IMG/VR virus record: IMGVR_UViG_3300044630_002434
Location: 32,001-96,000 of that record
Source: a virus
Strand: one strand, 5' to 3'
DNA: 64,000 nt
Part shown: one piece after another, positions 1 to 64,000 of the stretch
Position numbering within the stretch: position 1 is the stretch's first letter
How the letters are laid out: every line of letters starts with the position of its first letter
Notes under the pieces: generated by a model
What the model saw: the letters and a program-made list of their open reading frames with translations, nothing else
Told to the model about the DNA's origin: nothing
Database searches by the model: none
Translations under genes and position numbers: made by a program

Positions 1-25
1 CGGTACAGGGGCTAGACCTTTTAGA

Positions 26-184
26 CTATTCCGCCCAATGATGATTAAGTAGTTCCAACTCATCCGAGTTGTCAGACCACGCTTTCATCCTGATGATGTT
101 CACTATCTGGTCAAAGGTTAGTTCCTCGTCTGCCTTGTAAGTGATGTTCAAGGTTAAAGGAATCTTTGCTGTGTAGTTTTCCAT
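26..184 (-). CDS. small hypothetical early protein (MENYTAK..., 52 aa)
   Basis: Start reassigned to the ATG after SD GAGGG; promoter TTGACA-17-TAGAAT at 234-262. Confidence 0.7.
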   Translation of the reverse strand: MENYTAKIPLTLNITYKADEELTFDQIVNIIRMKAWSDNSDELELLNHHWAE

Positions 185-354
185 TGTCTGGGTTTCCCTC
201 TTTTCAGTTATACACCAACTTGGTGATAACACCATTCTATCATCTAACCTGACATTTGTCAAACACAAGTATTTACCGCGTGTCTGGTGTCAATTTGCTT
301 TTTGTCAGGTTAATGTGGTATGCTTATCTTGTAGGACAACGAAGGGTCACACAG

Positions 355-386
355 AAGAAAGCCTCCCGAAAGGGGGGCTTTCTTTA
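355..386. terminator. bidirectional intrinsic terminator
   Basis: AAGAAAGCCTCCC-GAAA-GGGGGGCTTTCTTT hairpin with A/T tails. Confidence 0.75.
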
Positions 387-569
387 TTTGTCTAGAATTC
401 TAAATACGGGTTCGCAAGGGTCGCCACCCTCTTCAGCGTATTCCTGTTCTTCAGGTGTTAGGTAGTCCCAGCCACTATCGTGTACCGCACAATACTGTTC
501 GCTAATCCACCCTTTTGTTATACCGAACAGCACCCATTCTGCGCGTTCATCCCATTCTTCGTCTTGCAT
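384..569 (-). CDS. hypothetical protein (61 aa)
   Basis: ORF with SD AAGGGG; acidic phage-like composition. Confidence 0.7.
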   Translation of the reverse strand: MQDEEWDERAEWVLFGITKGWISEQYCAVHDSGWDYLTPEEQEYAEEGGDPCEPVFRILDK

Positions 570-587
570 CTCGACCCCTTAAAAATT

Positions 588-1148
588 TCAGTTATCTTTA
601 TACTGTACCGTAATGTGAATAGTTCCGCCAGTACCTGAATCCAAGTAAGACGAGATAGTTATGGCTTCCTTTAGGTAAGCCTTTGCTTCTTCCACTGTGA
701 CCTTAGCCCCAACCATTGAATGCAATGCGCCAAGCGCGAATGATGAACCGCTACCAATACCGTAAATACCTGCAACATCTCTTGCCCAGCAGTAGTCGTT
801 AGCAATTTCATAGACAATCCCATTGACACAAACTATGATGTCAAACTCTTGGTTTCCGTCTTTTGCGTAGCCATTTGTTTCAAAGTAGCCTCTGATTACT
901 GGAATCAGTTTAGTAGAAACAAACTTATCGAGTTTAACTCCACTCAAGTTCTCCGCATCAGGCAAAGGAATGTCCGCAAGTAAGTTCACAGCCCTTAAAT
1001 CTCCCGCTGCGCCTACGAGATAGTTTCCGTTCTTAGATACTTTCTTTATCCCATTTGGTAAAAGATAGACTCTGTTGTCTGAGGAAATCTGAGAGTCGAA
1101 CCCAACAACCGTGAAACCCTCTCCCTGAATTGCTGCAATAGTTGTCAT
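588..1148 (-). CDS. Ntn-hydrolase, HslV/proteasome beta-subunit-like threonine protease
   Basis: N-terminal MTTIAAI (Thr nucleophile), DSQ, K, GAAG and GIGSGS motifs, C-terminal D..TGG. Confidence 0.8.
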   Translation of the reverse strand: MTTIAAIQGEGFTVVGFDSQISSDNRVYLLPNGIKKVSKNGNYLVGAAGDLRAVNLLADIPLPDAENLSGVKLDKFVSTKLIPVIRGYFETNGYAKDGNQEFDIIVCVNGIVYEIANDYCWARDVAGIYGIGSGSSFALGALHSMVGAKVTVEEAKAYLKEAITISSYLDSGTGGTIHITVQYKDN

Positions 1149-1165
1149 TGGAAAAAATTTCAGTC

Positions 1166-1432
1166 CTAAACTTCGTAGTCAATCGCGTCATCCCAAAGTA
1201 AATCTTTTAGTTCACTTTCGTATTTTGCTGAGTTCCAGCCATTAGTTTTTTCGGAGATGTCTTCCTCATCAACAATTGAATCTAAAGATAATACTGCCGT
1301 GTAGCCGTCATCCTCGAACATAACTATTAACTTGGTGTCATCTCTGTCCGCGTCATCAACAATAGCAACGACAAAGGACTCGCCCATACGATTAACGTGA
1401 TACGCGCTCTGGAGAATTTCTAATCTGCTCAT
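1166..1432 (-). CDS. hypothetical protein (88 aa), probably leaderless
   Basis: ORF; TAATGT -10-like box shortly upstream of the ATG. Confidence 0.7.
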   Translation of the reverse strand: MSRLEILQSAYHVNRMGESFVVAIVDDADRDDTKLIVMFEDDGYTAVLSLDSIVDEEDISEKTNGWNSAKYESELKDLLWDDAIDYEV

Positions 1433-1469
1433 AGCAAAAACATTACCGCATCCTAAGAGAGGCTATTTT

Positions 1470-1715
1470 TTACTTAGAAACCCTGCCTACATACACGGTA
1501 GTACGCCTATCGCTTAGGCTCACTACCTTGACAATCTTGCTAGTGTTGTCGAGATTAAGTTCTCTAATCAACGCACTAGCCCTTGGGTTATTGACCGTGC
1601 TAAGTTGCTTATGCGCGTAGGCAATCGCCAACCCCAAAGAGGTTTGAGTTCTACTCTCTAGGGGAGGCTTTATTTCCTTGCCCTTAGAGTTCATTAGTGT
1701 TACTGAATACTTCAT
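1470..1715 (-). CDS. hypothetical basic protein (81 aa), leaderless
   Basis: TTGACA-16-TAGACT promoter ending 6 nt before the ATG. Confidence 0.7.
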   Translation of the reverse strand: MKYSVTLMNSKGKEIKPPLESRTQTSLGLAIAYAHKQLSTVNNPRASALIRELNLDNTSKIVKVVSLSDRRTTVYVGRVSK

Positions 1716-1741
1716 ACCTCTAGTCTACCTAAAAATTTCAG

Positions 1742-1989
1742 TTTGTCAAGTTAGTCAAAATACTCTATGACAACCGCGCCCACGAAAGAAACCGCACCAA
1801 TTACTAGAGTTGCGATTAGGTAGGTAGGTGTTATAACTACTGGCTTTAGTAATCCAATAAACATAAGTTGTAGTTCCAGTAATGCCAATGGCAATGAGCC
1901 AATAGCAACATAAGTTAGTACGGCTTGTAAGTTAAATAAAAACATCTTGCTCTCCTTTTCTTTATCGCCCCTTGCGATAACTCTATTAT
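1742..1989. repeat. copy 1 of exact 248-bp duplication (copy 2 at 8198-8445)
   Basis: Identical by direct comparison, offset 6456. Confidence 0.95.
1751..1945 (-). CDS. small membrane protein (64 aa, 2 TM), copy 1
   Basis: MFLFNLQAVL... hydrophobic; SD AAGGAG; own promoter. Confidence 0.8.
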   Translation of the reverse strand: MFLFNLQAVLTYVAIGSLPLALLELQLMFIGLLKPVVITPTYLIATLVIGAVSFVGAVVIEYFD

Positions 1990-2019
1990 AACATAACTCT
2001 TTTGGCTTGTCAAGCATTA

Positions 2020-2133
2020 CTAAACATACGGCAACATTTGATGAAACCAAGACAAATCGTCTTTAGTAATCTTTCCTAGTTTAAGACCAAGGTAGTAAAG
2101 GTCGGCAACTTTTTTCTTGTAGTTTCTATCCAT
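2020..2133 (-). CDS. micro-protein (37 aa, MDRNYKKK...), leaderless
   Basis: Translated by hand; consensus promoter 2140-2168 directly upstream. Confidence 0.55.
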   Translation of the reverse strand: MDRNYKKKVADLYYLGLKLGKITKDDLSWFHQMLPYV

Positions 2134-2174
2134 AAAACTATTATAGAGTATTAACCTGACTTTGTCAAGTTAAA

Positions 2175-2300
2175 CGCCAGACGCGCCACCGAAAGGGGTT
2201 AAGGTGACGCGCCTAGCATTTGTGAGTGGGGAGAAAGGGGGGCAACCCCACTCGTATTCGGAGCATAGGGAGAAGGGAGTAAACCCTTGCTCTACGAACT
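2175..2300 (-). ncRNA. candidate three-hairpin small RNA with C-rich anti-SD loops
   Basis: Stems at 2257-2298, 2224-2253 and 2175-2218; loops UUUACUCCCUUCU, UUGCCCCCCUUUCU, UUAACCCCUUUC; G-U pairs work only on the minus strand; extended -10 TGcTAAAGT at about 2306-2314; no credible ORF. Confidence 0.7.
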
Positions 2301-2447
2301 CCTCTACTTTAGCATAAAAAAATTTCAGTTATGCTTCCGTGTCGGAATTTTTAACAATCTCCGCAGACTGACTTGCTCGAAACTTTCTTCGAGTCAAGCC
2401 CAAACCTTTTACCGCATCTCCAGCAGTTAGTAAAGATAGTCACTACT

Positions 2448-2666
2448 TCACTCCCCAATCTCTGGAATGTCGTAGTCATTAAGAGTCTGGCACTTCGGGC
2501 AAGTCCAAACACCGCGACCCCAATCGTCAAAAGATACTTCCTCTTGACCCTCGTACTGGCAAGCAACTTCATCTAAACCAAGTTCGATAGTGCCTAAACA
2601 AACTACTTCAATGTCTGCTGAATCCGCGTAGAATCCTGACCCTCTTAGTGAACCTTCGTAACTCAT
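2448..2666 (-). CDS. hypothetical Cys-containing protein (72 aa)
   Basis: SD GAAGGG, leader hairpin, promoter; CPKC motif. Confidence 0.75.
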   Translation of the reverse strand: MSYEGSLRGSGFYADSADIEVVCLGTIELGLDEVACQYEGQEEVSFDDWGRGVWTCPKCQTLNDYDIPEIGE

Positions 2667-2734
2667 TTTGTTTCCCTTCTTTATCGCCCCTTGCGATAAC
2701 TCTATTATAGCATACTTCTTTTTAAGTTGTCAAG

Positions 2735-2908
2735 TTATCTAACAACCGTGCCGTTCCAGTCTGACGGTAGTAGGTATTTAGCCTTCAATGAGTCGTGACA
2801 GGTATCTACAACTATCTGACAAACATCATCTATTATGTGTTCGCCTATCCCGTCAAGGTAGGCTCTTAAATTTTCCTGCAACTGTTCTTGCAAATCTTTA
2901 ATGCTCAT
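2735..2908 (-). CDS. hypothetical protein (57 aa, MSIKDLQ...)
   Basis: Translated by hand; SD GAAAGGAG; stop abuts the next -35 box. Confidence 0.7.
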   Translation of the reverse strand: MSIKDLQEQLQENLRAYLDGIGEHIIDDVCQIVVDTCHDSLKAKYLLPSDWNGTVVR

Positions 2909-2985
2909 TTATTTCTCCTTTCATAAAAATAAATAAAAGTTCCCCGACCCTAAATTTCCAAAATTATCTAGGGGCGGGGAATTCT

Positions 2986-3180
2986 TTAGTTGTCGTTAAT
3001 ACCTAGCAAAGCGAAAATTTCATCTTCGTTTAAGACAGTAACCTTTTCTCCACTATCATCAACAATCTTTACGCTAGTCACGCGGTAAGAGTTAGCAACC
3101 AAGTCACGAACTTCTTGCGCCGTGTTAGCGGTAAAACTGTATTCGTTATCTTTCGACTTCATTGTTACGTTGTAAGCCAT
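2986..3180 (-). CDS. hypothetical protein (64 aa, MAYNVTM...)
   Basis: SD AGAAGGGAG; hairpin downstream. Confidence 0.75.
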   Translation of the reverse strand: MAYNVTMKSKDNEYSFTANTAQEVRDLVANSYRVTSVKIVDDSGEKVTVLNEDEIFALLGINDN

Positions 3181-3237
3181 TTCGTTCTCCCTTCTTGGCT
3201 CTACCCTTTCCGCACTTTGCGGAAAAGTTTTCAGTTT

Positions 3238-3508
3238 ATGAAGTAGGTAGGTGGCTCTCTCAACCACCTGTATGCGCTTCCCCACGCTTCCTATTCGGCT
3301 ACCTACTTCAGTTTTGACTGGCGAACTACGCACCGCACTCCAGTTGTAGTTGTCTTATCTAGTGCAAGACCAGTCAAGTCTTAATAAAGTGAGCCTTGGT
3401 CTGCAATCATTGTTAGGTAGTTGTAGTCAGGCTATTTGCCTTTTCCGTTCACTAACGACCCGTTACCCGTTTATCCTCGGCACTCACTTCGTATCTCTAT
3501 TTAGTTAT
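3238..3508 (-). ncRNA. candidate multi-domain structured RNA (about 270 nt)
   Basis: Own promoter TTGCGA-17-TAGACT (3515-3543); long-range helices 3239-3250/3299-3310, 3314-3321/3370-3377, 3387-3393/3483-3489; no SD-led ORF. Confidence 0.6.
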
Positions 3509-3544
3509 AACCCTAGTCTATCATACTAGGTCTGCTTTCGCAAG

Positions 3545-3623
3545 TCCCAAGAGTAGGAATCGAACCTACCGTGCCAAAGCGAGTGATTTACAGTCACCTT
3601 CCCCACCTTGGGGAATCCTTGGG
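3545..3623 (-). tRNA. tRNA-Tyr(GTA), atypical
   Basis: Acceptor CCCAAGG/TCTTGGG+A, anticodon arm GGTGA-CTGTAAA-TCACT, T arm GTAGG-TTCGATT-CCTAC, long variable region, no encoded CCA; own promoter 3643-3671. Confidence 0.85.
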
Positions 3624-3657
3624 GTTATTTAATTATGAGTCTAGTTTATCATACTAG

Positions 3658-3825
3658 TTATCTCTTGTCAAGTTCCTCGATTAGTCTTGTTCGGCGTACA
3701 ACATCTTTGGTACTCCAACCTTGACCAATCTCGGCGCAAGACTGTAAGTAATAATCTAAGTCTTGAATTTCATCGTGAAGTTCATTGACCGTGAGTTCTT
3801 CTACTTGTTTGTTTCTTGTAAGCAT
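3658..3825 (-). CDS. hypothetical protein (55 aa, MLTRNKQ...)
   Basis: Translated by hand; SD GAAAGGGG; promoter upstream. Confidence 0.65.
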   Translation of the reverse strand: MLTRNKQVEELTVNELHDEIQDLDYYLQSCAEIGQGWSTKDVVRRTRLIEELDKR

Positions 3826-3976
3826 CTTTGCCCCTTTCGTTCCTCAAGTCTATAACATCTACCTGACAAATGCAAGTCACGGGGAAAGATAGTTTAACGA
3901 AGGCGGGACTCAGAATAAAAAATTTCAGTTATGCCCAAAAAAGAAACCCGCATTTCTGCGGGCTTCCATTTTTAGA

Positions 3977-4150
3977 TTAGTAGTTTTCGTTCACCCAATC
4001 CACAACGTCTTGCATTGTGTCCGCGCTACGCGCTACCGCTAGAAAGTTCTCATCTTCTAGCAATAGGTGTTCGGAAACCGTAGTTTCTCCCGCAACGAAA
4101 CCTAGTACCACTCTCAAATTTAGAGTTGTCATTAGTTGTCCTGTTGTCAT
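3977..4150 (-). CDS. hypothetical protein (57 aa)
   Basis: SD GAGAGGGG; promoter upstream and terminator downstream. Confidence 0.7.
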   Translation of the reverse strand: MTTGQLMTTLNLRVVLGFVAGETTVSEHLLLEDENFLAVARSADTMQDVVDWVNENY

Positions 4151-4214
4151 TTTTTCACCCCTCTCCGTGTGATAACACGAGTCTATCATACCTACCTGAC
4201 AATTGCAAGCAAAT

Positions 4215-4245
4215 AAGAAAACCCCCGTATTAACGGGGGCTTTCT
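4215..4245. terminator. intrinsic terminator
   Basis: CCCCCG-TATTAA-CGGGGG stem with U tail on the minus strand. Confidence 0.75.
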
Positions 4246-4254
4246 CCGTATCGC

Positions 4255-4419
4255 TTAGGCGTAGATAACCTTAAACACTAAGTCCATAGCGTGACGCTCG
4301 GCATCTGACCAAGCACTTTCACCTCTAAACTTTTTAACTGTCTTGCCATTGACGCGAACGATACCACTCATTGAATCTGACTCAACGGTGATGCCGTGTC
4401 CATAATCTGTAGTTTCCAT
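4255..4419 (-). CDS. hypothetical protein (54 aa, METTDYG...)
   Basis: Translated by hand; SD GAAAGGGG; flanked by promoter and terminator. Confidence 0.7.
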   Translation of the reverse strand: METTDYGHGITVESDSMSGIVRVNGKTVKKFRGESAWSDAERHAMDLVFKVIYA

Positions 4420-4475
4420 AACTACCCCTTTCGTTATCTCTATTGTAGCGTATTAACCTGACAAATGCAAGTCAT

Positions 4476-4506
4476 AAAGAAAACCCCCTCCGTAGAGGGG
4501 GCTTTC
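4476..4506 (-). terminator. intrinsic terminator with UACG tetraloop
   Basis: CCCCCTC-TACG-GAGGGGG then U tract; the same UACG loop occurs at about 4954-4971 and 9381-9400. Confidence 0.8.
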
Positions 4507-4519
4507 CAAGGGGTTCGCG

Positions 4520-4828
4520 CTATACGTTGAATAGGTTCTGCACGGCGGTTAATGCTTTTGTATCTTTGCCACCAACGTGCCAACGGTAGTAACCGTAGTT
4601 AATTCCATTTTCGTAGTTCTTCCAATCGTAGATACTCGCGACAAAAACCTCGCCAGTTTCTTCATCTTCAAACTTTAGTAACCATTCTGCCTGTACCTTA
4701 TCTTCGGGGTATCCCGTGTAGTGAGGTTCTCCCAACTTTTCTACAATAGTTGCGTAGGTTGTATTGACGTACCCAACTAATGAAGTTCCGCTTATGTCTA
4801 CAGAATTACTTTTCTCTATAAGTTTCAT
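4520..4828 (-). CDS. conserved phage hypothetical protein (102 aa)
   Basis: LGEP...KV.AEW...IYDWK...WHVGG pattern; SD AAAGGAG. Confidence 0.8.
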   Translation of the reverse strand: MKLIEKSNSVDISGTSLVGYVNTTYATIVEKLGEPHYTGYPEDKVQAEWLLKFEDEETGEVFVASIYDWKNYENGINYGYYRWHVGGKDTKALTAVQNLFNV

Positions 4829-4984
4829 TTTTTCTCCTTTTCGTGGCATCTCCACTACCTAAAGTAAACCATACAACCTGACCTTTGTCAAGTTGTGCAA
4901 ACTCCCGCGCGTCCCTAAAAAATTTCAGTTTTAAGTTCCCGCGCAAAAAATAATCCGCCCCGTAGGGCGGACCATTTTTGTAGG

Positions 4985-5458
4985 TTAGAATCTGCGAGCG
5001 CAGACTGGACCAATACCGCGAGCAACCGAAACCTCATCAGTTAGTTCACGACCGCAAGCGACACACACGCCAAACTGCAAACCGTAGTCGCAAGCCTGTT
5101 CAAGAGTCATCTTGTCATTAGCCGAGATAGCGCGAATGTAACTAGGGTCATACTGGAATGACCCCCCAACCAATTTGGTTGCGTATGGGCGACCTGACGA
5201 CTGCGAAATTTTAACGCGGTAGACAACGCCCTCCTTAAAGTAAACGCCGACCTCAAGCGCGACAACTGGCGCGGTAGTGCGTGACTCGCGCGGTGCGTAT
5301 GGAAACGACCGCAGGGTGTCAATGAGGGTACTGGCTTCGCGCTTGGATAGCACGGTGATGTCGCCAATGGTGGCGCGGAATGTGTCCGAAACTTCGCGTG
5401 ACGCGAGCAGGGACTGGGCATACGAGATTTGGCTCTCGGTGGCTTGTGTTGTGTTCAT
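4985..5458 (-). CDS. DUF6011-like zinc-finger protein, leaderless
   Basis: C-terminal CVACGRELTD..S..RGIGPVC motif. Confidence 0.75.
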   Translation of the reverse strand: MNTTQATESQISYAQSLLASREVSDTFRATIGDITVLSKREASTLIDTLRSFPYAPRESRTTAPVVALEVGVYFKEGVVYRVKISQSSGRPYATKLVGGSFQYDPSYIRAISANDKMTLEQACDYGLQFGVCVACGRELTDEVSVARGIGPVCARRF

Positions 5459-5640
5459 AGAACAACACTATCAAGTAACCTGACAAAAGTCAAGCGAAGA
5501 ACTCAGAACTATTTTTTCCGGGCTGAGCCTGGCAAAAAGCCTGGCGACAAAACTGAAATTTTTTACCCCGCGCAAAATTAAAAAATTAAAACCAAAAACC
5601 CCCAGCGATTTGCTAGGGGTCATTGGCTAGGGGTTATTCG

Positions 5641-5865
5641 TTAAGCACTTATCTTTTCGCCGAGATAGATTTCTAACTCCGTGCTGTTTTCTCTTGTCTT
5701 TCGGTCTAGAACTTCTTGAACTTCGTCAAGAGATTTTCCAAACTCATACGACACGGTAAGAATTGCAGACAATACGCCGTATTCGTTTGTGTCTAGGCTT
5801 GGGTACTTTGCTATGTGCAAAGCATTGTAAGACTTTAGAAAGTCTTGAGTATTTAGTGTTTTCAC
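5641..5865 (-). CDS. hypothetical protein (74 aa)
   Basis: GTG start after SD AAGGAG. Confidence 0.65.
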   Translation of the reverse strand: MKTLNTQDFLKSYNALHIAKYPSLDTNEYGVLSAILTVSYEFGKSLDEVQEVLDRKTRENSTELEIYLGEKISA

Positions 5866-5973
5866 TTCATTCTCCTTTTTAGTTGCCCTTTGCAACTTCA
5901 TAAAACAATCATAACACACTTGTCTGACAAATGCAAGTAAGGTGCGCCAGCCGTAGCCAGCGCACCCGTGAAC

Positions 5974-6318
5974 TTAAACGGCTAACCCAAATTCCTTTAG
6001 GAACTCTAATTGCTTTTGGGTGAGTCCAGTAGTTTCGCCCTCTCCGTCATTAGATGTAAGAAATACATCTCCAACGATTATGTCCGTACCAATTCCGTAC
6101 TTGTCCCAGAATAGGTTAGTGGCAATTCTGTTTGGCTCAAGTCCAATTAGTTTGCCTTCCTCGTTTAGCCATAGGTCAATGTCCTCGCCTACAACCGCGC
6201 ACTCAATCCAACCATTGACCGCGTTACGAATTACCTCGTAAGACTCGCCAACTGTGAACTCACGAGTTTCAACTGTGCCATCTACTCCAATGAATAGACC
6301 CTTTGCTTTGTCGCTCAT
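5974..6318 (-). CDS. DUF3846-like protein
   Basis: V.GWIE...NEEGKL..L..N..AT...IVGDV motif. Confidence 0.8.
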   Translation of the reverse strand: MSDKAKGLFIGVDGTVETREFTVGESYEVIRNAVNGWIECAVVGEDIDLWLNEEGKLIGLEPNRIATNLFWDKYGIGTDIIVGDVFLTSNDGEGETTGLTQKQLEFLKEFGLAV

Positions 6319-6445
6319 CTCTTCCCTTTCTTTGTGGTATTTCCACTAATAGAAATAATACCACATCTCCCTGACATTTGCAAGTTAATTTTTCCGTGTG
6401 GGTTTCCGACCTAAAAAATTTCAGTTATCTAACTCAGCGCAAAAA

Positions 6446-6577
6446 TTATTCTTCTATCGAATCAAAATAGTTGTTCACATCAACGATTGAGCAAGGTTCG
6501 CATTGCTCATAGTCACCATCAAGGCTGAACTTGTCTAGCGCATTACCGCACTCAATGCAAAGTTTTAATTCGTTCAT
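6446..6577 (-). CDS. Cys-rich micro-protein (43 aa)
   Basis: Translated by hand; TAATG coupling to the upstream ORF. Confidence 0.55.
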   Translation of the reverse strand: MNELKLCIECGNALDKFSLDGDYEQCEPCSIVDVNNYFDSIEE

Positions 6578-6765
6578 TACGCACCCCCTAATTCAGTTTC
6601 GAACTCGTATAAATCTTCGTCGTGTTCTGGACAGACCGCGTAGTAACCTTTGGTCACATCTTCGAAACTAACTTCAGTCTTGCAACGAGCGCAAACAACG
6701 CTTTCATCTTCGCCTAGTGCTTCTTCCGCACCGCGTAGTAACCATTCATCAAATCCTTGTAGCAC
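6577..6765 (-). CDS. hypothetical zinc-ribbon protein (62 aa)
   Basis: CARC...CPEH; SD GGGAGG. Confidence 0.7.
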   Translation of the reverse strand: MLQGFDEWLLRGAEEALGEDESVVCARCKTEVSFEDVTKGYYAVCPEHDEDLYEFETELGGA

Positions 6766-6872
6766 TTTGCTACCTCCCTTTCTTGTATTTCTATTGTAGC
6801 GCATTAGTCTGACATTTGCAAGTAACCGCGCAAAAAGAAAGAGCGAGCCTTTCGGCTCGCCCCTCCTAGAGT

Positions 6873-7283
6873 TTAGTAACTCGCGTGAGTTCGATTAGAA
6901 CCTAAGTCACTAGCAAGTTCGTAAATGTGGTCAATGTTAATTGTCCGACTCTCGCCCTTGTTGTTGTACGCAGTAGCATCACCCGTAAAGTAGCGATACT
7001 TCTCGTAACCATTAGTAATGATTACCGCGACCCAATCATCTTGCAAGTGACGCTTAAATACATCAGCCCAGTCAATCTCGTCAAACTCTTCTGTTTCGTC
7101 ATTGTAGATTGACCAAATTTCTCCAGAACCATCATCATCATTGTCAAGAAATCCGTAAAGTGTTACGCCATCTTTCTCTTGAGTAATTACCTTTACAGGG
7201 TAGTTCTCAAGTTCTGCTGTAAACGCTTCCGCATCTTTTACCGCAAAGTAGTTGCTTCGCGTCTGTCCGTAGTAATTAGCCAT
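6873..7283 (-). CDS. conserved phage hypothetical protein (136 aa)
   Basis: MANYY...RSNYF.VKD and G.EK.RY pattern; promoter, leader hairpin, terminator. Confidence 0.8.
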   Translation of the reverse strand: MANYYGQTRSNYFAVKDAEAFTAELENYPVKVITQEKDGVTLYGFLDNDDDGSGEIWSIYNDETEEFDEIDWADVFKRHLQDDWVAVIITNGYEKYRYFTGDATAYNNKGESRTINIDHIYELASDLGSNRTHASY

Positions 7284-7353
7284 TTGGCTGTCCCTTCCGC
7301 AAGTAAGCCCTTCTCACTCGCTGTATCTATTATTTCTTATTACCTAACATTTG

Positions 7354-7656
7354 TCAAGTTGATTTAATAATTACGAGTCCCGTGTCCTGCGTTTCAAGTC
7401 CATAGCCCTCAGACAGTTCTTCTTCTAGCCATTGAGTTGAGTAATCAAAAACATAAAACAAATCTCTTTGCATTTCTTCGTCTGACTCTCCCGCAAAAAA
7501 ATTCAGTTTATCTTCTTCCCAGATTTCGGTGTTGATGTCATACCCATACTTCATAGCAAGTTCGACTACCGCAATCTGAAACCTGATGTGCGGGTCAGGT
7601 AGTTCACTCTCGTACCTAACCCACACGCCTAAGTCTTTCTCTGTGACCTTAATCAA
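7354..7656 (-). CDS. hypothetical protein (100 aa)
   Basis: ORF whose TGA stop lies inside the next TTGACA box. Confidence 0.7.
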   Translation of the reverse strand: MIKVTEKDLGVWVRYESELPDPHIRFQIAVVELAMKYGYDINTEIWEEDKLNFFAGESDEEMQRDLFYVFDYSTQWLEEELSEGYGLETQDTGLVIIKST

Positions 7657-7909
7657 CTCTTACTTCTTTCTCTCCTTGTAGTAATCCGCAAGACGAGCAA
7701 GGATAGTCGTCAATGTTGATGTCGTACACAAATCGGTGTTCGCAGTCTACACGCCAAATACCGTAGCACTCACAAACAAAACAACGGTGCTTGTCCTCGC
7801 CAAGTTCGATTACTTCATCTCGCTGGATAATCCAATTACAATCATCACACCGAAAAGATTTCACTTTTTCGTTCGAGTTGTTGCTGACAAAAATCCACTC
7901 TTCTGCCAT
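7649..7909 (-). CDS. Cys-rich hypothetical protein (86 aa)
   Basis: Three CxxC pairs; translational coupling. Confidence 0.7.
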   Translation of the reverse strand: MAEEWIFVSNNSNEKVKSFRCDDCNWIIQRDEVIELGEDKHRCFVCECYGIWRVDCEHRFVYDINIDDYPCSSCGLLQGEKEVRVD

Positions 7910-8136
7910 TAGAACACTCTCCCGTACTCGTTCATAACTACTCCCCCGCCACCGCTAGGTGATGTAACTTCCCATTGTTCGTATGGTGTTGGGTCGTAAT
8001 TATCTCGGCACTCTTTACACCACAGAATGTCCATTCTGTCGTACTTCTCAAACATTTCCACTTTTGGGAAATCTTGTTCGCAGTCCACGCAGAAATCGTT
8101 TTCTGCTGGTATCTCAATTCCAAGCCATTGTGTCAT
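7909..8136 (-). CDS. hypothetical zinc-finger protein (75 aa)
   Basis: CVDC...CKEC; SD AAGGGAG. Confidence 0.7.
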   Translation of the reverse strand: MTQWLGIEIPAENDFCVDCEQDFPKVEMFEKYDRMDILWCKECRDNYDPTPYEQWEVTSPSGGGGVVMNEYGRVF

Positions 8137-8197
8137 TTTGTTCTCCCTTTTCTTTATCGCCCTTTGCGATAGTTCTATCTTACGGACTTTTCTAACT

Positions 8198-8445
8198 TTT
8201 GTCAAGTTAGTCAAAATACTCTATGACAACCGCGCCCACGAAAGAAACCGCACCAATTACTAGAGTTGCGATTAGGTAGGTAGGTGTTATAACTACTGGC
8301 TTTAGTAATCCAATAAACATAAGTTGTAGTTCCAGTAATGCCAATGGCAATGAGCCAATAGCAACATAAGTTAGTACGGCTTGTAAGTTAAATAAAAACA
8401 TCTTGCTCTCCTTTTCTTTATCGCCCCTTGCGATAACTCTATTAT
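8198..8445. repeat. copy 2 of exact 248-bp duplication
   Basis: Identical to 1742-1989. Confidence 0.95.
8207..8401 (-). CDS. small membrane protein (64 aa), copy 2
   Basis: Identical to 1751-1945. Confidence 0.8.
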   Translation of the reverse strand: MFLFNLQAVLTYVAIGSLPLALLELQLMFIGLLKPVVITPTYLIATLVIGAVSFVGAVVIEYFD

Positions 8446-8471
8446 TCCATAAGGATTGACATTTGTCAAGC

Positions 8472-8624
8472 CTAGTTCGCTTCCGCGATAGCGTGTCGGC
8501 GTTGGGCAGACCTATCGCGGTTACGGCGTGTACGCCTATCCGCAAACTTTGCAGACTTCTGGTTTAGGACATAGTGTCCCGAACCTGTCACTAGATTGTC
8601 TAGTGGACTCTTGCGCTTAGCCAT
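8472..8624 (-). CDS. Arg-rich micro-protein (50 aa, MAKRKSP...)
   Basis: Translated by hand; SD GAAAGGAG; promoter upstream. Confidence 0.65.
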   Translation of the reverse strand: MAKRKSPLDNLVTGSGHYVLNQKSAKFADRRTRRNRDRSAQRRHAIAEAN

Positions 8625-8771
8625 CTCTGACTCCTTTCAATAAATCTATTGTAGCACACTTCCCTGACATTTGTAAAATTACCCGCGCAAACTTTTAGTA
8701 AAAAATTTCAGTTATGAATTTTAAGAAAAAAGAAAACCTCGCCCTTTCGGGTGAGGCTCTCTTTCTACCTA

Positions 8772-8975
8772 CTAGACGGAAACTAACCGCCATTGTAGTT
8801 CCTCGAAACTATGGTGAGTGCGTAAGTCTTTGCACTCGGCTAGACAGTCTACGCAGACCTCAACTTCCGTTGAGTAGACAACTTTGCCTGAACCAACCAC
8901 ATCATACTGTGCCTTTACTATTTCAAAAGTGTTTGCTGACTCTACTCCGCAAGTGGCACATTCTAAGTTACTCAT
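8772..8975 (-). CDS. hypothetical zinc-finger protein (67 aa)
   Basis: CATC...CVDC; promoter, leader hairpin, terminator. Confidence 0.7.
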   Translation of the reverse strand: MSNLECATCGVESANTFEIVKAQYDVVGSGKVVYSTEVEVCVDCLAECKDLRTHHSFEELQWRLVSV

Positions 8976-9157
8976 TTTGTTCTCCCTCTATCAGTCACTC
9001 CCTGCAACTTGATAAATCAAGTTTAACATACTTACCTGACATTTGTCAAGTCACCGCGTGTTCGGCGTGTCGCAATTTTGTAGCACCCCTTTCCCTAAAA
9101 AATTTCAGTTATGAAAATAAGAAAACCCCACCTTTCGGTGGGGCTTTCCTTTGGTGG

Positions 9158-9310
9158 CTACTTACTTGGGTGACGGTGCATAGCCGAGTGAAGGTTGAGA
9201 TAACCCAACACATCATTACGAGTTAGGACTTCGCGACCCTGCGAGCAGGTTGGGCAGATAACTAACTTGCCTAGTCCTAGTGAAACTAGTGTGCGCTTTA
9301 GTGTATTCAC
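9158..9310 (-). CDS. micro-protein with CxxC...H motif (50 aa)
   Basis: Translated by hand; GTG after SD GAAAGGAG. Confidence 0.6.
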   Translation of the reverse strand: MNTLKRTLVSLGLGKLVICPTCSQGREVLTRNDVLGYLNLHSAMHRHPSK

Positions 9311-9412
9311 GCTTTTCTCCTTTCCTTATGTAATAATTGTATCATACCTTTATGACATTTTCTGTATTTCGAGAAAATAAACCCCGCCCGTAGGCGGGGC
9401 TTATTTTAGTGG

Positions 9413-9604
9413 CTAACTAACTTGCACCACTTTTAGTTCCCGCGCGTAGCGAACCAATACTTTGTAGCCTAAACGCTTTGCGTCAGATTTATTTAGGTAT
9501 TGACCCGTGTAAGACTGAAAATCCAAATCGGCGTTCCAATCTGCTTTCACTTCGGCTTGAGATTTGTATTCTCTGCCGTATGCTGGCTTTGCTTCAATAA
9601 ACAT
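9413..9604 (-). CDS. conserved phage hypothetical protein (63 aa)
   Basis: PAYGR.YKS..EV..DW....DF pattern; SD GGGAGG. Confidence 0.75.
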   Translation of the reverse strand: MFIEAKPAYGREYKSQAEVKADWNADLDFQSYTGQYLNKSDAKRLGYKVLVRYARELKVVQVS

Positions 9605-9758
9605 TTGTGTCCTCCCTTCCGTTAAAACTATTCTAGCGTACTTACCTGACATTATCAAGTTAAACGCCAATTTATTTTTTTCCTCGTGTTCATAACTGAA
9701 ATTTTTTAGCGAGGCGACAAAAAAATCCGCGCAATCTTCCGCGCGGGCTTCTTTGTGT

Positions 9759-10034
9759 TTAGTATTTGTAGGTGATGTTTAGGTATTGGTACTTGTAAGG
9801 AATTGTGACTTCCCTGCGTACTGGCTCTTCATCATCTTCGTCAAAACTTTCGTCAGTTTCGTAGCGCACTAGGATTTCGCTATCCTCTAAAGTCACTTCG
9901 ATTAACTCGGTAGCGCGGTAATCATCTACATAGTTTTTCCATTGACTAGTAATGTCCGCGATAGCGGTGTCTAGTGTGTCGTACAACACTTCGCCGTCTA
10001 GTTCGATAATGTCTACTGTTCTAACATCTGACAT
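9759..10034 (-). CDS. acidic hypothetical protein (91 aa)
   Basis: SD GAAAGGG; flanking promoter and terminator. Confidence 0.7.
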   Translation of the reverse strand: MSDVRTVDIIELDGEVLYDTLDTAIADITSQWKNYVDDYRATELIEVTLEDSEILVRYETDESFDEDDEEPVRREVTIPYKYQYLNITYKY

Positions 10035-10157
10035 TTTGTTCCCTTTCTTTTGCAACTCCCTGTTGCTAGTACCTAGCGTACACTACTTCCCTGACATTTG
10101 CAAGTTGAAAGGGGGGCGAGTTTCCCCGCCCCCTTTTCGTGCGCCCCTTAGCGCGGA

Positions 10158-10631
10158 TTACCACGAACTATCGTAGGCAAAACTCCAGCCCTCTGGGACT
10201 TTAGATAGTATGCGCCCTAGTTGGACTAGGGTGTCCTCAATCTGTTCCCAATACCACTCGTCAATTTCAATCGAGCCGTAGAAGAAACCTACTTGAGTTG
10301 GTAGCAATTCTTCCGCCACTTCTTTGCTCTTGCTTGTCCAAACTTTCATACAGACATCATTAAGTTCCTGCAACTCTTCGCGAGTGACATAATGCTCTTT
10401 GCAATTATCCTCGCCGTCTTGCACATTGTCCACGAACCATTGGTGTATCTGGTTAGCCTTGCGCCAGTAGCCAACTTTTACATTGACTGAAATTGACGGC
10501 ATCTCCTCGTTCTCAAAATCGCCCGTGCCAAGCACTTCCGCAACTTTTGCGTATGCTTCTTGCTTTGCTTGCTCTTGCCACAAACCACCTGATAGGTAGT
10601 TAGTCGCATAAAGGTACTGGTCTAGTCCCAT
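10158..10631 (-). CDS. conserved phage protein (MGLDQYL...YWRKANQIHQWF family)
   Basis: Characteristic N-terminal and YWRKAN motifs; ends in SSW. Confidence 0.85.
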   Translation of the reverse strand: MGLDQYLYATNYLSGGLWQEQAKQEAYAKVAEVLGTGDFENEEMPSISVNVKVGYWRKANQIHQWFVDNVQDGEDNCKEHYVTREELQELNDVCMKVWTSKSKEVAEELLPTQVGFFYGSIEIDEWYWEQIEDTLVQLGRILSKVPEGWSFAYDSSW

Positions 10632-10632
10632 T

Positions 10633-10803
10633 TTAGTTTTCTCCTTCTTGTTCTTCGATTACTTCTACATAAACTTCGTCTTTTTTGTAGGTTTCAATTT
10701 CAGAGAAGAAACGATTTTTAACTTCAATTTCTATCTCTTGGTCGGTAAGGTTTTCACCTTTTATTTCAATGGTGATACTAGCCGTACAGATGTAGGTAGT
10801 CAT
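10633..10803 (-). CDS. acidic hypothetical protein (56 aa)
   Basis: Translated by hand; SD GAAGGG. Confidence 0.65.
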   Translation of the reverse strand: MTTYICTASITIEIKGENLTDQEIEIEVKNRFFSEIETYKKDEVYVEVIEEQEGEN

Positions 10804-11031
10804 TGTATTTCCCTTCTGTAAGCAAGTCCCTCTTGCCTACTCTGTAAGTGTATCATACTACTCTGACATTTTCAACTTGAACGCGAAACTATTTTTTCCG
10901 CGCCCGCCCCCGTAAAAAATTTCAGTTTTGAAAAATAGAGAAAGCGCGAATCTCTCCGCGCTCTCTCATTTGTTATTCGACTTCATTATCCGTAAGGATT
11001 TGCTCTACTAAATACTCAACCGTGTATTCTA

Positions 11032-11328
11032 TTATCGTACCTCGTACTCTCTGCTGACACCGTGGTATTCATAAAGGTTTAAGCCGTTGCTATCGCACTC
11101 TAGGCAATACAGTTCGGTATCGGTGACATCAGTAATGTCAAAATCTTCTGACAGGATTATGTCGCCGTTCTCATCTACTGTTGTCTTGTATTTATTCGCG
11201 ACAGACATGTAGTAATTTAAGTTGTGTTCTGGGTAATAACCCTGCTCGCCTTCACAAGTTTTGCAGAACGGTGTGCAGTCGAAACCGCCCCCGTGTTCTG
11301 GACACTCAATCATTTCTTGTTCGCTCAT
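11032..11328 (-). CDS. Cys-rich hypothetical protein (98 aa)
   Basis: CPEH..FDCTPFC..C; SD GAAGGG. Confidence 0.7.
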   Translation of the reverse strand: MSEQEMIECPEHGGGFDCTPFCKTCEGEQGYYPEHNLNYYMSVANKYKTTVDENGDIILSEDFDITDVTDTELYCLECDSNGLNLYEYHGVSREYEVR

Positions 11329-11422
11329 TTTGTTTCCCTTCTTAGAGTGAGTCCCTCTCGCTCTATGATAAGTATACGCCCCTAGCCTGACATTTGTCAA
11401 ATCAGGGGCGCATACCGCGTGT

Positions 11423-11653
11423 TTAATCTTGATGTGTCGTGTCTAGTAGCCGTGCAAGGCTGTCCTCAACTTCGTAGAGTCGGCTATGCATTTGGGGGTC
11501 GTCGCCTTCGCGTGGCTTGTACCACTCGTCGCCTGTCCAAACCTGACCGTCATAAAACTTTGCGTCAGTCGTTTCGGCATCTACAAAAAACTTCTTTGCT
11601 TCTGGGTCATACCTAACAACAAAGTGCATCTCAAAATCTAATTCGCTCATCAC
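11423..11653 (-). CDS. hypothetical protein
   Basis: Coupled ORF. Confidence 0.65.
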   Translation of the reverse strand: MMSELDFEMHFVVRYDPEAKKFFVDAETTDAKFYDGQVWTGDEWYKPREGDDPQMHSRLYEVEDSLARLLDTTHQD

Positions 11654-11871
11654 AAATCCTCGCCGTTTTCGTCTTGGAAGATTAGGTCGCCTAAATTATT
11701 TTCGTGACCAAATCCGCAACCAAAATCCTCGTTTACCCAGCCCTCTATGTATTCCATAATGTCTGGCAGACTTACGTTAGTTCTACCTTGCTCTTGTAGT
11801 TCAGCAGTAATCCGCTCAACGTCATAGGTGACAACTTTCATCACATTTATGCGCTTTGGTAGTTCGCTCAT
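11650..11871 (-). CDS. hypothetical protein (73 aa)
   Basis: Coupled ORF (TGATG). Confidence 0.7.
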   Translation of the reverse strand: MSELPKRINVMKVVTYDVERITAELQEQGRTNVSLPDIMEYIEGWVNEDFGCGFGHENNLGDLIFQDENGEDL

Positions 11872-12059
11872 CACGCCACTTCCTCTTCTACTTGCCACGC
11901 ATCGGCAACCTGTGTTCCGTTGCTTTCGGTAATGTAATCTGACTCTGGGCTATTCATTACAATTTCCCAGCCTATCTTTCGCGCCTCTTGCTCGCTACTG
12001 GCTTCCACCTGTAATGAGTGAGTCAGGCGTTCGTCTATGCGTACTTCGTACTTAGCCAT
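11871..12059 (-). CDS. hypothetical protein (62 aa)
   Basis: Y.V.I.E.L...V.VEASSE.EA pattern; SD GAAGGG. Confidence 0.7.
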   Translation of the reverse strand: MAKYEVRIDERLTHSLQVEASSEQEARKIGWEIVMNSPESDYITESNGTQVADAWQVEEEVA

Positions 12060-12239
12060 TTTTTTCCCTTCTCGGTAAGTCCCTCTCACCAATAACTCTA
12101 TAATACACTACTAGCCTGACATACGCAAGTCGAACACGAAATTATCTTTTCCCGCGCCTTCGCTGAGTCCGCCAGAAAAAATTTCAGTTATCGCTAAACC
12201 AAGAAACCCCTAGCCTTTCGGCTAGAGGCATCTTTTGGA

Positions 12240-12416
12240 TTAAGCGGTGATGAGTCCCTCATCTATCAAGGTGCTGGCAATCCTGCCGTAAGAACCTTGC
12301 AGTTGCCACGCTAGTCGCGTATCAACTAGTTTCTGAAACAAGTCAATCGTTTCTTCTCTGTCGAGAGTTCCTTCCTCAAACGCGATAATGAGGTTTGTTA
12401 TGTTGTCTAGTGACAT
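12240..12416 (-). CDS. conserved phage hypothetical protein (58 aa)
   Basis: FQ.LVDT.LAW.LQGSYGR motif. Confidence 0.75.
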   Translation of the reverse strand: MSLDNITNLIIAFEEGTLDREETIDLFQKLVDTRLAWQLQGSYGRIASTLIDEGLITA

Positions 12417-12509
12417 TTGCTTCCCTTTCGTATTCGCCGTACTTCGGCTTATGTAATAAGGATACACTAAACCCCTGACATTTGTCAAGGGCTTAGTGTC
12501 CCTGCGTGT

Positions 12510-12791
12510 TTAGGCTACTTCTTCTTCTTCGGCATCAGGGCAAGTAACGCGCCCCCAATAAACGATTGTGTCGTACCCCATTGAGTCGGTACTGCTGTTG
12601 CTGATTAGTTCATCGCGCAGTTCCTCATCTTCTACTAGGCGTGAGATTGCTACGCCAAGTTCTAACAGATTGTGCGCCACAATACCTACGCAACTATCGC
12701 CGAACATTCCGCGCCCTGAATAATCGGCGCGTACACTTCCTTCAACTTCTTGAGCAATTTCTTCAAGTAGTTCGAGTGAGATTGTAAACAT
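12510..12791 (-). CDS. conserved phage hypothetical protein (93 aa)
   Basis: YSGRGMFG..C.GIV and DSMG...IVYW motifs. Confidence 0.8.
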   Translation of the reverse strand: MFTISLELLEEIAQEVEGSVRADYSGRGMFGDSCVGIVAHNLLELGVAISRLVEDEELRDELISNSSTDSMGYDTIVYWGRVTCPDAEEEEVA

Positions 12792-12951
12792 CTTGCTCTC
12801 CTTCTATCAGTAAGTCCTTCTTGCTGATAAAACTATTATAACATACTTCCCTGACATTTGCAAATTAAGATTTTTAGCGCGTGTCGCCCTAAAAAATTTC
12901 AGTTTTGCCAAACAAAAAAATCCGCGCACTTGGCGCGGACTTTTTGTGAGG

Positions 12952-13263
12952 TTAGCGTTTCGAGCATTCCTCGTCGTGTTCAATTTCGCCCTCGTACTTG
13001 TCTGTTATTGAGTAACACTCTTGACAAGTTTCTATTGGCATCAACTTGTATTTGTAAACCGCGCTGGCTTCGTTATCGTCCAGTAGCGACTCCGCGATTT
13101 CGTCTGTCCAGTTCCACCACTTGCTAATAATGCTTTCGGCATCTGCGTATTCGTTGTGCTGTAAGTCGAAAGCAAACTTGCCAACTACTGTCGCAAACCT
13201 AATTGAATCCATTTCGGCTATTGCGTGGTACATACGCCTTGCGTTAATTGTTTCTCGACTCAT
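12952..13263 (-). CDS. hypothetical protein (103 aa)
   Basis: SD GAAAGGGG; promoter and terminator. Confidence 0.7.
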   Translation of the reverse strand: MSRETINARRMYHAIAEMDSIRFATVVGKFAFDLQHNEYADAESIISKWWNWTDEIAESLLDDNEASAVYKYKLMPIETCQECYSITDKYEGEIEHDEECSKR

Positions 13264-13355
13264 TTGAGTCCCCTTTCGTTTTGTCGTATTTCGACTATGA
13301 GATAAGGTTACACCCAACCCCTGACATTTGTCAAGGGCTGGGCTAACCTGCGTGT

Positions 13356-13670
13356 TTAGAGATTATTTAGTTCTATGTATTCGTAGGCTTTCTCGAAAGA
13401 CTTGACGACACTTTCTCTAGTTGCATCTAAGTCCTCAACAATAAAGTCCAGATACTTTTCATTAGCGTGGTCAATCAGGTAAGCAACATACTTTCCTGTA
13501 TCTGGGTTTTGGTTGAAACAAAACTCAAGCCCATCTTTTGGAAACGCGCTGGCTATGTAGCCAACCCCTGCGTCAAAGGTGTAAGCCATAAAACGAGGGT
13601 CAGTAATGCTTGCTAATAGTTCGCGCTGGTCTTTTGCATCTTGCGTTATGTAATCTGCGTGAGTATTCAC
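13356..13670 (-). CDS. hypothetical protein (104 aa)
   Basis: SD AAAGG; own promoter. Confidence 0.7.
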   Translation of the reverse strand: MNTHADYITQDAKDQRELLASITDPRFMAYTFDAGVGYIASAFPKDGLEFCFNQNPDTGKYVAYLIDHANEKYLDFIVEDLDATRESVVKSFEKAYEYIELNNL

Positions 13671-13906
13671 TTTGAGTGTTTATCCTTTTCTGTTAGTGAC
13701 TTTCACCAACAAGTACCACTTTAGCAGATTACCCTGACATTTCCAAATCGAGATTTTTGATGCGTGTTGCGGTAAAAAATTTCAGTTTTGCGCAAACGAA
13801 AACCCGCACCGAAAAAATTTCAGTACGGGCTTCGCTTAGAAACTGTCGGAAGGCTGACACACGCTGGAAGGACGATACCCCCCGACAGGGCTTATGGGTT
13901 ATTCAA

Positions 13907-15715
13907 TTATCCGTTACGGTTTCCCATAGCGGTTAGTGCTTTCGCACACGCTTGTCCGATAGCGTTGGACGCTTCCGTTGGAGAAGTCACTCCGCTTAAC
14001 GGCTCTACCGTTGTCCCCCTTAGGAGACTTCTGGCACTAGACCCGTTGTCGAACGGTATCCATACTACCGCAACGCCGTTACTCTCACATTGCGACACCC
14101 AACTCCTTGCTTTCTGGGACTCCTCATAGGTGAACACGCCGTCCGATACCACAACTAGAAGCCTAGCACCGTCGCCGTTAAGCAGATTTAACTCGCCGTC
14201 TACTGCCTTGAACGCCTTGTCAAACTTTTCAGTTCCGTCTGGCGCTGTGTAGACCGTTACATCCGTTAGGTGCTGACCACTCTTAAGGGTAGGGAACACA
14301 TCGTCACCGTAGTAAACCATCGCGCACTTACCTTGCACTCGCCGAGTTGCTTCCGACATTACCCACGCCGTTGTCGCCATCGGTTGCATAGCCGAGTTCA
14401 TCGAACCGCTAATGTCTACCAGCACGCCGACCTTTAGTGTTGGCTCGTCCGTTGTCTTGCGGACTCGCTTACGCCAAGGTTGCGCCGTTGGTTGCACGCC
14501 GATTGATTTGTGCGCTTCGTTCTGGATAGCCGAGCGAGTTCGTAGCCGTCCACCGGGGACAATGCTACGCACTTCGATAACATCGCGCTCGCGATACTTC
14601 GCACGCTCTAGTGCGCTCGCCACTTTCACCGCGCTAATGCGCTCGTCTGCCGTAGGCTTGCGAACCTCTATTGCGCGACTACGAGTACGGCTAGAGTCTG
14701 ATGGACCAGTGCCACGCCCGAAAACTTCTTGAGCAACTTTAATGTTCTCACGACTTTGCTTTGCACTGTCCGCGCGATTCTTAACTTCGTCTTTCCATTC
14801 CTCTGACTCCTCTTGGTCAGCAAGTTCGGAGTAGTTAGATACCGCAACATTGTCAGATGCTTCTTTCAACCTCTCAAGTAATTCTTTTAGTGCTTCACCA
14901 ATTTCAGATGTGGATTCGCCACTGCCACCAGAAGTGCTTTCGCTACCAGACGTATCCTCGCCACGTTCGTTTGCAAGGTCACGAATAATCTGTGCCCACT
15001 CACGCGCTAGAGGATAAACAGGTTCTAGGTTTCTGTGGTCTGTGTGTGTAATGAAACGCTCGATAACATTAGATAACTTTTCAACAGTTTCGTTGCCTAA
15101 GTATTCCTCTACAAAATCTGTAACTTCTAGAACATCATCGCGCTCTAAGATTCCACCAATGATTCGACCATGCACTAGTCCAACTAAAGTTGCAATGTTT
15201 GAAACAGTGCCTTGCGTTAAATCTGATGATTCAAAATCTGCGATAACAATTTCCATCGCGCTTGAGCGTAGGAATGCGCGATACCTAGCATCAAGCAAAA
15301 TACCTTGTGCTTCGATTCGTGTTTCCTCGAGTAGCATTAGTGCTTCGTATTCGTCTGACTTTAATGCGTCATAAGCAGACTCTAGACTCCACTTTGAGAA
15401 CCGCGCGTGAAATGCTTCGTGCATCACTGCGCCAGTAGCCTTTGGGAATTCGTACTGCGTTGAGCGTTCGTTGATGTCGCCAATGTGTTCTGGCTTAATG
15501 CCAAACCCAAAAGCAATTTCTGTGTTTACTTCAATCTCTGCAATCGCTGGTTTGTAGCACGCTGGCGCATTGCTACCTGCAACAGGAGATGCAAGCCCAA
15601 CTAAATCGCTACGACCTGCTACGCCATTTGCTAGTTGTGCAATCTGCGAACCAACTGCGTACCATTCTGGATGTCTATCTCCAGAAGTCTTACTATGTGT
15701 GTCAATGTGTGCCAT
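13907..15715 (-). CDS. vWA-domain protein with N-terminal HExxH domain (CobT-like MoxR partner)
   Basis: MIDAS DISGSM, VVVSDG; HEAFH and LEETRIE; low-complexity linker. Confidence 0.85.
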   Translation of the reverse strand: MAHIDTHSKTSGDRHPEWYAVGSQIAQLANGVAGRSDLVGLASPVAGSNAPACYKPAIAEIEVNTEIAFGFGIKPEHIGDINERSTQYEFPKATGAVMHEAFHARFSKWSLESAYDALKSDEYEALMLLEETRIEAQGILLDARYRAFLRSSAMEIVIADFESSDLTQGTVSNIATLVGLVHGRIIGGILERDDVLEVTDFVEEYLGNETVEKLSNVIERFITHTDHRNLEPVYPLAREWAQIIRDLANERGEDTSGSESTSGGSGESTSEIGEALKELLERLKEASDNVAVSNYSELADQEESEEWKDEVKNRADSAKQSRENIKVAQEVFGRGTGPSDSSRTRSRAIEVRKPTADERISAVKVASALERAKYRERDVIEVRSIVPGGRLRTRSAIQNEAHKSIGVQPTAQPWRKRVRKTTDEPTLKVGVLVDISGSMNSAMQPMATTAWVMSEATRRVQGKCAMVYYGDDVFPTLKSGQHLTDVTVYTAPDGTEKFDKAFKAVDGELNLLNGDGARLLVVVSDGVFTYEESQKARSWVSQCESNGVAVVWIPFDNGSSARSLLRGTTVEPLSGVTSPTEASNAIGQACAKALTAMGNRNG

Positions 15716-15849
15716 CTCTGGCTCCTTCCTTTGTACGCCCCTTTGACGTACTCTGTGAGTTTATCATACCTTTCTGGAATCTCCAAATTGGGGTAGGGGA
15801 GTCGGAAAACACTCACGAAAACCGACTCCCCCTTTAGCAAGGAAAGGGA

Positions 15850-16881
15850 CTAAATCCTTGCTGGCTTATACTCCGCACCAAACACTCGCGACAAAACATC
15901 TGCCACGATTGGTCTGTCCATCTCTGGTGCAGAAGCAAGTAAGTTCGAGATACCAAACGGAACCCCGAATGTTGTAACGATGTCGCGAAACGCTAGGAGT
16001 TCGCGCATCTGTGGAGCCCAAGATACTTCACCAGACTCTTGCTTCTTAGCAAGGTTCTGCGCAACAGTAACTAGGTTGCTAGGTACACCTAAGGTGCGAG
16101 CAAGTGACCAGTCAGTTGCCATCTCTGCTTGAACAGTAAAGCGAGATAGTAACGCTTCTGAAAGTCGTACCCCCGGAGCATTAGGGTTAGTTGCGCCCAC
16201 GACATAGAAGTCAGGGTGAACCTTGACAGTACCTCTATCTGGATTAGCAGTAACAGTAATTTCGCCACGTCCATCCATTGCGCCATACAAACCTGAAAGT
16301 TGCTTAGGGTCAATCAGACCAATTTCGTCAATAAACAAAACCGCACCTTCCTCTGCTGCTCGTACAAGTGGACCATCTACCCACTCGAAACCACCTGATG
16401 GATTCTGTACGAAACCACCAAGGAAGTCTGACATTTCAATGTCAGCAGTTCCAAGCACTGTGTACATGTTTCCAGCAAACGCTGCTTCGACTAATGCAGT
16501 CTTACCAGTTCCCGGTGCGCCATAAAGCAACGCGAACATTGGCGAACCAACTTTGTCTGTAACAGCCAAGGTAGTTGCTTCACGAGCCTTGCGTAGTGTC
16601 GCAACATCTTGATGCTCGCCCCAAGTTCGAGCGTGGTACACACTTCCATTTGGGCGAGTGTATTGACTACCACTTGACTCAAGTGTTACACCTGATGTTG
16701 TGATTGGTGTCGCTACGCGAGCCACGCGAGGTGCGCGTTCTACGAAACGACCTTGTGGTGATACCTGCGAGATTACTCTCATAGATGCTTCTGGTGATAC
16801 TGACTGCGCAACCATGTCGTCTAACATGGAAGTGAATTCAGTTCCCCACTTTGAATAAATTTCATTTTCTTTGATGCTCAT
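15850..16881 (-). CDS. MoxR/CobS-like AAA+ ATPase
   Basis: Walker A GAPGTGKT, Walker B LFIDE, W.DGPL, ATNP, ALLSRF. Confidence 0.9.
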   Translation of the reverse strand: MSIKENEIYSKWGTEFTSMLDDMVAQSVSPEASMRVISQVSPQGRFVERAPRVARVATPITTSGVTLESSGSQYTRPNGSVYHARTWGEHQDVATLRKAREATTLAVTDKVGSPMFALLYGAPGTGKTALVEAAFAGNMYTVLGTADIEMSDFLGGFVQNPSGGFEWVDGPLVRAAEEGAVLFIDEIGLIDPKQLSGLYGAMDGRGEITVTANPDRGTVKVHPDFYVVGATNPNAPGVRLSEALLSRFTVQAEMATDWSLARTLGVPSNLVTVAQNLAKKQESGEVSWAPQMRELLAFRDIVTTFGVPFGISNLLASAPEMDRPIVADVLSRVFGAEYKPARI

Positions 16882-16897
16882 AATTTTCAGTCCCTTT

Positions 16898-17365
16898 CTA
16901 CGCTGTGAACATTTCTGGATAAGATAATGCAGTTCGAGTCTGATTGATTCGATGCACGACCTTAGTTGGAGTCTTGCTGTTTGTTACGTCAGTCAAGTCT
17001 TTCTGTGAAACTTCCACAAAAAATGGCTTGCCAACGATTGTGCTACTAATTGAAACGCGCTTCATAAGCCACGCTAGTGTCTCAATTCGTCCCTCGCGAT
17101 GTTCATCTGATGTAGACCCTGTTACTGGGTCAACAAGTTGACGCTGGAGTGTTTGTATTTTCCATTGCTTCTTTGGTTGTGAAACCGAAAGACGACGATA
17201 GTAAGCACGTGCTATTGAGAAATTTCCATGTTCGTTCCAACCATCTGGTGTAATGAACATCTGAAAAATCTGATGGTATTCATTTTTGAATTCCACATAC
17301 AAGGCAGTGCCTTGTACTTTCTTTTCTGGGTCTGTAAGCAGACCAAGAGGTGTTTCTAGTGACAT
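16898..17365 (-). CDS. hypothetical protein (155 aa)
   Basis: First gene of the AAA/vWA operon; SD GGAAGG. Confidence 0.7.
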   Translation of the reverse strand: MSLETPLGLLTDPEKKVQGTALYVEFKNEYHQIFQMFITPDGWNEHGNFSIARAYYRRLSVSQPKKQWKIQTLQRQLVDPVTGSTSDEHREGRIETLAWLMKRVSISSTIVGKPFFVEVSQKDLTDVTNSKTPTKVVHRINQTRTALSYPEMFTA

Positions 17366-17487
17366 GAGTGTTTCCTTCCCTTTATGTCTTTGTCCCTGTG
17401 ACAAGTCTTACTTTAGCATAACTCTATGATGTAGTCAAATCGGGGTAGGAGTTTTTCTAAGGAGACCTACCCCGACCTGACCCCTAA

Positions 17488-17820
17488 CTACTTAGCGACA
17501 ATGATGTCGTAAGTAGAAACCTTGGCGCATTGTTCATACGCTTCGGGGTTCGACAACTTCAACTTCTCGGAGTCGATAGTCGTGCGAGAGCGTGGTGCGA
17601 GTTCAACCACTGGTAAACCCTTGACAGTACCTGTCTTGGCTGAACCAATGAGTTCGCGAATAGCATTGTCAATTTCTGACTTTGCCTTTTCGAGTTCCTT
17701 GATTGCAAGTTTTGCGTTAGCAAAATCTGCAAGCAGGTTCGCGATGTTGGTGTCGTCCAATTCAACAGTGGACGTTTCTGTGACAACCTGTGTTGTCGTT
17801 ACCTGTGTGCGTATGCTCAC
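17488..17820 (-). CDS. coiled-coil protein resembling the C-terminal region of YqaJ-type phage proteins
   Basis: Helical segment followed by R.TIDS.KLK...PE.Y pattern. Confidence 0.6.
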   Translation of the reverse strand: MSIRTQVTTTQVVTETSTVELDDTNIANLLADFANAKLAIKELEKAKSEIDNAIRELIGSAKTGTVKGLPVVELAPRSRTTIDSEKLKLSNPEAYEQCAKVSTYDIIVAK

Positions 17821-18133
17821 TTTGGCGATTCCCCTTTCAGGAGTATTCGATAGACCATCTAACGAACAGTTGCAACTTTACACGATGTCCCTGACATTTG
17901 TCAAATCGAGCGTGTCCACCCCAATTTCTTGGGCTGTTTCGTTCATAGAACCAATGTAACACACGAACCTGACAAAGCGCAACTTATTTAGATAACGATT
18001 TGATAACGGACCCGGAAATAAAAAATTTCAGTTCTGGGTTGTTGGAGGCAGGCTTCAATAAAAAATTTCAGTTTTAGGCAAAAAGAAACCCCCGTCCGAA
18101 ACTCGCTGGTTTCGATTTAACGGGGGCTAATCT

Positions 18134-18331
18134 TTATGGGGTTTCTAGTTCTTGTTCCCACTTTATGGTGTCGTACATTCCCCAGATTTCATCATCTGTG
18201 AAGTTCTCGTGCAACCAGATAGAGGCGCGAGTCTGGGTTACTGGGTTTTCGTCTACTGGCTTAGCAGTTCCGAAGATGCTACCCATAAGGGCGTTGTATG
18301 CGTGTGCGTTTGCTTCATGCGGTTTGTTCAT
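18134..18331 (-). CDS. hypothetical protein (65 aa)
   Basis: Coupled ORF followed by terminator. Confidence 0.65.
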   Translation of the reverse strand: MNKPHEANAHAYNALMGSIFGTAKPVDENPVTQTRASIWLHENFTDDEIWGMYDTIKWEQELETP

Positions 18332-18792
18332 ACTCCTACGGTAACACGAGGCACTGACATTTCTTCAGGTGTCCAAATGTAGGGGAGGTCACTTGGCGTA
18401 TCAGAAAAAAATTCAGAATAATACTCAGGTGCTTTCCGTAAAAGATTCGAACGGTGTGATTCGTGGAACGCTAGGTTTCCGATGAACCACGGCAAGCCTT
18501 CGTACCGCTTACCTTCGACCGTCAGTTCTCGCATCCGTTGCACGAAGTACGGTAACAGGTTGTCCACGTATCCGCGACTCTTCCACTCCGACGACATCGC
18601 TGAACCGTAGTACGCGAGCACGAACTCGTAACCCGTCCACATCTTGGTCGCGGGATGGTTCACCCATCCCTTGGTCTCGCCGTTAAGTGCCATCAGTATC
18701 TGCTTGGTCTCTACCCGTTGCTTCCCAAGCCGTCGGTAGTCCAATACGCTCGCCGTCTTCTCGAAGTCCGCGTATGGCAGGAACGTCTGCAT
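18328..18792 (-). CDS. pyrimidine-dimer DNA glycosylase / MSMEG_6728-family protein
   Basis: MQTFLPY...LD.RRLGKQRVE..QI...HPA.KMW.GY...SHRSNLLRK.P..Y. Confidence 0.85.
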   Translation of the reverse strand: MQTFLPYADFEKTASVLDYRRLGKQRVETKQILMALNGETKGWVNHPATKMWTGYEFVLAYYGSAMSSEWKSRGYVDNLLPYFVQRMRELTVEGKRYEGLPWFIGNLAFHESHRSNLLRKAPEYYSEFFSDTPSDLPYIWTPEEMSVPRVTVGV

Positions 18793-18953
18793 TAGCGCTC
18801 GCCGTTCTCTCGAACTAGCGCGATTGCTCTCGCCATGCCTGCAGACCATCCGTCGTTGAACGCGACATCCACTTCGTTCTCTTCTTCAGCGTCCGTCATG
18901 TCTTCTTCGGTTACCCGTTCCCACTCCTCCATTAAAATTTCTAACAGCGTCAT
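18792..18953 (-). CDS. acidic hypothetical protein (53 aa)
   Basis: Coupled ORF. Confidence 0.6.
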   Translation of the reverse strand: MTLLEILMEEWERVTEEDMTDAEEENEVDVAFNDGWSAGMARAIALVRENGER

Positions 18954-19111
18954 GCGGTCACGCCCGCCAACTTCCACGCCTTCTTTAGGTCGCGGTCGAA
19001 GTCGCGTTGCAGTTTAGCCCACGCCGTTTCGTCAAAAAGAATTGGGTGGACCTCTTGCTTGTTTCGGTTAAGTACTCGCCGTATAAAAGATTTCAGTTCT
19101 GTGTAGTTCAT
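18950..19111 (-). CDS. hypothetical protein (53 aa, MNYTELK...)
   Basis: Translated by hand; SD AGGAGG; ATGA overlap. Confidence 0.6.
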   Translation of the reverse strand: MNYTELKSFIRRVLNRNKQEVHPILFDETAWAKLQRDFDRDLKKAWKLAGVTA

Positions 19112-19189
19112 GTTTTGGTTCCTCCTTTGCCAAGCAAGGCACGCCGTGTGCCTCGCCGTCTTGATGTATTAACTTTATGATAAAAGTTT

Positions 19190-19474
19190 TTAGATGTCAA
19201 GCGCGTACTCTGGAAGTTCTAGACCTGCTCCGTTTAACGCTCGCCGTATTAAACCTTGCTGACGCGAGGTTGTCTGCGAGTATTTACCTACGTTCAGATA
19301 AGTAACCTGACGTTTTTCTGTGTTTACACTAGCCATCCGTGTTGAGTACGAGTAGATGTCGTAGATGATGTCGCCACTGGCATCAGACCACTTAGAGGCT
19401 TTCATGCTGTGACCGTGCTTGAATGGTTTAAACGCTGGAATAAATTCTTCTGCAATTTCTTTGTAACTAGGCAT
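19190..19474 (-). CDS. conserved phage hypothetical protein (94 aa)
   Basis: Y.IYSY.T...KYS.TTSR.Q motif. Confidence 0.8.
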   Translation of the reverse strand: MPSYKEIAEEFIPAFKPFKHGHSMKASKWSDASGDIIYDIYSYSTRMASVNTEKRQVTYLNVGKYSQTTSRQQGLIRRALNGAGLELPEYALDI

Positions 19475-19560
19475 TTCTTAGTTCCCTTCTGTTGACGTGT
19501 CTCATCAACAAGAGCAACTCTATCATACCAACCTGACATCCGTCAACTCAGGGCACGCCG

Positions 19561-19908
19561 TTAAATTTCTTCAGGGTCAAGGTCAAAAAGATTTTCTTCG
19601 ACCATTCCCCAGAAAGTTTCGAAGGTCTTGGACTTCTCTTGAAGTTCCTCAATCGGTTCGTTGTACTCAACAACCGTTAGTTCAGGAACATGGTCCTCTT
19701 CGGGTTCGATGTGGTGGCTTTGGTAAATGTAGTCTCCGTCTTCGGTAATCAGGTACATGATTACGTACGCGCCACATTCGTTCTCGAATATGACTTGGTA
19801 CATTTTGGTCAACGGGTCGTAGATAGGGCATGACACAGAAAGCATGTCGTGCATGTAGGTCCCTTTGTGGATGATACGGCTTGGGTGAATCTTGTGGCGT
19901 TTGTTCAT
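19561..19908 (-). CDS. hypothetical protein (115 aa)
   Basis: Leaderless ATG just below promoter 19915-19943. Confidence 0.6.
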   Translation of the reverse strand: MNKRHKIHPSRIIHKGTYMHDMLSVSCPIYDPLTKMYQVIFENECGAYVIMYLITEDGDYIYQSHHIEPEEDHVPELTVVEYNEPIEELQEKSKTFETFWGMVEENLFDLDPEEI

Positions 19909-20143
19909 ACCAGCAGTATTGCACGCCTGCCTGACATTTGCAAATCGGTCGGGGGCACGCCGTCATAAAAAATTTCAGTTTTTAATTTGCACGGATGGAT
20001 TTTACGGACCCCTCCCGGAAAATATAAAAAGGAGGCGGGTGTGGCCTGGCGGCTTCTTCCAGGCTCAGCGGCTATCCGTTTAAAAAATTACGTCGACAAT
20101 CAGTGCGGCTATGAGAAGCGCTCCAAGTAGCGCGAATGGAAAC

Positions 20144-20311
20144 TTAAACTCGGTCATCGGTTGACTCGGCGGTTAGTAGGTTGAACAGTTCAGTCGCGCG
20201 GTTTGCTCTCGCCGTTACGCGGATGTGCTCTTCGCGGGTTTTGCATAGCGGGATGTCATCCGTTAAGTTCCGGGCTAGTTCTTCAGCAATCGCTAGTAAA
20301 TTATTCGGCAT
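20144..20311 (-). CDS. hypothetical protein (55 aa)
   Basis: Overlaps the end of the upstream gene. Confidence 0.55.
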   Translation of the reverse strand: MPNNLLAIAEELARNLTDDIPLCKTREEHIRVTARANRATELFNLLTAESTDDRV

Positions 20312-21287
20312 CCGTGCTCGCCGCCTGGCCGCCTGAGATGTCATCCGTTATTATATTTTCCGGGCTCTCTTCAGGATTGGATACAATCTCAGCATCCGTT
20401 ATCTCGTAGGTTTCAAACGCTTTTGCTTGGGACTCTTCTGGGGACAGGACGCTATAGACACTCGCCGCTCCTGCAGCAAGCCGTTGTAATCTTTCGGCAA
20501 CAATGACATGCGGTGGACGCGCATCGTTAACTTCGATGTCCACACTCAGGTCCGTTCCTCCGCGCACGCCTGCACGGTCAAGAATTTCTGTAGCGGCTTT
20601 AAGTTTTACGGGTTCCGACTCAGCGTTCTCCATCATATCTTCTAGAACGTCGACTGCGTATGGTGCGGCTTGGATGAGTTTGCGTCTCGCCCGTTCCACA
20701 TCTTCGCCCGGTTTGCGGACGGACTTTAAGTGGGCTCGGCACAAGCCGTCATCTTTGAGGCGACCCGATGCCCAAAGCATGCATCGCAAGCCGTCTTCCT
20801 TTACGGTTCGGCATCGAGTCGGAAGAACTGCGGGTTGCTTCCTTTCGCTCGCCGTTGGTTCGTTTTGCTCCGTTACCCACTTACGGGTCGCGCCGATAAC
20901 CCAAGGTGGGGAAATCTTCATGGCGGTGTCATCAAGGAGAAGGTCCACGCCCGTTAGGTAATCTGAATTATTATTTGAACCGTCAACTAAAAGCGGTCGC
21001 TTCTCAACCAGTGATAGGACACGCCGTTCGCGCATTGCCTCTGGAGACCGTGCGGCTATCATGCCCGTTGGGTTACCCGTTGCGTCGTAAACGGAATCCC
21101 AGTTGTAGTGGGCACGCCGTAATGTGGAACGGTTGTCGTAGGTGTCATCGCACACGCCCCGTTCGTGCTCTATGATACCGAGTTCCGAAAGGTCGGGGCG
21201 TAGGTCTAGTGGTGTATCAAGGCGTGGCGCTCTATCGGTTGGGTCATCTTTGGGACCCTCCGACTCGAATTTAATTACTTCGCTCAT
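20301..21287 (-). CDS. putative terminase small subunit-like / HGGxSTG-like zinc-binding protein
   Basis: C..(G.RC)..C..H cluster followed by ARRKL..AAP.AV..L...VKLKAA.EILDRAG helix pattern seen in TerS-like proteins. Confidence 0.55.
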   Translation of the reverse strand: MSEVIKFESEGPKDDPTDRAPRLDTPLDLRPDLSELGIIEHERGVCDDTYDNRSTLRRAHYNWDSVYDATGNPTGMIAARSPEAMRERRVLSLVEKRPLLVDGSNNNSDYLTGVDLLLDDTAMKISPPWVIGATRKWVTEQNEPTASERKQPAVLPTRCRTVKEDGLRCMLWASGRLKDDGLCRAHLKSVRKPGEDVERARRKLIQAAPYAVDVLEDMMENAESEPVKLKAATEILDRAGVRGGTDLSVDIEVNDARPPHVIVAERLQRLAAGAASVYSVLSPEESQAKAFETYEITDAEIVSNPEESPENIITDDISGGQAASTDAE

Positions 21288-21405
21288 GTCTCGCCGTTCA
21301 ATAAAAAATTTCAGTTATCGTTCCACATTGTGAGACGACTTGCTCGCCGTTAAAAAATTTCAGTTTTCGCGTGCGGGGCAAGCCGCCTTCACCTGGAAGT
21401 TGTAA

Positions 21406-21612
21406 TTACTTTTTCTTGGGGGCGGGAGTCGCCGTCTTCTTCTTGGCGGGTGCCTTTTTAGCCGGGGCTTTCTTGGTTGGTGCCTTTGTTGCGGATGGTG
21501 CAACAATTGGTTCTGGGACTTTAAGGAACTTGCCGTCTTTGTCGCGTGGCATTTGTTCGGCGGCTTTGCGACGTGCGCGGCTGTTCAGGAAGTTCTTTAA
21601 TTTTTTAAGCAT
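21406..21612 (-). CDS. small basic protein with histone-like AKK/PAKK tail
   Basis: KAPTKKAPAKKAPAKKK; PRDKDGKF. Confidence 0.7.
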   Translation of the reverse strand: MLKKLKNFLNSRARRKAAEQMPRDKDGKFLKVPEPIVAPSATKAPTKKAPAKKAPAKKKTATPAPKKK

Positions 21613-21628
21613 GGAAGGGGGTTCCGTT

Positions 21629-21850
21629 CTAGTTTTTTGTCAGGGATGCGGACTCTGGGTCGCCGACCTGTGTGGATGCGATACTGGACAAAACGGACAA
21701 AAGAGCAGCGCCGAGTGAGACCTTTAGGGTGTCTACGGTTGCGATGGTAAAGATGCCAGCCATGTCTGAACCTGTGAGGGCAATGAAGGTCTGGGCAAAG
21801 GTTTTAATCGCTCTTTCGGCGAGGTCGTTCAAGAACTTTTTATTATACAT
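21629..21850 (-). CDS. holin, r1t-like family
   Basis: ERAIKTFAQT...L.SVL.SIAS motif. Confidence 0.85.
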   Translation of the reverse strand: MYNKKFLNDLAERAIKTFAQTFIALTGSDMAGIFTIATVDTLKVSLGAALLSVLSSIASTQVGDPESASLTKN

Positions 21851-22068
21851 AAAATGTCTCCGTTGTCAAATCCAGTGTGTATCTTTTATAACTATTAGAT
21901 AACAAGATGATAACGGTTTAAATCTCGGACGATTTTTTGGCGCGTGGAGAGACAGGCGAGCCGTTTTGCCCCTTCTATAAAGAGAACCCCATAGAATAAG
22001 GGTTTTCTAGAATCAAAGTATTATATAAGTTTAGCCCGAAAAAAGTGTTTATATTTGGGCGTGTCGCA

Positions 22069-22164
22069 TTACTTTTTTGGGTCTAGAACTGCCCAGACTG
22101 CCCAAGCGCAGATTCCAACACCGATAAACAAACCAGCAACTAATCCAACTAGAAACGCAAACAT
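22069..22164 (-). CDS. single-TM micro-protein (31 aa)
   Basis: Translated by hand, MFAFLVGLVAGLFIGVG...; TGATG coupling. Confidence 0.5.
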   Translation of the reverse strand: MFAFLVGLVAGLFIGVGICAWAVWAVLDPKK

Positions 22165-22637
22165 CAGACTTCCTCTCTACATTCCTGACATAATAAAGCA
22201 TCATACCCTGTTGGCTGGGATGTAGCGTGACCGCTCTTGGTTACAGGAACGGGTGTCACAATCTCGTCAACTTTTCCGCATCTGTCGCACTTCAAATCAA
22301 CAATCCATTCTGCTGATTTACCTGACATAATTAGCGCACTCAATCCGCGACTCAAGGCGTGCATAGCCCCACCGCCTACGGTCTTTCGCAGGAACGCACG
22401 AGTATCATCAACTTCTAGAACTGCTCTAGGAGATTTGCAAGGACAATCCAACCGAGACGGTTTGCACATAATCTGACCTGCATATTCCTTGTGTCGGGAC
22501 ATTCCGTGTCCACAGATACAGATTCGGCTATCCCTGTCCTTACCCCTTTGAGTATGGGCAGTATCCGTTATAACAGCCATATCTGGGTCAACCCCAATGG
22601 CAATCAAGGCATTTCTTGCGCTGTCGTCAGTCGTCAT
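22164..22637 (-). CDS. Cys-rich hypothetical protein (157 aa)
   Basis: CICGH...H...C.C plus two CxxC. Confidence 0.75.
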   Translation of the reverse strand: MTTDDSARNALIAIGVDPDMAVITDTAHTQRGKDRDSRICICGHGMSRHKEYAGQIMCKPSRLDCPCKSPRAVLEVDDTRAFLRKTVGGGAMHALSRGLSALIMSGKSAEWIVDLKCDRCGKVDEIVTPVPVTKSGHATSQPTGYDALLCQECREEV

Positions 22638-22827
22638 AATTTTCCATCTCTTTCGATAAGTTTTCCGCGATTTCGATAAAGGTCATTTCGTCCTCTATGC
22701 TCTTTTTCAACTCGGTATAGAACCCCAGCAAGGCTTGCGTTTTCTTGAAATTAAGGTATGATGTATAGCCAATTATAGCCAGACCTGCACCCAAGAAAGC
22801 GCTAATCCCCATCAACAGATATTCCAT
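22627..22827 (-). CDS. small membrane protein (66 aa)
   Basis: N-terminal TM segment. Confidence 0.6.
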   Translation of the reverse strand: MEYLLMGISAFLGAGLAIIGYTSYLNFKKTQALLGFYTELKKSIEDEMTFIEIAENLSKEMENYDD

Positions 22828-23023
22828 CAGCGAATCCCCTATCTCTTGTTTCCAATAGTACTTCCGATACCCCGTGACTGTCAAGCAGTGAACTCACAAC
22901 TTCCTCAGCCTTGGCTTCCCATCTATCTTTTTCTTCCTGACTTAAGTCAGCCATTCCATCAGGGAACCAATACCTCAAGGTATCCTCCACAAAATCCTCA
23001 TAGGCTCTCTTCATCCGACTCAC
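22802..23023 (-). CDS. hypothetical protein (73 aa)
   Basis: SD AAGGAG. Confidence 0.6.
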   Translation of the reverse strand: MSRMKRAYEDFVEDTLRYWFPDGMADLSQEEKDRWEAKAEEVVSSLLDSHGVSEVLLETRDRGFADGISVDGD

Positions 23024-23035
23024 GCTAACTCCTTA

Positions 23036-23410
23036 AAGTTATCCACAGGCTTGCTCTAAATATTTTATTAAAGTCAACCATAACATAAAAAAACCAAACA
23101 TAAAACCAGCAAACATAAAAGTCAACTATATTTTACCAACCCCCCTAAGCGTATGCATACGCGCGTAAGAGAAATATAGTTAACTTTTATGTATGGTGTA
23201 TAGTTACTTTTATAATACTAGTCAAAATAATTTATCCGAAAATGTTTTTTCTTGCTAGTAACACCATCATCAACCAAACATAAAAACATAAAAAAACCAT
23301 ACACCATTAAACCAAACATTAAACATAAAACAACCAAACACTAAACATAAAAGTCAACTATATTTCCCAGACTAAAAACGCAAATCCAGAGAAAAGTTAT
23401 CCACAGCCCT
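23036..23410. other. putative replication-origin-like region
   Basis: TTATCCACA DnaA boxes at 23039 and 23397; 23-bp direct repeat 23111-23133/23343-23365; inverted copy 23172-23192; palindrome GCGTATGCATACGC at 23149-23162; AT-rich; at the transcription divergence point. Confidence 0.6.
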
Positions 23411-23452
23411 ACCCCTCTTGACAGACCAAAATCCAAGGAGTAATCTACCGAT

Positions 23453-23752
23453 ATGAATTCTGAAATATACCTAACCCTTGAAGAGTACAACGACTTTGTT
23501 TCCAAAGCGCACTCTCAATATATGATAAACCGTCTGCAACATACTCCAGCACATGCCTATAAAAAGCATCACCCTGCTGACCTTGCAATCGAAACCGCAT
23601 CATTCTTTGAAGCATCCTATCTAGTCCTTGATTCCTATCTAGATGTAGTTACCGCACGACTAAGGGATGAGAGGGAACGAAAAGAGAAATCTCTAGAGCC
23701 CACCGAAAACAAGAAACCAAAGAAGGAAAGAAAACAGGTAAAAGAAAGATGA
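23453..23752 (+). CDS. hypothetical protein (99 aa)
   Basis: TTGACA-type promoter directly upstream. Confidence 0.65.
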   Translation: MNSEIYLTLEEYNDFVSKAHSQYMINRLQHTPAHAYKKHHPADLAIETASFFEASYLVLDSYLDVVTARLRDERERKEKSLEPTENKKPKKERKQVKER

Positions 23753-23809
23753 AATACCTACTAGATAAAATTAAAACAGCAAAGACTAACCGCTTACTAA
23801 AAAAGCACG

Positions 23810-24007
23810 TTGGCAAATCAACGTACTGGGATTAATATGATTAAACAAGGTTTCTTTATTCGAACATTTACCTTAGTCACGTTTACAGGTCTTGCTTGGC
23901 TTTTACTTTTTGACCAGTTAAACCAAGAAACTATTATACAAACTACCCTGTTTTCATTATTTCTTTCTTTTGCACTATCTTTGATTAAGAGCAACCAAGA
24001 AAAATAA
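23810..24007 (+). CDS. small 2-TM membrane protein
   Basis: Two hydrophobic segments; start may be the ATG near 23837. Confidence 0.55.
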   Translation: MANQRTGINMIKQGFFIRTFTLVTFTGLAWLLLFDQLNQETIIQTTLFSLFLSFALSLIKSNQEK

Positions 24008-24080
24008 ATAAACAATTCATTATATCCGCAACGACAACAAAATTTGGACAATCGAAAAAGTCCAATAAAGAAAGGGTTTT

Positions 24081-24371
24081 ATGTTACTCAGAAAATATAT
24101 CGGAGAGACACTACTAAAAGAACGTACAAAGCAGGAAAGAACACTAAGAGATGTATCTGCTCAAGCAACCGTTTCCTTGGGCTACCTATCCGAACTAGAG
24201 AGAGGACTTAAAGAAGCGTCCTCCGAAGTCCTAAACTCAATCTGCGAAGCATTAGTTATGAGCCCTGTTGACCTACTAATAGATGTAACAGCATCTATGA
24301 GTAAAGACTTAGGAAGGGAATTAGATAATGAGTTTTATTCCGTCCAATCTAAAGAAACACTTAATATCTAG
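24081..24371 (+). CDS. clgR: XRE HTH regulator, ClgR-like
   Basis: LLR..IG..L...R..Q.RTLR.VS..A.VSLGYLSE.ERG.KEASSE.L..IC.AL matches the actinobacterial ClgR signature. Confidence 0.8.
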   Translation: MLLRKYIGETLLKERTKQERTLRDVSAQATVSLGYLSELERGLKEASSEVLNSICEALVMSPVDLLIDVTASMSKDLGRELDNEFYSVQSKETLNI

Positions 24372-24586
24372 GCTAATAACTTTAGATGAAAAGATAGGAT
24401 TCCTTAGAGACCAGAACCCCTCTTTCAGGGCACTAACATGCACATCAATCTTTGAAGAAGTTGAGAAGGGGATTAGAGAGTGCATTGTAAGTGAGATATA
24501 TGCTTGGCATGATGTTGATTGCGCCAACGGTATTAACTGTAACTGCCCTGAAATTGCTAACTTAATTGCACCAGATTTAGGAGGAT

Positions 24587-25042
24587 ATGAAAGTGAAGAC
24601 TAAAGCAACTAGAGAAGTGTCAGGTAATCCGTTGACGCGGTTTTTATCCGATACCGCAATGAACGTAGCCTCAAGTCTAATAAAGGTTGCTTCATCTAGA
24701 GCACTTATGTATGAAGTTTACGACTGGGATGAAGATTTTGATTCAACAATATTTTACGAAGATACAGAGAACTTAGTAGAAATCTCCAGACTTTTAGATG
24801 AAGCATATGACAACTACTTCACTAAATCACCAGACGGTTCTGCTAAAGGTAGTGACGGTTCTTTGACTGCATCTTTCGGTACATATTTCGACCGCAAGGG
24901 TGCTGGAATAAAGGTAACCAATGTTCGTATCTTCTCTTACATTTTTTGTAAAGAAAGAAGCATAGATTTCTCTACCACCGAAAAAGCCCTAGCAGAAGTT
25001 AAGAAGTGGCACGCAAAAGAGACGGGACTTTCTAGTGACTAA
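24587..25042 (+). CDS. hypothetical protein (151 aa)
   Basis: SD AGGAGG. Confidence 0.65.
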   Translation: MKVKTKATREVSGNPLTRFLSDTAMNVASSLIKVASSRALMYEVYDWDEDFDSTIFYEDTENLVEISRLLDEAYDNYFTKSPDGSAKGSDGSLTASFGTYFDRKGAGIKVTNVRIFSYIFCKERSIDFSTTEKALAEVKKWHAKETGLSSD

Positions 25043-25445
25043 GAACTCTGACTTCGACATTGACTTCTCTAACGGAAGAGCAGGGGAAGATTCGATTGCA
25101 TATGCACTAAACATCTCAACCGTTGAGGTTAAACGCGACCTAAAGTGGTTCGACACAAACAACTTCTTTATAGAGTACGAATGCTTTAACATAACCCAAA
25201 ACCAATACATCCCAAGCGGTTTGAAGACTACTAAATCTACGCATTATGTTTTTGTTTTAGGTGACACTTTTATAGGGCTCCCGACCCAACAACTAAAAGA
25301 TTTAATCAACAAGAAGCATCACGAAGGAACTCTTAGAGATGTAGACTGTTACATACCACCAAACCAAAGTAGGGGTTATCTTGTCACGGTTCAAGACATT
25401 CTGGAATTCCAAAAAGAAAAAGGAAGAGAACTCACAAATGCATAG
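25035..25445 (+). CDS. PD-(D/E)xK-like phage protein
   Basis: FD.D...G..GE...VEVK.D...N.FIE...PSG...TK. Confidence 0.6.
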   Translation: MTKNSDFDIDFSNGRAGEDSIAYALNISTVEVKRDLKWFDTNNFFIEYECFNITQNQYIPSGLKTTKSTHYVFVLGDTFIGLPTQQLKDLINKKHHEGTLRDVDCYIPPNQSRGYLVTVQDILEFQKEKGRELTNA

Positions 25446-25791
25446 TTCCACCAACCCAAATGATATTGCTTCCTATGGTGAACTCCTAGAGGAACTTCAT
25501 AGACACCAAAAGATGACTGCAAACCTTGCTAAGTTTCAAGACATTGTTTACGAGTTAGCAACCGTTCATCAAAGAAAAGGAGACATCTGTTTAGGTTGTC
25601 CCCGTTCTATGACTGCCAAAGATGGAGTTATTTACGGAAAGTATTCTGAATGTAGTGTTGCTATCTGCATTGAAAAGCATAAGATAACCTCTAACCTTAT
25701 GACCCGTCACGATATGGGCATACAGATTAACAGTCTTACAAATAAGATAAACAAACTAGAAGAGCAACTTAGAAAAACAGAAGAAGAATGA
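25438..25791 (+). CDS. hypothetical protein
   Basis: Coupled ORF (MHSSTNP...). Confidence 0.55.
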   Translation: MHSSTNPNDIASYGELLEELHRHQKMTANLAKFQDIVYELATVHQRKGDICLGCPRSMTAKDGVIYGKYSECSVAICIEKHKITSNLMTRHDMGIQINSLTNKINKLEEQLRKTEEE

Positions 25792-26115
25792 ACCACTGCG
25801 AAGTAATAGAAGACGTTTGTAAGTTAGACCCCTGCCCAGTAAGGCATTTTTGCATAAAGGGCGGATTCACTAAACTGTCAGCACACTCACAACTACCTCA
25901 CCATCTAAAAGATTGGTCTCGCGAAGAAGAGAAGAATAAAAAGTAATGGAATACTACACACCTACATTTATAAAAAAGAACATGGATGCTATCAAGCGCA
26001 TCCGAGAACTACACCGCTCTGCAATATGGAGTTTGCATGATGTTAAAGATGCGTGTTCGGAGTGTAAAGTGCCTTACCCCTGTAACACCATAAAAGCATT
26101 AGAAGGAGAGAAGTA

Positions 26116-26385
26116 GTGCGCGAACAGTTAATTAAAAACATAGAAGAACTCTTAAACAGAGGGAACCCCGAAGAATTAAAATCTACTCTTACAATTAGTG
26201 TTATTGATTTATTTATTGAAGCAATAAACGAAATGATAAAAGAAGAAGTTGACCACATCAACAAAGCGTTAAGTAGTGAAGATAGCCAACCTGACATTAG
26301 ACAAGCATCTCTTTGCTACGAAGCAATGGCAGCGTATTCTGTTTTAAAAGATTCCTTATCTGAACCAAAAGAAGAAAACGCTTAG
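26116..26385 (+). CDS. hypothetical protein (89 aa)
   Basis: SD AAGGAG. Confidence 0.6.
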   Translation: MREQLIKNIEELLNRGNPEELKSTLTISVIDLFIEAINEMIKEEVDHINKALSSEDSQPDIRQASLCYEAMAAYSVLKDSLSEPKEENA

Positions 26386-26552
26386 ATGTTAAAGGCTCAT
26401 ACCTGCAAGTTTTGCGGAGAAGTTCTTAAAGCGACATCTATAAAAAAGATTGAAAAAGAGTACGAACTTCATATCAAAACCGACTACCATATATCACAGG
26501 TAGATTTAATAAAAGAGATACGCAAACAAAGACTTATTTCATTAGGAACCAG

Positions 26553-26840
26553 ATGAGCGACCAAGAAAACGAAGAAGAGTTAGAGAAGTTCCTACTAGAA
26601 ACACGCGAATCTATAAAAGGTTTGTCTGATGCTCTAACAGCAAGACTAGAGAGAATGCAAATGTTTCATAAGTACACCCAAGCGATGATGAAAGATGACT
26701 TCGTTGGGATGATAGATGCTTTAGGTTATTCTGAAGAAATCCTTGAAGGTATGACATACCCAGAGATAATGGAATCAATGGTTGTACGAGTAGCAGACTT
26801 AGCAAAGGAAGTTGGCTTCGACATAAATGGGAAAGACTAA
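26553..26840 (+). CDS. hypothetical protein (95 aa)
   Basis: SD AGGA; helical and acidic. Confidence 0.6.
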   Translation: MSDQENEEELEKFLLETRESIKGLSDALTARLERMQMFHKYTQAMMKDDFVGMIDALGYSEEILEGMTYPEIMESMVVRVADLAKEVGFDINGKD

Positions 26841-27018
26841 AAGGTTTAAATAATGTGTAATCAAATGGAAAATGCTGCGCATATCCATAAACTGAAAAAA
26901 GAAGTTTGGTTAGAAGTGTTAAGCGATTACCCAAGCGAAGGTGAAGAAGAGCGGTTATGGCATTGCTTGCATGGCAGGGCTTATGGAATCAACTGCAAGA
27001 AGTGTGAGAGAGACGACG

Positions 27019-27435
27019 ATGAATAAACCAAAAGCAATCATTGTTGACATTGATGGAACTGTTGCGCACAAAACCGACAGAGATATCTATGAATACGAAA
27101 AGGCTCTTAGTGATTCCTCTGACGCAGTAATTATTGAAGTAATCAAAGCACTCTGGCTTCAGGATTATAAGATTATTTTTATCTCTGGACGTTCAGATGA
27201 ATGCATTCAAGTTACTCGCGAGTGGCTTCGACTTCACTGTCCTCCATATATCGGTCTCCATATGCGACAAGCAAAAGACTTTCGTAAAGATGCAATCGTT
27301 AAGAAAGAACTCTACGAACAATATGTTAAAGACCACTACGACGTACTCTGCGTTTTTGATGACCGTAATCAAGTTGTAGATATGTGGCGCGAGATTGGTC
27401 TTAAGTGTCTACAAGTACAGCCCGGAGATTTCTAA
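27019..27435 (+). CDS. HAD phosphatase, T4 PseT/PNK phosphatase-domain-like
   Basis: IVDIDGT, SGR, D.RKD.IVK, FDDRNQVVDMWR. Confidence 0.9.
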   Translation: MNKPKAIIVDIDGTVAHKTDRDIYEYEKALSDSSDAVIIEVIKALWLQDYKIIFISGRSDECIQVTREWLRLHCPPYIGLHMRQAKDFRKDAIVKKELYEQYVKDHYDVLCVFDDRNQVVDMWREIGLKCLQVQPGDF

Positions 27436-28079
27436 TACATACATATGACGTAAGACAGATAGAATCCAAAGAGACGCATGACTACCTTCTTAATATCCAT
27501 TATGCAAAGCGTCTGCCACAGATTATGTATGCATACGGACTATTCAGAGACGACAACCTAGTAGGGGTTATTACTTATGGTCGTCCCCCTGCACCGTCTG
27601 TATCTAAAGGTGTTCTAGGAACAGAGCATAAAAACCTAGTCCTTGAACTCAATCGTTTATGTCTCAAAGACAATCTTAAAAACGAAGCATCACAACTTGT
27701 TGCAGGTTCTTTCAAACTTCTTCCTAAACCTCTTGCAGTTATTTCTTATGCGGATACATCACATGACCATCTCGGTATTGTTTATCAAGCAACAAACTTT
27801 TTTTACACAGGGCTTTCTTCCAAGCACACAGACTGGGCGGTAGAAGGAATGGAAGGAACTCATACGAGAACCTTTAACCATATTGCCGATGCAATTCCCG
27901 GAGATAAAAAGAATCTTGAAAAAATCAAAGAACTTTATGGTGACCGTTTTTACTACATTGACAGACCAAGAAAACATCGATACATTATCTTGTTAGGGAG
28001 CAAGTCAGAAAAAAGAACGCTAAAGAGTCTTCTAAAGTACCCAGTTCTTCCGTACCCAAAAAGGAGTAAAGATGCTTGA
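27405..28079 (+). CDS. Mom-family (GNAT-fold) DNA modification protein
   Basis: HY.KR...GV.TYG.P...ELNRL...SYAD...H.G.VYQATNF.YTG...KHRY; exact start uncertain. Confidence 0.8.
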   Translation: MSTSTARRFLIHTYDVRQIESKETHDYLLNIHYAKRLPQIMYAYGLFRDDNLVGVITYGRPPAPSVSKGVLGTEHKNLVLELNRLCLKDNLKNEASQLVAGSFKLLPKPLAVISYADTSHDHLGIVYQATNFFYTGLSSKHTDWAVEGMEGTHTRTFNHIADAIPGDKKNLEKIKELYGDRFYYIDRPRKHRYIILLGSKSEKRTLKSLLKYPVLPYPKRSKDA

Positions 28080-28308
28080 TAAAAATGGGGATTATCACCC
28101 TAACGACCCATCTGCAGAGAATGAAAGACTGTACAGAATTTTAGATAAACTGAACAGTATTAGAAAGCATTCTCAAGTACGAGGAGACTCAGAGCAGTTT
28201 ATTCTTGGCATCTTACTAAGTACTGATATCGTAACTGCTGAAATACGTGGAGAAATTCACAAAATAGATGGCAGTACTATCCACCCCGACCAAATACCCC
28301 TAATCTAG
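28072..28308 (+). CDS. hypothetical protein (78 aa)
   Basis: SD AAGGAG. Confidence 0.6.
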   Translation: MLDKNGDYHPNDPSAENERLYRILDKLNSIRKHSQVRGDSEQFILGILLSTDIVTAEIRGEIHKIDGSTIHPDQIPLI

Positions 28309-28361
28309 CACTGCTAGTATTTTAACTCTTACTCAAATACCACCCCCAAAAAAGGATACCT

Positions 28362-30419
28362 ATGTCTACCGTTACTTTTGTTTTTCGTCTAAACGAAGAG
28401 TTTGTTGCTTCTTTCAAAGAAAAGAAAGCACCGTTTGGGTATAGAGATGCAGGTGGTAATTCGGTAGGCGAGATTACATTCTTACGCACATACTCACGCA
28501 AGAAAGAAGATGGAACTAAAGAGACTTGGGTAGATGTCTGCGAGCGAGTTATCAACGGTATGTACTCACTTCAAAAAGAACATTGCAAGACTAACCGTTT
28601 ACCTTGGTCAGATGCTAAGGCTCAGGCTTCTGCAAAAGAAGCGTTTGACCGTCTATTCAATCTAAAGTGGACACCACCAGGTCGCGGACTTTGGGTTATG
28701 GGAACCCCAATTGTAAACGTACAAAAGAACTCTGCTGCTCTGCAGAACTGTGCGTTTGTTTCAACACTTGAAATGACAAAACTAAATCCTGCTAAGCCAT
28801 TTGGTTTCTTGATGGAAGCGTCAATGCTTGGCGTTGGTGTTGGTTTTGATGATAAGGGCGCTGAAAAAGAATTCACCATCTACGCACCTAAGTCAGAGTG
28901 CACAACAATGGTTATCCCAGATACTCGCGAAGGCTGGGTCGAGTCAACCGTTGAACTTCTTAACTCATACCTAAAGGCAGACCATAATTGCCTAGAGTTT
29001 GACTACTCAGAGATTCGTCCTGAAGGTGCGCCTATTGCAACCTTTGGTGGAACTGCAGCAGGTCACGAACCACTAGAGCGTCTACATAACTACATCCACA
29101 AACTATTCAAAGGACGCGCTGGTGAACTCATCACTAAAAAAGATATTGCAGATATTGGCAATCTTATTGGTGTATGTGTGGTATCTGGCAATGTTCGTCG
29201 TAGTGCTGAACTCCTAATTGGTTCTATTGACGACCAAGACTTCTTAAATCTTAAGAACGCAGAAGTTTTCCCAGAACGTAACTCATACGACCCAGCAACA
29301 CCAGGCTGGGGCTGGATGTCTAACAACTCTGTTGCTGTCAGCGTAGGTCAAGACCTTTCTCCTATCGTTGATGGTATTGCTCGCAATGGAGAGCCCGGCG
29401 TTATTTGGATGGACGTATCTCGTAAGTATGGTCGTCTTGCAGATGCACCTAACAACAAAGACCATCGCATCGCTGGTTACAATCCTTGCGCAGAGCAATC
29501 CCTTGAGTCATTTGAGATGTGCACCTTGGTTGAAACATACCTAAACCGTCACGACTCACTAGAGGACTATAACCGAACTCTTAAGTTCGCGTACCTCTAC
29601 GCTAAGACTGTAACTCTTCTTCCAACCCATTGGGAAGAAACCAACGCAATCATGCAACGTAACCGTCGTATCGGAACTTCAATGTCTGGCGTAGCAAACT
29701 TTGCTGACCGTAAGGGCTTACCTGTTCTCCGTGACTGGATGGATAAAGGCTACGAGAACATCAAGAAGTATGACACCATCTATTCAGAATGGCTAGGTAT
29801 CCGTGAATCAATCAAGACAACAACCGTTAAGCCATCAGGCACAGTGTCTATCCTTGCTGGAGAGTCGCCCGGCGTTCACTGGACACCAGGTGGAAAGTTC
29901 TTCAACCGAGCAATACGCTTTGCAAATTCTGACCCTATGCTCCCACTTTTCAAGATGGCAAACTACCGAGTCGAACCAGCATCAGAATCCCCAGACACAA
30001 CCTCTGTCGTATTCTTCCCAATTAAGTCTGATGCAGAACGCGCAGAACGCGATGTAACAATCTTTGAGAAGATGTCACTTGCTGCAGTTGCGCAGCGTTA
30101 CTGGTCTGATAACTCGGTATCCGTTACCGTTTCGTTTGACCCAGAAACCGAAGCAGAGCATGTTGGAACTGTTCTACATATGTATGACGGTCAACTAAAG
30201 ACTGTTTCATTCTTACCATCTGGTAACTTCACCTATCCTCAAATGCCTTACACGCAGATTACTGAAGAGGAGTACCATGAAGATGGAGAACTAAAGTTGT
30301 TCCCTATTGACTTCTCAGGTGTTTATGCAGGTATGGCAGCAGACGCAATCGGCGAGGCTTACTGCACCACCGACGCTTGTGAAATCAAACTCATTACAGA
30401 AAACAATAAGGATAAGTAA
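28362..30419 (+). CDS. nrdJ: class II adenosylcobalamin-dependent ribonucleotide reductase
   Basis: RTYSR, PPGRGLW, NC, GNVRRSA, NPCAEQ.L, TTVKPSGT, C-terminal C..D.C. Confidence 0.95.
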   Translation: MSTVTFVFRLNEEFVASFKEKKAPFGYRDAGGNSVGEITFLRTYSRKKEDGTKETWVDVCERVINGMYSLQKEHCKTNRLPWSDAKAQASAKEAFDRLFNLKWTPPGRGLWVMGTPIVNVQKNSAALQNCAFVSTLEMTKLNPAKPFGFLMEASMLGVGVGFDDKGAEKEFTIYAPKSECTTMVIPDTREGWVESTVELLNSYLKADHNCLEFDYSEIRPEGAPIATFGGTAAGHEPLERLHNYIHKLFKGRAGELITKKDIADIGNLIGVCVVSGNVRRSAELLIGSIDDQDFLNLKNAEVFPERNSYDPATPGWGWMSNNSVAVSVGQDLSPIVDGIARNGEPGVIWMDVSRKYGRLADAPNNKDHRIAGYNPCAEQSLESFEMCTLVETYLNRHDSLEDYNRTLKFAYLYAKTVTLLPTHWEETNAIMQRNRRIGTSMSGVANFADRKGLPVLRDWMDKGYENIKKYDTIYSEWLGIRESIKTTTVKPSGTVSILAGESPGVHWTPGGKFFNRAIRFANSDPMLPLFKMANYRVEPASESPDTTSVVFFPIKSDAERAERDVTIFEKMSLAAVAQRYWSDNSVSVTVSFDPETEAEHVGTVLHMYDGQLKTVSFLPSGNFTYPQMPYTQITEEEYHEDGELKLFPIDFSGVYAGMAADAIGEAYCTTDACEIKLITENNKDK

Positions 30420-30420
30420 T

Positions 30421-30696
30421 ATGAAAAGACGCACAAAGAAAAACAATGAAGAATCTATGCTAGTCAAAGAAGACCAATACCGCGCAGTCATTACCTACCT
30501 ACCAAATAAGAATGGATATAAAGCATCCGTTCAACGTAGAATCGGCATAGATGAGTGGGTTAAAGTTCAATGTGGACTTAAAGGAGTAGTTTTTGCTTCA
30601 AAAGAGTCTGCTGAAAACAGAGCAAGATATAAAATTAAAGAACAAAAAGGTATGGACAATGCAGAAAAAAACTCTTACATTGTTTACGATGATTAG
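30421..30696 (+). CDS. hypothetical basic protein
   Basis: Start directly after the nrdJ stop. Confidence 0.6.
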   Translation: MKRRTKKNNEESMLVKEDQYRAVITYLPNKNGYKASVQRRIGIDEWVKVQCGLKGVVFASKESAENRARYKIKEQKGMDNAEKNSYIVYDD

Positions 30697-30710
30697 GATA
30701 GAATACTGAT

Positions 30711-30899
30711 ATGCCTACATACGACTACATCTGTTCAAGCGACCACCTCTATACAGAAGAGCGTTCAATCCACGAGGACCAAAAAGTATTTGAATGCCCA
30801 GAGTGCAAAGAAACTCTTAAGCGTGTTTTCATTGCTGTCCCAGTTACTTTCCAAGCACCCGGCTTCTACGCAAGCGAGCGAAAGGGTATGGGGTTATGA
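30711..30899 (+). CDS. FmdB-family zinc-ribbon protein
   Basis: MPTYDY.C...CPEC...KRV...F...GFY. Confidence 0.85.
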   Translation: MPTYDYICSSDHLYTEERSIHEDQKVFECPECKETLKRVFIAVPVTFQAPGFYASERKGMGL

Positions 30900-31165
30900 G
30901 CCTTCAACCACTAACAGGTTCAGGTATCCAATTGGATACAGTGACCGATACTGCTCCAGCAGAGCCCGGCGACCACGATAAGTTTGCTCACTATGCCCCG
31001 AAAGATGAGATTACCTACGCACTTATATATGGCGTTCCAATCATTGCCCTTTGCGGTAAACAATGGATTCCATCCAGAGACCCCAAGGGTTTTAGCGTTT
31101 GTCCTGCTTGTAAAGAAATCTACGAACAACTATCTAAAGACAATCCTGACGACTATATGTCTTGA
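30896..31165 (+). CDS. DUF3039 protein (actinobacterial)
   Basis: GDHD.FAHY...ALCGK.W.PSRDP..F.VCP.CKEIY. Confidence 0.85.
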   Translation: MSLQPLTGSGIQLDTVTDTAPAEPGDHDKFAHYAPKDEITYALIYGVPIIALCGKQWIPSRDPKGFSVCPACKEIYEQLSKDNPDDYMS

Positions 31166-31241
31166 TAAACTGGACGTTGACATACGTTTGGCATAGTAAT
31201 TAGGACTGTGCCTGTTTGTAACTGGAAGTACAGGCAGGAAT

Positions 31242-31727
31242 ATGAAGAAGTTAGTAATTTTATTTGTTGTTTTTTCTCTATCCGTTTTTGGTGTTACCTC
31301 TTCTAAGGCTAATCCAATAAACAAAATGAAGAAAGATACAAGCACCGTAACATTAAAAATTGGTAAGTGGAGAGATGTTCCCTTTAATGGAAACAATGCT
31401 TTTACCTTAAACGGAGAGCGCACCCTATGGGCAGCCCAACTCCATGTAACCTGTAAAAAGGCTCCCAAGTATATTAAAATGAGATTTGCTCGTAACCTGC
31501 CAAATGGCAAGATAGACAGTACTGGAACCAATACTTGGATGCTTAATGGTAAGAAGCCTAATAAGTCTTGGCAAGGTTCCCTTGTCTGGGAAACAACCAG
31601 TGACCATCCCATGACTGTTCAATACAAGATTATGGGCGGTAAAAACTGCAAGTCTAACTCCCGTCAGTTTAAGTACTGGCAACCAGGAGATAGCGTTCAA
31701 GACTTGCTGATACCGCCAACAGGCTAA
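31242..31727 (+). CDS. secreted protein with signal peptide
   Basis: MKK + hydrophobic stretch + SKA; resembles the next ORF. Confidence 0.7.
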   Translation: MKKLVILFVVFSLSVFGVTSSKANPINKMKKDTSTVTLKIGKWRDVPFNGNNAFTLNGERTLWAAQLHVTCKKAPKYIKMRFARNLPNGKIDSTGTNTWMLNGKKPNKSWQGSLVWETTSDHPMTVQYKIMGGKNCKSNSRQFKYWQPGDSVQDLLIPPTG

Positions 31728-31769
31728 ATAGGTGTACACTTAAAGTTCACCACCTAGATAAGGATAACT

Positions 31770-32162
31770 ATGAGCATAGAATATGTTTCGTGGAAAGCGG
31801 GCGACCCAAAGATTAAGCCGTCCCCTCAAACCATTCGTCCAAAAGTATGGACACAACTTGATTTTGGCGCACAAGATTCAATTGTTCCAAAGAATACAGG
31901 TCACGCTAACTGGGCTTTTTACATTAACGTAAAAGAACTTGGCGGAGCCAAAGAAATGAAAATTCGTTTTACCCGCGATATCGGAACTAAAGATGCAGAC
32001 TTTACTGGTCAGCGTATGCTTGACTTAGCACTAGACAACATTCATTCTGGTACTTGGTTCTTTAAGGCTAACAAGGGTCAGCCAGTTGGTCTTGAAGTTT
32101 ACCACGCAGGTACAGCAGATATGGTAGTTGTTACTCGTGAATTTAAGATGTGGATTCCGTAA
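31770..32162 (+). CDS. hypothetical protein, apparent paralog of 31242-31727
   Basis: Shared W...F, WA...V, K.RF.R...D.TG pattern. Confidence 0.7.
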   Translation: MSIEYVSWKAGDPKIKPSPQTIRPKVWTQLDFGAQDSIVPKNTGHANWAFYINVKELGGAKEMKIRFTRDIGTKDADFTGQRMLDLALDNIHSGTWFFKANKGQPVGLEVYHAGTADMVVVTREFKMWIP

Positions 32163-32165
32163 CCT

Positions 32166-32708
32166 TTAATCAGAAGAGGCGGTAGATTTTTCTACCGTCT
32201 TTTCTTTTTTCCAAACGCGGAAGAACCCAAGTTCAGAACCAATCACACGAACTCTTTCATAAACCCCTGTGCGCAGTCCCTCTGTGTCAGAACCTGCTTG
32301 GTCACTTGTCGTATCACCCTCAACAACTTCATAACCTACTGGTATCCCCCACTTGCGAATCACCCCAACAACAATACCTACATGGGTTGCTCTTCCTTCT
32401 TTTTCAAAGTCATAGAACGCTAGGTCTCCCATTCTAACTCTCCACCATTGTATCTGTTCAGAGTTTTCTCTTAGCCGTTCATAACCAATATTACAAGATG
32501 CAAACCCCTTTTTACTTGAAACTTCAACTAACTCACTCAAACCATTTTTTGCAAAGCACCACGAAACGAACATGGCAGAGTACGGATTGTTGTTCAACCC
32601 GTACCACTTTCCATACTTGCTATCTCGATTAGGTCCGTTGGTGTAACCAACTTCTTCTAAGGCAGTACCGACAAGTTCGGAAATCTTAATCTTCAATGGA
32701 GTTTGCAT
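32166..32708 (-). CDS. CHAP-domain amidase/peptidase with degenerate catalytic motif
   Basis: KYGKWYG...PYSAMFVSWC...GD..FYDF...HVGIV...VEGDT. Confidence 0.75.
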   Translation of the reverse strand: MQTPLKIKISELVGTALEEVGYTNGPNRDSKYGKWYGLNNNPYSAMFVSWCFAKNGLSELVEVSSKKGFASCNIGYERLRENSEQIQWWRVRMGDLAFYDFEKEGRATHVGIVVGVIRKWGIPVGYEVVEGDTTSDQAGSDTEGLRTGVYERVRVIGSELGFFRVWKKEKTVEKSTASSD

Positions 32709-33018
32709 TTTCGAGTTTCTTTTCCTCTTTACGCTCTTTCACAATATTTTCTACTGTTTTGTTCTTCCAGTGTACCGTCTTTACTCTGGACACATAGAAC
32801 GAACGAAACACAGAGTACCCTTTTCGACCACCGACAACATCAATCCATTCAGCAGTTGGAGTCTTTACGTGCTTAACAAATCTGAATCTACCTGCTTCAC
32901 CAGTAATAGATAGTTCTGTACCAGCAACTACAGTTCGACCATTAATTTGAATCTCATTCTTTACTGTCCAATTATCTGGATGCGCTTTGGTTTTTTGCTT
33001 GCTCACTTTTTTTCCCAT
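32686..33018 (-). CDS. hypothetical basic protein (110 aa)
   Basis: Leaderless, below a TGTCAGG-type promoter at about 33024-33053. Confidence 0.7.
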   Translation of the reverse strand: MGKKVSKQKTKAHPDNWTVKNEIQINGRTVVAGTELSITGEAGRFRFVKHVKTPTAEWIDVVGGRKGYSVFRSFYVSRVKTVHWKNKTVENIVKERKEEKKLENANSIED

Positions 33019-33104
33019 AACTAGATTGTATCATACCTTCCTGACATAAGCAAATCCCCGCGAGTTACAAGGTCGAAACTATTTTCCATGATACTGTTTA
33101 TTCT

Positions 33105-34181
33105 ATGCCTGAAGTATCAATCCCAACGAGTGTACCAACTGCTGGTGACTTATTCGACGCAAAGACGAAACAACTTGCGCGTTTCTGTGAAGAACCAGCG
33201 TGGTCTGCCTATAACCCTTCTATCTGCTACACAGAAGAGCATGGGTATCTCGTACTGCTACGCTCCTCAAACGGCTGGCTACGCGACCACAGACCAGAGT
33301 GGCAAGTAGAAACAGGCGACGAACTTACCACTGAGGATTCCTACGAGAACCCCGGAGAATGGTACCAGGCTTCATATATTAATTCCGTTCTAGGAACAGA
33401 GAAGCATTTTAGAAATAGAATGTTTCTTGCAAGTCTAAACACAAAGACACTCAATCTTTCTTACTTGAAAGAGATAGACCTAACTCAGGCTTACTCACAA
33501 GCCCCCGCAAAACTTATAAGAGGAATAGAAGATGGAAGACTCTACTACGACGGAGAAACGCTACGAATCTCTGCGACGGTATTTGAAATTGGGCACATTA
33601 ATGTTGCTCGTATTTGTTCTGTTGAACTGGACTTAAGCGGAGATACTCCACGCGGTGTTTCGTTTGAGATGTTTGACTCTCCTGTTAATGAAGATACCGT
33701 CGAGAAAAACTGGATGCCAGTTCATAAGTCATCTATTTTTAACCCAGATGATGTAACTTTTGATTATCTTTATTCTTCAGGAAAGACCTACACAATCAAA
33801 GACCGTTCCCTAAAAGAAGTTGGCGGACCAGCACCGTCCGTCCGAGGTGGCTCACAACTTATCGGTTTAGAGAACGGAACCATGCTTGCAATTGTCCACC
33901 AGTGCGTTTCAGCCGAGTACATTAGATTTGCTAACCTAACCAAGGAAGCACTATTCCGTCGTCGTTATGTTCACCGCTTTATTCAGTATGACGAAAAGGG
34001 AAGAATCATAAAGGTTTCCGATATGTTTAACTTCCTAAACAAGTCAGTAGAGTTTGCAGGTGGAATGGCAATACACGAAAACAAACTCCTAGTTAGTTTT
34101 GGTGCCCTAGACTCATCATCACACATAGCATCCATCCCCCTTAAAAACGTCTTGGCGAATCTTCGTCCTCCTCGTCTTTAA
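33105..34181 (+). CDS. five-bladed beta-propeller glycoside hydrolase/transferase-like protein
   Basis: YNPSI, GIEDGRL, EKNWMP, RGGSQ, HRF, VEF..G, SFG..D. Confidence 0.7.
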   Translation: MPEVSIPTSVPTAGDLFDAKTKQLARFCEEPAWSAYNPSICYTEEHGYLVLLRSSNGWLRDHRPEWQVETGDELTTEDSYENPGEWYQASYINSVLGTEKHFRNRMFLASLNTKTLNLSYLKEIDLTQAYSQAPAKLIRGIEDGRLYYDGETLRISATVFEIGHINVARICSVELDLSGDTPRGVSFEMFDSPVNEDTVEKNWMPVHKSSIFNPDDVTFDYLYSSGKTYTIKDRSLKEVGGPAPSVRGGSQLIGLENGTMLAIVHQCVSAEYIRFANLTKEALFRRRYVHRFIQYDEKGRIIKVSDMFNFLNKSVEFAGGMAIHENKLLVSFGALDSSSHIASIPLKNVLANLRPPRL

Positions 34182-34226
34182 GTCCTATGAAGTCGACAAA
34201 ATCGAACTTTCCATTATAGAGGAACA

Positions 34227-34595
34227 ATGAGCGAAGACGGTAATAACGAACGCGAAGAAGAAGTGGATGGCATGATTGAATTCCTCATTGAGTCAGGTGC
34301 TTTAGAACTTACTTCTATAGATAAAAACGGAGACCCTGTTTACAGGATTACTAGTATTTGTAAAGACTTATTCCCTGACCTCTACTACGAACATATGAAG
34401 AACGCGGACGACACTGCTTTTGCTTTATGGCAAAAAGGTTTATTAGAGATTTCCTTTGCTGAAGACAACACTAACTACATCACGATGTCCGCCGAGAACT
34501 ACTTAAGATATCTAGACATTGCTGACCAGTTATCTGAAGACGAAGAAAGTCTTATGTTTGTCTTGATAAATAAGAATATTCTGGACGCTCAGTAG
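34227..34595 (+). CDS. conserved phage hypothetical protein (122 aa)
   Basis: LI..GA.E...D..G...Y.IT...P.LY..H...LW.KG pattern. Confidence 0.75.
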   Translation: MSEDGNNEREEEVDGMIEFLIESGALELTSIDKNGDPVYRITSICKDLFPDLYYEHMKNADDTAFALWQKGLLEISFAEDNTNYITMSAENYLRYLDIADQLSEDEESLMFVLINKNILDAQ

Positions 34596-34633
34596 GACTT
34601 GACACCGTTCTAGGTTTCTTATAATCTACAGAT

Positions 34634-34815
34634 AGTTCTTGATGTATTAGGTGTTTTCTGCCAGTTCTACTAATACATTAAGACCCTTCGCAGAAATGTG
34701 GTTTGTTCTCCTTTCCTACATTTTTTTGGAAGCGCGTTGTCCCGGCACTTGCGAACACGGGGCACACATAAAAACCGCCCCACCGAATCTAATTCTGCGT
34801 AGGGCGGTTTATTTA
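34634..34815 (+). ncRNA. candidate multi-hairpin small RNA with anti-SD loop
   Basis: Promoter TTGACA-17-TAATCT (34599-34627); stems 34637-34683, 34692-34725 (loop UUUGUUCUCCUUUC), 34738-34764; terminator 34772-34815. Confidence 0.65.
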
Positions 34816-34826
34816 TTTATTCAATT

Positions 34827-35342
34827 TTATAGTCTTCTAAACTGGACATTCTTGCTCCAGATTTTTTCAATTTTTACTACTCTGCCTGGTTTCGGAGAGT
34901 GTAAGACTTCTCCGTTTCCTGCATAGATTGCGACGTGGTAAGCATGACCACCTGACGAAAAGAAAAACACCAAGTCACCGACTTGAGCGTCTCCACGAGC
35001 AATCTTTTTTGACTGCTTGTATTGACCTCCAGTAGTTCTTGCTATTTCCTTACCTTTCTTCTTGTAGATGTACTGAGTAAACCCAGAACAGTCAAAACAC
35101 TTAGGATTTGTTCCACCCTTGCAGTAAGGGATTCCTAAATACTTTAGACCAATTTTGTACGTGGATATAGGTTTTGCTAGAAAACTTTCACTAGCCTTTA
35201 TTTCTCCTAGAGTTATATTCGACTTTACTGATAATTCATTAGCGTTGGCTTGACCCTGGGTTACTGGTGGCGATATGACCATAGCGGACATAAGAAGCGC
35301 AGTAACGGTGGTCAAAACCTTGGTTCTGACTAACATCACCAC
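34827..35342 (-). CDS. NlpC/P60 (C40) cell-wall peptidase with signal peptide
   Basis: LGIPY..GG...FDCSGFT...GDLVFF...HVAIY.G. Confidence 0.92.
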   Translation of the reverse strand: MVMLVRTKVLTTVTALLMSAMVISPPVTQGQANANELSVKSNITLGEIKASESFLAKPISTYKIGLKYLGIPYCKGGTNPKCFDCSGFTQYIYKKKGKEIARTTGGQYKQSKKIARGDAQVGDLVFFFSSGGHAYHVAIYAGNGEVLHSPKPGRVVKIEKIWSKNVQFRRL

Positions 35343-35486
35343 TAGTTTACCAGATTGGTATAATATTCGCCAAACCCAAACCTTGAAAACCCCACTAAAC
35401 CAGTTTTTCGGTTTGTCGTCTTCTAAAGTTTTTTATCCCGTGAAGTCTGGAAAAATGACTTTTCTATTATATAGAAATCAAAACTG

Positions 35487-36230
35487 TTACTTTTTCTTCT
35501 TCTTTTTGTTGGTGTTGCCGTAATTAACAGCCTTTTTCTGTTTAGCCAACCATTCGTCATAGTTAGATTCAACAATCCAAACTTGCTTATGATGACCGAA
35601 TACAGCGCCTGTATGAGCCACCATAGGGATTTTTAGCGACTGTACGCGCTCACAGAAGGTCAAATCCTCAGAGAGCCACTTGTTATCGCCAATCGGACCG
35701 TCTTGGAACCAAGCCCAATCCTCACCAAAATGCTTGCTGTATCCCTTACGAACCTCTTCAAGCACGGAACGGTGAATCATCATTGCACCAGTCCCCGCTG
35801 CGTAAATCTCAACCAGAGAGTTTTTAGGGTAGTCATAAAACGGCTGGACACCTAGTTCTCCACCATGATTCACAAAGATAAGTGGAACAGGTTCTAACTG
35901 CCCTGGCTCTGGAACGGTTCCAGTGAAGTAAAGTCCGCTAACAAAAGGATAAACGTCCTTGTCTGCACTGTTCACAAGTTTATCAAAACCGTCTTGACTA
36001 ATGTATTCATCAGCGTCAACAATAAATAACCAGTCATCTGTTGTTCCATCGAGGAAGTTCTTCACTTGAATATTACGACTCTTGGCTAATAGACCCAGCC
36101 CTTGAACACTATGAAAGTTACCAATTCTATTAGGATTTTGCTTAATCAAATCCATTACACTATGCGCAAAGAACGCATCAACTTCACCGTGGTGACACCA
36201 CGAAATACATACTGTTTCATTATCCTGCAT
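35487..36230 (-). CDS. glycosyltransferase family 2-like protein
   Basis: RN...FL...DWLF.VDAD, G.G.M.IHR.V, SEDL.FC, HTG...H; start reassigned to MQDNET. Confidence 0.8.
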   Translation of the reverse strand: MQDNETVCISWCHHGEVDAFFAHSVMDLIKQNPNRIGNFHSVQGLGLLAKSRNIQVKNFLDGTTDDWLFIVDADEYISQDGFDKLVNSADKDVYPFVSGLYFTGTVPEPGQLEPVPLIFVNHGGELGVQPFYDYPKNSLVEIYAAGTGAMMIHRSVLEEVRKGYSKHFGEDWAWFQDGPIGDNKWLSEDLTFCERVQSLKIPMVAHTGAVFGHHKQVWIVESNYDEWLAKQKKAVNYGNTNKKKKKK

Positions 36231-36288
36231 GGAAAAACAGTACCATAGCCGTCTTGTTTTCTCCATCCAACAGGCGTATGATTTTCCT

Positions 36289-37389
36289 ATGACTGATGAA
36301 CTATGGTACAAATTAGAACACTCAAACTCACCCCTGACTTCTCAAGTGCAGATGGATGATGTTACAGAAGACCTAATTAAGCCATTTGACTATCAGTCAG
36401 AAGGTGAAGAATCCTTCTACCCATATCTAGTCCCTCTAGATATTCCTAAGGACTTCGGTATCGGAGTCATTGTTGGAGCCTCTGGCACGGGCAAATCGAC
36501 TCTTCTCAAATCATTTGGTGAACCAGTACGCCCCAAATGGTCAGCGCAATCTATTGCTTCTCACTTTGAGAGCGCAGTAGAGGCAAATGAGAAGTTTTCG
36601 GCGGCGGGTTTAATGTCCGTGCCAGATTGGGTAAAGCCTTACAGCGTCCTATCCACTGGTCAGCAGTTCCGAGCAGACCTTGCTCGCTCTCTCCACGACG
36701 GCGCGGTCATTGACGAATTCACTTCTGTCATTGACAGGACTGTTGCCAAGGCAGCGTCTACGGCTATGTCTCGGTATGTACGCAAGAACGGTATACGCAA
36801 CATTGTTCTGGCAACCTGCCACAGAGATGTTCTTGAGTACCTAGAACCAGACTGGATAATCGACACAGACCGTGGCGAGTGGACTACTGGGAGGTCACTT
36901 CGGCGACCAGAACTGGACATCACAGTTTATCCTTGCTCAAACCAAGTTTGGGGTTACTTCGCTAAGCACCACTATTTATCCGAATCGCTCAACAAGTCAG
37001 CACACTGCTACTTGGCATTCAGCGATGGAAAAGTAGTTGGCTTCGTTGCTTCACTGGCGTACCCCTCAGGAAGCGTACAGAACGCTTACAGAGAGCACCG
37101 CTTAGTAATCCACCCTGATTATCAGGGCTTTGGTATTGGTCCAAGACTTTCCGAGGTTATAGCCCAGCACTACATTAGTAATGGCAAGCGTTACTTCTCA
37201 AAGACTTCCCACCCCCGTTTAGGTGGATATCGTGACCAGTCCCCTGTATGGAAGCCAACCTCAAAGAACCACATGAAACGAAAAGACGGACAAGACGCTA
37301 CAAAAACACGGTGGACTATTAATCCTGACCGTTGGTCTTATTCTCACGAATTCATCGGAGAGCCCGGAAAAATCAATTCTGAGGTATAG
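36289..37389 (+). CDS. ABC-type ATPase fused to a GNAT/Mom-like acetyltransferase
   Basis: GASGTGKST, LSTGQ.FR, IDEFTS; F..HHYL, RLV.HPDYQG.GIG, KTSHP; start reassigned to MTDELW. Confidence 0.85.
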   Translation: MTDELWYKLEHSNSPLTSQVQMDDVTEDLIKPFDYQSEGEESFYPYLVPLDIPKDFGIGVIVGASGTGKSTLLKSFGEPVRPKWSAQSIASHFESAVEANEKFSAAGLMSVPDWVKPYSVLSTGQQFRADLARSLHDGAVIDEFTSVIDRTVAKAASTAMSRYVRKNGIRNIVLATCHRDVLEYLEPDWIIDTDRGEWTTGRSLRRPELDITVYPCSNQVWGYFAKHHYLSESLNKSAHCYLAFSDGKVVGFVASLAYPSGSVQNAYREHRLVIHPDYQGFGIGPRLSEVIAQHYISNGKRYFSKTSHPRLGGYRDQSPVWKPTSKNHMKRKDGQDATKTRWTINPDRWSYSHEFIGEPGKINSEV

Positions 37390-37452
37390 TAAGAGCACAT
37401 AAGTTATCCACAGGCTAGAAGTGGCGTGTTTAGTACACTTCAGCCATAATAG

Positions 37453-37785
37453 TTGTATACACTTAAGTTTAAGTGTTTATGTTTTATTGCCTTAGAAAGG
37501 GCGCAGATAGTGGATATTAATTGGAAGTTACCGTTCGAAATCTTAACCGAACTTTTTTTGTTTGTTTTAGGCTGGACTCTGGTTGCATTAGTTGGTTTGA
37601 TTGCACTAGCAATTGTTATTGGTTTACTAAGAGGAACCAGTGAAATCTTTAAGGGAAGCAAAAAGAAAAAGATAGTTAAGACTGAAGAAGAAGTATCGCT
37701 TCAGCCTATGCTTGGTGTTGTCGAACCCCCAGACAATTTAACTAATCTTCAACTTAAAAGACTCTTTGAGCGTGGAGCAGACTAA
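37453..37785 (+). CDS. membrane protein
   Basis: Long hydrophobic stretch; start probably the GTG near 37510. Confidence 0.6.
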   Translation: MYTLKFKCLCFIALERAQIVDINWKLPFEILTELFLFVLGWTLVALVGLIALAIVIGLLRGTSEIFKGSKKKKIVKTEEEVSLQPMLGVVEPPDNLTNLQLKRLFERGAD

Positions 37786-38173
37786 CCGACCCTCGTGGGA
37801 TAACTACTACTTAGACATTGCTAAGGCTGTTTCGGCAAGAGGCGATTGCGTTCGCGCTCAGCACGGAGCAGTGATTGTTAAAGACCACAAGATTGTCTCC
37901 ACTGGATATAACGGAACTCCAGCAGGGGATGAACGCTCCTGCGGTTCTACAGGTCAATGCCCAAGGGCTCTGGATTCTTCGTCAGAACACTCAAAGGGTC
38001 AATATGACCAGTGTTGGAGCACCCACGCAGAGTCAAACGCGCTTCTACGGGCTTCCTGGAGCGACCTTCAAAGCGCAACTATCTATATAACTGGTCAACC
38101 TTGCCCCGGTTGCTCAAAACTAATCGCATCATCAGGAGTAAGCAGAGTCGTATGGGAAAGAGACCAACAGTAA
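37766..38173 (+). CDS. dCMP deaminase
   Basis: RPSWD.YY, TGYNG, HAE.NA, PC..C. Confidence 0.92.
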   Translation: MSVEQTNRPSWDNYYLDIAKAVSARGDCVRAQHGAVIVKDHKIVSTGYNGTPAGDERSCGSTGQCPRALDSSSEHSKGQYDQCWSTHAESNALLRASWSDLQSATIYITGQPCPGCSKLIASSGVSRVVWERDQQ

Positions 38174-38877
38174 TGGACGCTACCTTTAGTTCAGAGATGA
38201 CAGTAGAACTTGTTAAGCACAGCGCTTCTGATTCAGATATTGCTTTTGCTGCCAGAGTATCTACTCAGGGAGAACGCTCTAAAGAAACTACAACAGGAGA
38301 GATTGGCGGTCTCATTAACTTCCTTATGAGAGAGCGTCACGGCTCCCCATTCGAACACTCCACAATGACTTTTTATGTCAAGGCTCCAATTTTTGTTTGG
38401 CGCGAGCATATGCGACATCGTATGGCAAGTTACAACGAAGAGTCAGGACGCTACAAAACACTAGAGCCACACTTCTACGTACCAGACAAAGAGCGCAAGT
38501 TAATTCAAGTTGGAAAGACTGGCTTTTACACATTTGAAGAAGGCACTCTTATGCAGTACGGAAGCGTGCTTGCTGGATATCTTAAAGGTGCTAAGGCTTC
38601 ATATGAAGCGTATCTAAAGATGCTTGAATCTGGAATTGCTAAAGAAGTCGCTCGCGGAGTTCTTCCAGTAAACATTTACTCCAGCGCGTATGTCACTATG
38701 AACGCTCGTGCGCTTATGAACTTTCTTAGCCTACGTAAGTCTGACCCTGACTCACACTTTCCGTCCTACCCTCAACGGGAGATTGAAATGGTTGCAGAGC
38801 AGTATGAAGAAATATTCAAAGAACTTATGCCACTAACCTACAATGCTTTTGTTAAGAATGGAAGAGTAGCACCTTGA
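38173..38877 (+). CDS. thyX: FAD-dependent thymidylate synthase
   Basis: H.SPFEH, RHR..SYNEESGRY, E.AR.VLP, N.R.L.NF..LR. Confidence 0.95.
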   Translation: MDATFSSEMTVELVKHSASDSDIAFAARVSTQGERSKETTTGEIGGLINFLMRERHGSPFEHSTMTFYVKAPIFVWREHMRHRMASYNEESGRYKTLEPHFYVPDKERKLIQVGKTGFYTFEEGTLMQYGSVLAGYLKGAKASYEAYLKMLESGIAKEVARGVLPVNIYSSAYVTMNARALMNFLSLRKSDPDSHFPSYPQREIEMVAEQYEEIFKELMPLTYNAFVKNGRVAP

Positions 38878-39803
38878 CCTACCCAACAATCTCTGACTTA
38901 AGTGGTGAAGCGCATCTTATTCGTAGATACGCTATGCCTTCTAATAAGAATTGGAGTGCATTCAATCCTTCAATAATTCTTTCTGACAAAGAAGAGTATT
39001 GGATTGCATTCAGGGCTAGTAACTATATTTTCTCGGATACAAGAATCTCAGTAAGACTCACTGCTGGCAATAGGGTAAGAAATAAAATGTTTCTTGTACG
39101 TCTTAAAGATGACTGGTCATTTGACGAAGACACTCTAAAAGAAATAACTGTAGACAATGTTAGAGAAAATGTTGTTAGAGGACTAGAAGACCCAAGACTT
39201 TTCTGGGACGGAGTAAGTTATTGCATAAGTTCTACTTACTTAGAGAAAGATAATCCAGTAGCAAGAATCTCAAAGATAAGACTTAAATCTTTAGAAGACC
39301 CTGAAGTTTTATCTATGGAAGTTTATTCATCTCCAAACAATCAAGTTGAAAAGAACTGGATGCCTGTGCAGGACACAGAATCTTTTATCTACGACTACTG
39401 CTCTGTGTTTACTAACGAAGAGATAGTAAAGCACGATGTAAGTAAAGAGTATGAAACTTTTAGAGGTGGCACTCAAGTAATCCCTTTTGGAGATGGAACA
39501 AGCGTTGGGCTAGTGCACGAAATTTATTCAGTGGTTGTTAGGGGAGCAAATCCCGTGACATTTTCTTCTACAACAAAAATAAGAAACTACAGTCACAGGT
39601 TTGTTAGATACAACAAAGACTTAAAACCTATTCAGTTATCAGATAGTTTTATTTTTGTAAAAGAAGGAATCGAGTTTGCATCTGGGATTGCACCAACTAA
39701 AGACGGGTTTGTTATTAGTTTAGGTAGGTCTGACTTGGCTTCATACATAGCAACAATAAGTAAAGATAATCTACTAGCAACACTTAAGGATTTAAATGTC
39801 TAA
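38874..39803 (+). CDS. beta-propeller glycoside hydrolase/transferase-like protein, paralog of 33105-34181
   Basis: FNPSI, GLEDPRL, EKNWMP, RGGTQ, HRF, IEFASG. Confidence 0.7.
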   Translation: MTYPTISDLSGEAHLIRRYAMPSNKNWSAFNPSIILSDKEEYWIAFRASNYIFSDTRISVRLTAGNRVRNKMFLVRLKDDWSFDEDTLKEITVDNVRENVVRGLEDPRLFWDGVSYCISSTYLEKDNPVARISKIRLKSLEDPEVLSMEVYSSPNNQVEKNWMPVQDTESFIYDYCSVFTNEEIVKHDVSKEYETFRGGTQVIPFGDGTSVGLVHEIYSVVVRGANPVTFSSTTKIRNYSHRFVRYNKDLKPIQLSDSFIFVKEGIEFASGIAPTKDGFVISLGRSDLASYIATISKDNLLATLKDLNV

Positions 39804-40458
39804 CGGAATTGCTTATCTATATGCTCGTGTTTCAACTCAAATACAGGTTAATGACGGAATCAGCCTTGATGCTCAAGTTAGACAAATGGAATATGCAGCA
39901 CTAGCAGCAGACTACGAACCTGTTGTTCTAAGAGAAGAAGGGCGTTCTGGAAAAAGTATTCAGGGTCGCCCAGTACTACGAAATGCTCTAGATGACCTAG
40001 ATGCAGGAAGGGCTCAGGCTATTTATGTCACAAGACTCGATAGATTGGCACGTTCGACTAAAGATTTTCTTTCAATTGTTGACCGTTCACATAAATACGG
40101 TTGGCGTTTGGCTCTACTTGATTTGGGGCTGGACACTGCTACGCATCAAGGAAGGTTTGTTGTCACGATTATGGCGGCGATGGCGGAAATGGAACGCGGA
40201 ATGATTTCCGAACGTCAAAAAGATGTACATAGAGACCGAAGAAGTAGTGGAAAAAAGTGGGGAATTGATTTAGGACCGCTACCAGATATTGAACAAAACA
40301 TAAGGGAACGTATCTATAAAGAAAGAAATTTAGGACTTTCTTATCAGTTGATTGCAGATGGATTGAATGCAGAAAGTGTACCAACTGCGCACGGAGGAGA
40401 AAAATGGTACGCAGCAACAGTAAGAAATTCTTATTTAGCATACAAAAAAACAATGTAA
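39796..40458 (+). CDS. serine recombinase (resolvase/invertase family)
   Basis: YARVST..Q, SGK...RP, RLDRLAR, AE.ER..I.ER, C-terminal IA..LN...PT..G..W. Confidence 0.92.
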   Translation: MSNGIAYLYARVSTQIQVNDGISLDAQVRQMEYAALAADYEPVVLREEGRSGKSIQGRPVLRNALDDLDAGRAQAIYVTRLDRLARSTKDFLSIVDRSHKYGWRLALLDLGLDTATHQGRFVVTIMAAMAEMERGMISERQKDVHRDRRSSGKKWGIDLGPLPDIEQNIRERIYKERNLGLSYQLIADGLNAESVPTAHGGEKWYAATVRNSYLAYKKTM

Positions 40459-40520
40459 ACTAAGAACAAGGTTCGCGCTGACACACGAATTAATATTCTG
40501 CCCTTGCTGGAGGGGTTACT

Positions 40521-42563
40521 TTGCGTAAGTTAATAAGGTCTGTTTTTGCTTTATCATTTGTCGGTATCTTTTTTACAATAACCCCTCCAGCATCTCAAGC
40601 AATTATTGCAGAACAGCCTTGTAACCAATTTTCTTGGACAGGTGAAGACGATACTGCTCATCAGATGTCGCTTCCATATAATCTTCCTCTCGGAGACACC
40701 ACATACAGCACAACATATGTGACTACCAACGGTACGCTAACTTTTGGCATTCCTGATGCCACATTCCATACATACCCAAGTACCCCATCTATTTCTTTGG
40801 CTGGTTATGACTGGGTAACCTTTGGTCAAGGCACTAGTTTAAGTTACGGAGTTACCAGCACAGGTTTTTGCGTGGAATGGAAAGTTCGTCCATTCCCACA
40901 AAGTTCTGGAGACATTACAACAATCAAACTAACTGTTGATACTTCTCGCTTACCTATTTGGTCTGGCATTGTAGAAACAACAGGATGGCTTCCAGCAGAT
41001 TTACGACGCGGTATTCGTTTCCAATCAGGTGAAGAGGTGGTCCAAATCTCAGAGGCGTTCACTATTAACGGTGGTCGTCCAGTCGAAATGCAGACTTGCT
41101 GGGATGGAACAATTATCCCGATGTCTGGAACCTGTCCAGCAGAACCACCACCCGGTCAATGCTGGGATGGTTCTACAATTCCTTGGAACGGAAGTTGCCC
41201 CCCAGTTCCACCTGATACACAATGCTGGGATGGTACTTGGGTTGCTTGGAGTCAGACCTGTCCACCTCAGCCTCCCCCAATAACTTGCTGGGACAACTCG
41301 GTAATTCCTTACAATCAAACTTGTCCACCAACTCCCCCAGATATTGTTTGTTGGAATGGCGATGTAATTTCTTGGAACCAAACTTGCCCGCAAATGCCAC
41401 CACCTGTTGAGTGCTGGGATGGTTCAGAAGTTAACTGGAATGAGCAGTGTCTACCAGAGCCACCACCAACTATTACTTATCCAGATGGCGCAATCTTTAT
41501 TACTACTGACGAGAACGGACAACTCAACTATGTTGCTCCCGTTGGTATGAAAATTAATCAAATTTTATTTGCTTCATATGGAACACCAAACGAATACCAA
41601 TACGGGTTATGTCACGCTGAGAATTCCGCGACATTAGTGTCAAATGCTGTATCTAATAACGCATTAGTTATTAGTGCAGATAATGAAGTTTTTGGAGACC
41701 CTTGCGGTGGAACTGGAAAATATCTTTCTGTAGTTTTTACTATTGAAGTTGACCCTAACTATATAGAACCAACCCCAACCCCTACTCCAGAACCGACACC
41801 CACTGAGACAGTAGAACCCACCCCAACACCAGAACCGACACCAGAGCCAACACCATCAGTGTCACCGACACCAGAACCGACTTTAGAACCTTCACCTACA
41901 CCATCACCGACACCAACACCAACAGTCCTGCCCACGCCAGAACCGACAGTAACTCCAGTCGTTGAGCCGAGCCCAGAACCAACACCTTCAGAAACTTCAA
42001 CACCAGAACCAACTCCTACTCCTGAACCAATTATAGAGCCTGTTGAAGAAGTTGTAGATAATGCTTCAGAAGATGGAATTATTACTGATGAAGAAACTCA
42101 GGCTATTGTAGACAATCTTCTTTCTGATGGAGACCTAAGTATTAATGAAGTTACAGACCTTGTAGATAATTTGCAGTCTGATGGTCAATTATCTGAAGAA
42201 GAAAAACAACTTGTTTCTGATGTTCTTGTTGAAGCATATGAAGACAGCGCAATTCCTTCCGACGTATTTGAAGCGTCAGGTTTAGATTACGAAGACCTAC
42301 CACCTGAGCAACCAATTACTTTGGAAAACGGTGTAGTTATTACGGCTGAAATTGCAGATGCCATTGAAATATTTGAAGACCCTTCCGAACTCCTTTCCGC
42401 AGTTTTAACTGACCCAGGAAAGGCACTTAAAGCCATTGCGAATGTTGGTGCTGATTTAACACCAGAAGTTCGTAAGGACGCACAAGCAATAACTGTCTCG
42501 GCAGTCATTGTGTCACAAGTAATTGCTGGAACTTCAGCACTGACCCTAGCGAGGAATCAATAA
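40521..42563 (+). CDS. large exported protein: NIDO-like region, CWDG repeats, SUEL/Gal-lectin-like domain, Pro/Thr/Glu stalk, acidic domain
   Basis: Signal peptide; DD...LP...Y...TNG.LTFG; FASYG...CHA.NS...FGDPC.GT.KYL. Confidence 0.75.
41094..41471 (+). repeat. six 21-aa (63-bp) CW(D/N)G...C.P.PP coding repeats
   Basis: Visible in the translation. Confidence 0.85.
41767..42030 (+). repeat. PT/PE/PS low-complexity coding repeats
   Basis: [12 protein letters not shown]... stalk. Confidence 0.85.
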
Positions 42564-42793
42564 TGAAAGCCATACTAATATGGATTAAAGATGCCTTCAT
42601 TGAATCACTAAACCAAACATGGACTCTATTAGGTATGTTTATCGCTTGGTGCGTTCTTGAAGGAAGTGCAAAAACCGTTGTAGGTTATGCAATAACACTG
42701 TCACTAGCAATCTGGTTGCTTACAATTAAATTAAGAGGTCCGCTTGACCTTGAGATTGTGCATAAAGATGAAGACGAAGAAGCCCCCAAATAG
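42563..42793 (+). CDS. small 2-TM membrane protein
   Basis: TAATG-coupled to the lectin-like gene; terminator follows. Confidence 0.75.
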   Translation: MKAILIWIKDAFIESLNQTWTLLGMFIAWCVLEGSAKTVVGYAITLSLAIWLLTIKLRGPLDLEIVHKDEDEEAPK

Positions 42794-42880
42794 GGGGCTT
42801 TTTCCTTTACACGACTAATTTGCGTAGAGGATACAAAGTCTGTACCATAGAGTTATGACACACGCTAAAGACATAAAGAA

Positions 42881-43351
42881 ATGGAGAAAGAAAAAATGAG
42901 TGATTTACTCCTTGAGTACACTGAAAAAATCCTTCCAATCTTACCTTTAGCAAAAAAGGCATATGGTTCTAGGTCACAGAAAAGTGAAGCGCACGATGCA
43001 AGTCGCCAATATACGGAATTTTTAATTGAATTTCAGTCAAAAGGTGGAAGTCTTCCGCAGTTAGCAAAGAGTTTAAATGTTGCTTATCCAGGTGTAAGAC
43101 GACGAGTTGTAATGAATGATGTTAATTTATCAGCAGTAAAGCCAAAAACTCGTGCTACAAAGCAAGAAAATGTTGAAGCAGTAGAACGTGTAAAAAAGGC
43201 AAAAGACATTGGTGTTGACCAATACCACGACCAACTCGCTAATGAGTATAGAAATGGCGTATCTTTGTCAGTTTTAGCCCGTGAATTGGGTCTTAGTTCC
43301 GCCGCACCACTGTATTATGGAGTACAGAGTAGTTTGAAGCGTAACGTCTAA
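42881..43351 (+). CDS. tandem HTH DNA-binding protein
   Basis: Two G.SL..LA..L.. HTH-like motifs; lies upstream of terL. Confidence 0.65.
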   Translation: MEKEKMSDLLLEYTEKILPILPLAKKAYGSRSQKSEAHDASRQYTEFLIEFQSKGGSLPQLAKSLNVAYPGVRRRVVMNDVNLSAVKPKTRATKQENVEAVERVKKAKDIGVDQYHDQLANEYRNGVSLSVLARELGLSSAAPLYYGVQSSLKRNV

Positions 43352-43409
43352 AACAAAAACTTAAGCCCTCATGCTACTCAGCGTGAGGGTTTTGTTTTTT
43401 GGAGGAATA

Positions 43410-44819
43410 ATGGGTAAGAGTTTAATGGAGCAGATTGCTATGCTCTCCGAGGAAGAACGAAATGCTGTTCTTTCCGATATGGATATGGACTCTCTTATCT
43501 GGGACTGGAAGGCTTGGGGAAGACCAGAGCAACAAACACCAGAAGGAAATTGGAATATCTGGGCATACATCGCTGGTCGTGGTGCAGGTAAGACTAGAAC
43601 TGCTGCCGAGTGGGTGCGTGAAGAAGCCAAGCACACAGATAAGGGACAACTACGTTTTGCATTAGTTGCTCGTACTGCTGCGGATGTTCGCGACGTTATT
43701 GTTGAAGGTGAGTCTGGAATTATTAATATTTCACCACCAAGCGAGAAGCCACACTACGAACCGTCTAAGCGTCGTCTAACTTGGTCTAACGGAAACACTG
43801 CAACTTGTTTTACTGCTGACGAACCAGACTCACTTCGTGGTCCGCAGTTCACTCACGCTTGGGGAGATGAGGTCGCTGCATGGCGACAGACTCCAGACGC
43901 TGCTGGTATGACTGCATTTGATAACTTACGAGTTGGTACTCGTCTTGGAGACAGACCAAAAATTATGTTGACTACAACACCAAAACGTGTCCCACTTTTA
44001 TATTCTTTGATAGAAGAATCAAAGAAAAGTGAGAGTGTTGTAATTACACGTGGTAGCACTATGGACAATGCAGGTAACTTATCTGGCGCTTACATGGAAG
44101 CAATCATGGGAGTTTATGAAGGCACTCGTCTTGCTTCTCAAGAACTTTACGGCGAGATGCTTGATGATATTGAAGGCGCTCTTTGGACTATTGAAATGAT
44201 TGAAAGAAACCGACATGGGTCATTTCCTTTAGGAACACCACTTCGCTGTATCGGTGTTGACCCATCTGTTGCAGAGAATCCACGAGATGAATGTGGAATT
44301 GTTGTCTGTGCCTCTACTGGAGACAGAGATTTATATAAACGTGAAGCATGGGTACTTGAAGATGCATCTGTTTTAGGTTCTCCTGAAGTTTGGGCTAATA
44401 AAGTTGTAGAGATGGCACGTAAGTGGATGTGCCCAGTTATTGCTGAAGTTAACCAAGGTGGAGCATTAGTACGTAACGCAATCAACGCTATTGACCCCAA
44501 TGTAAAAGTTTTAGAAGTTCACTCAAAGCACGGTAAGCAACTTCGTGCCGAGCCTACAGTCCTTGCTTATGAGCAAGGTCGTGTTCATCACATTGGATTC
44601 TTAGCAGAACTAGAAGACCAAATGACTTCGTGGATTCCAGGCGAAGGAAAATCTCCAGACCGCGTAGATGCTTTAGTGCACGCGCTAACAGCGCTACTTA
44701 TTAAACCACCTCAAGGTTTTGTAGGCGGAAAAATAACCGCCCACTCCCCTGCTCGTCGAAAGATTGACTTAGGCAGGAGAGGTGGCGGTATGGGTGGTGC
44801 TAGGGTTTTTAAACCTTAG
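43410..44819 (+). CDS. terL: terminase large subunit
   Basis: GRGAGKT, LRGPQF...W.DE, TTTP, QEL.GE, GVDP, E.NQGG, K..RAEP, SPDRVDA; start after SD GGAGG. Confidence 0.93.
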   Translation: MGKSLMEQIAMLSEEERNAVLSDMDMDSLIWDWKAWGRPEQQTPEGNWNIWAYIAGRGAGKTRTAAEWVREEAKHTDKGQLRFALVARTAADVRDVIVEGESGIINISPPSEKPHYEPSKRRLTWSNGNTATCFTADEPDSLRGPQFTHAWGDEVAAWRQTPDAAGMTAFDNLRVGTRLGDRPKIMLTTTPKRVPLLYSLIEESKKSESVVITRGSTMDNAGNLSGAYMEAIMGVYEGTRLASQELYGEMLDDIEGALWTIEMIERNRHGSFPLGTPLRCIGVDPSVAENPRDECGIVVCASTGDRDLYKREAWVLEDASVLGSPEVWANKVVEMARKWMCPVIAEVNQGGALVRNAINAIDPNVKVLEVHSKHGKQLRAEPTVLAYEQGRVHHIGFLAELEDQMTSWIPGEGKSPDRVDALVHALTALLIKPPQGFVGGKITAHSPARRKIDLGRRGGGMGGARVFKP

Positions 44820-45550
44820 ACCAACTTAAATCCGTACTTCTTTGCCATTTCTGACATAGACTTCTTGCCAGGAATGCCATCAGCATCTTTACCGTGGTAG
44901 CCCAACTTATGTTGCCACAACTTGTAGGCTTCTCTAGTCTTCTCATCAAAAATACCGTTAGCAGTAATTTTTGCACCGCATAGGTCTACAAGAGCAGACT
45001 GAACAACTTTAACATCGTCATTGGTAGCGCCAAATACAAGACCAGACATATGAACAACTTTGTTTGGCTTCTTTGGAGTAGGAGTTACAATTGCAACACC
45101 CTTTTTCCAAAGACCAATCTTTCGCTCAGAAGGAGCATTCTTGTCGATAATTCCAGGCATATCTAAGAATGGATTGCTCACATCGTTACCGTAGCGGAAA
45201 GGAGCAACACGAGTTTCTAGATGAAGATGTGGACCTGTGGAGTTTCCTGTATTCCCGGAAAGCCCTAATTCCGTTCCTTCTTCAACTTTCTGACCTTTTT
45301 TCACAGTTGGCTTTGACATATGGCAGTACCAAATATCTACAGTGCCTTTGTCTGACTTGCAAGTAAGAACTACAACTTTGCCATACGACTTATCGTTAAG
45401 AACATCTTTGATTGTTCCTGCAGCAACTGCAAACAAAGGAGTACCAACAGGGCAAGCAAAGTCAATACCTGTGTGACGCTTCGCTGAGTAACGTGGGTTA
45501 GGGCGACCCCAAGGCTGGGATACCTTAGGGTTTTTTAGCGGACTAGCCAT
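44816..45550 (-). CDS. endolysin: M23 peptidase plus peptidoglycan-binding domain
   Basis: HTGIDF, Y.H, GNTGNSTGPHLHLE; C-terminal Q.AL...G.F...WQ..LG...DGIPG. Confidence 0.9.
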   Translation of the reverse strand: MASPLKNPKVSQPWGRPNPRYSAKRHTGIDFACPVGTPLFAVAAGTIKDVLNDKSYGKVVVLTCKSDKGTVDIWYCHMSKPTVKKGQKVEEGTELGLSGNTGNSTGPHLHLETRVAPFRYGNDVSNPFLDMPGIIDKNAPSERKIGLWKKGVAIVTPTPKKPNKVVHMSGLVFGATNDDVKVVQSALVDLCGAKITANGIFDEKTREAYKLWQHKLGYHGKDADGIPGKKSMSEMAKKYGFKLV

Positions 45551-45612
45551 TTTTAAATCCTTTAGTGGTTAGAAAAACAATGTTCTTCTATTTTACCTGA
45601 ACTAAAGTGTCC

Positions 45613-48252
45613 CTATCTGGCAAACCTAGTAGCAACTCCCCAGTCAATATCGTTATTACTTACCTGTCTAGGCTTCAAAGAACGACCCATAATTATTGCT
45701 TGAGAACCCTGACCTACAACTTCTACGTTGCGTTCTAGCATTTTACGCTGGAATGCAGTCTGAGTCATAGGCTTTTCACCGCGTTCTTCAGCCCAAATAC
45801 GATAAATAACATACAAAGACTTAATTGGAGTAGTAGCACCCTCATTCAAAATAGTCTCTTCTTCAAGGAACAATCCAATACGGTCTTCATTCTTTCGGTA
45901 GATTTCTGCTGCTTCAGAAACAACTGAACACCAACCAAGAGCATCGCGAGAACTCGAGCCAAGCATTTTAATCGCACCTTCAACAGCCCACGAAAGAACA
46001 GCAGGAAGAGCACCCTCAGGGTCAAAGATATATTCCTTTAAGTCTGGGTCAGGGTTCTCAGGTACAAATGTAAATGGAATTGGACGAATACGTCTCCACA
46101 TTGCATCATCGTTAATAATTGGACGATGATTTGTAGATATCCAAAGTTTTGCCTGACCCTTAAAAGTAAATGGACGTTCACCAGGGGAGCGAGCAGAAAT
46201 CTCTTCCGAGCCAGTTAGTTTTTTAACTGAGTTCTCTTTCAAGCGCTCAGAGTCTGGAAGTTCGTCAACCCACACGAGGCGACGACCACGAAGTTCAGCC
46301 CAGTGATATAGGTCAGAACCTGATGCGTTACCGTCACCACTAGCAAGAATGCTTGAGTCAAATGGCCAGGCATATTGTTGTGTGCCAAGACATTTTACAA
46401 GTGCTTCAACAAAAGTATTTTTACCTGAACCTGCAGGACCATATACAAGAAACATCAAGTCATACTTACTAAGACCAGTCAGCGAGTATCCTGCTGCTCT
46501 TTGTAGCCAGTCTTGGAATTCTTTATCTCCACCAGTTGCAAAGTTTAAGAACTCTTCCCAGCGTATGTTACGAGTCCCCGGAGAATAGGCGACAGGTGCT
46601 CTACGAGTTATATATAGGTCTGGTCTATTTTTTAGAAGTTCCCCAGAGCGTAAATCAACGACACCATTTAAGACTCCAAGCATATGAGGATTAGAGTCCC
46701 ACTGGTCTACTGCAACTCTAATACGACGGTCAGAGTTACCATTCTCAATTGCAGACTTTAATCTAGCGTTTGATTTAGAGTTTTGCGCCCATTTAATAAC
46801 GTCTGATTGTTTATCAGAATCACCGTCATAGTTTTTTACTTCACTAGCAATAACAGGAGCAAGACTTTTTGCAAGTTCTTGCATTTCTAGACCTTCAATG
46901 TCTGGTTTCCAGTATCCACCTTCCCAGTGGAACCAACCAAGACCTTCTGAATAACGAATTGCTTCACCAAATGTATCTACAAATCTACGACCATTTCCTG
47001 TATCGGAAAGAGTACGCATACCAATAATTCCACCATCTTCTTCACTAATGGCATCAGTATCTTTTGGAACATTTAAATTAGAAAGAGAAGATGCTTCAGC
47101 AACTGACTCACCGTTGTGGATACTTTCGGATATGGCACCAGCAAGAGTTCCCGGCAAAGATTCTGATTCTCCAGAAGAGTTTGATGTTGGTTTAGGATTA
47201 AATCTTGCTTGAGTTTCTTCGGTTGATTTTTTAGCCCAACCATTTTCTACATCACCAATACCCGGCCAAAGCATATTTGATTTAGGGTTATTGGCAATAA
47301 AATCAATAGCACGACGAACGTGCATAAGTAGACCGCCCTGACCCTCAAGGGCTAGAGGTGGTTTTACTTTTTCAGCATTAAACCGAATCATTAAAGTCTC
47401 AAGAGCCTCGCGACCATGAGGCTTGTCTACAGGATATTCATTAGCAAGAGAGCAGGTTAACTTGTAGATATCTACAGCGCGAGAACCTTCTTCAATTCCA
47501 TCTTCAAGAATTTTACGAATTTCTTCTTTGTTCTTGCCAAAATCAACATCATCAAATGTTGCACTCCAGTCCATAGCCCCAAGAGATGAACTTAAAGACT
47601 TTGAAGACGTAGAACGACGACCACGCTTGCGCAAAAAATTTAAAAGTTCTTCTGGAGCCTGAGCCATTTCAATTTCCCAAGGAGCCTTGCCTTCAACCCA
47701 CTCATAGTTTTGACCAGAGAAGTGACGAGATGGAGCAATAAGAACATACCCATTGTGTTTGATATCAATACCCTTGATACCAGCAGATTTTAAGTTTCCA
47801 ACTAAGTCTTCAGAAGCATCGCAACGATAAAAAATATGACGACCACGCATAGTTTTTCCGCCAAGCGTATATTCGCCAGTCAATGCTTCAACAGTTGGAG
47901 GTAGGTTACCCTCAACTAATTTTTCAAACTCTTCAAAAGAATCGTGACCACCTGAGCGAGGGTCAATATCAATTGCAAAAAATCCTGAAGGACGACAGAA
48001 TACACCAATGTTTGCTTCTGAGTCACGCTCCCACCAGCGTTGAATAACATTTACATCACTAGATGCTTCAGTATGCCATCCGCTAATTGCTGGATGCTTA
48101 CCTACATCTTTTGGCTCAGCGTGAGTTTGACTACAAGTACAACGACCGCCAACAATTCCATAGCAAGGAAGAACCTTCCATCCTTGAGAGGCATACCAAG
48201 AAGTTGCCTTACTAAATCTGCCATCGATGTTTGCTTCATCATGCCGAGACAT
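45613..48252 (-). CDS. bifunctional primase-polymerase / D5-like SF3 helicase
   Basis: GKHP, NIG, D.DPR.GG, G.H, APS.H; D.GN..RF; GPAGSGKNT, DE, KKLTG, STNH.P. Confidence 0.92.
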   Translation of the reverse strand: MSRHDEANIDGRFSKATSWYASQGWKVLPCYGIVGGRCTCSQTHAEPKDVGKHPAISGWHTEASSDVNVIQRWWERDSEANIGVFCRPSGFFAIDIDPRSGGHDSFEEFEKLVEGNLPPTVEALTGEYTLGGKTMRGRHIFYRCDASEDLVGNLKSAGIKGIDIKHNGYVLIAPSRHFSGQNYEWVEGKAPWEIEMAQAPEELLNFLRKRGRRSTSSKSLSSSLGAMDWSATFDDVDFGKNKEEIRKILEDGIEEGSRAVDIYKLTCSLANEYPVDKPHGREALETLMIRFNAEKVKPPLALEGQGGLLMHVRRAIDFIANNPKSNMLWPGIGDVENGWAKKSTEETQARFNPKPTSNSSGESESLPGTLAGAISESIHNGESVAEASSLSNLNVPKDTDAISEEDGGIIGMRTLSDTGNGRRFVDTFGEAIRYSEGLGWFHWEGGYWKPDIEGLEMQELAKSLAPVIASEVKNYDGDSDKQSDVIKWAQNSKSNARLKSAIENGNSDRRIRVAVDQWDSNPHMLGVLNGVVDLRSGELLKNRPDLYITRRAPVAYSPGTRNIRWEEFLNFATGGDKEFQDWLQRAAGYSLTGLSKYDLMFLVYGPAGSGKNTFVEALVKCLGTQQYAWPFDSSILASGDGNASGSDLYHWAELRGRRLVWVDELPDSERLKENSVKKLTGSEEISARSPGERPFTFKGQAKLWISTNHRPIINDDAMWRRIRPIPFTFVPENPDPDLKEYIFDPEGALPAVLSWAVEGAIKMLGSSSRDALGWCSVVSEAAEIYRKNEDRIGLFLEEETILNEGATTPIKSLYVIYRIWAEERGEKPMTQTAFQRKMLERNVEVVGQGSQAIIMGRSLKPRQVSNNDIDWGVATRFAR

Positions 48253-48456
48253 AAGTCACCTCGGAAAGTAAACTAGGCAGAAATCCCTGTGTCATTTAGT
48301 CGTTTTCTCCTTTCAAGGACGTTTGCGCGTCGTAAGAAGACTATACCTTAGTCCAAGCAAAAAGCAATAGAGCCACCTTAAAATAGTAAGGTTTATGCTA
48401 TAGTAGTCATACGCGCTGTGAGCGAGTCTACAGTATACACCTTGAAAGGTGACACC

Positions 48457-48780
48457 GTGTCATTATTCTCCCAGTTTGTGATGTTTGTTGGCGGGGCAGT
48501 AACCATCACAGGCGCTTTATATGCCATATATAAAATTGCTAAAAGATTAGAAGATGCCATTGGAACTGACGCAAAAGGCAGAACCCTTTCTGAACGCTTA
48601 GATAGAGTAGAGCATCAACTATGGGAGAACGGTGGCTCGTCCTTAGCAGACAGAGTAAATACTATTGAGATGCATAGCATAAAAACATCAACTGAGATAC
48701 AGTTTATAAAAGAACTTATTATAAGTAATTCAACTCCAGTTGTTGCTGTTAAAAAGCCTAGAACAAGAAAAACAGCATAG
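48457..48780 (+). CDS. membrane-anchored coiled-coil protein
   Basis: N-terminal TM; NGGSSLAD motif common in actinophage proteins. Confidence 0.7.
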   Translation: MSLFSQFVMFVGGAVTITGALYAIYKIAKRLEDAIGTDAKGRTLSERLDRVEHQLWENGGSSLADRVNTIEMHSIKTSTEIQFIKELIISNSTPVVAVKKPRTRKTA

Positions 48781-48911
48781 TTTTCTAACACTTTTATATA
48801 TATTATATAGTGTTCCGACACACCAGTAACACAAGTCACACAAATTGTAATTATTTCTGTTAAAGTTCTTATATGTCTAGTCACAAGACTTAACAACAAG
48901 AAGGACTGGTA

Positions 48912-49202
48912 ATGGGAAAACTAGCAGAAAAAGTTTCAGAACTTTCAGCACCTCAGTTTGGACTCCCTTGCGGGGTCTCAAAATTAATGACAGCACTTGA
49001 CGAAGACGATAAAAATACTTTACAACTTATTCTTTTTCCTAAAAGTGAAAAAGTTAAACGATTTTCTAATCGTCAAATTTATGAATTACTTTTATCTGAA
49101 AACCACGACGTAGCGCAGTCTTCTATTGCACTACATAGGCGTAAACAATGCCGATGCTTCACAGGAATAAATGCCCGTATAGAAGCATTAGGTGACAAAT
49201 AA
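48912..49202 (+). CDS. hypothetical protein (96 aa)
   Basis: C.V...HRR..C.C pattern; coupled to the phosphoesterase. Confidence 0.7.
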   Translation: MGKLAEKVSELSAPQFGLPCGVSKLMTALDEDDKNTLQLILFPKSEKVKRFSNRQIYELLLSENHDVAQSSIALHRRKQCRCFTGINARIEALGDK

Positions 49203-50410
49203 TGTCCGAAAGTTTTTCAAAAAAAGTATTAGAAGAGTTGTCATCACCTGGTCAAACAGGCTCTGATAAACGCAAGCAAGAGACTTCAGAAGCGTGGAAG
49301 CCACGTATGGATATTGACCATAAGACTGGTGGATTTGTTGTTAGTACACCCAGACCAGCAGGTAATACTGCTGATGCAGATGCAATTCTACGAGACTTTG
49401 ATTTAGACCCCTCAGCATGGCGCGTAACAAGCGTAAGACAGAGCAAGTGGCAGTCCGCCACTGGAGAATGGCTTGAGTCTTATCGTGTATCAGTGGTACC
49501 AGCAGACTTACTAGAAGAAGAATTAGAAGACGCTGAGCAACTTATTGAAGAAATTAAAAAATGGAAACCAGTAAAAGTAGCCAAAAAAGCAACTGGCAGT
49601 GGCGCATATGTTGTAGTACCAAGCGACCAGCAAATTGGTAAAAAAGCAAATGGTCAAGGTACTGCAGAATCAATCCAAAGAATTCTAGACCTAACAGATG
49701 GAGCACTTGTTAGATACAAGGAACTTTTAAAGTTAGGTCGTCCTTTAGGTACCGTTGCATTTTTGCTTGCAGGTGACCATGTTGAAGGAAATGTTTCTCA
49801 GAACGGTCGTTTACAAAGTCCTGCAGCGTCAGACCTTGGACAGACAGAGCAGACTCGTGTTGCCCGTCGTCTTTTAATGAAACAGATTAAGACTTTTGCG
49901 CCACACTGCGAAGAACTTATTATTGCCGTAGTAAATGGAAACCACGATGAAGTTACACGACAAGTTGTAGCAGACCCGTCAGATGGTTGGAACGTAGAAA
50001 TTGCATCTGCAGTTCAAGATGCTTGCGCAGAAAATCCAGCACTGTCTCACGTTAAGTTCCGTTACCCAGAAAAAGACCATCAAACTCTTACGGTAGATGT
50101 TTGCGGAACTCTTATTGGATTGTTTCACGGTCATCAGTGCGGTAAAGATGTAGTTAAGTATTTATCTGGTCAAGCAGCAGGACAGACTGCACTCGGTGGA
50201 GCAGATATGTGGGTGTCTGGACACTACCATCATTTCAAGGCTCTTGACGTTGGTTCGCGCCTGTGGTTACAGGCTCCTACAACTGACCCTGGTTCTCCTT
50301 GGTGGCGCGACCGTTCAGGTTTAGAGAGTAAGCCAGGCTTGTTGACATTCACAGTTGGTGAAGATTTAGACCCACGCGGAGATATCAGCGTGATTCAGAC
50401 AAAACTATAA
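49202..50410 (+). CDS. calcineurin-like metallophosphoesterase (Mre11-like)
   Basis: SD.Q, GD..E, GNHD, HGH, GHYHH. Confidence 0.85.
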   Translation: MSESFSKKVLEELSSPGQTGSDKRKQETSEAWKPRMDIDHKTGGFVVSTPRPAGNTADADAILRDFDLDPSAWRVTSVRQSKWQSATGEWLESYRVSVVPADLLEEELEDAEQLIEEIKKWKPVKVAKKATGSGAYVVVPSDQQIGKKANGQGTAESIQRILDLTDGALVRYKELLKLGRPLGTVAFLLAGDHVEGNVSQNGRLQSPAASDLGQTEQTRVARRLLMKQIKTFAPHCEELIIAVVNGNHDEVTRQVVADPSDGWNVEIASAVQDACAENPALSHVKFRYPEKDHQTLTVDVCGTLIGLFHGHQCGKDVVKYLSGQAAGQTALGGADMWVSGHYHHFKALDVGSRLWLQAPTTDPGSPWWRDRSGLESKPGLLTFTVGEDLDPRGDISVIQTKL

Positions 50411-50421
50411 ATAAAAATTAG

Positions 50422-50910
50422 TTAGGGCTTCTTTCGGGAAGCCCTTTCTTTTTTCTTATTTTCTCTATCTGCTTGATAAGCCTCTACAGCATTTGCGCTA
50501 GAACGTCCACGCCAAGCAAAACCACATTCGGTACAAGTAACTACTTTCGCACGAGTCCAGCGTCCACCAGGTGGAAGTTTTTCAATAGATGTCGACAACT
50601 TACTAGGACGGGCAGTGCAGTATGGACAGTTTGGCGGACGGTTACGCTTACGCTCTTCACCGTTGTAAGCGACAGAGAGCGCCCTACGAAGTTCAATTTC
50701 GTCTTTGCCTCCCCAGATACCCCAAATCTCTCTGTGCTCCAGTGCCCACTGTAGGCAGTCTTTCCGAGCAGGACAAGAGAAGCATAAATTTTTTGCTTCA
50801 TTTCTTTCCTCTGAGTCCTTTGAATGGAACCAAGTCATATACTTTTTATTCTCTGGCTTTGCGCATAGAGCATCGCGTTGCCAGTTAAGACTAATAGCAG
50901 GTTTCCACAT
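50422..50910 (-). CDS. whiB: WhiB-family Fe-S transcription factor with C-terminal zinc ribbon
   Basis: W...ALC...AK.LC..CP....CL..AL...GIWGG...ELR; extra CPYC...CTEC. Confidence 0.9.
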   Translation of the reverse strand: MWKPAISLNWQRDALCAKPENKKYMTWFHSKDSEERNEAKNLCFSCPARKDCLQWALEHREIWGIWGGKDEIELRRALSVAYNGEERKRNRPPNCPYCTARPSKLSTSIEKLPPGGRWTRAKVVTCTECGFAWRGRSSANAVEAYQADRENKKKERASRKKP

Positions 50911-50957
50911 AGAACACAATTATATTAAAATATATAGAAAAACAGCAGGCAGACACG

Positions 50958-51293
50958 CTAGAAATCTACTAAAGTTACCCTTTTTATCTCTTCTACTAAA
51001 TCCCCATATTCCGTGTAACCTTCTGAATCGCAAATACTAAACTCGGAGTCAGTGTCGGTAACTCCAGCATACGTATGTGTAACAGATGCTTTTGAAAGCA
51101 TATTAAAACCATCAAGTAGCGAGTCAGCAATTCCGTCTCTTTGAAGACAAGATGCTAAAGCCCTTAATACAACATCTTCATCTAAAGAAACATGGTCAAT
51201 AGTGTAAAAAACCATACTATTTGGGCGAAATTCGTCATACCCTAAGCCGTACCACTCTTCCCAGAGGGATTGACCAACTCTAGAATCCTTCAT
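50958..51293 (-). CDS. hypothetical protein
   Basis: Coupled ORF (MKDSRVG...). Confidence 0.65.
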   Translation of the reverse strand: MKDSRVGQSLWEEWYGLGYDEFRPNSMVFYTIDHVSLDEDVVLRALASCLQRDGIADSLLDGFNMLSKASVTHTYAGVTDTDSEFSICDSEGYTEYGDLVEEIKRVTLVDF

Positions 51294-51591
51294 CAAAAGC
51301 CTCGTCATCATCTCCAAGAGACATAACAAAATTGCTTTCTAATTCATCGTCTTCTAAAAAGTAAACTTCTTTAGGATTCATCATTTGAAATATTCCAGCA
51401 ACAGTAATTGAACCACACATACAGCAGGTCTCTACTGATTCAGTGTTTACTTTTTCGGGAACATCAACACTGATTAGTTTCATTAAAATTTGACCCTCTT
51501 CGTTCATGCTTTCTGGTTCCCAGAGGATGTGGTCATCTAAATAACATAGTTCACATAACGCCATTGGTCTAAGGGCTTGTTCTGCTGACAT
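51280..51591 (-). CDS. Cys-containing hypothetical protein
   Basis: SD AGGAGG; CELC, CCMC. Confidence 0.7.
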   Translation of the reverse strand: MSAEQALRPMALCELCYLDDHILWEPESMNEEGQILMKLISVDVPEKVNTESVETCCMCGSITVAGIFQMMNPKEVYFLEDDELESNFVMSLGDDDEAFDEGF

Positions 51592-51624
51592 CTCTAGGAC
51601 CTCCTGAGGACTATGTGAAACAGT

Positions 51625-51924
51625 CTACAGCACCTTAAAATTAGTTATAGTTCGTAAAGGTATTCTTTTTTGGCTTCTAATAGTTGCTAGTTCTTTAGGG
51701 GATAAACCGCCCCAAACACCAAAAGTTTCGTGATGAATGCCCCATTTAGCGCAGTCCTCTATGTGAGTGCAGTTAGAGCATAACCTTTTAGCCAAATGCA
51801 CATTAGTAAAATTTGTATCTATTTGTTCAGGGTCATCTTCGTCTGCAGAATAAAAAAGGTCTCCACCAACTTCTCTACAAATAGGATTTTCAAATTCCCA
51901 AGGTTCGCGAAGTTTTTTACTCAA
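51625..51924 (-). CDS. whiB: WhiB-family transcription factor
   Basis: C......LF...AK.LC..C....C...GVWGGL. Confidence 0.88.
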   Translation of the reverse strand: MSKKLREPWEFENPICREVGGDLFYSADEDDPEQIDTNFTNVHLAKRLCSNCTHIEDCAKWGIHHETFGVWGGLSPKELATIRSQKRIPLRTITNFKVL

Positions 51925-51952
51925 GACCGTCCCGTTTCTGCTTTTAAAAAAT

Positions 51953-52264
51953 TTACTTACTACTTTCTACACTACCAACTTCATAACCGCAACCTGCATA
52001 CCCAGCAATATCAATCCATGTGTCAGGTTGGAAACCAGACTTTGAAGCATAACGCGCTAACTTTAAACCGACCATCATCATAGCAACGTCTTCTGAAGAA
52101 ATTTCTGCTCCAACAATTACAGACCAAATTTTTGCAATGCGAGTAAAGTTTTCTTCTGGACCGCCATACTGTAAATCTCTATCTCCAGAAATAATTTTTG
52201 CTGCTTCACGTAGAGCCTCTACACGGGGAAGAACATTTTGCTCTTGAGGAACTTGCTCAGACAT
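51953..52264 (-). CDS. DUF6378-like protein
   Basis: L.EA...I.GDR...YG.P..NF..IA..W...DVA.MM..LK.AR...D.W.DIAGY. Confidence 0.8.
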   Translation of the reverse strand: MSEQVPQEQNVLPRVEALREAAKIISGDRDLQYGGPEENFTRIAKIWSVIVGAEISSEDVAMMMVGLKLARYASKSGFQPDTWIDIAGYAGCGYEVGSVESSK

Positions 52265-52472
52265 CTCTACCTCTTACTATTACGGTCGCTTCGTAGTCGT
52301 TATCAGCAGACATATCTACATTTTCAACTACACTAATTTCATAATTAAATTTTGATTTTACTTCATCTATATCTAATTGAAAAAAATCAGAAATTCTATG
52401 CTCGGCAACTTCCATAAGTTCGTCGTGACTATCAGCGTAAACAGTGAATTTAAGAGTTGTTACAATACTCAT
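52257..52472 (-). CDS. hypothetical protein (71 aa)
   Basis: Coupled ORF. Confidence 0.65.
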   Translation of the reverse strand: MSIVTTLKFTVYADSHDELMEVAEHRISDFFQLDIDEVKSKFNYEISVVENVDMSADNDYEATVIVRGRDV

Positions 52473-52900
52473 AGGACCGCAACTAGTTTTTCTAGTTTAT
52501 ATGGAGAGTAGTGAGAGCCATCTAATACTGGTTCTTTTCCGTCTGTAGTTTTTATAATTATGTCTCCATAACGAACGGCTACTACACGACCACGTCTGCC
52601 GTTATGGAGTTGACCTAGTTCTCCTTCAAATGCATCTGCCATGACACGGACTTCATCTCCCACTCTAATAAAACCGGGACGCGCTGCTTCCCAAACTTCA
52701 TCTGAAGGGGACTCAACAATAGAGACGCTACAAGAAAGAAGAGAAAATAGTTGAGCAACTACGTAGTCATTTTTATCTTCGTGATTTAATGTTGACCAAA
52801 CTTCTAGTAGTTTTACAACAGAAATTCCAACGTCAACAGGAACTTTTGCTTGCTCTAACTGGCTCTTAGCCCAATTAGTGTCTAGTTTTTTCATATACAT
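52469..52900 (-). CDS. hypothetical protein with C-terminal SH3/KOW-like barrel
   Basis: VGD.VRV...HNGR.G.VV.VR.GD. Confidence 0.7.
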   Translation of the reverse strand: MYMKKLDTNWAKSQLEQAKVPVDVGISVVKLLEVWSTLNHEDKNDYVVAQLFSLLSCSVSIVESPSDEVWEAARPGFIRVGDEVRVMADAFEGELGQLHNGRRGRVVAVRYGDIIIKTTDGKEPVLDGSHYSPYKLEKLVAVL

Positions 52901-52929
52901 ACCTCGCTAGTTGTTTTAATTTTAGTGTA

Positions 52930-53943
52930 TTAGTCGTTAAATATTGCTGACGAAACTCTCTCTAAAGTTTCTTCATAAGTATTAATTGCTTTTTTGTAGT
53001 CTTTTTCCTGACTTATAGCAAGTTGAACCCTCTGGGAGTCAGACATATCTTCAATAGCATGACCAAGAACAGACCAAGAGTCCCCAAGATAGGATGTGTA
53101 TCTCCAATCAGACACCACAGGGGTCTTAACGCACAAGGATTGAGCAAGATTTACTGACCACCAAGGCTCATCATTTTTATATACTGAAATAAGAGAACCA
53201 ATAGATTTGTTTAAATTAGATAAAACTGAAGAGTTACCTGCAGTTTTTGAGACAACCATAGGAGAGACTTCTCTAGATAAAGTTTTAGATATTTTAGATA
53301 CCCAGGGAGTCTTGGTGTCATAAGACCAGCCAGAAACGTCTGACTTCATATACAGACCAGTGCTATTAAGATTCTTAAAAGTAATAGAGTCTAGGCACAA
53401 TGGCTCTACTAAATCATCAGATAAATTAGATATGTGATTAGTGACATTAGAATTTTTAAACCAAGGAAAAGAAGGAACTATAGTAGAGTTCCAATTATTT
53501 TTATATAAATTATCTACTACAGATTGAAGCCTTTCTAGTTCTTTGTGCTTGCTTGCATTAGAGAACTCGCTTCTACGAGAATAAAAATTTTTTACTAAGT
53601 CATCTGGATTCTGAGAGATAGCCCTGATACCGTTCCACAACTTATGAGGCTCTGGAGCATCAACTAAATACTTTAGATTAGTTACAGACTTAGCCCTATC
53701 AATAACTGACAAAGCACCATATAAACGATATGCAGTAATACTTGTAGGGGCTGTAAGACCAACAACAACCGTGTCATATTGGCTTAAATGTGCTTCTGTA
53801 AGTCGCATTGATGGCGTGTCCCAAACAACTTCGTGACCTGCTTCTGTTAAAGATTGAACAAGTAGACCAGTAAATGTGGGAATTTTTTTAGCAACAGATG
53901 ACGAAGTTTGAGCAGAACTACATCCAGTGATGAGCACTTTCAT
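52930..53943 (-). CDS. putative GT-B-fold glycosyltransferase-like protein
   Basis: MKVLITG...L...GHEV, D.VVVG; WWS...Q.L...TP near the C-terminus; fold call is inference. Confidence 0.45.
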   Translation of the reverse strand: MKVLITGCSSAQTSSSVAKKIPTFTGLLVQSLTEAGHEVVWDTPSMRLTEAHLSQYDTVVVGLTAPTSITAYRLYGALSVIDRAKSVTNLKYLVDAPEPHKLWNGIRAISQNPDDLVKNFYSRRSEFSNASKHKELERLQSVVDNLYKNNWNSTIVPSFPWFKNSNVTNHISNLSDDLVEPLCLDSITFKNLNSTGLYMKSDVSGWSYDTKTPWVSKISKTLSREVSPMVVSKTAGNSSVLSNLNKSIGSLISVYKNDEPWWSVNLAQSLCVKTPVVSDWRYTSYLGDSWSVLGHAIEDMSDSQRVQLAISQEKDYKKAINTYEETLERVSSAIFND

Positions 53944-54032
53944 ATTTGTAACCTATCTCGTTTCTATAGTTTGTGGACTAATAAGAAAACCTTCCAACTT
54001 TCGCTGGAAGGCAATCTTACTAAGCCAAAGAC

Positions 54033-54563
54033 TTAGAACGGTGCTGACGGCGCAGCAGGTGCTGGCGCTGGAGCAGGTGCTGGCGCTGGAGCAGGTGCAG
54101 GAGCAGGTGATGCCTGAGCCTGTTCTGCAGCCCAAGGGTCTGTAGTAGGGGTTGCTGACTGAGCAGAGAAGTAACGCTTAATTTCGTTCTTCTTATTGCC
54201 TTGCCATACACGACTACCAACCTGTGCACGGAATGCACGACCGCGAAGAGCCTGTTCAATTTGAGCATTGCTTGGACCTTGGTCAAAGAAATCTTTGCCA
54301 ATACCAAGTGCTGACATCTTCGAGAAGAAAATACCAAGTGCGCTTGGGTTGTCTGTAGTTACAACTAGGTTGTCCCAAACAAGACGCTTGTTGTGTGGTC
54401 CACCCTGAACTTCAGCCTTAACTGAGAACATAGTTTTACCTGATTGAGTTTGCTTTGCAACGCCCTCAAGGACTACCAAGTCGTAATCACCGTCTGGTAG
54501 TGGTTCGTATGATGATGTTTCTCCAGCCTCTTTAATGAGGTCTGACCAGTTTAAGGTACTCAT
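54033..54563 (-). CDS. DUF669-like ssDNA-binding protein with Pro/Ala tail
   Basis: YEPLPDG.Y...SGK.M...V..G...R..WDN; PAPAPA...PF tail. Confidence 0.8.
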   Translation of the reverse strand: MSTLNWSDLIKEAGETSSYEPLPDGDYDLVVLEGVAKQTQSGKTMFSVKAEVQGGPHNKRLVWDNLVVTTDNPSALGIFFSKMSALGIGKDFFDQGPSNAQIEQALRGRAFRAQVGSRVWQGNKKNEIKRYFSAQSATPTTDPWAAEQAQASPAPAPAPAPAPAPAPAPAAPSAPF

Positions 54564-54566
54564 ACC

Positions 54567-55346
54567 TTATCCTTCTTTCTTTGTGGTTTTGGTAGCCGAT
54601 GCTACAGGTTGCTTCTCACCGAAAACAATGTCAAGCATACGTTCGATGGAAAGATTTTCTTGATGAACAGCAGAGCCAAGGCGACCTTGAACACGCTCTC
54701 CTGCTTCGTACTGATTATTACGTTCTACATACATCTTACGAACTTTGTATGGAGGACTTAACGGGTCAGGATTAGGGACTTCCTCGGTCGTGATTGCCCC
54801 GAGAATGTCGTAGAAGTATGGAGCCTGAATTGCTAACTGACCCTGCAAGTAAGGACGCATACGTCCATCTTGACCTGTACGAGCCATTGCAGTTAAGACT
54901 ACTGCTTCTAGTGGATTAGTTGCGTGCATAGTTAAATCACGAAGGTCGCGTAGAAGACCGCCCATGTGACGAAGTAATTCGCCCCATTGTTGCATCTTCA
55001 TTTGCTCGCTACCTGCAATACTATCTACACACTTAACTTGAAGTTCTGAGATTGAGTCAATAATCAAACTCTTGAACTGATGCTTACCGCTCTGAAGCCA
55101 CTGATATGCCTTGATTACATCTTGATAATCTCGAACTTGTACGACACATGTGTCCCAAGTTCCATCTGCTACTGGTGGCTCCTCTCGGAGTGGGTCCCAA
55201 TATTTAACGATGATAGGGAGGAATCTATGTCCACCCTCAACGTCAAGCATTAGGCGCGGATACGGCGCGGTGACCGCAAAAGTGGACTTTCCAACTTTTG
55301 ACTCACCGTAGACCATAACTGTTAGTGAACGCTGAATGTCACTCAT
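54567..55346 (-). CDS. AAA_24 / Sak4-like ATPase (ssDNA annealing)
   Basis: YGESKVGKST, LD.EGG, IIDSISE. Confidence 0.85.
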   Translation of the reverse strand: MSDIQRSLTVMVYGESKVGKSTFAVTAPYPRLMLDVEGGHRFLPIIVKYWDPLREEPPVADGTWDTCVVQVRDYQDVIKAYQWLQSGKHQFKSLIIDSISELQVKCVDSIAGSEQMKMQQWGELLRHMGGLLRDLRDLTMHATNPLEAVVLTAMARTGQDGRMRPYLQGQLAIQAPYFYDILGAITTEEVPNPDPLSPPYKVRKMYVERNNQYEAGERVQGRLGSAVHQENLSIERMLDIVFGEKQPVASATKTTKKEG

Positions 55347-55349
55347 AAG

Positions 55350-56276
55350 TTAATCGCTACCTTTCTTGTCATTTTCGTAATATGAATAGGGGTCTCCCTC
55401 TTCAAACATTTCTGTCAATGCTTGTTCTCCTGCACTTCCATCGTCAAATAGAGTACATACAGTAAAGAACTGACACTTCCACTTACAGTCACGAGTCGCA
55501 TGAGGATACGCAACTGATGCATGGCTTGTACCTTCGTCAAGTGCTGTACGCACTCGCATTAGGTCTGCAATAGTACCGTGAATACGGTCCCAGAAAGAAC
55601 GCATCGTAAAGATGTTGTGCCTTACTTCAATCTGGTCATAAAACGGTGGTTTTGCCGAAGCAGTACGCTTTACTTTCTTGAGCATGGTAAAGATACCACC
55701 CTCTGAGCGTTCTCCCTCTTTATTCTGGAAAGATTCCAGAAGCATATATGTCATTACTTGCTCGTTCATTGGAGCAAGATTTGCAAAGTCTGAAAGTGAA
55801 CCACCAACAGTTTTAAAGTCACGGAACATACGAACATTGTCAATCTTGCGACGGACACGCATATCCAACTTACCTTGAAGTTCTACTTCACCATTGAATA
55901 GAGGAGCAATAATTGTCTCTTCTGTAGAAATCATTTCTAGTTCAGAGTCAATACCATTTTCTTCAACCCACTGCTCATAACCCTCAAGCATAATACGACC
56001 TAGTTCGGCTTCACCATCAAGAGTGTCAGTGTCGCGAAACTCTGAAATAAGAGTCTCTCTATCAAGGTCAACTAATCGAGAATGAGCCTTTAATAAAGGA
56101 ACACCATTTGCATAGTGGTCGTCAAGTGCAGCGTGGATACGAGAACCTAATGCAAGAGCACCTGTGTAGTCTTGATTACGAGGCTTGAGTCTACGGTAGT
56201 AAGTAAACCACCACCGTCTACGGCAATCTTTAAATGTTTGAATCTCTGAATTAGAGAGTCTAACTATTCCTGTCAT
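55350..56276 (-). CDS. PD-(D/E)xK Cas4/RecB-like exonuclease
   Basis: S.S....F..C.R.W, G..IH, GKLD...DFKT, Q...Y, C.W.C.F...C. Confidence 0.85.
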   Translation of the reverse strand: MTGIVRLSNSEIQTFKDCRRRWWFTYYRRLKPRNQDYTGALALGSRIHAALDDHYANGVPLLKAHSRLVDLDRETLISEFRDTDTLDGEAELGRIMLEGYEQWVEENGIDSELEMISTEETIIAPLFNGEVELQGKLDMRVRRKIDNVRMFRDFKTVGGSLSDFANLAPMNEQVMTYMLLESFQNKEGERSEGGIFTMLKKVKRTASAKPPFYDQIEVRHNIFTMRSFWDRIHGTIADLMRVRTALDEGTSHASVAYPHATRDCKWKCQFFTVCTLFDDGSAGEQALTEMFEEGDPYSYYENDKKGSD

Positions 56277-56297
56277 TATTCCGTCCTTATGTAGTCT

Positions 56298-58103
56298 TTA
56301 CAACTTACCTGATTTGTCTTGCTTTAGCAAGTCAAGTAATTTTGCTTTGTCGTGAACAATCTGCTCAAAGTTATCTGCCTTAGTTTCAAGAACTTGAAGC
56401 ACTCGTTCTTCAATAGTTCCTTCAGTCACATAGTCAGTAATAATTACTGAGTCGTGAATCTCTGAACCAATACGGTGCACACGGTCCATTGCTTGTTTGT
56501 GGTCAACTAGTGACCACGGACGTTGAAGCATAATCAAGCGACGAGCAGCAGTAAGAGTTACACCCACGCCACCAGCCTGAGCAGTAAACAGAATCCACTT
56601 AATTCGACCAGACTGGAAATCATCAATAGCCTGTTGGCGTTCATCTTCATCCTGAGCACCAGTAATCAAACCGTGTTGGATGTCAGCCTTTGTTAAAGCC
56701 TTGCTTAGAAGTTCAATTAACTGGCGTGATACAGCGCAAACGGCTACAGAGTCGTCTCCAAAGTCACCGTTTTTAATGTCGTCCATAAGTGAGTCAACCT
56801 TACAAGAAGGCTCTGACAAAACTGCACTAGGTTCTCCAGTAGTTTCGTTGACAACCATGTCAGCATAAGAACTAGCAAACTGAAGTAGTCGTATCGTCTG
56901 AGTAAGAACACTTGGTGCAGACAACGCTTCACCAGATTCAAGTTCAGCAATCATATGGTCACGCATTTGTTCGTAAGCCTTCTTTTGCTTAGTAGACATT
57001 TCTATATCGCGACGCTCATTTACTACATCTGGAAGCCAAGGCAAAACGCGAGCCTTAAGCATACGACGCATGTGGTGACTAATTGTTTTTTGGAATTCTT
57101 CTTCCATATGAGGCTTCACACCAATAACCATCATGCCACCAAAAGCATTCATCATAGTGTCAATCATTCGGTCAATCCATTTAGTTTTAGAAGACCAGTC
57201 TTCAGGAGAAAGCCAATGAAGAATAGACCACATATCAACAACATTATTTGCTATTGGAGTTCCTGTAAGAGCAAAACGAATTTTTGCATCTCCAGTTGCA
57301 GACCAAAGCGCACGGGTCTGCTTAGACTTAGGGTCTTTAGAACGATGAATCTCATCTGCAACTACAGACTTAAAATCAATCTGGTTTAGTTCTCTTTCGT
57401 GTACCTCACAACGATTCAAAGAAACTCTTTCGTCGTGACCGCCACAAGCAGAGCAACGCGCTAAAGCAATAGAACCATAAGGAGCAAGCCTTGAGTGAGT
57501 ACGCAAAGATTCCCAGTTAATAATGTATACATCTGCTGGGGTATCGAACTGCTTCTTACGCTGAGTAGTAGTTCCCTTAATTACTTGTGTAGTTACTTCG
57601 GGATACCAGCGAGCAAACTCTCGTGCCCAGTTCTTTTTTAGAGTGTTTGGGCAAACAATAAGAGCAGGAAATGAGTCCTCGCCTTGTTCCTTAAGTTCCT
57701 TAAGTGCGCGAATAGCCTGAGCAGTCTTACCTAAGCCCGGCTCGTCAGCAAGCAAAGCACGCTTTGCAGTTGCTAAAAACTTAACGCCAGCACGCTGATG
57801 AGGAAATAGGTCCTCGTTCTTTGGGTCAGCAAACTCTTCTAAGTCACGCAACTCGTTTGCTGGGGCGATACGGGAAGTTAGTTGAGTATTAGCCCAACCA
57901 GTGAGGTCCTCATTAATTATTAAATCATCACGGAATGTAGAACGTAAGGCTAAGCAACTAGACCAACTAAGTGGGATACGCCAAACTTGGTCCGAAGCAG
58001 ACCAAGAAGAACCTGGAATGCTTTTACATAATTCTTTATACCGCCACTCAACATCTAAACGAATATGTTTTCCGCTAGGGTCAAGACTTGCTGTTACTGG
58101 CAT
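56298..58103 (-). CDS. SNF2-family helicase
   Basis: ADEPGLGKT, DE.H, LTGTP..N, G.GVTLT.A, QA.DR.HRIG. Confidence 0.92.
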   Translation of the reverse strand: MPVTASLDPSGKHIRLDVEWRYKELCKSIPGSSWSASDQVWRIPLSWSSCLALRSTFRDDLIINEDLTGWANTQLTSRIAPANELRDLEEFADPKNEDLFPHQRAGVKFLATAKRALLADEPGLGKTAQAIRALKELKEQGEDSFPALIVCPNTLKKNWAREFARWYPEVTTQVIKGTTTQRKKQFDTPADVYIINWESLRTHSRLAPYGSIALARCSACGGHDERVSLNRCEVHERELNQIDFKSVVADEIHRSKDPKSKQTRALWSATGDAKIRFALTGTPIANNVVDMWSILHWLSPEDWSSKTKWIDRMIDTMMNAFGGMMVIGVKPHMEEEFQKTISHHMRRMLKARVLPWLPDVVNERRDIEMSTKQKKAYEQMRDHMIAELESGEALSAPSVLTQTIRLLQFASSYADMVVNETTGEPSAVLSEPSCKVDSLMDDIKNGDFGDDSVAVCAVSRQLIELLSKALTKADIQHGLITGAQDEDERQQAIDDFQSGRIKWILFTAQAGGVGVTLTAARRLIMLQRPWSLVDHKQAMDRVHRIGSEIHDSVIITDYVTEGTIEERVLQVLETKADNFEQIVHDKAKLLDLLKQDKSGKL

Positions 58104-58188
58104 TTTTTTCCTTCTTCGATGTCATTTTGTCCGTAGAGAGATACTAGCACATATTTTGTTAAATGCAATAATTTCTTGCTAGTACTTT

Positions 58189-58659
58189 TTATTGTAGTAG
58201 TTGTCTTGGTATCCAGCCAGTCTTAACTAGTCTTAGTAATCCATGCCTAATTGCATCATTAGCATGACCTTCTCCGCTTTTGTGCCAGTATTTAAGTGTT
58301 TTTAAGGCTTCGTTTGGGAACATTTTCTTTGCATCAGCAGGGCTTTGCCAAAAAATACCTTCTCGGTCTAAGCCAAAATCTTGAAGGATTTGCTTAAGAA
58401 CACCAATTTGTTCCAAACTGTACGGCGCTTGAGAATTTCTAACAGTTTGAGCATTAATTGTAAATTTTTCGCATACTACGCTAAATGTATCGTATTCATA
58501 TCCAATATCTTCTAGTATTTTTCTAACGACATTGGCAAATTCTTCAGGCTGTACTTCACATGAATATAAAATTTCTGGCTCTTTGTTAGTTGTCATAGAT
58601 AGCAAAGCAACTCCTGTTGCTTTTCCAGGGTCTACTGATAAAACATATTTAGTTTGCAT
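58189..58659 (-). CDS. RuvC-like Holliday junction resolvase
   Basis: SVDPG..TG, V.E, E.IG, H..DA.RH. Confidence 0.8.
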   Translation of the reverse strand: MQTKYVLSVDPGKATGVALLSMTTNKEPEILYSCEVQPEEFANVVRKILEDIGYEYDTFSVVCEKFTINAQTVRNSQAPYSLEQIGVLKQILQDFGLDREGIFWQSPADAKKMFPNEALKTLKYWHKSGEGHANDAIRHGLLRLVKTGWIPRQLLQ

Positions 58660-60487
58660 ATTTAACTCCCCAATTTTCCATTGGTCCATCTATACCTGAG
58701 GTGAGCGGAACTGCCCATCCTTCAGTTGTTGTCATACATTGTTGAACGGTACGCATTACTTCCTCAACTTGGTCTCGCGGACAGTTAAGAACAATTTCAT
58801 CGTGCACAGGAACAATTAAAAGTTCTGTTAAATCTGCTTGGTCAAGTTTGATTAAGTTTGACTTAAAGACTTCAGCAGCGCCACCCTGAATAAGATAATT
58901 TGTCAAAGTGTAAGTGCGGTCATCATCGCAGGGTAGACGGCGACCAGTCCAAGTGTGAACATAGCCTTGACCTTCAGAACGAAGACGGCGCATACCAATG
59001 TCTTCAATTTTTTTCTGGAAAGAAATCATTCCCGGATAGTTGAGGTCAAACGAATCGGAAACCGCTCGCATCTGAGATTCTGGTACGCCAGCAGTAAGTG
59101 CTTGTTTAGCCACACCAGCGCCATACAAACGACCGTAAACAACACCCTTAATAAGGTTGCGTCGCTTGTCCGAGCGAGACATATTAGGTTCTTGATAAAC
59201 CTCACGACCAATTTCAGTAAACGGGTCAGAGCCAGTTGCATCAGAGCGGTGGAAAAGATGAATTAAGTTCGGGTCTTGAGACAACGAAGCAAACATACGA
59301 AACTCAACTTGGTCAAGGTCAGAAGTCACAATAACGTGGTCATCATCTTTAGGTAAGAACGCGGTACGAACTACATCGTCACCCTTTGGAAGAGTCTGAA
59401 GTGCTGGGTCAGTAATAGACATACGACCAGTACGCGCACCCATAGTCTTTACGGATGGGTGGACAAACCCATCTACGTTTTTGTTAATAAAGTTAAGAAA
59501 ATAACTTCCAGCAATTTTGTCTGCTTTTCTTTGTTTTAGAGCAGTTGCTGCTAGTTCTTTTACTTCGTCATTTCCTGTAATAGTAAGAAGTTTAAGTTGG
59601 TCTTTGGTTACTGCTTTATTTCCTGTAGGAGTGAACTCAGTGATTTCAGCGCCAAGACTCTCAAACAAACGAACCAACTGCATATTGCTAGTTATAGAAG
59701 TTCCGTTGTATGTCTTTTTACACCAATCTTTGACCGATTCGGTGTAGTCAGACAGTTCTTGGTATTTACGTCTTGAGTACTCAACATTTACGCGAGCGCC
59801 GTTGATTTCCATGCGCGTTACAATTTTTCGCGCTGCCATTTCAATTTCATAGGCTCTGTTGTATGGACCCTGTGGACCACATTGCTCATAAAACTGCTCC
59901 CACAAACGCATTGTTAGAACAGTATCGAGAGCGCCATAAGACCAGTAAGGTTGAAAGTTTGTAGGAACAGTTCCCCAAGTCCAACCATTCTGAGAAAGAG
60001 AAACATCAAGAGTGTCTTGTAACGCCACTGCGCGAGGGTCTACATAACGCGAAGCCAAACGCTTAAGAGCGCCAGAGCCTAGTGGGTCAATAATCTGAGC
60101 CATAATCATTGTGTCGTGAGCACGATGCCAAGGCATATCCCACTTTGAGTTGACAGCAAACCAACGCGCCTCAAAAGCAATATTGTGGCACACAATCTGT
60201 CCTTCATATCGGCTCATCGCCTCATAGAAGACACCAGACCATTCAAGCCAAGGAATAGACCAACCTTGTTCACCATCGCCAACTTGAACTAAACGAATAT
60301 CTCCATGCCAAGGAGAAAGCGCATCAGAGCGTTCACCGCCACGGCGTTCGCCAGTTTCAATATCAACTGCAACAGCATCGTATGGACGACGTTGCCCAAG
60401 CCAAGTTAAAAATTCAGAAGCCTTTTCTACAGAGTCAACTAAATGTAGTTGTACTTTAGAAAGGTCTGTCGTTTGTATTTCTGTCAT
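58649..60487 (-). CDS. polA: DNA polymerase family A (3'-5' exonuclease plus polymerase)
   Basis: DIETG, HN..FE, Y.ALD, TGRMS..P.LQ, D..Q.E.R, K...YG..YG, QG.AA, VHDE. Confidence 0.95.
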   Translation of the reverse strand: MTEIQTTDLSKVQLHLVDSVEKASEFLTWLGQRRPYDAVAVDIETGERRGGERSDALSPWHGDIRLVQVGDGEQGWSIPWLEWSGVFYEAMSRYEGQIVCHNIAFEARWFAVNSKWDMPWHRAHDTMIMAQIIDPLGSGALKRLASRYVDPRAVALQDTLDVSLSQNGWTWGTVPTNFQPYWSYGALDTVLTMRLWEQFYEQCGPQGPYNRAYEIEMAARKIVTRMEINGARVNVEYSRRKYQELSDYTESVKDWCKKTYNGTSITSNMQLVRLFESLGAEITEFTPTGNKAVTKDQLKLLTITGNDEVKELAATALKQRKADKIAGSYFLNFINKNVDGFVHPSVKTMGARTGRMSITDPALQTLPKGDDVVRTAFLPKDDDHVIVTSDLDQVEFRMFASLSQDPNLIHLFHRSDATGSDPFTEIGREVYQEPNMSRSDKRRNLIKGVVYGRLYGAGVAKQALTAGVPESQMRAVSDSFDLNYPGMISFQKKIEDIGMRRLRSEGQGYVHTWTGRRLPCDDDRTYTLTNYLIQGGAAEVFKSNLIKLDQADLTELLIVPVHDEIVLNCPRDQVEEVMRTVQQCMTTTEGWAVPLTSGIDGPMENWGVKYAN

Positions 60488-60506
60488 TTTGTATTGTCCT
60501 TGCTAG

Positions 60507-60980
60507 TTAAGGAATAATTTCTACCTTATAAACCTGTTCTATTTTTTTGTCTTTTTTAGAAGCATCTTCTAAAAGTCTTTGTGCAACCTTTGTAAGATAT
60601 CTTGCCCCACCATCATCATATTTGTAAAGCGCTTCAAGAACTGCTTCTGGGTCGTCAGAAACTTGAGCCCAAGTACGGTTCTTTTCAGGGAAAACTACTG
60701 GGACTCCAACAAGAGTTGGGACGCACTCTTCGCAACCAACTGCATCTTCAACAATAGAGTTAGTTGAAACTTCAACTAATCCGTATTTTCTGACAAGTGG
60801 GCAAACAGAGCCATGATAAACAAGTGAAACACCGATGCGAGAAAGGACATAAGAACCATTATCTGTTTGATACAAGGCAAACTCAATCCAACGAGTAGAA
60901 CCTTTACGCCAAGAAGTCGATTCTCCGAGAAGTCTGCCGTTAAATTGCAGAGTTCTAGAACCGTCTTTTACTTCATACAT
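60507..60980 (-). CDS. conserved actinophage-type hypothetical protein
   Basis: F.G.LL...S...RW.E..LY.T..G.YV pattern. Confidence 0.7.
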   Translation of the reverse strand: MYEVKDGSRTLQFNGRLLGESTSWRKGSTRWIEFALYQTDNGSYVLSRIGVSLVYHGSVCPLVRKYGLVEVSTNSIVEDAVGCEECVPTLVGVPVVFPEKNRTWAQVSDDPEAVLEALYKYDDGGARYLTKVAQRLLEDASKKDKKIEQVYKVEIIP

Positions 60981-60982
60981 CT

Positions 60983-61225
60983 TTACTCCGCAGGTGGAGT
61001 TGGCTCAGGATGCGTCCATGAATCATCTTCATTAAGAATAGAGCCAATGTTTACATAAACATATTCTGGAAGGTCTCGACCATTTTCGTCTTGAGAGCCT
61101 TCAGCATTTTTAGGATGCGCCATTAAAGATAAACCTTCGCCAGGATTATATTCTGCAACACCATCATAAACAATAATGTTTACAACTTTGTTGTTTTCAT
61201 TTAGCACTAAGTACTTATCACTCAT
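60983..61225 (-). CDS. small tail-fibre-associated protein
   Basis: V.N.IV...IG...W pattern downstream of Gly-rich genes. Confidence 0.6.
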   Translation of the reverse strand: MSDKYLVLNENNKVVNIIVYDGVAEYNPGEGLSLMAHPKNAEGSQDENGRDLPEYVYVNIGSILNEDDSWTHPEPTPPAE

Positions 61226-61241
61226 CTTTTGTCCTTATCTC

Positions 61242-62141
61242 TTACGCTAAGTACCATGTTATCACAACTACAATACCTGGAGCCCCTGAAGCACCGAAAT
61301 AGAAAAAACCACCACCAGTAGAGTCTATAGAACCTCCACCGCCACCGCCACCGTAAGAATTTCCTGCAGACGGAGTAAATGAAGCGTTTGGCGAACCGCC
61401 TTTTCCACCAGAAGCAGGAACAGCCATTCCCGTAGGAGAAGAGTTTGGGTTGCTTATAGAGTGTGAAACAGCGTTACCGCCGTCTCCTCCGACTACAGGA
61501 GAGCCTGGAGCGCCTATACCGCCACTGCCTCCACCACCAGCGGCTCCATAAGAAGGATTACCTGGACCACCATATAAATTAGAATAAGTGCCAGAAAAAG
61601 AGCCTCCATCAGGATTTGCTCCGCTACCTCCACTAAACATACCAGTGCCACCAAATCCACCATAACTAAGTCCTACTTGATGACCAGCGCCAGCACCGCC
61701 TCCTGCTTTTACACCACCACTTGACCCAAAACTAGAGTCTCCTCCGTTTGAAGCAGTACCATAGTCAAGATAGGTAGTTCCGCCAGCACCACCTGTTCCG
61801 ACAGTCACAGTTACAGTTGAGCCTAGAATGACGGCATCGTATGTGTAATAAGACATACCTCCGCCTCCGCCGCCACCACCATTATAATAAGAGGTGCTAC
61901 CAAAGAAAGTAGTAATGCTTGAGGTATCCCCACCGCCACCGCCACCAATGCAAACAACAGAAACTACATCAGCATTTGCAGGTTTTGTCCAAGTACCTGA
62001 AGAAGTAAATGCTTCTACAGTTACTCCACCAAGTTTTTGCCAATCAATAAGTTCCCAAGCGCCCTTGGATGAAACATACTCCCACGTGACGTTATTAATT
62101 GTGTATTGCTCGCCATTGTCAGGACTAGAAGGAAAAGTCAT
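61242..62141 (-). CDS. glycine-rich tail/virion protein
   Basis: MTFPSSP.NG N-terminus; FT.SGTWTKP; CIGGGGGG; G.VVV. Confidence 0.75.
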   Translation of the reverse strand: MTFPSSPDNGEQYTINNVTWEYVSSKGAWELIDWQKLGGVTVEAFTSSGTWTKPANADVVSVVCIGGGGGGDTSSITTFFGSTSYYNGGGGGGGGMSYYTYDAVILGSTVTVTVGTGGAGGTTYLDYGTASNGGDSSFGSSGGVKAGGGAGAGHQVGLSYGGFGGTGMFSGGSGANPDGGSFSGTYSNLYGGPGNPSYGAAGGGGSGGIGAPGSPVVGGDGGNAVSHSISNPNSSPTGMAVPASGGKGGSPNASFTPSAGNSYGGGGGGGSIDSTGGGFFYFGASGAPGIVVVITWYLA

Positions 62142-62146
62142 TTAAA

Positions 62147-63028
62147 TCACCCATACCAAACTGTAACAAAACAAGCACCACTTGCACCAGCACCGCCAGC
62201 ACCGCCAGCACCTGTTGCTCCAGCAGTAGAGCCTTCACCGCCACCGCCGCCACCGCCTCCATAAAGACCTCCAGCACCTGCAGCAGAAACTGTTGTAGTA
62301 GTAGAAACTCTTCCGTTACCACCAGAACCTGGACCTCTTAAAGTAGCGTTGCTTGTTCCTGCGCTACCAGCAGTCCCCGATTGAGTCAGGTTAAAAGCAC
62401 TTGGAACAGAACCTAAACCAAAAAATTCGCCACCACCGCCACCGCCACCGCCAGCGACTCCATTTAATCCATCTGCCTCATACGAGGCATTTCCTCCAGA
62501 ACTACCCCTAAACATACCTAAACCACCAGCACCACCAATTTGAGGTGAGGCGGTCCCCCCTAAACCATTAGCACCACCGTAGGCATAAAGGAATGTTCCA
62601 AAAGATGTTGTTCCACCAGAAGTTCCGTTGTTACCGTCAAGAGCAGTTGTTCCTGATGCAGTTGCTGCGCCAGCAGAACCACCTGCTCCCACGGTTACAG
62701 TAATTGATGCATCTACACCGCCAAGGTCTTCTGCTCTAAATAAATATCTTGACAGTCCTCCACCACCGCCGCCACCGCCACCTCTATCACCAGAGAGGTT
62801 ACGAGCACCACCGCCACCGCCACCGCCACCGCCAATGCAAGTTACTTCAACAACTTTTGCTCCAGCAGGAACTATAAATGTGGCACTAGCAGTTAGTGCT
62901 GTTACTGTAGGTGCAATTAACTCATTAAAACTGGTGACTTCCCAAGAGTTTGTAGCAGAATAGTAAGTATAAGTAATGTTATCTAAAACATCTGTTTGTC
63001 CGTTTGTTGGGCTAGAGGGAAAAGTCAT
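62147..63028 (-). CDS. glycine-rich tail/virion protein, paralog
   Basis: Same MTFPSSP.NG start and Gly-rich domain. Confidence 0.75.
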   Translation of the reverse strand: MTFPSSPTNGQTDVLDNITYTYYSATNSWEVTSFNELIAPTVTALTASATFIVPAGAKVVEVTCIGGGGGGGGGARNLSGDRGGGGGGGGGLSRYLFRAEDLGGVDASITVTVGAGGSAGAATASGTTALDGNNGTSGGTTSFGTFLYAYGGANGLGGTASPQIGGAGGLGMFRGSSGGNASYEADGLNGVAGGGGGGGGEFFGLGSVPSAFNLTQSGTAGSAGTSNATLRGPGSGGNGRVSTTTTVSAAGAGGLYGGGGGGGGEGSTAGATGAGGAGGAGASGACFVTVWYG

Positions 63029-63030
63029 AA

Positions 63031-63999
63031 TTATTCATACCAAATCGTGAGAAAAACACAACCTTGAGCGCCAGCGCGACCAATAGCACCACCAAAACCA
63101 GAAGCACCAGCACCACCACCGCCACCTCCACCGCCATAAAGGTTACCAGGAGAACCAATAGTACCGAAATTAGTAGATGAACCAAGACCACCACCGCCAC
63201 CTGCGCCAGGGTTTATAGTAGATGTTGTCCAAAGTAAAGGCGCGACGTTTCCATTTCCACCAATACTAGAAGTGTGATTCCCACCACCGCTACCACCTCC
63301 GCGAGCGCCAGTTGAAATTGCAGGAGAGTCATTTGAGCCAGTATCTAAACCTGCGCCGCCTGCGCCGCCAGTAAACATTCCTATACCGCCAGAGCCCTCT
63401 TGACCTAAGGTTGTTCCTCCAGTAAAACCAGCACTACCACCAGCAGCAATTAATGTTCCTAATGAGCCAGAGTCAGCAATTTTAAAACTTGAAGTTCCGC
63501 CACCGCTACCGCTACCGCTACCACCAGCGCCAACTGTGATAACTGCAGTAGTTTGATACCCAGAAATTAAATTGTATGTGTGAATAGACATACCTCCGCC
63601 ACCACCGCCACCTCCGCCAGCAACACTTGTACCAGAACCTCCCATACCACCTGCTCCTCCGCCACCAATAACTACGGCATGAATTGCGCGAGCACTAGTT
63701 GGAATAGTCCAAGAAGAAACGGAAGAAGTAAAAAGATGTGTTGTTGGAGCCTTTTTAGGGATGGACGTATCTATTTCCCAACGGTTGTCCGTGGCATTGT
63801 AGGTATAGCGAGTTCCAGTGTTGTTAAAGTTGTATACGTATGCAGCGCCTTGCCCTCCCGTTGGAGAAGTGTCTTCACCAGAAGCACCGATTAATGCAAT
63901 GTTACCGTCTGAAGAAAGTGCGACTGACCAACCAAACTCGTCACCAGATGCGCGGTCTGATGCTACAAGTTTTTGTTTTTGAGTCCAAGTAACACCCGA
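63031..63999 (-). CDS. FG-GAP-repeat plus glycine-rich tail/virion protein (5' end outside the window)
   Basis: Frame stays open to the window end; hand translation gives WTQKQKLVASD...DEFGWSVALSSDG..ALIGA..ED...GAAYVY, then the Gly-rich domain. Confidence 0.8.
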   Translation of the reverse strand, partial: SGVTWTQKQKLVASDRASGDEFGWSVALSSDGNIALIGASGEDTSPTGGQGAAYVYNFNNTGTRYTYNATDNRWEIDTSIPKKAPTTHLFTSSVSSWTIPTSARAIHAVVIGGGGAGGMGGSGTSVAGGGGGGGGGMSIHTYNLISGYQTTAVITVGAGGSGSGSGGGTSSFKIADSGSLGTLIAAGGSAGFTGGTTLGQEGSGGIGMFTGGAGGAGLDTGSNDSPAISTGARGGGSGGGNHTSSIGGNGNVAPLLWTTSTINPGAGGGGGLGSSTNFGTIGSPGNLYGGGGGGGGAGASGFGGAIGRAGAQGCVFLTIWYE

Positions 64000-64000
64000 A

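Follow-up and report, generated by a model that had tools for sequence, protein, structure and literature searches.

The window analysed here is a 64,000-nt stretch (positions 32,001 to 96,000) of the IMG/VR record IMGVR_UViG_3300044630_002434, a lake actinophage-like genome of about 120 kb (119,711 bp) estimated to be 89% complete. The PolA-type polymerase of this genome is 75.7% identical to that of Actinomycetia phage DSL-LC01, followed by those of Microbacterium and Arthrobacter phages, and a WhiB-like gene is present. A search for the Gp23 family gave no match in this phage, and its control also matched nowhere. Positions 225–12867 of the window, on the minus strand, form a hyperplastic early region that holds small ORFans and terminators along with about 20 copies of the promoter family aACTTGCAAATGTCAGGnAAGT..TAtAAT. 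A whole-genome nhmmer search with this sigma-70-like promoter family returned 28 matches at E<=1, of which about 20 are strong and lie on the minus strand within 225–12867. Promoter-like sites number 39, compared with 19.3 +/- 3.8 in shuffled sequences, and 17 of the 18 best are on the minus strand. Promoter activity, here and below, is what we infer from the sequence. Exact tracts common to pairs among 23 promoters have a median length of 8 nt and a maximum of 20 nt. In many promoters, the -35 box is surrounded by the inverted repeat TGACA-AA-TGTCA, and terminator-like stem-loops are found at most about 75 nt upstream of roughly 9 of some 22 promoters (our own count, in which both figures are approximate). 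The seven small-ORF proteins scanned had no match in PHROG, and the five of these that were also compared with Pfam had none above threshold.

Positions 1742–1989 are identical to 8198–8445 over exactly 248 bp, with a mismatch immediately at either side in a script comparison, which confirms the exact duplication bounded by a -10 and a -35 box that was given in the preliminary description. A repeat of this kind cannot be due to chance. The pair is the sole near-identical long repeat in a self-BLAST of the genome, and the whole 119,711-bp record contains these two full copies and none further. On the minus strand, the repeat is composed, in order, of the ATAAT of a -10 box, a 42-nt leader featuring a 7-bp hairpin and a ribosome-binding site (RBS), a 64-codon ORF and CTTGACAAA. 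Its left edge is the ATAAT of the upstream -10 box, which reads TATAAT at site 1 and AATAAT at site 2. Its right edge, CTTGACAAA, is the -35 box of the next promoter and directly follows the stop codon of the ORF. The upstream -35 box CTTGACAA is common to both sites, yet the 17-nt spacers differ between sites, as do the spacers beyond the downstream -35 box. Consequently, the sequence common at the repeat edges is limited to the -10 and -35 boxes. The earlier proposal that crossovers take place within promoter spacers does not hold for this duplication, as the divergence of the spacers extends to the very edge of the hexamers.

The 64-aa ORF of the ORF list (1751–1945 in copy 1 and, by exact identity of the repeat, 8207–8401 in copy 2, both on the minus strand) features two hydrophobic segments by inspection, and its product is a putative membrane protein. 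The ORF belongs to no known family: Pfam and PHROG searches gave no match, and a protein atlas search gave no lead. Homologues with 48–89% amino acid identity were identified at 8 viral and 12 metagenome loci. The leader hairpin begins 4 nt past the -10 box (-7.5 kcal/mol, z -4.2; its function is likewise a prediction). Together with the -10 box, the hairpin leader AGAGTTATCGCAAGGGGCGATAAAGAA defines a promoter-leader repeat family, D4, listed by regular expression, one member of which is found at 1958–2003 on the minus strand and others at 2677–2722, 8150–8195 and 8414–8459. The leader occurs at four places in the window and at two in the relative L013. The duplicated unit itself carries no terminator.

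Both copies are flanked by predicted minus-strand promoters. The promoter upstream of copy 1 (1985–2013) is TTGACA-17-TATAAT with a TG extension, and lacks the TGACA-AA-TGTCA palindrome (CTTGACAAGCCAAAAG). Upstream of copy 2 (8441–8469; TTGACA-17-AATAAT), the -35 box and the spacer are resident, and the tail of the -10 box comes from the repeat. Downstream, the last part of the repeat provides the -35 box of a promoter predicted to drive an 81-aa gene at copy 1 (1722–1749; TTGACA-16-TAGACT) and of one predicted to drive a 75-aa gene at copy 2 (8177–8205; TTGACA-17-TAAGAT). The spacer of the latter resembles the L013 promoter at the same site. All four predicted promoters are complete, with spacers of 16–17 nt; the neighbouring genes thus appear to keep hybrid promoters at both junctions, as had been anticipated.

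Only two close relatives, L013 and L094, were found. The ORF is present at site 1 in both relatives covering this site, at the same place as copy 1. At site 2, the sole relative covering it (L013) carries a cassette with a different 55-aa ORF and a terminator, and the whole L013 record (110,857 bp) contains a single copy of the duplicated cassette, with 83% nucleotide identity. Since the ORF occurs only at site 1 in the relatives, and another cassette occupies site 2 in L013, 1742–1989 is the ancestral site, and the copy at 8198–8445 is recent and derived. Both window copies feature a derived leader-ATG fusion and lack a zinc-ribbon ORF that is present in L013 and L094, and the duplication is therefore younger than the deletion of this ORF. 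The two copies show 0 differences in 248 nt, compared with about 17% divergence from the relative. The second copy is real, very recent and lineage-specific, with both its direction and its recency established.

Upstream of the exact block, the two sites retain an imperfect similarity (TTATG in the spacer and CTTGACAA at the -35 box), and the repeat listing includes a pair of 274 nt (1742–2015 and 8198–8471) with 96% identity. Moreover, no match to the spacers on either side of copy 2 was obtained, whether from the site-1 spacers or from any other sequence compared, so that no current donor is among them. These features may be indicative of an older promoter-to-promoter duplication, extending from -35 to -35, the core of which was lately homogenised, so that the 248-bp edges would mark a conversion tract. 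We consider this history improbable, as the upstream similarity does not exceed the promoter-family consensus. Given that both copies lack the zinc-ribbon ORF and that the close relative has no site-2 copy, such a duplication would in any case have followed the divergence from the relative. Its mechanism would likewise be homology-driven, and it would not amount to another type of system.

The record was assembled as a contig from a metagenome, and an exact repeat of 248 bp exceeds typical assembly k-mers, both of which are compatible with a strain chimera, in which one strain has the cassette at site 1, a second strain has it at site 2, and the assembler has merged the two paths, leaving no single genome with both copies. 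Both contexts are seen in lake metagenome contigs, in which the depth of the repeat is 1.4–2.3 times that of the flank. Logan contigs break at the repeat, and no record bridges it. In the X1 metagenome, the repeat unitig has a depth of 20.4 versus 13.7 and 14.3 for the flanks, a ratio of 1.46 rather than 2, and in X5 the values are 20.5 versus 14.3. The repeat is nonetheless deeper than the flank in both, as well as in X3 (50 versus 15–31). In X1, each site-2 flank forms a long contig without branches (5548 and 2745 nt) that runs into the repeat with no loss of depth, and no alternative junction is listed, so site 2 is occupied in essentially all genomes there. Also in X1, a 32-nt piece common to the three leader copies has a depth of 40.5 (about 3 times the flank), and a 31-mer that appears to lead toward two other leader contexts has a depth of 25.5 (about 2 times), which places the leader of site 1 near full depth as well. 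In addition, X3, X4 and X5, which come from different studies, each show the site-1 flank as a loose end at 8198, and both relatives retain site 1. Merging of two strains is hence very improbable, and the duplication is unlikely to be an assembly artefact.

The early region differs from that of L013 by 14 indels or replacements. Together with the duplication, these make up 15 events, the 30 breakpoints of which were classed by eye. Promoters account for 11 breakpoints (2 of which are ambiguous or at the edge), leaders, RBSs and start codons for 10, terminators for 4 and ORFs for 4, and 1 is unclassed. Both breakpoints are located in promoters, in register, in 3 of the 14 events (4, 11 and 13), as is the case for the duplication. 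For instance, event 13 is a unit with a 37-aa ORF (2001–2155, minus strand) that is absent in L013, and both of its breakpoints are 7 nt past a -35 hexamer. A single breakpoint lies in a promoter in events 2, 5 and 7, and in a leader just past the -10 box in events 3 and 10. Breaks are also found at RBSs or start codons (events 1, 6 and 14), at terminators (events 2, 3, 9 and 10), and in leaders and inside ORFs (events 7 and 8), the in-ORF ones being within paralogous ORFs. Direct repeats of 5–15 nt are present at the junctions: AATGTCAGG in event 4, TTGCAaaTGTCAGGT in event 11, AGATGTT in event 14, TAATG in event 6 and AGAAGG in event 1.

The view that promoters serve as attachment sites, put forward before relatives were compared, agrees with events 4, 11 and 13, but not with the events at RBSs or start codons, terminators, leaders and ORFs. 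Breakpoint mapping against the closest relative, a check of the kind that had been suggested, reveals that promoters are not exclusive and that breaks are scattered over several element types. Promoter breakpoints are in part expected, because selection retains only intergenic breaks, and promoters, leaders and terminators make up most of the intergenic space here; an enrichment beyond this expectation cannot be shown with 15 events. Such mixed positions are the hallmark of recombination at homology or microhomology combined with selection of viable products, and do not match a dedicated site-specific system. The observations fit short-homology recombination at repeated regulatory sequences rather than a fixed-site recombinase.

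The Sak4/Cas4-like module and the serine recombinase named in the preliminary description are supported by PHROG or Pfam profile matches. A Sak4-like single-strand annealing protein (54567–55346, minus strand; phrog_124 at 8.8e-32, AAA_24) is a candidate catalyst of short-homology recombination. Its gene adjoins that of a PD-(D/E)XK exonuclease (55350–56276, minus strand; phrog_1218, PF12705). An SSB-like protein is encoded at 54033–54563 on the minus strand; its best match is phrog_2300, a family of unknown function (2.2e-26), and it has weaker matches to the SSB families phrog_378 (8.2e-11) and phrog_6015 (9.9e-10). A small serine recombinase of 220 aa (39796–40458, plus strand; PF00239 at 115–116 bits, phrog_95, phrog_125) is encoded at a distance of about 30 kb from the array, and no observation ties it to the cassette. 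The stated lack of a tyrosine integrase extends to the whole record, as PF00589 had no match in 119,711 bp, while the control matched in 14 of 14 genomes.

The 248-bp repeat is probably a recent second copy of an ORFan expression cassette that arose through short-homology exchange between dispersed early promoter and leader repeats, in a process of the PeSL type. A copy of the ancestral cassette would have been placed in a second promoter-flanked slot, at a distance of 6.4 kb, in which the relative has a different cassette. The left exchange point would be the -10 box, to which a resident leader from the same family may have contributed, and the right one would be the -35 box CTTGACAAA. As these are the only sequences common to the donor and recipient slots, they point to short-homology recombination, a gene-conversion patch or a template switch. 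As the partners would align promoter to promoter, a full promoter is kept at each junction. The same process, acting on promoters, RBSs or start codons and terminators, would account for the dense gain, loss and replacement of cassettes relative to L013. A point against this explanation is the very limited homology at the two edges, 5 and 9 nt; a replaced resident cassette with the same leader would have offered more. Copy 2 may have been inserted into a single promoter spacer, may have taken the place of a resident cassette, or may reflect gene conversion at a later stage.

Phage single-strand annealing proteins (Rad52-like or Sak4-type) carry out relaxed recombination over short homologies, as described in work on mosaicism in temperate phages. 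The genome analysed here encodes a Sak4-like protein, an exonuclease and an SSB and features short junction repeats, although the known exchanges are between phages and prophages and do not involve promoter-phased cassettes. The enzymatic route was probably the general recombination and replication machinery of the phage, a role that we infer for these three proteins.

There is a slight chance that promoters act as phased recombination sites, with TGACA-AA-TGTCA read by the serine recombinase or an unknown factor, mini-circles excised and re-inserted, and the 248-bp duplicate representing a freshly completed transposition; if true, the array would be a cassette platform built on promoters in a phage that does not belong to the T4 group. 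Least likely of all is a dedicated integron-like site-specific system in which the serine recombinase recognises the promoter (e.g., TGACA-AA-TGTCA over the -35 box) and moves circles made of -10, leader, ORF and -35: although it would be suited by the recombinase gene, by the inverted repeat, by the in-register exchange that leaves promoters intact, and by events 4 and 11 and the right repeat edge, all of which would allow a crossover at that element, there is no single break position, the left edge being in the -10 box, event 13 breaks beyond the palindrome centre, the promoter upstream of copy 1 has no palindrome, the recombinase gene is distant, and no circle junction is among the loose ends listed in Logan contigs, which drop rare forms.

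As in integrons, the units are small and contain one gene each, and their gain, loss and replacement take place at defined boundaries, possibly through a circular intermediate. In contrast to integrons, this record has no IntI-type tyrosine integrase, each cassette has its own promoter rather than a common Pc, breakpoints are heterogeneous, and no attC-like element, hairpin or inverted repeat was found at the 3' end of the cassette, where the stop codon abuts the next -35 box. A serine recombinase gene is also typical of resolvase/invertase-type systems, but breaks here have no fixed crossover, occurring at -10 boxes, at -35 boxes and 7 nt past them, and at the other elements listed above.

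PeSLs (promoter-early stem-loops) are mobile regulatory cassettes of T4-type phages (Arbiol et al. 2010, PMC2839356; Comeau et al. 2014, PMC4122927). In the 2010 article, excision is proposed to yield a mini-circle with one chimeric promoter that is re-inserted at another repeat, mini-circles are demonstrated by inverse PCR, and crossovers are mapped between the -10 box and the SD/ATG; the authors liken the arrangement to integrons and report no dedicated integrase (PMC2839356). Hence, the integron-like promoter logic offered earlier as a new idea had, mini-circles and integron comparison included, already been published. Both systems combine repeated strong sigma-70-like early promoters and stem-loops in a hyperplastic region of small ORFans, and in both, indels and replacements between close relatives are bounded by promoter or stem-loop repeats. 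The phage analysed here is not T4-type, as evidenced by the DSL-LC01-like PolA, the Sak4-like module and the WhiB-like gene, and its cassettes are therefore analogues of PeSLs by architecture, not homologues. Its promoter family, with a conserved spacer and a -35 palindrome, is unrelated in sequence to that of T4. The stem-loop of the duplicated unit is a 5' leader hairpin, and terminators accompany only a minority of the promoters. The intragenomic duplicate is 100% identical here, whereas the word "duplication" is absent from the 2010 text, and the mini-circles demonstrated by inverse PCR in T4-type phages would be a putative intermediate here.

Most likely, the cassette duplicate is a fresh example of T4-type promoter-repeat shuffling and not a new integron-like system, and it opens no new class of mobile element. 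It extends promoter-repeat cassette shuffling, known in the literature found for T4-type phages, to an uncultured freshwater actinophage-like lineage. The duplicate is, in addition, a clean, dated example of a step that the PeSL model only postulated, namely the copying of a cassette into a second promoter-flanked slot with the promoters of the neighbours intact. Many lake metagenomes contain the phage, with at least half of the sampled words found in 15 of the 24 runs listed, so that the event rate and the junction spectrum are measurable in natural populations.

Direct comparison of positions 1742-1989 (copy 1, at site 1) and 8198-8445 (copy 2, at site 2) revealed no difference over 248 nt; the identity ends at a mismatch on both sides. 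A repeat search returned the same region as a direct repeat of 274 nt with 96% identity (1742-2015 and 8198-8471). These are the only two full copies in the 119,711-bp IMG/VR record, of which the window covers 32001-96000 and in which self-BLAST found no other near-identical long repeat. According to the ORF list, the genes at the repeat are transcribed from the minus strand. Read on that strand, the unit opens with ATAAT, the upstream -10 box minus its first base (TATAAT at site 1, AATAAT at site 2), continues with the leader AGAGTTATCGCAAGGGGCGATAAAGAAAAGGAGAGCAAG and a 64-codon ORF (ORF64) with its own stop codon, and closes with CTTGACAAA, the -35 box of the next gene's promoter. A 7-bp hairpin is predicted in the leader (-7.5 kcal/mol, z -4.2). 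The upstream -35 box, CTTGACAA, is common to both sites; the outer spacers on either side are not alike. The exact duplication bounded by a -10 and a -35 box, and the difference of the outer spacers, are thus as the preliminary description had reported them. It had also proposed that the neighbours retain hybrid promoters; all four junction promoters are complete in a consensus scan, with spacers of 17, 16, 17 and 17 nt, the promoter calls being predictions from sequence.

The ORF64 product matched no Pfam or PHROG family, and its protein atlas scores (at most 0.84) fall within the range reached by shuffled proteins. A search of window 1-14000 against Rfam (E<=0.1) returned nothing at the leader or the cassette; its four matches, all under the gathering scores, were a tRNA (scored as tRNA-Sec) and three elsewhere.

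The repeat could be a chimera of strains, that is, an assembler artefact rather than two copies in one genome. Among 24 lake-water metagenomes listed for window 5000-12000, 15 contain at least half of the sampled words, and contigs from four runs (X1, X3, X4 and X5; k=31) were placed on 7300-9300. In X1, a possible source sample, the site-2 flanks are unbranched contigs of 5548 and 2745 nt (depths 13.7 and 14.3) that extend 30 nt into the repeat, which is itself a 246-nt unitig of depth 20.4. A 32-nt piece common to three leader copies has a depth of 40.5, and a 31-mer of depth 25.5, as read here, leads to the other two leader contexts. The repeat is also deeper than its flank in X3 (50 vs 15-31) and X5 (20.5 vs 14.3); therefore, there is on average more than one repeat copy per genome. 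Moreover, in X3, X4 and X5 a loose end at 8198 corresponds to the site-1 flank, and both contexts therefore coexist in independent samples. The depth ratio of repeat to flank is not a clean 2, and a 248-bp repeat cannot be bridged by contigs at k=31. The 7300-9300 contigs feature no joints, empty site or circle junction and leave the repeat unbridged, and those of X3 do not cover 8506-8572; such gaps in contigs do not speak against the existence of these forms. A strain chimera is very unlikely. One X5 contig tracks the window to 8179, in the leader of a 75-aa gene, and then enters a different promoter (minus strand, AACTTGACAAAGGTCAGAGGGGTGTGTTAT) resembling that of a viral relative at site 1, hinting that co-occurring strains swap promoters.

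This relative, IMGVR_UViG_3300011113_000257 (loci L005 and L013), is close and syntenic, with 80-90% nucleotide identity; a metagenome contig, L094, provides a second relative for the site-1 region. Scanning viral contigs with the 75-aa neighbour of copy 2, or with the exact 19-nt leader core, revealed only the former. In both relatives, the 64-aa gene occupies the copy-1 position, immediately 5' of the genes for the 81-aa and HslV-like proteins, and the hairpin leader belongs to a zinc-ribbon ORF translationally coupled to the 64-aa gene. The window lacks that ORF, and the leader is joined straight to the ATG of the 64-aa gene; where the deletion junction falls, the relative has AGATGTT as a 7-nt direct repeat. 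This derived fusion is present in copy 1 and copy 2 alike. At the copy-2 position, the relative carries another ORF, of 55 aa, which has a leader, terminator and promoter of its own, and the relative's 110,857-bp record contains the 64-aa gene once (83% identity). The placement of the gene in the relatives and the fusion common to both copies indicate that copy 1 is ancestral and that the lineage of the window gained copy 2 later than it lost the zinc-ribbon ORF. Since the two copies agree at all 248 nt, when divergence from the relative is ~17%, copy 2 is very recent or recently homogenised.

Window 11100-300 (minus strand) was globally aligned with L013 500-10900, using affine gaps with cheap extension. 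Every junction was printed, small blocks were merged, and breakpoints were classed by eye against mapped promoters. Within about 10.7 kb, 14 indel or replacement events were identified. Both breakpoints lie in promoters, in register, in events 4, 11 and 13: event 4 (385 nt) is bounded by AATGTCAGG; in event 11, two TTGCAaaTGTCAGGT repeats enclose cassettes that differ between the two phages; and event 13, a 37-aa unit at 2155-2001, breaks 7 nt past the -35 box on both sides. Events 2, 3 and 10 start in the -10 box or early leader and stop shortly ahead of a terminator, and events 7 and 9 run from the 3' end of an ORF to a -35 box or terminator. Direct repeats of 5-10 nt mark events 1, 6 and 14 (RBS to RBS, TAATG to TAATG and ATG to ATG, the last being the zinc-ribbon deletion). 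In event 8, two zinc-ribbon ORFs are fused at CxxC codons: the adjacent ORFs of 75 and 43 aa at window 6446-6804 correspond to one fused ORF at L013 4566-4760, with the junction at CxxC-coding repeats. Event 5, at the copy-2 site, is compound, and event 12, in non-coding sequence, is of unclear class. Counting the duplication, 11 of 30 breakpoints fall in promoters (two of these ambiguous or at the edge), 10 in leaders, RBSs or start codons, 4 at terminators and 4 within ORFs, and 1 is unclassed. Promoters are thus frequent breakpoints, as expected from the original proposal, but not exclusive ones, and the position inside the promoter varies.

The array concerned, at 225-12867 on the minus strand, consists of small ORFs, none of which matched a PHROG family among seven scanned or, in a subset of five, Pfam above threshold. 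It features 39 sigma-70-like promoter sites, against 19.3 +/- 3.8 in shuffles, and the minus strand carries 17 of the 18 best. An extended promoter, aACTTGCAAATGTCAGGnAAGT..TAtAAT, was detected in about 20 strong copies with an nhmmer profile made from the repeat family. Terminator-like stem-loops lie upstream of some promoters, and several promoters lead into a hairpin leader of one of at least two common families. The leader family of the duplicated cassette has four copies in the window (1958-2003, 2677-2722, 8150-8195 and 8414-8459).

The simplest reading would be recombination at any short sequence common to otherwise unrelated cassettes. Pairs drawn from 23 promoters have exact tracts in common with a median of 8 nt and up to 20 nt, and the leader family supplies about 45 nt of common sequence. 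Because the spacers diverge immediately outside the hexamers, the left exchange point of the duplication would be the -10 box, perhaps plus an overwritten resident leader of the same family, and the right one the -35 box; the crossovers within spacers envisaged earlier are not borne out. A fuzzy search (up to 4 substitutions) of the genome and all collected loci with the four flanking spacers found only the spacers themselves. The relative's promoter at site 2 looks like the window's upstream -35 part plus its downstream spacer part. For copy 2, insertion into one promoter is compatible with the sequences; so are a double exchange that replaced a resident cassette and a conversion tract laid down later.

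Obvious candidate machinery for such recombination, judging from gene presence, would be a Sak4-like annealing protein, a PD-(D/E)XK exonuclease and an SSB-like protein, all encoded in the record; SSB families are weaker PHROG matches of the latter, whose top match is without assigned function. The boldest reading, that promoters are true recombinase sites with active mini-circle traffic, is very unlikely. A circle or tandem form would join the cassette end (...CTTGACAAA plus spacer) to ATAATAGAG... The earlier statement that tyrosine integrase is absent holds for the whole record. Of the shuffling proposal, a promoter-bounded and promoter-preserving unit stands; a dedicated integron-like recombinase with promoters as exclusive att sites does not. 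A fixed-site mechanism involving the 220-aa serine recombinase is disfavoured because the junctions are heterogeneous, and the repeat cannot be an RNA-mediated (retro) copy, as it begins within the -10 box, ahead of where any transcript would start. In the serine recombinase (39796-40458), the Resolvase domain is full but the 'Recombinase' domain is limited to its first part (19.5 bits, below cut-off); the neighbouring gene encodes a 680-aa protein with a weak lectin-domain match.

The mechanism first proposed is essentially the published model of promoter-early stem-loop (PeSL) cassettes. As described for the T4-type phages phi1 and RB49 (Arbiol et al. 2010, PMC2839356), PeSLs combine a strong, repeated early promoter of sigma-70-like type with a stem-loop whose position varies and can be just 3' of the -10 box; they cluster in hyperplastic regions upstream of ORFans and are associated with most indels between the two phages. 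In the same report, crossovers were mapped to the interval from the -10 box to the SD or ATG, mini-circles with a chimeric PeSL were detected by inverse PCR, and a comparison with integrons was made, an integrase being absent (PMC2839356). Other T4-like phages were added by Comeau et al. 2014 (PMC4122927). The literature found under the name PeSL concerns only T4-like or related large myoviruses. In contrast, the lineage analysed here is not T4-type, its promoter family is unrelated, with a conserved spacer and a -35 palindrome, and the duplicated unit has a leader hairpin in place of a terminator. Furthermore, the intragenomic copy is 100% identical, and the word 'duplication' is absent from the 2010 text (PMC2839356).

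The record also encodes a ribonucleotide reductase, primase, helicase, PolA-type polymerase, large terminase subunit and WhiB-like regulator. The polymerase shares 75.7% identity with its counterpart in Actinomycetia phage DSL-LC01, which is metagenome-assembled, and about 57% with Microbacterium phage polymerases. Nothing among the INPHARED phages matched window 1-12000 in megablast, and a search of the phage's own genome for Gp23 (PF07068) was, like its control, without any match. The promoter family is lineage-specific, since its HMM gave one weak match (E 0.83) in the orthologous ORFan array of DSL-LC01. From 63831-64000 onward, past the window end, self-BLAST revealed long internal and dispersed repeats of ~70% identity (genome 95831-97032 and 116421-117610), within genes adjoining tail-fibre-like ORFs.

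In the ~20 array promoters (for instance, 8663-8677 and 9035-9049), the spacer is conserved and an inverted repeat, TGACA-AA-TGTCA, overlaps the -35 box (CTTGACAAATGTCAGG). This conservation exceeds the need of a sigma-70 promoter and could mark an operator used by a regulator of the phage. With one mismatch allowed, a 15-nt motif, AACTGAAATTTTTTA, was counted 19 times (0.04 expected) in window 579-21365, 17 times on the minus and twice on the plus strand (for instance, 3916-3930, 8699-8713, 9096-9110 and 21351-21365). It is usually preceded by a terminator and followed by the next promoter, or else located directly 5' of an RBS, at a variable ~21-46 nt from the -35 box, and could represent a binding site or a second class of promoter; a degenerate copy is found in the spacer of the promoter downstream of copy 1. 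The second common leader family, a GCAAGAGGGACTTGC hairpin followed by a AGAAGGGAAA RBS on the minus strand, serves a number of further early genes (7281-7317, 8971-9003, 10800-10836 and 11325-11361). The relative has two copies of a 105-nt promoter and leader of this kind (L013 698-802 and 1726-1830, 87% identity). A 37-aa ORF at 2020-2133, absent from the relative, has its ATG 6 nt past a perfect TATAAT and lacks an RBS; it is either a leaderless mRNA or no gene. A tRNA-Tyr (GTA) at 3544-3623, within the array, is flanked by two 59-nt promoter-like repeats (3498-3556 and 3626-3684) that are 73% identical.

Follow-up and report, generated by a model that had tools for sequence, protein, structure and literature searches.

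Positions 2,175 to 2,300 of the viral DNA studied here had been read, in an initial annotation, as a small RNA (sRNA) whose three hairpin loops are complementary to Shine-Dalgarno (SD) sequences. Is there an RNA gene at this locus, and what could its loops pair with? The 64-kb window (the whole stretch of DNA that was analysed) is part of the same record as the whole phage genome, of 119.7 kb. Judged by the kinship of its DNA polymerase and TerL, the source is an uncultured freshwater (lake) phage of actinobacteria, with an actinobacterial host: TerL was 76.8% and the DNA polymerase 75.7% identical to those of Actinomycetia phage DSL-LC01, with Microbacterium phages next (57-61%). The sole tRNA or tmRNA found in a tRNA/tmRNA search was a tRNA-Tyr at 3544-3623. 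Next to the element lie small ORFs without Pfam matches in the window, and a DNA-binding protein (HTH / sigma-70 region 4) in relatives.

Fold, strand and coding potential of the element

We recovered the three adjacent stems of the initial annotation on the minus strand, at 2172-2301, together with the three loop sequences that it had given, UUUACUCCCUUCU, UUGCCCCCCUUUCU and UUAACCCCUUUC. The features of the element and its surroundings are as follows.

2172-2301, minus strand: sRNA gene of about 130 nt with three hairpins, the last being the terminator (covariance model R2, 125.1 bits, E 3.7e-20)
2256-2299, minus strand: hairpin 1, with outer stem GUUCG/CGAAU, middle stem GAGCA/UGCUC and inner stem GGG/CCC
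2271-2283, minus strand: loop 1, UUUACUCCCUUCU; predicted unpaired probability of its CCCUU site 0.83
2224-2253, minus strand: hairpin 2, with the 8-bp stem GAGUGGGG/CCCCACUC
2232-2245, minus strand: loop 2, UUGCCCCCCUUUCU; predicted unpaired probability 0.99
2172-2221, minus strand: hairpin 3, the terminator, whose stem has 14 conserved pairs (2177-2216) and as many as 19 in the minimum free energy (MFE) fold of the window, with the tail GUUUAACUU
2191-2202, minus strand: loop 3, UUAACCCCUUUC, the 12-nt loop of the terminator hairpin
2306-2314, minus strand: promoter box of the extended -10 type, TGCTAAAGT (TGnTAnnnT), lacking a TTGACA-like -35
2140-2168, minus strand: TTGACA-17-TATAAT consensus promoter of the next early gene (12/12 matches), beginning 4 nt past the end of the sRNA

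The minus strand folded far better (-67.3 kcal/mol, z -6.77, none of 200 shuffles as good) than the plus strand (-50.2 kcal/mol, z -2.01, 8 of 200 shuffles as good). As the annotation had pointed out, the 3' stem is fully paired on the minus strand only: its four G-U pairs turn into A-C mismatches when the plus strand is read. The transcribed strand is fixed by the G-U pairs that appear repeatedly in helix 5 throughout the family. RNAalifold on a plain MAFFT alignment gave a different arrangement, with the GAGC/GGG strand paired with the conserved CUCCCUU itself; it was rejected because those pairs are invariable. The open-loop, three-hairpin fold is the MFE structure when the exact ends 2172-2301 are used, and is backed too by structure-aware alignments and by a C-G to U-A change in one lineage, a second lineage having a C-A mismatch. 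Across 11 homologues, the predicted unpaired probability of the CCCUU sites was 0.77-0.99.

The annotation had also called the stretch free of ORFs. This is correct for the minus strand, on which no ORF of at least 30 aa overlaps the element, but two short plus-strand ORFs (2204-2317 and 2287-2430) do overlap it, and we judged them non-coding. Read as small protein genes, they would turn the purine runs into their ribosome-binding sites, and a strong SD-like sequence is indeed properly spaced before both; these apparent sites are the antisense of the loops. Against coding, a 1-nt indel lies inside ORF 2204-2317 between the window and a 95%-identical relative, family members range from 116 to 131 nt with indels that are not in threes, the substitutions in the stems are compensatory, and the genes adjoining the element are all on the minus strand. 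The chance that the plus-strand ORFs explain this locus is practically nil.

Conservation and transcription signals

The covariance model R2 found a single copy of the gene in the 119.7-kb genome and, at E <= 1.6e-11, matches in 16 IMG/VR contigs, including the window's own record; matches were also obtained in 14 of 17 metagenome stretches. A further pattern search of IMG/VR returned 11 stretches, every one of them on contigs already known. Among 18 distinct sequences, 98.2% of 597 cells were paired and both-side changes occurred in 18 of 34 pairs; no shuffle out of 500 scored as high, and slid controls were paired in 38-47%. The outer, middle and inner helices of hairpin 1 were paired in 100%, 100% and 81.5% of cells, with compensatory changes present, the stem of hairpin 2 in 99.3% (both-side changes in 7 of 8 pairs) and that of hairpin 3 in 100% (both-side changes in 6 of 14 pairs). 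The loops, on whose conservation in homologues the annotation had staked its reading, follow the opposite pattern: YCCCUU is kept while the stems vary, TTnCTCCCTT of loop 1 is invariant across the 18 distinct sequences, and the core conserved across these sequences is CCC followed by UU. Folding and conservation together indicate that the pyrimidine motif YCCCUU(Y) is both invariant and open in the loop of each hairpin.

Outside these relatives the searches were negative. Searches of GenBank phage DNA gave neither a near nor a distant match, R2 had no match at E <= 1 in the five named actinophages DSL-LC01, Cece, Big4, Atuin and Sixama, with a working positive control on its own genome, and a hairpin scan of the DSL-LC01 early arm (12.6 kb) revealed no similar element. 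A pattern scan of a genome collection returned five stretches in unrelated organisms, none of which was confirmed by R2; it yielded no bacterial copy, hence no clue to the host. Against Rfam, the 64-kb window had no match that attained a family's gathering score, and 1900-2700 had none at E <= 10. The model of 6C RNA (RF01066, gathering score 47 bits) had no match at E <= 10 in the 119.7-kb genome, a weak test since, among the control genomes, Corynebacterium glutamicum did respond to the model but below the cut-off. The same genome contains a second RNA candidate, at 34599-34815, whose CUCCUUUC loop is closer still to the anti-SD tail.

Each of the 14 distinct homologues examined has a TGnTAnnnT box, which ends 4-8 nt before the first model position. 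Immediately upstream of the box in the window, and reaching it, is a copy of the polar motif AACTGAAATTTTTT. We considered the polar motif AACTGAAATTTT as a marker of promoter class or timing, and rejected it because its copies have no -10 box at a fixed distance downstream. Directly after the terminator stem, most relatives have UUAGUUUUU or UUUUUU; the window's own terminator has a weak, poor U-tract. A TTGACA box after the terminator was also present in homologues, and the predicted promoter of the next gene at 2140-2168 marks the 3' limit of the sRNA unit. A simple scan for sigma-70 promoters and terminators omits both signals of the sRNA, as it requires a -35 and limits terminator loops to 8 nt, whereas the sRNA promoter has no -35 and its terminator has a 12-nt loop.

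By sequence signals alone, the element has what is generically expected of a stand-alone sRNA gene, namely a promoter, an intrinsic terminator and a non-coding conserved structure. The data support a conserved, discrete, structured RNA gene with its own predicted promoter and terminator, and the resulting family, conserved and well delimited in lytic-type lake actinophages, provides a clean covariance model with which such phages can be annotated. Lake RNA libraries were covered as contigs assembled from small shares of three RNA-labelled runs, which do not give strand, ends or level. Two of these contigs, X22 (2220-2516) and X23 (2261-2715), come from relatives about 92-96% identical and connect the upstream early gene with hairpins 1-2; they are equally compatible with read-through, contaminating DNA or the sRNA. 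A third, X24, does not cover the element.

Complementarity to ribosome-binding sites of the phage

The annotation had placed complements of the loops before three genes. We found AGAAGGGAG before the gene starting at 3180 and GAAAGGGGT before that at 4419, as it had stated, at distances of 7 and 5 nt, respectively. Genes 3180, 2666 and 4419, named by their starts, have leaders of the AAGGG type, and genes 2908 and 8624 leaders of the GGAG type. It erred for the gene starting at 12791, which is preceded by AGAAGGAGAG instead of AGAAGGGAG; on the minus strand, the AGAAGGGAG 9-mer occurs only at 3187-3195. The two candidate targets and one example of a leader hairpin are given below.

3187-3195, minus strand: candidate target AGAAGGGAG, 7 nt before start codon 3180, a 9-nt perfect complement of loop 1
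4424-4432, minus strand: candidate target GAAAGGGGU, 5 nt before start codon 4419, a 9-nt perfect complement of loop 3
2681-2699, minus strand: leader hairpin UUAUCGC-AAGGG-GCGAUAA, whose pentaloop complements CCCUU

Of the 45 early-arm genes, 15 have a perfect loop match of at least 8 nt at the ribosome-binding site, versus 3 of 115 other genes. Loops shuffled within themselves reached 15 early-gene matches in 7 of 2000 trials, and there was no excess outside the early arm. AAGGG occurred in 20 of the 45 early-arm SD windows versus 10 of 117 for other genes (Fisher 7.6e-07), with gene starts taken from a crude custom caller that itself scores SD strength. Ribosome-binding sites are on the whole stronger in early genes. 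The extra pairing energy that the loops gain relative to a generic anti-SD motif was no different for early genes than for the rest (p 0.36). With RNAcofold, the binding energies predicted for the sRNA and 11 leaders were no better than those for shuffled leaders, a result that is uninformative either way because the method does not allow intermolecular pairs inside hairpin loops. Taken together, the data support a complementarity of the loops to the phage's own putative early-gene ribosome-binding sites that is greater than that of composition-matched loops and is concentrated in the early arm.

The leader hairpins present the same purine motif. Identical copies of the 2681-2699 hairpin are found at 1962-1980 and 8418-8436, and the early arm contains 11 hairpins with purine-GG pentaloops on the minus strand versus one on the plus strand. 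The type A loci, 374 kb in all, contained 37 hairpins with AAGGG pentaloops, versus 9 in 1352 kb of loci without a match. AAGGG likewise made up 125 of 382 SD windows in type A loci and 134 of 304 in type B loci versus 100 of 1121 in loci without a match, the GC contents of the three groups being alike (0.46, 0.41 and 0.455, respectively). Among the loci scored as without a hit, three in which AAGGG was frequent proved to have a variant, which was of type B in L016 and L013 and a hairpin with a C7UUUCU loop in L017; two of the three have flanks of the full 10 kb and one has about 2.3 kb of upstream DNA. The nearest named relative, DSL-LC01, has no R2 match and AAGGG at none of 33 sites in the stretch examined; one carrier of the RNA, L015, has it at 1 of 13 sites. 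In these sequences, AAGGG-type sites thus co-occur with the RNA across related loci in a manner confounded by descent, with few independent events behind the link because the carriers are the closest relatives.

The initial claim of a multivalent phage riboregulator of early cassettes can be retained as far as the conserved RNA gene, the invariant anti-SD loops and the early-arm complementarity are concerned. The target at 12791 has to be dropped, and no orthologous phage gene was found to keep an AAGGG-type site across relatives; the SD type of orthologues flips between AAGGG and AAGGAG, so that no conserved specific phage target emerges.

Candidate function and relation to known systems

We consider it rather probable that the element is a multivalent base-pairing repressor resembling the 6C/B11 and alpha-r14 RNAs, with the sites above as candidate targets. 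A trans-acting sRNA of about 130 nt would be transcribed from the conserved extended -10 promoter, and transcription would stop at the third hairpin. Its loops would pair with purine-rich, AAGGG-type ribosome-binding sequences and also with 5'-leader hairpins, through their AAGGG or AGGGA pentaloops. Such pairing would keep the ribosome off; any one of the three loops might serve, and no chaperone would be needed. Experiments have demonstrated this mechanism for actinobacterial 6C/B11 and for the three-hairpin alpha-r14 RNAs. The RNA probably blocks translation, as the CCCUU motifs of its three hairpins mirror ribosome-binding sites. The likeliest targets would be the phage's own early mRNAs with their AAGGG-rich ribosome-binding sites, middle and late genes having GGAG-type sites that would mismatch CCCUU, and the outcome would be a damping or shut-off of early genes. 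Host mRNAs with G-rich ribosome-binding sites may be further targets. If early phage mRNAs are its targets, the element would time the infection cycle by simple RNA-based means; with host mRNAs as targets, it would mimic a host global regulator.

A more far-reaching proposal, possible though rather doubtful, is that this clade evolved a private AAGGG "dialect" of early ribosome-binding sites together with a matching three-loop CCCUU RNA, the two forming an RNA-only temporal switch. AAGGG would then mark both the SD sites and the loops of 5'-terminal leader hairpins, and the RNA, as it accumulates, would selectively silence early mRNAs by multivalent loop-loop and loop-SD pairing, sparing the middle and late genes with GGAG-type sites. 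The endoribonuclease RegB of phage T4 cuts GGAG and thereby inactivates early mRNAs via their SD sequence. The proposed switch would be an antisense counterpart of RegB and would rest on the principle that 6C uses in the host phylum. The logic of early shut-off is the same; RegB, however, is a protein nuclease and not an antisense RNA, and the parallel is functional only.

Other functions have to be weighed for such an RNA. CsrB and RsmZ display repeated GGA loops for CsrA, and the three YCCCUU loops could similarly bind a host or phage RNA-binding protein that would be titrated or recruited. One short motif in three open loops on variable stems is an architecture equally typical of protein-sequestering RNAs, and the lack of a conserved specific mRNA target among orthologues would suit a sponge. 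However, no candidate pyrimidine-loop-binding protein is encoded next to the element, and the motif exactly complements the over-represented AAGGG sites of the phage, which a protein site would not predict; a sponge is thus unlikely in our view. A decoy against host defence is very improbable. Toxins exist that cut the anti-SD region, and loops mimicking the pyrimidine 3' tail of 16S rRNA might absorb a nuclease or toxin of abortive infection; the anti-SD-like loops are presented three times, and the loop of the second RNA candidate is closer still to an anti-SD tail. The conserved motif, CCCUU, nevertheless differs from the CCUCC core of the rRNA tail and fits the AAGGG sites of the phage better than rRNA, and no defence or toxin context was found.

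The element could also act in cis, as the 3' module of the early mRNA that lies upstream (gene 2448-2666), terminating and stabilising the transcript or marking processing sites, with no function in trans. The RNA-library contigs joining this gene with hairpins 1-2 would agree with it, as would the last hairpin, which is a terminator in relatives, and the simple scan, in which the minus strand had no terminator-like site between the gene end (2448) and the element. What makes this reading distinctly improbable is the extended -10 box conserved at its fixed distance in the homologues, the upstream neighbour that varies among relatives while the element and the downstream promoter stay, and the combination of invariant loops with drifting stems, where a purely structural stabiliser would require the opposite.

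To our knowledge, phage-encoded regulatory RNAs come nearly all from enterobacterial phages, with a few others. The word stems "actino", "mycobacter" and "C-rich" are absent from a 2025 review of phage-derived sRNAs. The initial annotation had spoken of an undescribed system; this was too strong, as the family is new as a phage-borne one but sRNAs with anti-SD, C-rich loops are a known kind. In Firmicutes, C-rich motifs in the loops or single strands of RsaE/RoxS and RNAIII pair with SD regions and repress translation. These RNAs, to which the annotation had also turned, differ from the element in phylum, fold and motif (UCCC/CCCC), are host genes, and gave no Rfam match.

The likening to actinobacterial 6C was apt, since the phage is an actinophage. 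In mycobacteria, the dnaB and panD leaders are among the targets of 6C. The C-rich loops of 6C bind G-rich ribosome-binding sites and 5'-UTR loops without a chaperone (PMC6486639). For B11, the same mechanism is backed by compensatory mutations (PMC10470900), and either loop suffices (PMC6486639, PMC10470900). The 6C/B11 RNAs (RF01066) belong to the host phylum inferred for the phage; unlike the element, they are chromosomal genes with two loops bearing runs of 6-7 C, instead of three loops with CCCUU. Runs of C6-C7 are limited to loop 2 of the window, which has six C, and of its closest relatives.

The nearest architectural match is the alpha-r14 family of Alphaproteobacteria ("cuckoo" RNAs NfeR1 and CcsR1-4; Rfam ar14). 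In these sRNAs, every one of the three hairpins bears an ultraconserved anti-SD motif; the motifs are redundant in silencing mRNAs at the ribosome-binding site, Hfq is not required, and the stems differ widely (PMC10746234). The element shares the three hairpins, the common anti-SD motif in loops predicted to be open and the divergent stems. It lacks the motif CCUCCUCCC given for alpha-r14 (PMC10746234) and has YCCCUU(Y) instead, it is a gene of an actinobacterial phage whereas alpha-r14 RNAs are chromosomal genes of Alphaproteobacteria, and it did not match their Rfam model even at E <= 10. Its principle of loop display being shared with 6C/B11 and with the unrelated alpha-r14 RNAs, the design is a convergent one.

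Position, fold and conservation of the element

The element lies in a source record (IMG/VR) of 119.7 kb (completeness estimate 89%), of which the window spans positions 32001-96000, and all plausible genes around it are on the minus strand. The early genes are short and densely arrayed, with one consensus promoter each.

Features around the element (window positions)
2172-2301, minus strand: three-hairpin RNA with CCCUU loops
2448-2666: 72-aa gene, whose stop lies on one side of the element
2140-2168: next gene's promoter, TTGACA-17-TATAAT without a mismatch, bounding the element on the other side
588-1148, minus strand: Ntn protease subunit resembling HslV / the proteasome (Pfam Proteasome, E 1.9e-07), among the early genes
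4985-5458, minus strand: DUF6011 protein, among the early genes

With 87 confirmed stretches, the HslV-like protease is common among lake phages related to this one. In most relatives, the product of the gene directly after the sRNA is ~195-210 aa long and matches sigma-70 region 4 / HTH (L007:8444-9073, L005:8142-8735 and L012:8602-9186, L numbers being IMG/VR loci fetched around homologues of two neighbouring proteins); the window has no such gene at this place.

The initial annotation had described a three-hairpin fold, which the minimum free energy (MFE) structure with ends at 2172-2301 matches exactly (loops UUUACUCCCUUCU, UUGCCCCCCUUUCU and UUAACCCCUUUC). For 2165-2310, the MFE was -67.3 kcal/mol on the minus strand (z -6.77; shuffle mean -40.3, 0/200 shuffles as good) and -50.2 kcal/mol on the plus strand (z -2.01). 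The third stem does pair fully on the minus strand only, as its G-U pairs are mismatches on the plus strand. The CCCUU sites were predicted to be unpaired with a probability of 0.77-0.99 in 11 homologues, each folded alone. A coding reading of two short plus-strand ORFs over the element was rejected: one of them contains a 1-nt indel when compared with a relative at 95% identity, and the substitutions follow the pattern of RNA stems.

By BLAST and reading, we recovered the three hairpins in relatives whose HslV-like neighbour is only ~48-57% identical. A first covariance model, whose structure was set by hand on the window and the relative closest to it, was rebuilt after re-alignment of its matches (model R2). 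The full element (type A) was found by R2 in 16 IMG/VR contigs at E ≤ 1.6e-11, including the window's own record and five contigs that came via a DNA pattern scan, as well as in 14 of the 17 stretches that a second pattern scan drew from metagenomes, several of them being identical contigs with different names. Standard pairs filled 98.2% of 597 cells and both-sided changes occurred in 18 of 34 pairs (26 rows, 18 distinct), in an alignment that was fitted to the model and hence biased toward the structure. These pairing and covariation values were reached by none of 500 column shuffles, and sliding the partners by 1-3 columns reduced pairing to 38-47%. The stems of hairpin 2 are wholly different in sequence between lineages, a divergence that fitting cannot create. 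The loops do the reverse of the stems: with little or no variation, loop 1 keeps TTnCTCCCTT, and loops 2 and 3 keep CCC with a TT after it. The element is almost certainly a conserved structured RNA gene.

When 185,579 species genomes were scanned for the exact pattern, five stretches emerged, none of them confirmed by R2, and R2 found no match in Actinomycetia phage DSL-LC01 or four cultured relatives, while the control on the element's own genome worked. Because of this, the family seems to be restricted to one clade of lake phages that are uncultured.

Type B relatives, transcription signals and other RNA candidates

Twelve further loci gave weak R2 matches (E 0.03-0.23), which lie ~320-425 nt ahead of the gene for the HslV-like protein. 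By reading, this type B RNA has a box (TAAACT or TAAAGT) and two hairpins, the first with loop UUAAUCCCCUUUU and the second of the form GAGC...CCCCUUC...GCUC, after which comes a plain terminator; the two type B lineages differ by compensatory stem changes. From its sequence, the second hairpin looks homologous to hairpin 1 of type A. Type B, with two hairpins bearing CCCCUU loops, is shorter than type A and belongs to a sister group of lake phages (L015, L013, L016, L021-L030 and L034).

A TGnTAnnnT extended -10 box ends 4-8 nt ahead of the model's first position in all 14 distinct homologues examined, and no TTGACA-like -35 was found upstream of the element in these homologues. The third hairpin is followed in most relatives by UUAGUUUUU or UUUUUU; in the window, the third stem is longer and the tail merely GUUUAACUU. 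The consensus promoter of the next gene lies ~5-25 nt downstream of the element in homologues. The promoter and terminator of the element are predicted signals, not transcripts. Parts of the region occur in 24 sequencing runs, and the three labelled RNA were examined as contigs: two contigs of close relatives span the upstream gene into hairpins 1-2, and no discrete small RNA was present among the contigs of the three runs. These contigs neither support nor refute the sRNA and leave room for read-through from the upstream promoter.

A polar motif, AACTGAAATTTT(TTA), has 23 minus-strand copies in the genome versus 4 on the plus strand. Twenty-one of the 23 are in the early arm (minus-strand genes, window 1-21400), in the gap from a terminator-like run to the next promoter (e.g., 1742, 2329, 3929, 4929, 6425, 8712 and 9109, minus strand), and one copy is just upstream of the -10 box of the sRNA; the relatives L005, L006 and L082 also carry many copies.

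Other RNA candidates in the window
34599-34815, plus strand: second sRNA candidate, TTGACA-17-TATAAT promoter followed by four hairpins
3238-3508: region beside tRNA-Tyr (3544-3623, minus strand)

The second candidate (fold -54.5 kcal/mol, z -2.97) includes a hairpin with a 10-bp stem and the GGAG-type anti-Shine-Dalgarno-like loop UUUGUUCUCCUUUC, which would be complementary to AAGGAG-type sites, a type mismatched by the CCCUU RNA. A relative's contig over 3387-3491 had a word depth of 122 in one lake metatranscriptome, ~10x that of neighbouring pieces, which hints at an abundant structured RNA near tRNA-Tyr.

Candidate targets and AAGGG sites

The initial annotation of an sRNA with anti-Shine-Dalgarno (anti-SD) loops was sound apart from one of its three targets: AGAAGGGAG does precede the start at 3180 and GAAAGGGGU that at 4419, but the site before 12791, given as identical to the former, is actually AGAAGGAGAG.

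Early-arm genes and other genes, called by a crude ORF-plus-SD rule
AAGGG in SD window: early arm 20/45; others 10/117; Fisher 7.6e-07
Perfect match of at least 8 nt to one of the three loops: early arm 15/45; others 3/115 (two antisense pseudo-ORFs removed)

With loops shuffled within themselves, 15 early genes were reached in 7 of 2000 trials (mean 3.1); outside the early arm, the shuffled loops showed neither excess nor deficit. Counting against this, ribosome-binding sites of early genes are stronger in general, and the loops' edge over a generic anti-SD motif was no greater for early genes (p 0.36). Hairpins with purine pentaloops (AAGGG, AGGGA, AAAGG), complementary to CCCUU, UCCCU and CCUUU in the sRNA loops, number 11 on the minus strand of the early arm versus 1 on the plus strand (1962-1980, 2681-2699, 8418-8436 and eight more); they are placed in 5' leaders directly after early promoters, and their stems are variable.

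AAGGG share of SD windows in related loci
Type A (12 loci): 125/382; mean GC 0.46
Type B (11 loci): 134/304; mean GC 0.41
No hit (57 loci): 100/1121; mean GC 0.455

Among the no-hit loci with a high AAGGG share (L003, L009, L013, L016 and L017), L016 and L013 carry a type B RNA missed by R2, L017 has a 9-bp hairpin with loop UCCCCCCCUUUCU, and the upstream DNA of L003 and L009 is absent from the sequence. L015, a carrier, has AAGGG at only 1 of 13 sites, and DSL-LC01, which is without the RNA, at 0 of 33 early-arm sites (annotated starts). Hairpins with an AAGGG pentaloop occur 37 times in the 374 kb of type A loci and 9 times in the 1352 kb of no-hit loci. Purine-pentaloop leader hairpins are four-fold denser in type A loci than in loci without the type A sRNA. 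RNA carriers are mutual closest relatives, so that these cross-locus contrasts rest on few independent events. The SD type of orthologous early genes switches freely between AAGGG and AAGGAG, and no conserved single target stands out among them; the strict loop conservation would therefore reflect many simultaneous targets or host targets.

Mode of action and comparison with known systems

Identity to DSL-LC01, a lake metagenome assembly, is 75.7% for the DNA polymerase and 76.8% for the large terminase subunit; Microbacterium phages follow (57-61%), then Arthrobacter and Gordonia phages. DSL-LC01 has a predicted Actinomycetia host and a WhiB gene, according to its description (PMC10611076). 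Judged by these proteins the phage is an actinophage, which makes the actinobacterial sRNA 6C (RF01066) the relevant host-phylum comparison. No Rfam family matched the element, either at gathering score or at E ≤ 10, and the 6C model had no match in the whole genome.

According to the respective papers, the C-rich loops of mycobacterial 6C bind, without a chaperone, ribosome-binding sites and 5'-UTR loops that are rich in G (PMC6486639); the same pairing was proven for B11 by compensatory mutations, either loop being enough (PMC10470900); and alpha-r14 sRNAs have three hairpins with variable stems and one ultraconserved anti-SD motif each, these motifs being redundant in silencing and the sRNAs Hfq-independent (PMC10746234).

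Our analyses show a conserved structured RNA gene whose three open pyrimidine loops are invariant and complement ribosome-binding sites and leader loops of a class over-represented in the same phage; as far as sequence can tell, it is a genuine phage sRNA gene. The element would be made as a free RNA and, given what is reported for 6C, B11 and alpha-r14, its loops may pair with AAGGG-type ribosome-binding sites or leader loops and block ribosome binding. By this analogy, loop-mediated pairing at ribosome-binding sites is the probable mode of action; that the main targets would be the phage's own early mRNAs is a more doubtful proposal. GGAG-type sites mismatch CCCUU at the A, and the RNA could therefore tell early from later genes, which suggests damping or shut-off of early genes. 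T4 RegB would offer a parallel to such early-gene shut-off.

No actinophage-encoded sRNA with C-rich or anti-SD loops was found in the literature accessible to us, in which subscription journals are thinly covered so that absence is unproven; the word stems "actino," "mycobacter" and "C-rich" are absent from a 2025 review of phage-derived sRNAs. The element is in no described family, but it belongs to a known kind, the sRNAs displaying anti-SD or C-rich loops.

Follow-up and report, generated by a model that had tools for sequence, protein, structure and literature searches.

The spacer behind a lone tRNA gene in an uncultured phage raises the question of whether it encodes a structured RNA and, if so, whether this is one molecule, several smaller ones or the leader of the next gene. 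Phage tRNA clusters have been a source of unexplained small stable RNAs since species 1 and 2 of T4. The initial annotation of the present locus had proposed a single RNA of about 270 nt with three domains, its own promoter and a kissing loop; it pointed to GOLLD and ROOL as large phage ncRNAs often found beside tRNA genes, did not recognize this RNA, and offered a regulatory leader for the gene at 3180 as the alternative. Our analysis makes it highly likely that the spacer holds a genuine structured RNA array on the minus strand with independently selected modules, here called A, B1 and B2.

The window, by which we mean the whole 64,000-nt stretch that was analyzed, comprises bases 32001-96000 of a 119.7-kb (119,711-base) IMG/VR virus record with a completeness estimate of 89%. 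Its large terminase has its best match in Actinomycetia phage DSL-LC01 (76.8% identity), followed by Microbacterium and Gordonia phages, and this ranking points to an uncultured lake phage of actinobacteria as the source. The sole tRNA gene that ARAGORN calls in the 64-kb window is tRNA-Tyr, and the array fills most of the 363-nt spacer between it and a 64-aa open reading frame (ORF64) that starts at 3180. The array, tRNA-Tyr and all surrounding genes are carried by the minus strand; the locus belongs to the early region and is 40 kb away from the terminase gene.

The transcription unit

The features of the locus, from the tRNA promoter onward and all on the minus strand, are the following.

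3643..3671, minus: promoter P1 of tRNA-Tyr (TTGACA, 17 nt, TAAACT)
3641-3657, minus: palindrome CTAGT-N7-ACTAG over the -10 of promoter P1, followed by the leader CATAATTAAATA
3544..3623, minus: tRNA-Tyr, anticodon GUA
3515..3543, minus: promoter P2 of the RNA array, sigma-70-like (TTGCGA at 3543..3538, 17-nt spacer, TAGACT at 3520..3515)
3513-3529, minus: palindrome CTAGT-N7-ACTAG over the -10 of promoter P2, with ATAACTAAATAGAGA following P2
3494..3508, minus: conserved transcribed leader (A)TAACTAAATAGAGA
3383..3493, minus: module A, 111 nt, closing stem 3387-3395 with 3481-3489
3312..3382, minus: module B1, three-way junction
3239..3310, minus: module B2, three-way junction with a 12-bp closing helix
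3207..3227, minus: hairpin UUUUCCGC-AAAGU-GCGGAAA (z -2.80), of the type that opens early mRNAs in this phage group
2986..3195, minus: Shine-Dalgarno sequence AAGAAGGGAG and ORF64, without a promoter of its own
2925..2976, minus: long hairpin followed by a U-rich tract, where transcription from P2 likely ends

The proposal that the RNA has its own promoter beside the tRNA is borne out by P2, which lies right after tRNA-Tyr; it was read by eye from the sequence and was not listed by a consensus promoter scan, and the hairpin at 2925..2976 was likewise read by eye and is absent from that scan. P2 is kept in three related loci (G001, L009 and L010) and is present in two copies in a fourth (L007). 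A search of all 119,711 bases places both the palindrome CTAGT-N7-ACTAG and the leader ATAAYTAAATA at exactly two positions, one ahead of the tRNA and the other ahead of the array. This class of promoter and leader is thus reserved for the tRNA and the array in this phage, and we therefore read the region as a stable-RNA locus. The same leader precedes B1 in G001, a further module (C) in L007, and A in L007 and G003. No terminator was found between tRNA-Tyr and the array, so read-through from promoter P1 is also possible, and since ORF64 lacks its own promoter it is transcribed from P2 in this phage. The hairpin at 3207..3227 has counterparts at the equivalent place in L009 and L010.

Six RNA-library runs hold part of the stretch. 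Three of them, each from a different study, gave contigs that match 3131-3362 (from B1/B2 to the ORF), 3297-3479 (from A to B1) and 3573-3807; neither strand nor ends can be read from these contigs, and they may stem from phage DNA in such libraries. We take them as a weak hint of expression of the array, and window regions lacking such cover are uninformative either way.

Strand and coding potential

The RNA is on the minus strand, as follows from the orientation of the neighboring genes and the tRNA, the better fold on that strand and the presence of strand-specific G-U pairs. The whole spacer (3181-3543) folds at -103.2 kcal/mol on the minus strand (z -3.07, with 1 of 100 dinucleotide shuffles as good) and at -87.3 kcal/mol on the plus strand (z -2.09, 2 of 100); the plus-strand z values of the individual modules are -1.65 (A), -0.64 (B1) and -3.34 (B2). 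Module A keeps the G-U pair U19-G110 in five of five sequences and G42-U99 and G43-U98 in four of five, and B1 keeps U44-G52 in all four of its sequences. These pairs are valid on the minus strand only, since the plus strand would have A-C mismatches in their place.

The array is noncoding, because single-base indels separate the homologues. These indels also led us to reject the hidden reading frames that we considered, namely, a 115-aa GTG frame at 2986-3333 and several short plus-strand frames.

Relatives of the array

Pattern scans of viral, metagenome and genome contigs returned as relatives only G001, L007, L008/G003, L009 and L010, while L012 and L014-L018 were discarded as chance matches inside coding DNA. 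Scans anchored on the proteins of two flanking ORFs gave only G001, and the 55-aa ORF upstream has six relatives, each at least 87% identical. In addition, 11 DNA runs from lake water that carry no flag as the potential origin of the phage DNA share 64-97% of the words of the stretch. The five related phage and metagenome loci differ in the subset of modules that they carry: B1 and B2; A and B1; A, B1 and B2; and, in two cases, A without B1 or B2. In G001, which is 96 to 98% identical to the window, the leader joins B1 directly and module A is missing as an exact indel (window positions 3383-3493). The metagenome contig L009 has the fullest order, with the tRNA, promoter, leader, A, B1, B2, the hairpin, a structured module D and an intrinsic terminator, and L010 has A and a divergent B1, no B2, and then the hairpin, module D and the terminator. 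L007 (about 82% identical) carries the tRNA and a promoter-leader-C unit, followed by a second promoter and leader with A. Its module C is an unrelated structured stretch of 290 nt (z -4.38); the end of C resembles a tRNA cloverleaf, which goes uncalled by ARAGORN, and a further copy of the promoter comes next. In G003 (loci L008 and L022), A is the only one of these modules; it has the same leader, sits between two protein genes and has a copy of an ordinary early promoter on each side. A contig from a lake DNA run carries A, matching 3387-3614, and is unlike the window beyond 3387.

With covariance models of B1 (R1) and A (R2), each record of G000-G003 yielded one copy and no paralogues; A has a single copy in G000, in G002 and in G003 and none in the 110.9-kb G001 record. 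An apparent extra copy in G002 (12.9 bits, E 0.3) coincides with a promoter and the start of a gene and is probably a chance match. Among GenBank phages, blastn gave no match to 3150-3660. The closest GenBank relative, DSL-LC01, has no tRNA-Tyr, no module motifs and no match to R1 or R2 in the 45 kb examined, and its tRNA-Pro/tRNA-Arg spacer looks coding (fold z -0.29).

Since relatives carry only subsets, the three domains are independently inherited modules that are gained, lost or swapped among related lake actinophages. The idea of a single RNA of about 270 nt with three obligate domains does not survive this comparison: G001 lacks 3383-3493, L010 lacks the domain closed by the 12-bp helix, and L007 and G003 have the third domain and neither of the others.

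Structure of the modules

Every module has its own closing helix, and A/U-rich linkers connect one module to the next. The secondary-structure elements first noted at the locus are all present in the sequence where they had been placed, namely, helices of 12 bp (3239-3250/3299-3310), 8 bp (3314-3321/3370-3377) and 7 bp (3387-3393/3483-3489), the hairpins 3324-3329/3346-3351 and 3352-3356/3366-3370, and the loops GCACT (3335-3339) and AGTGC (3361-3365), which had been given in plus-strand letters, the transcript being the minus strand. Comparison with dinucleotide shuffles gave a divided outcome, the fold holding up for the whole spacer, B1 and B2 and failing for A. The demand for covariation among homologues was likewise answered for A and B1, with five double changes each, and B2 was uninformative.

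Within the closing stem of module A, RNAalifold on five sequences places the inner helices GGU/ACC, GGUC/GAUU and GUUAG/CUAAC and a hairpin GGC/GCC. In these same five sequences, from which the structure was derived, 96.8% of the cells of the 25 pairs are paired and five pairs are changed on both sides (three in the closing stem, one in GGUC/GAUU and one in GUUAG/CUAAC). Alone (3384-3493) and on the minus strand, A is not significantly more stable than its dinucleotide shuffles (z -0.98, 33 of 200 as good).

Module B1 is a three-way junction with the following parts.

3370-3377 with 3314-3321, minus: helix P1 (8 bp)
3366-3369 with 3353-3356, minus: hairpin H1 (4 bp)
3346-3351 with 3324-3329, minus: lower part of hairpin H2 (6 bp)
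3342-3344 with 3332-3334, minus: upper part of hairpin H2 (3 bp), above an internal loop
3361-3365 with 3335-3339, minus: loop-loop kiss (5 bp)

The two hairpins differ in length (4 bp against 6+3 bp), and there is no equivalent of an anticodon arm. Loop 2 is the 7-nt GGAGUGC once the upper H2 helix is counted, and the junction strands are 0, 1 and 2 nt long. An arrangement of H1 and H2 as side-by-side stacks bridged at the top seems geometrically plausible, since H1 plus the kiss (4+5 layers) and H2 (6+3 layers and an internal loop) would be of about the same height; the kiss may also form between molecules instead of within one. Without counting the kiss, B1 (3312-3380) on the minus strand folds better than most of its dinucleotide shuffles (z -2.07, 5 of 200 as good).

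Module B2 is the most stable of the three on the minus strand (z -5.46, with 0 of 200 dinucleotide shuffles as good). Its closing helix encloses the hairpins GCGU/GCGC (loop GGGGAA) and GGUGGU/GCCACC (loop UGAGAGA). B2 is found in the window, G001 and L009 and is absent from L010; the direct repeat AACTGAA flanks it in the window (3307-3313 and 3230-3236) and is single in L010. The three copies differ at one unpaired position inside the module and at two linker positions in the 6-nt flanks, and because they are so nearly identical and hold no covariation information, the B2 structure is a purely thermodynamic prediction. We also considered B2 as a sponge for a candidate sRNA at 2172-2298 (purine-rich against CU-rich loops) and rejected this, since 42 of 100 shuffled B2 sequences were as good in duplex energy.

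Relation to ORF64

The array could act in cis as the 5' leader of the 64-aa gene at 3180, for example as a riboswitch, an attenuator, or an untranslated region that stabilizes the mRNA or gates the ribosome-binding site. There is no promoter between B2 and ORF64 in the window or in G001, so the ORF is transcribed through the array, and the RNA-library contig 3131-3362 joins B1/B2 to the start of the ORF. The shape of B1 adds to the case. Purine-riboswitch aptamers consist of a P1 helix and two side-by-side hairpins with a loop-loop contact, and B1, with its P1 and paired-loop hairpins, resembles this tuning-fork outline. The likeness is one of outline only: the junction strands of B1 appear to leave no pocket for a ligand, its kiss consists of five Watson-Crick pairs, and the array has neither a family match, to riboswitches or otherwise, at E <= 10 nor a conserved downstream gene. 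Nor does any known function of ORF64 tie it to a ligand. Module A, for its part, does contain internal loops that are invariant.

The relatives also speak against a leader. ORF64 has no tblastn match at E <= 1e-3 in L009 or L010, in both of which four neighboring ORFs were found, and these two loci have module D and a terminator where the window has ORF64. Since they keep A and B1 (and, in L009, B2), lack ORF64 and end at a terminator, a leader dedicated to ORF64, as had been suggested for the gene at 3180, is unlikely. A conserved link of the array to one downstream gene was not found either: A occurs in three gene contexts, and in L007 and G003 the genes that come after it are unrelated and have promoters of their own. 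We therefore consider a cis-acting leader an unlikely account of the array as a whole, with a cis role possible in the window phage and G001, where ORF64 follows directly.

Decay or selection

Another reading, to which we give slightly less credence than to the cis-acting leader, is that the array is structured debris, made of decaying duplicates of tRNA genes and promoters that have been shuffled by recombination and have no function. The modules come and go freely and a 7-nt direct repeat bounds B2, the 5' strand of B1 begins with GACTTGAC, like the -35 region after each tRNA-type 3' end, and module C of L007 ends in its uncalled tRNA-like cloverleaf with a promoter copy.

The pattern of substitution argues against decay. 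Between the window and L010, 18 of the 64 columns of B1 differ (28%), with helix P1 identical and the adjacent module A 94% identical between the same two loci. Sixteen of the 18 differences fall in paired columns, where pairing is restored, the loop-loop contact included. The interior of B1 has thus been rewritten in L010 with its pairing scheme, kiss included, kept. Across four sequences, 96.1% of the cells of the 26 pairs of B1 are paired and there are five compensatory double changes, all of them from the one sequence L010. Two are in the kiss (21-51, GC to AU, and 23-49, AU to GC) and three in H2 (36-61, 37-60 and 43-53). Control pairings with slid partners gave zero or one double change, and the observed value was reached in 1 of 500 shuffles. 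The 5-nt complementarity of the loops is by itself weak, with an estimated chance of about 6% for loops of 9 and 16 nt, and it is the covariation in L010 that backs the kiss; the kissing loop that had been predicted from the window is retained through these two double compensatory changes. B1 fits a closing stem with two loop-paired hairpins that have been kept through compensatory change.

Module A keeps long invariant unpaired runs, in its internal loops, at 83 to 90% overall identity and in three genomic contexts, which argues against debris; since these long runs are unpaired and invariant, they suggest a recognition surface. Taken over the few lineages at hand, these comparisons indicate that selection has acted on RNA pairing in both A and B1, the kiss among them, as the differences in B1 sit in paired columns with the pairing restored.

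Comparison with known phage RNAs

No family of known RNAs claims the array, in agreement with the earlier failure to recognize it. Rfam 15 (4,227 models) at the gathering threshold gave no matches in the whole window and none in five related loci. Over 2900-3900 at E <= 10, no model matched the spacer, and the tRNA itself was matched; two weak matches to snoRNA models (E 0.32 and 2.3) fell at 3670-3808 and 2935-3043, on the ORFs at either flank. The STnc100 model had no match in 2900-3900 at E <= 10, the tRNA clan had none on 3181-3543 at E <= 10, and at E <= 5 there was no array match in L009 or in L007 6050-6850. Words reminiscent of 5S rRNA, SRP RNA and RNase P in modules A and D, and a likeness to the glutamine riboswitch, were dropped, no Rfam match supporting them. 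A full-text literature search, judged by titles and abstract openings, found no account of this RNA.

The closest parallel in layout is T4, where rnaD (species 2) and rnaC (species 1), of about 120 to 140 nt, follow tRNA-Arg head to tail on the same strand. In the T4 annotation, rnaD lies 1 nt behind tRNA-Arg and rnaC 6 nt behind rnaD, and both are labeled as small, stable RNAs for which no function is listed; the fold of rnaC is strong (z -4.57). The array shares this T4-type layout in being noncoding, directly downstream of a phage tRNA and on the same strand. It differs in having its own promoter and in the presence of its modules varying among relatives. In addition, rnaC ends in a canonical T-arm (GGUUCGAAUCC), whereas the array modules have none, and models R1 and R2 had no match in T4 66000-76000 at E <= 10.

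B1 can also be set beside the pRNA of phi29, a phage three-way-junction RNA with two complementary loops that covary between phages; the pRNA loops form intermolecular pairs, and the molecule works in DNA packaging. B1 likewise has a covarying loop pair, but the array lies in the early region, far from the terminase gene, and has no family match.

GOLLD and ROOL are single units of more than 500 nt. Like them, the array is an unexplained structured RNA beside a phage tRNA, with several closed domains and a kiss that could pair between molecules, and L009 keeps the order A, B1, B2. It is nevertheless very unlikely that the array is one large RNA of this kind, with three domains cooperating and perhaps multimerizing: the whole stretch is about 270 to 320 nt, it consists of three separable modules of 70 to 110 nt with no Rfam match at E <= 10, and the relatives with subsets only show that no domain needs the others.

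A trace less credible still is an element that acts at the level of DNA, such as a replication origin, an operator cluster or an inverted-repeat recombination site. The locus has many inverted repeats, the promoter palindromes are probably regulator-binding and the indel boundaries coincide with repeats. However, the conserved G-U pairs hold for just one of the two strands, a compensated loop-loop contact is meaningless in duplex DNA, and the promoter, the leader and, in relatives, the terminator frame a transcription unit.

The least probable reading is a self-cleaving ribozyme (theta/HDV-like, hammerhead or similar) that trims the 3' trailer of the tRNA, since promoter P2 and not a ribozyme core occupies the bases directly after tRNA-Tyr, B1 is a nested junction with a kiss and not a double-nested HDV fold, inspection of B1 found no hammerhead core (CUGAUGA/GAAA) and no HDV-type or other ribozyme family matched in Rfam at E <= 10. 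In its favor are the pseudoknot in B1 and the position of theta ribozymes, which PMC10879173 describes as adjoining phage tRNAs; the criteria used there place cleavage at +/-5 nt around the tRNA 3' end and require a double pseudoknot of the nested kind.

Proposed role and implications

On balance, and by analogy with T4, we lean toward a stable-RNA locus, with modules that would be set free and work in trans, probably as protein binders. Transcription would start at P2, with read-through from P1 as a further possible source, and the transcript would consist of the short conserved leader followed by A, an irregular stem of about 110 nt with invariant internal loops, B1, an 8-bp stem with two loop-paired hairpins, and B2, a very stable three-way junction. 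Host RNases would cut this precursor at the linkers, and the compact modules would persist as small stable RNAs, as suggested by rnaD and rnaC. The modules would then act in trans by binding a protein, as decoy or scaffold, rather than by antisense pairing, because the invariant bases of A lie in internal loops and the loops of B1 are used in the kiss. In the window phage and G001, where the transcript runs on into ORF64, the array would double as a long structured 5' untranslated region, a link that is not conserved.

A bolder version of the stable-RNA locus, which we regard as rather improbable and a little less likely than the debris reading, is a combinatorial island of mobile RNA cassettes (A, B1 and B2, with C and D in relatives) that recombine at the promoter and leader, each cassette being a decoy for a protein of host defense or an RNA-processing factor. 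The target could be, for example, a tRNA-directed factor, given the partner tRNA-Tyr. If true, such an island would be an RNA counterpart of protein anti-defense islands, and the fast, matched change of the B1 loops inside a fixed P1 would be a specificity switch, possibly with intermolecular pairing like that of pRNA.

Small RNAs in phage tRNA clusters are already a known kind, and the three compact folds found here are apparently undescribed. New within that kind is the cassette-like inheritance with a dedicated promoter and leader. The presence and absence of modules among relatives show the folds to be independent units, one of which has a loop-loop contact backed by covariation, and constructs as small as 70 to 110 nt are suited to structure probing, pull-downs and deletion tests. 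Our findings suggest that abundant freshwater phages trade RNA genes as cassettes, much as they do protein accessory genes.

In the window, the tRNA-Tyr (3544-3624) has C-G as its first pair and, as read, a D arm with a 5-bp stem and a 5-nt loop. When Rfam was run over the window at the gathering threshold, no tRNA was listed. At the E-value threshold, the row retained for this gene was the tRNA-Sec model, which scored 34.3 bits where its cut-off is 47; a lower-scoring overlapping match of the same clan was omitted. The promoter of this tRNA and the promoter of the structured RNA array that follows it both lack the TGTCAGG box, unlike the early promoters, and a palindrome, CTAGT-N7-ACTAG, lies over the -10 element of each:

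3641-3657, palindrome copy in the tRNA promoter
3513-3529, palindrome copy in the array promoter

A scan of the whole 119.7-kb genome found just these two sites, and the palindrome is probably the operator for a regulator specific to the RNA genes of this phage.

Module B2 of the array is bracketed by the 7-nt direct repeat AACTGAA (3307-3313 and 3230-3236), and the related locus L010 has no B2 and a single AACTGAA copy; this pattern is a signature of microhomology-mediated insertion or deletion. The 5' start of module B1 (3371-3378) reads GACTTGAC, which also serves as the -35 of the array promoters, after every tRNA-type 3' end. No usable -10 lies downstream of it at the B1 start, where it may be a relic of promoter duplication.

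Related loci carry other structured RNAs. Module D was not found in the genome of the window and gave no Rfam match; in L010 and a second related locus, the metagenome contig L009, it sits where the window has the 64-aa ORF starting at 3180:

L009 960-1095 and L010 ~930-1075, module D on the minus strand, a structured RNA of ~130 nt followed by an intrinsic terminator

Module C of the related locus L007 is unrelated to the array modules and is terminated by a tRNA-like cloverleaf (~6335-6410, minus strand), in which a 7-bp stem, CCCCUAA/UUAGGGG, is accompanied by three hairpins and followed by an A and then a promoter copy, the same layout as in the tRNA-Tyr and the array promoter. ARAGORN called no tRNA at this cloverleaf, which is possibly a decayed or mimic tRNA. 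In Actinomycetia phage DSL-LC01 (OQ999401.1), the closest GenBank relative by TerL, tRNA-Thr and tRNA-Pro are separated by a 128-nt spacer (19160-19287) that is strongly structured (z -6.26, with 0 of 200 shuffles as good) and carries no annotation; the tRNA-Pro is overlapped by an annotated CDS (19267-19752). The window holds a further candidate:

2172-2298, minus strand, candidate sRNA with three CU-rich hairpin loops

Its fold is very stable (z -7.53, computed for 2150-2330), and no special pairing was found between it and module B2.

In the related record G003 (locus L022), the module A cassette is flanked on both sides by the same early promoter, ATGTCAGGTTAGTGTGGTACAATG, an arrangement that fits cassette exchange via crossovers inside promoters.
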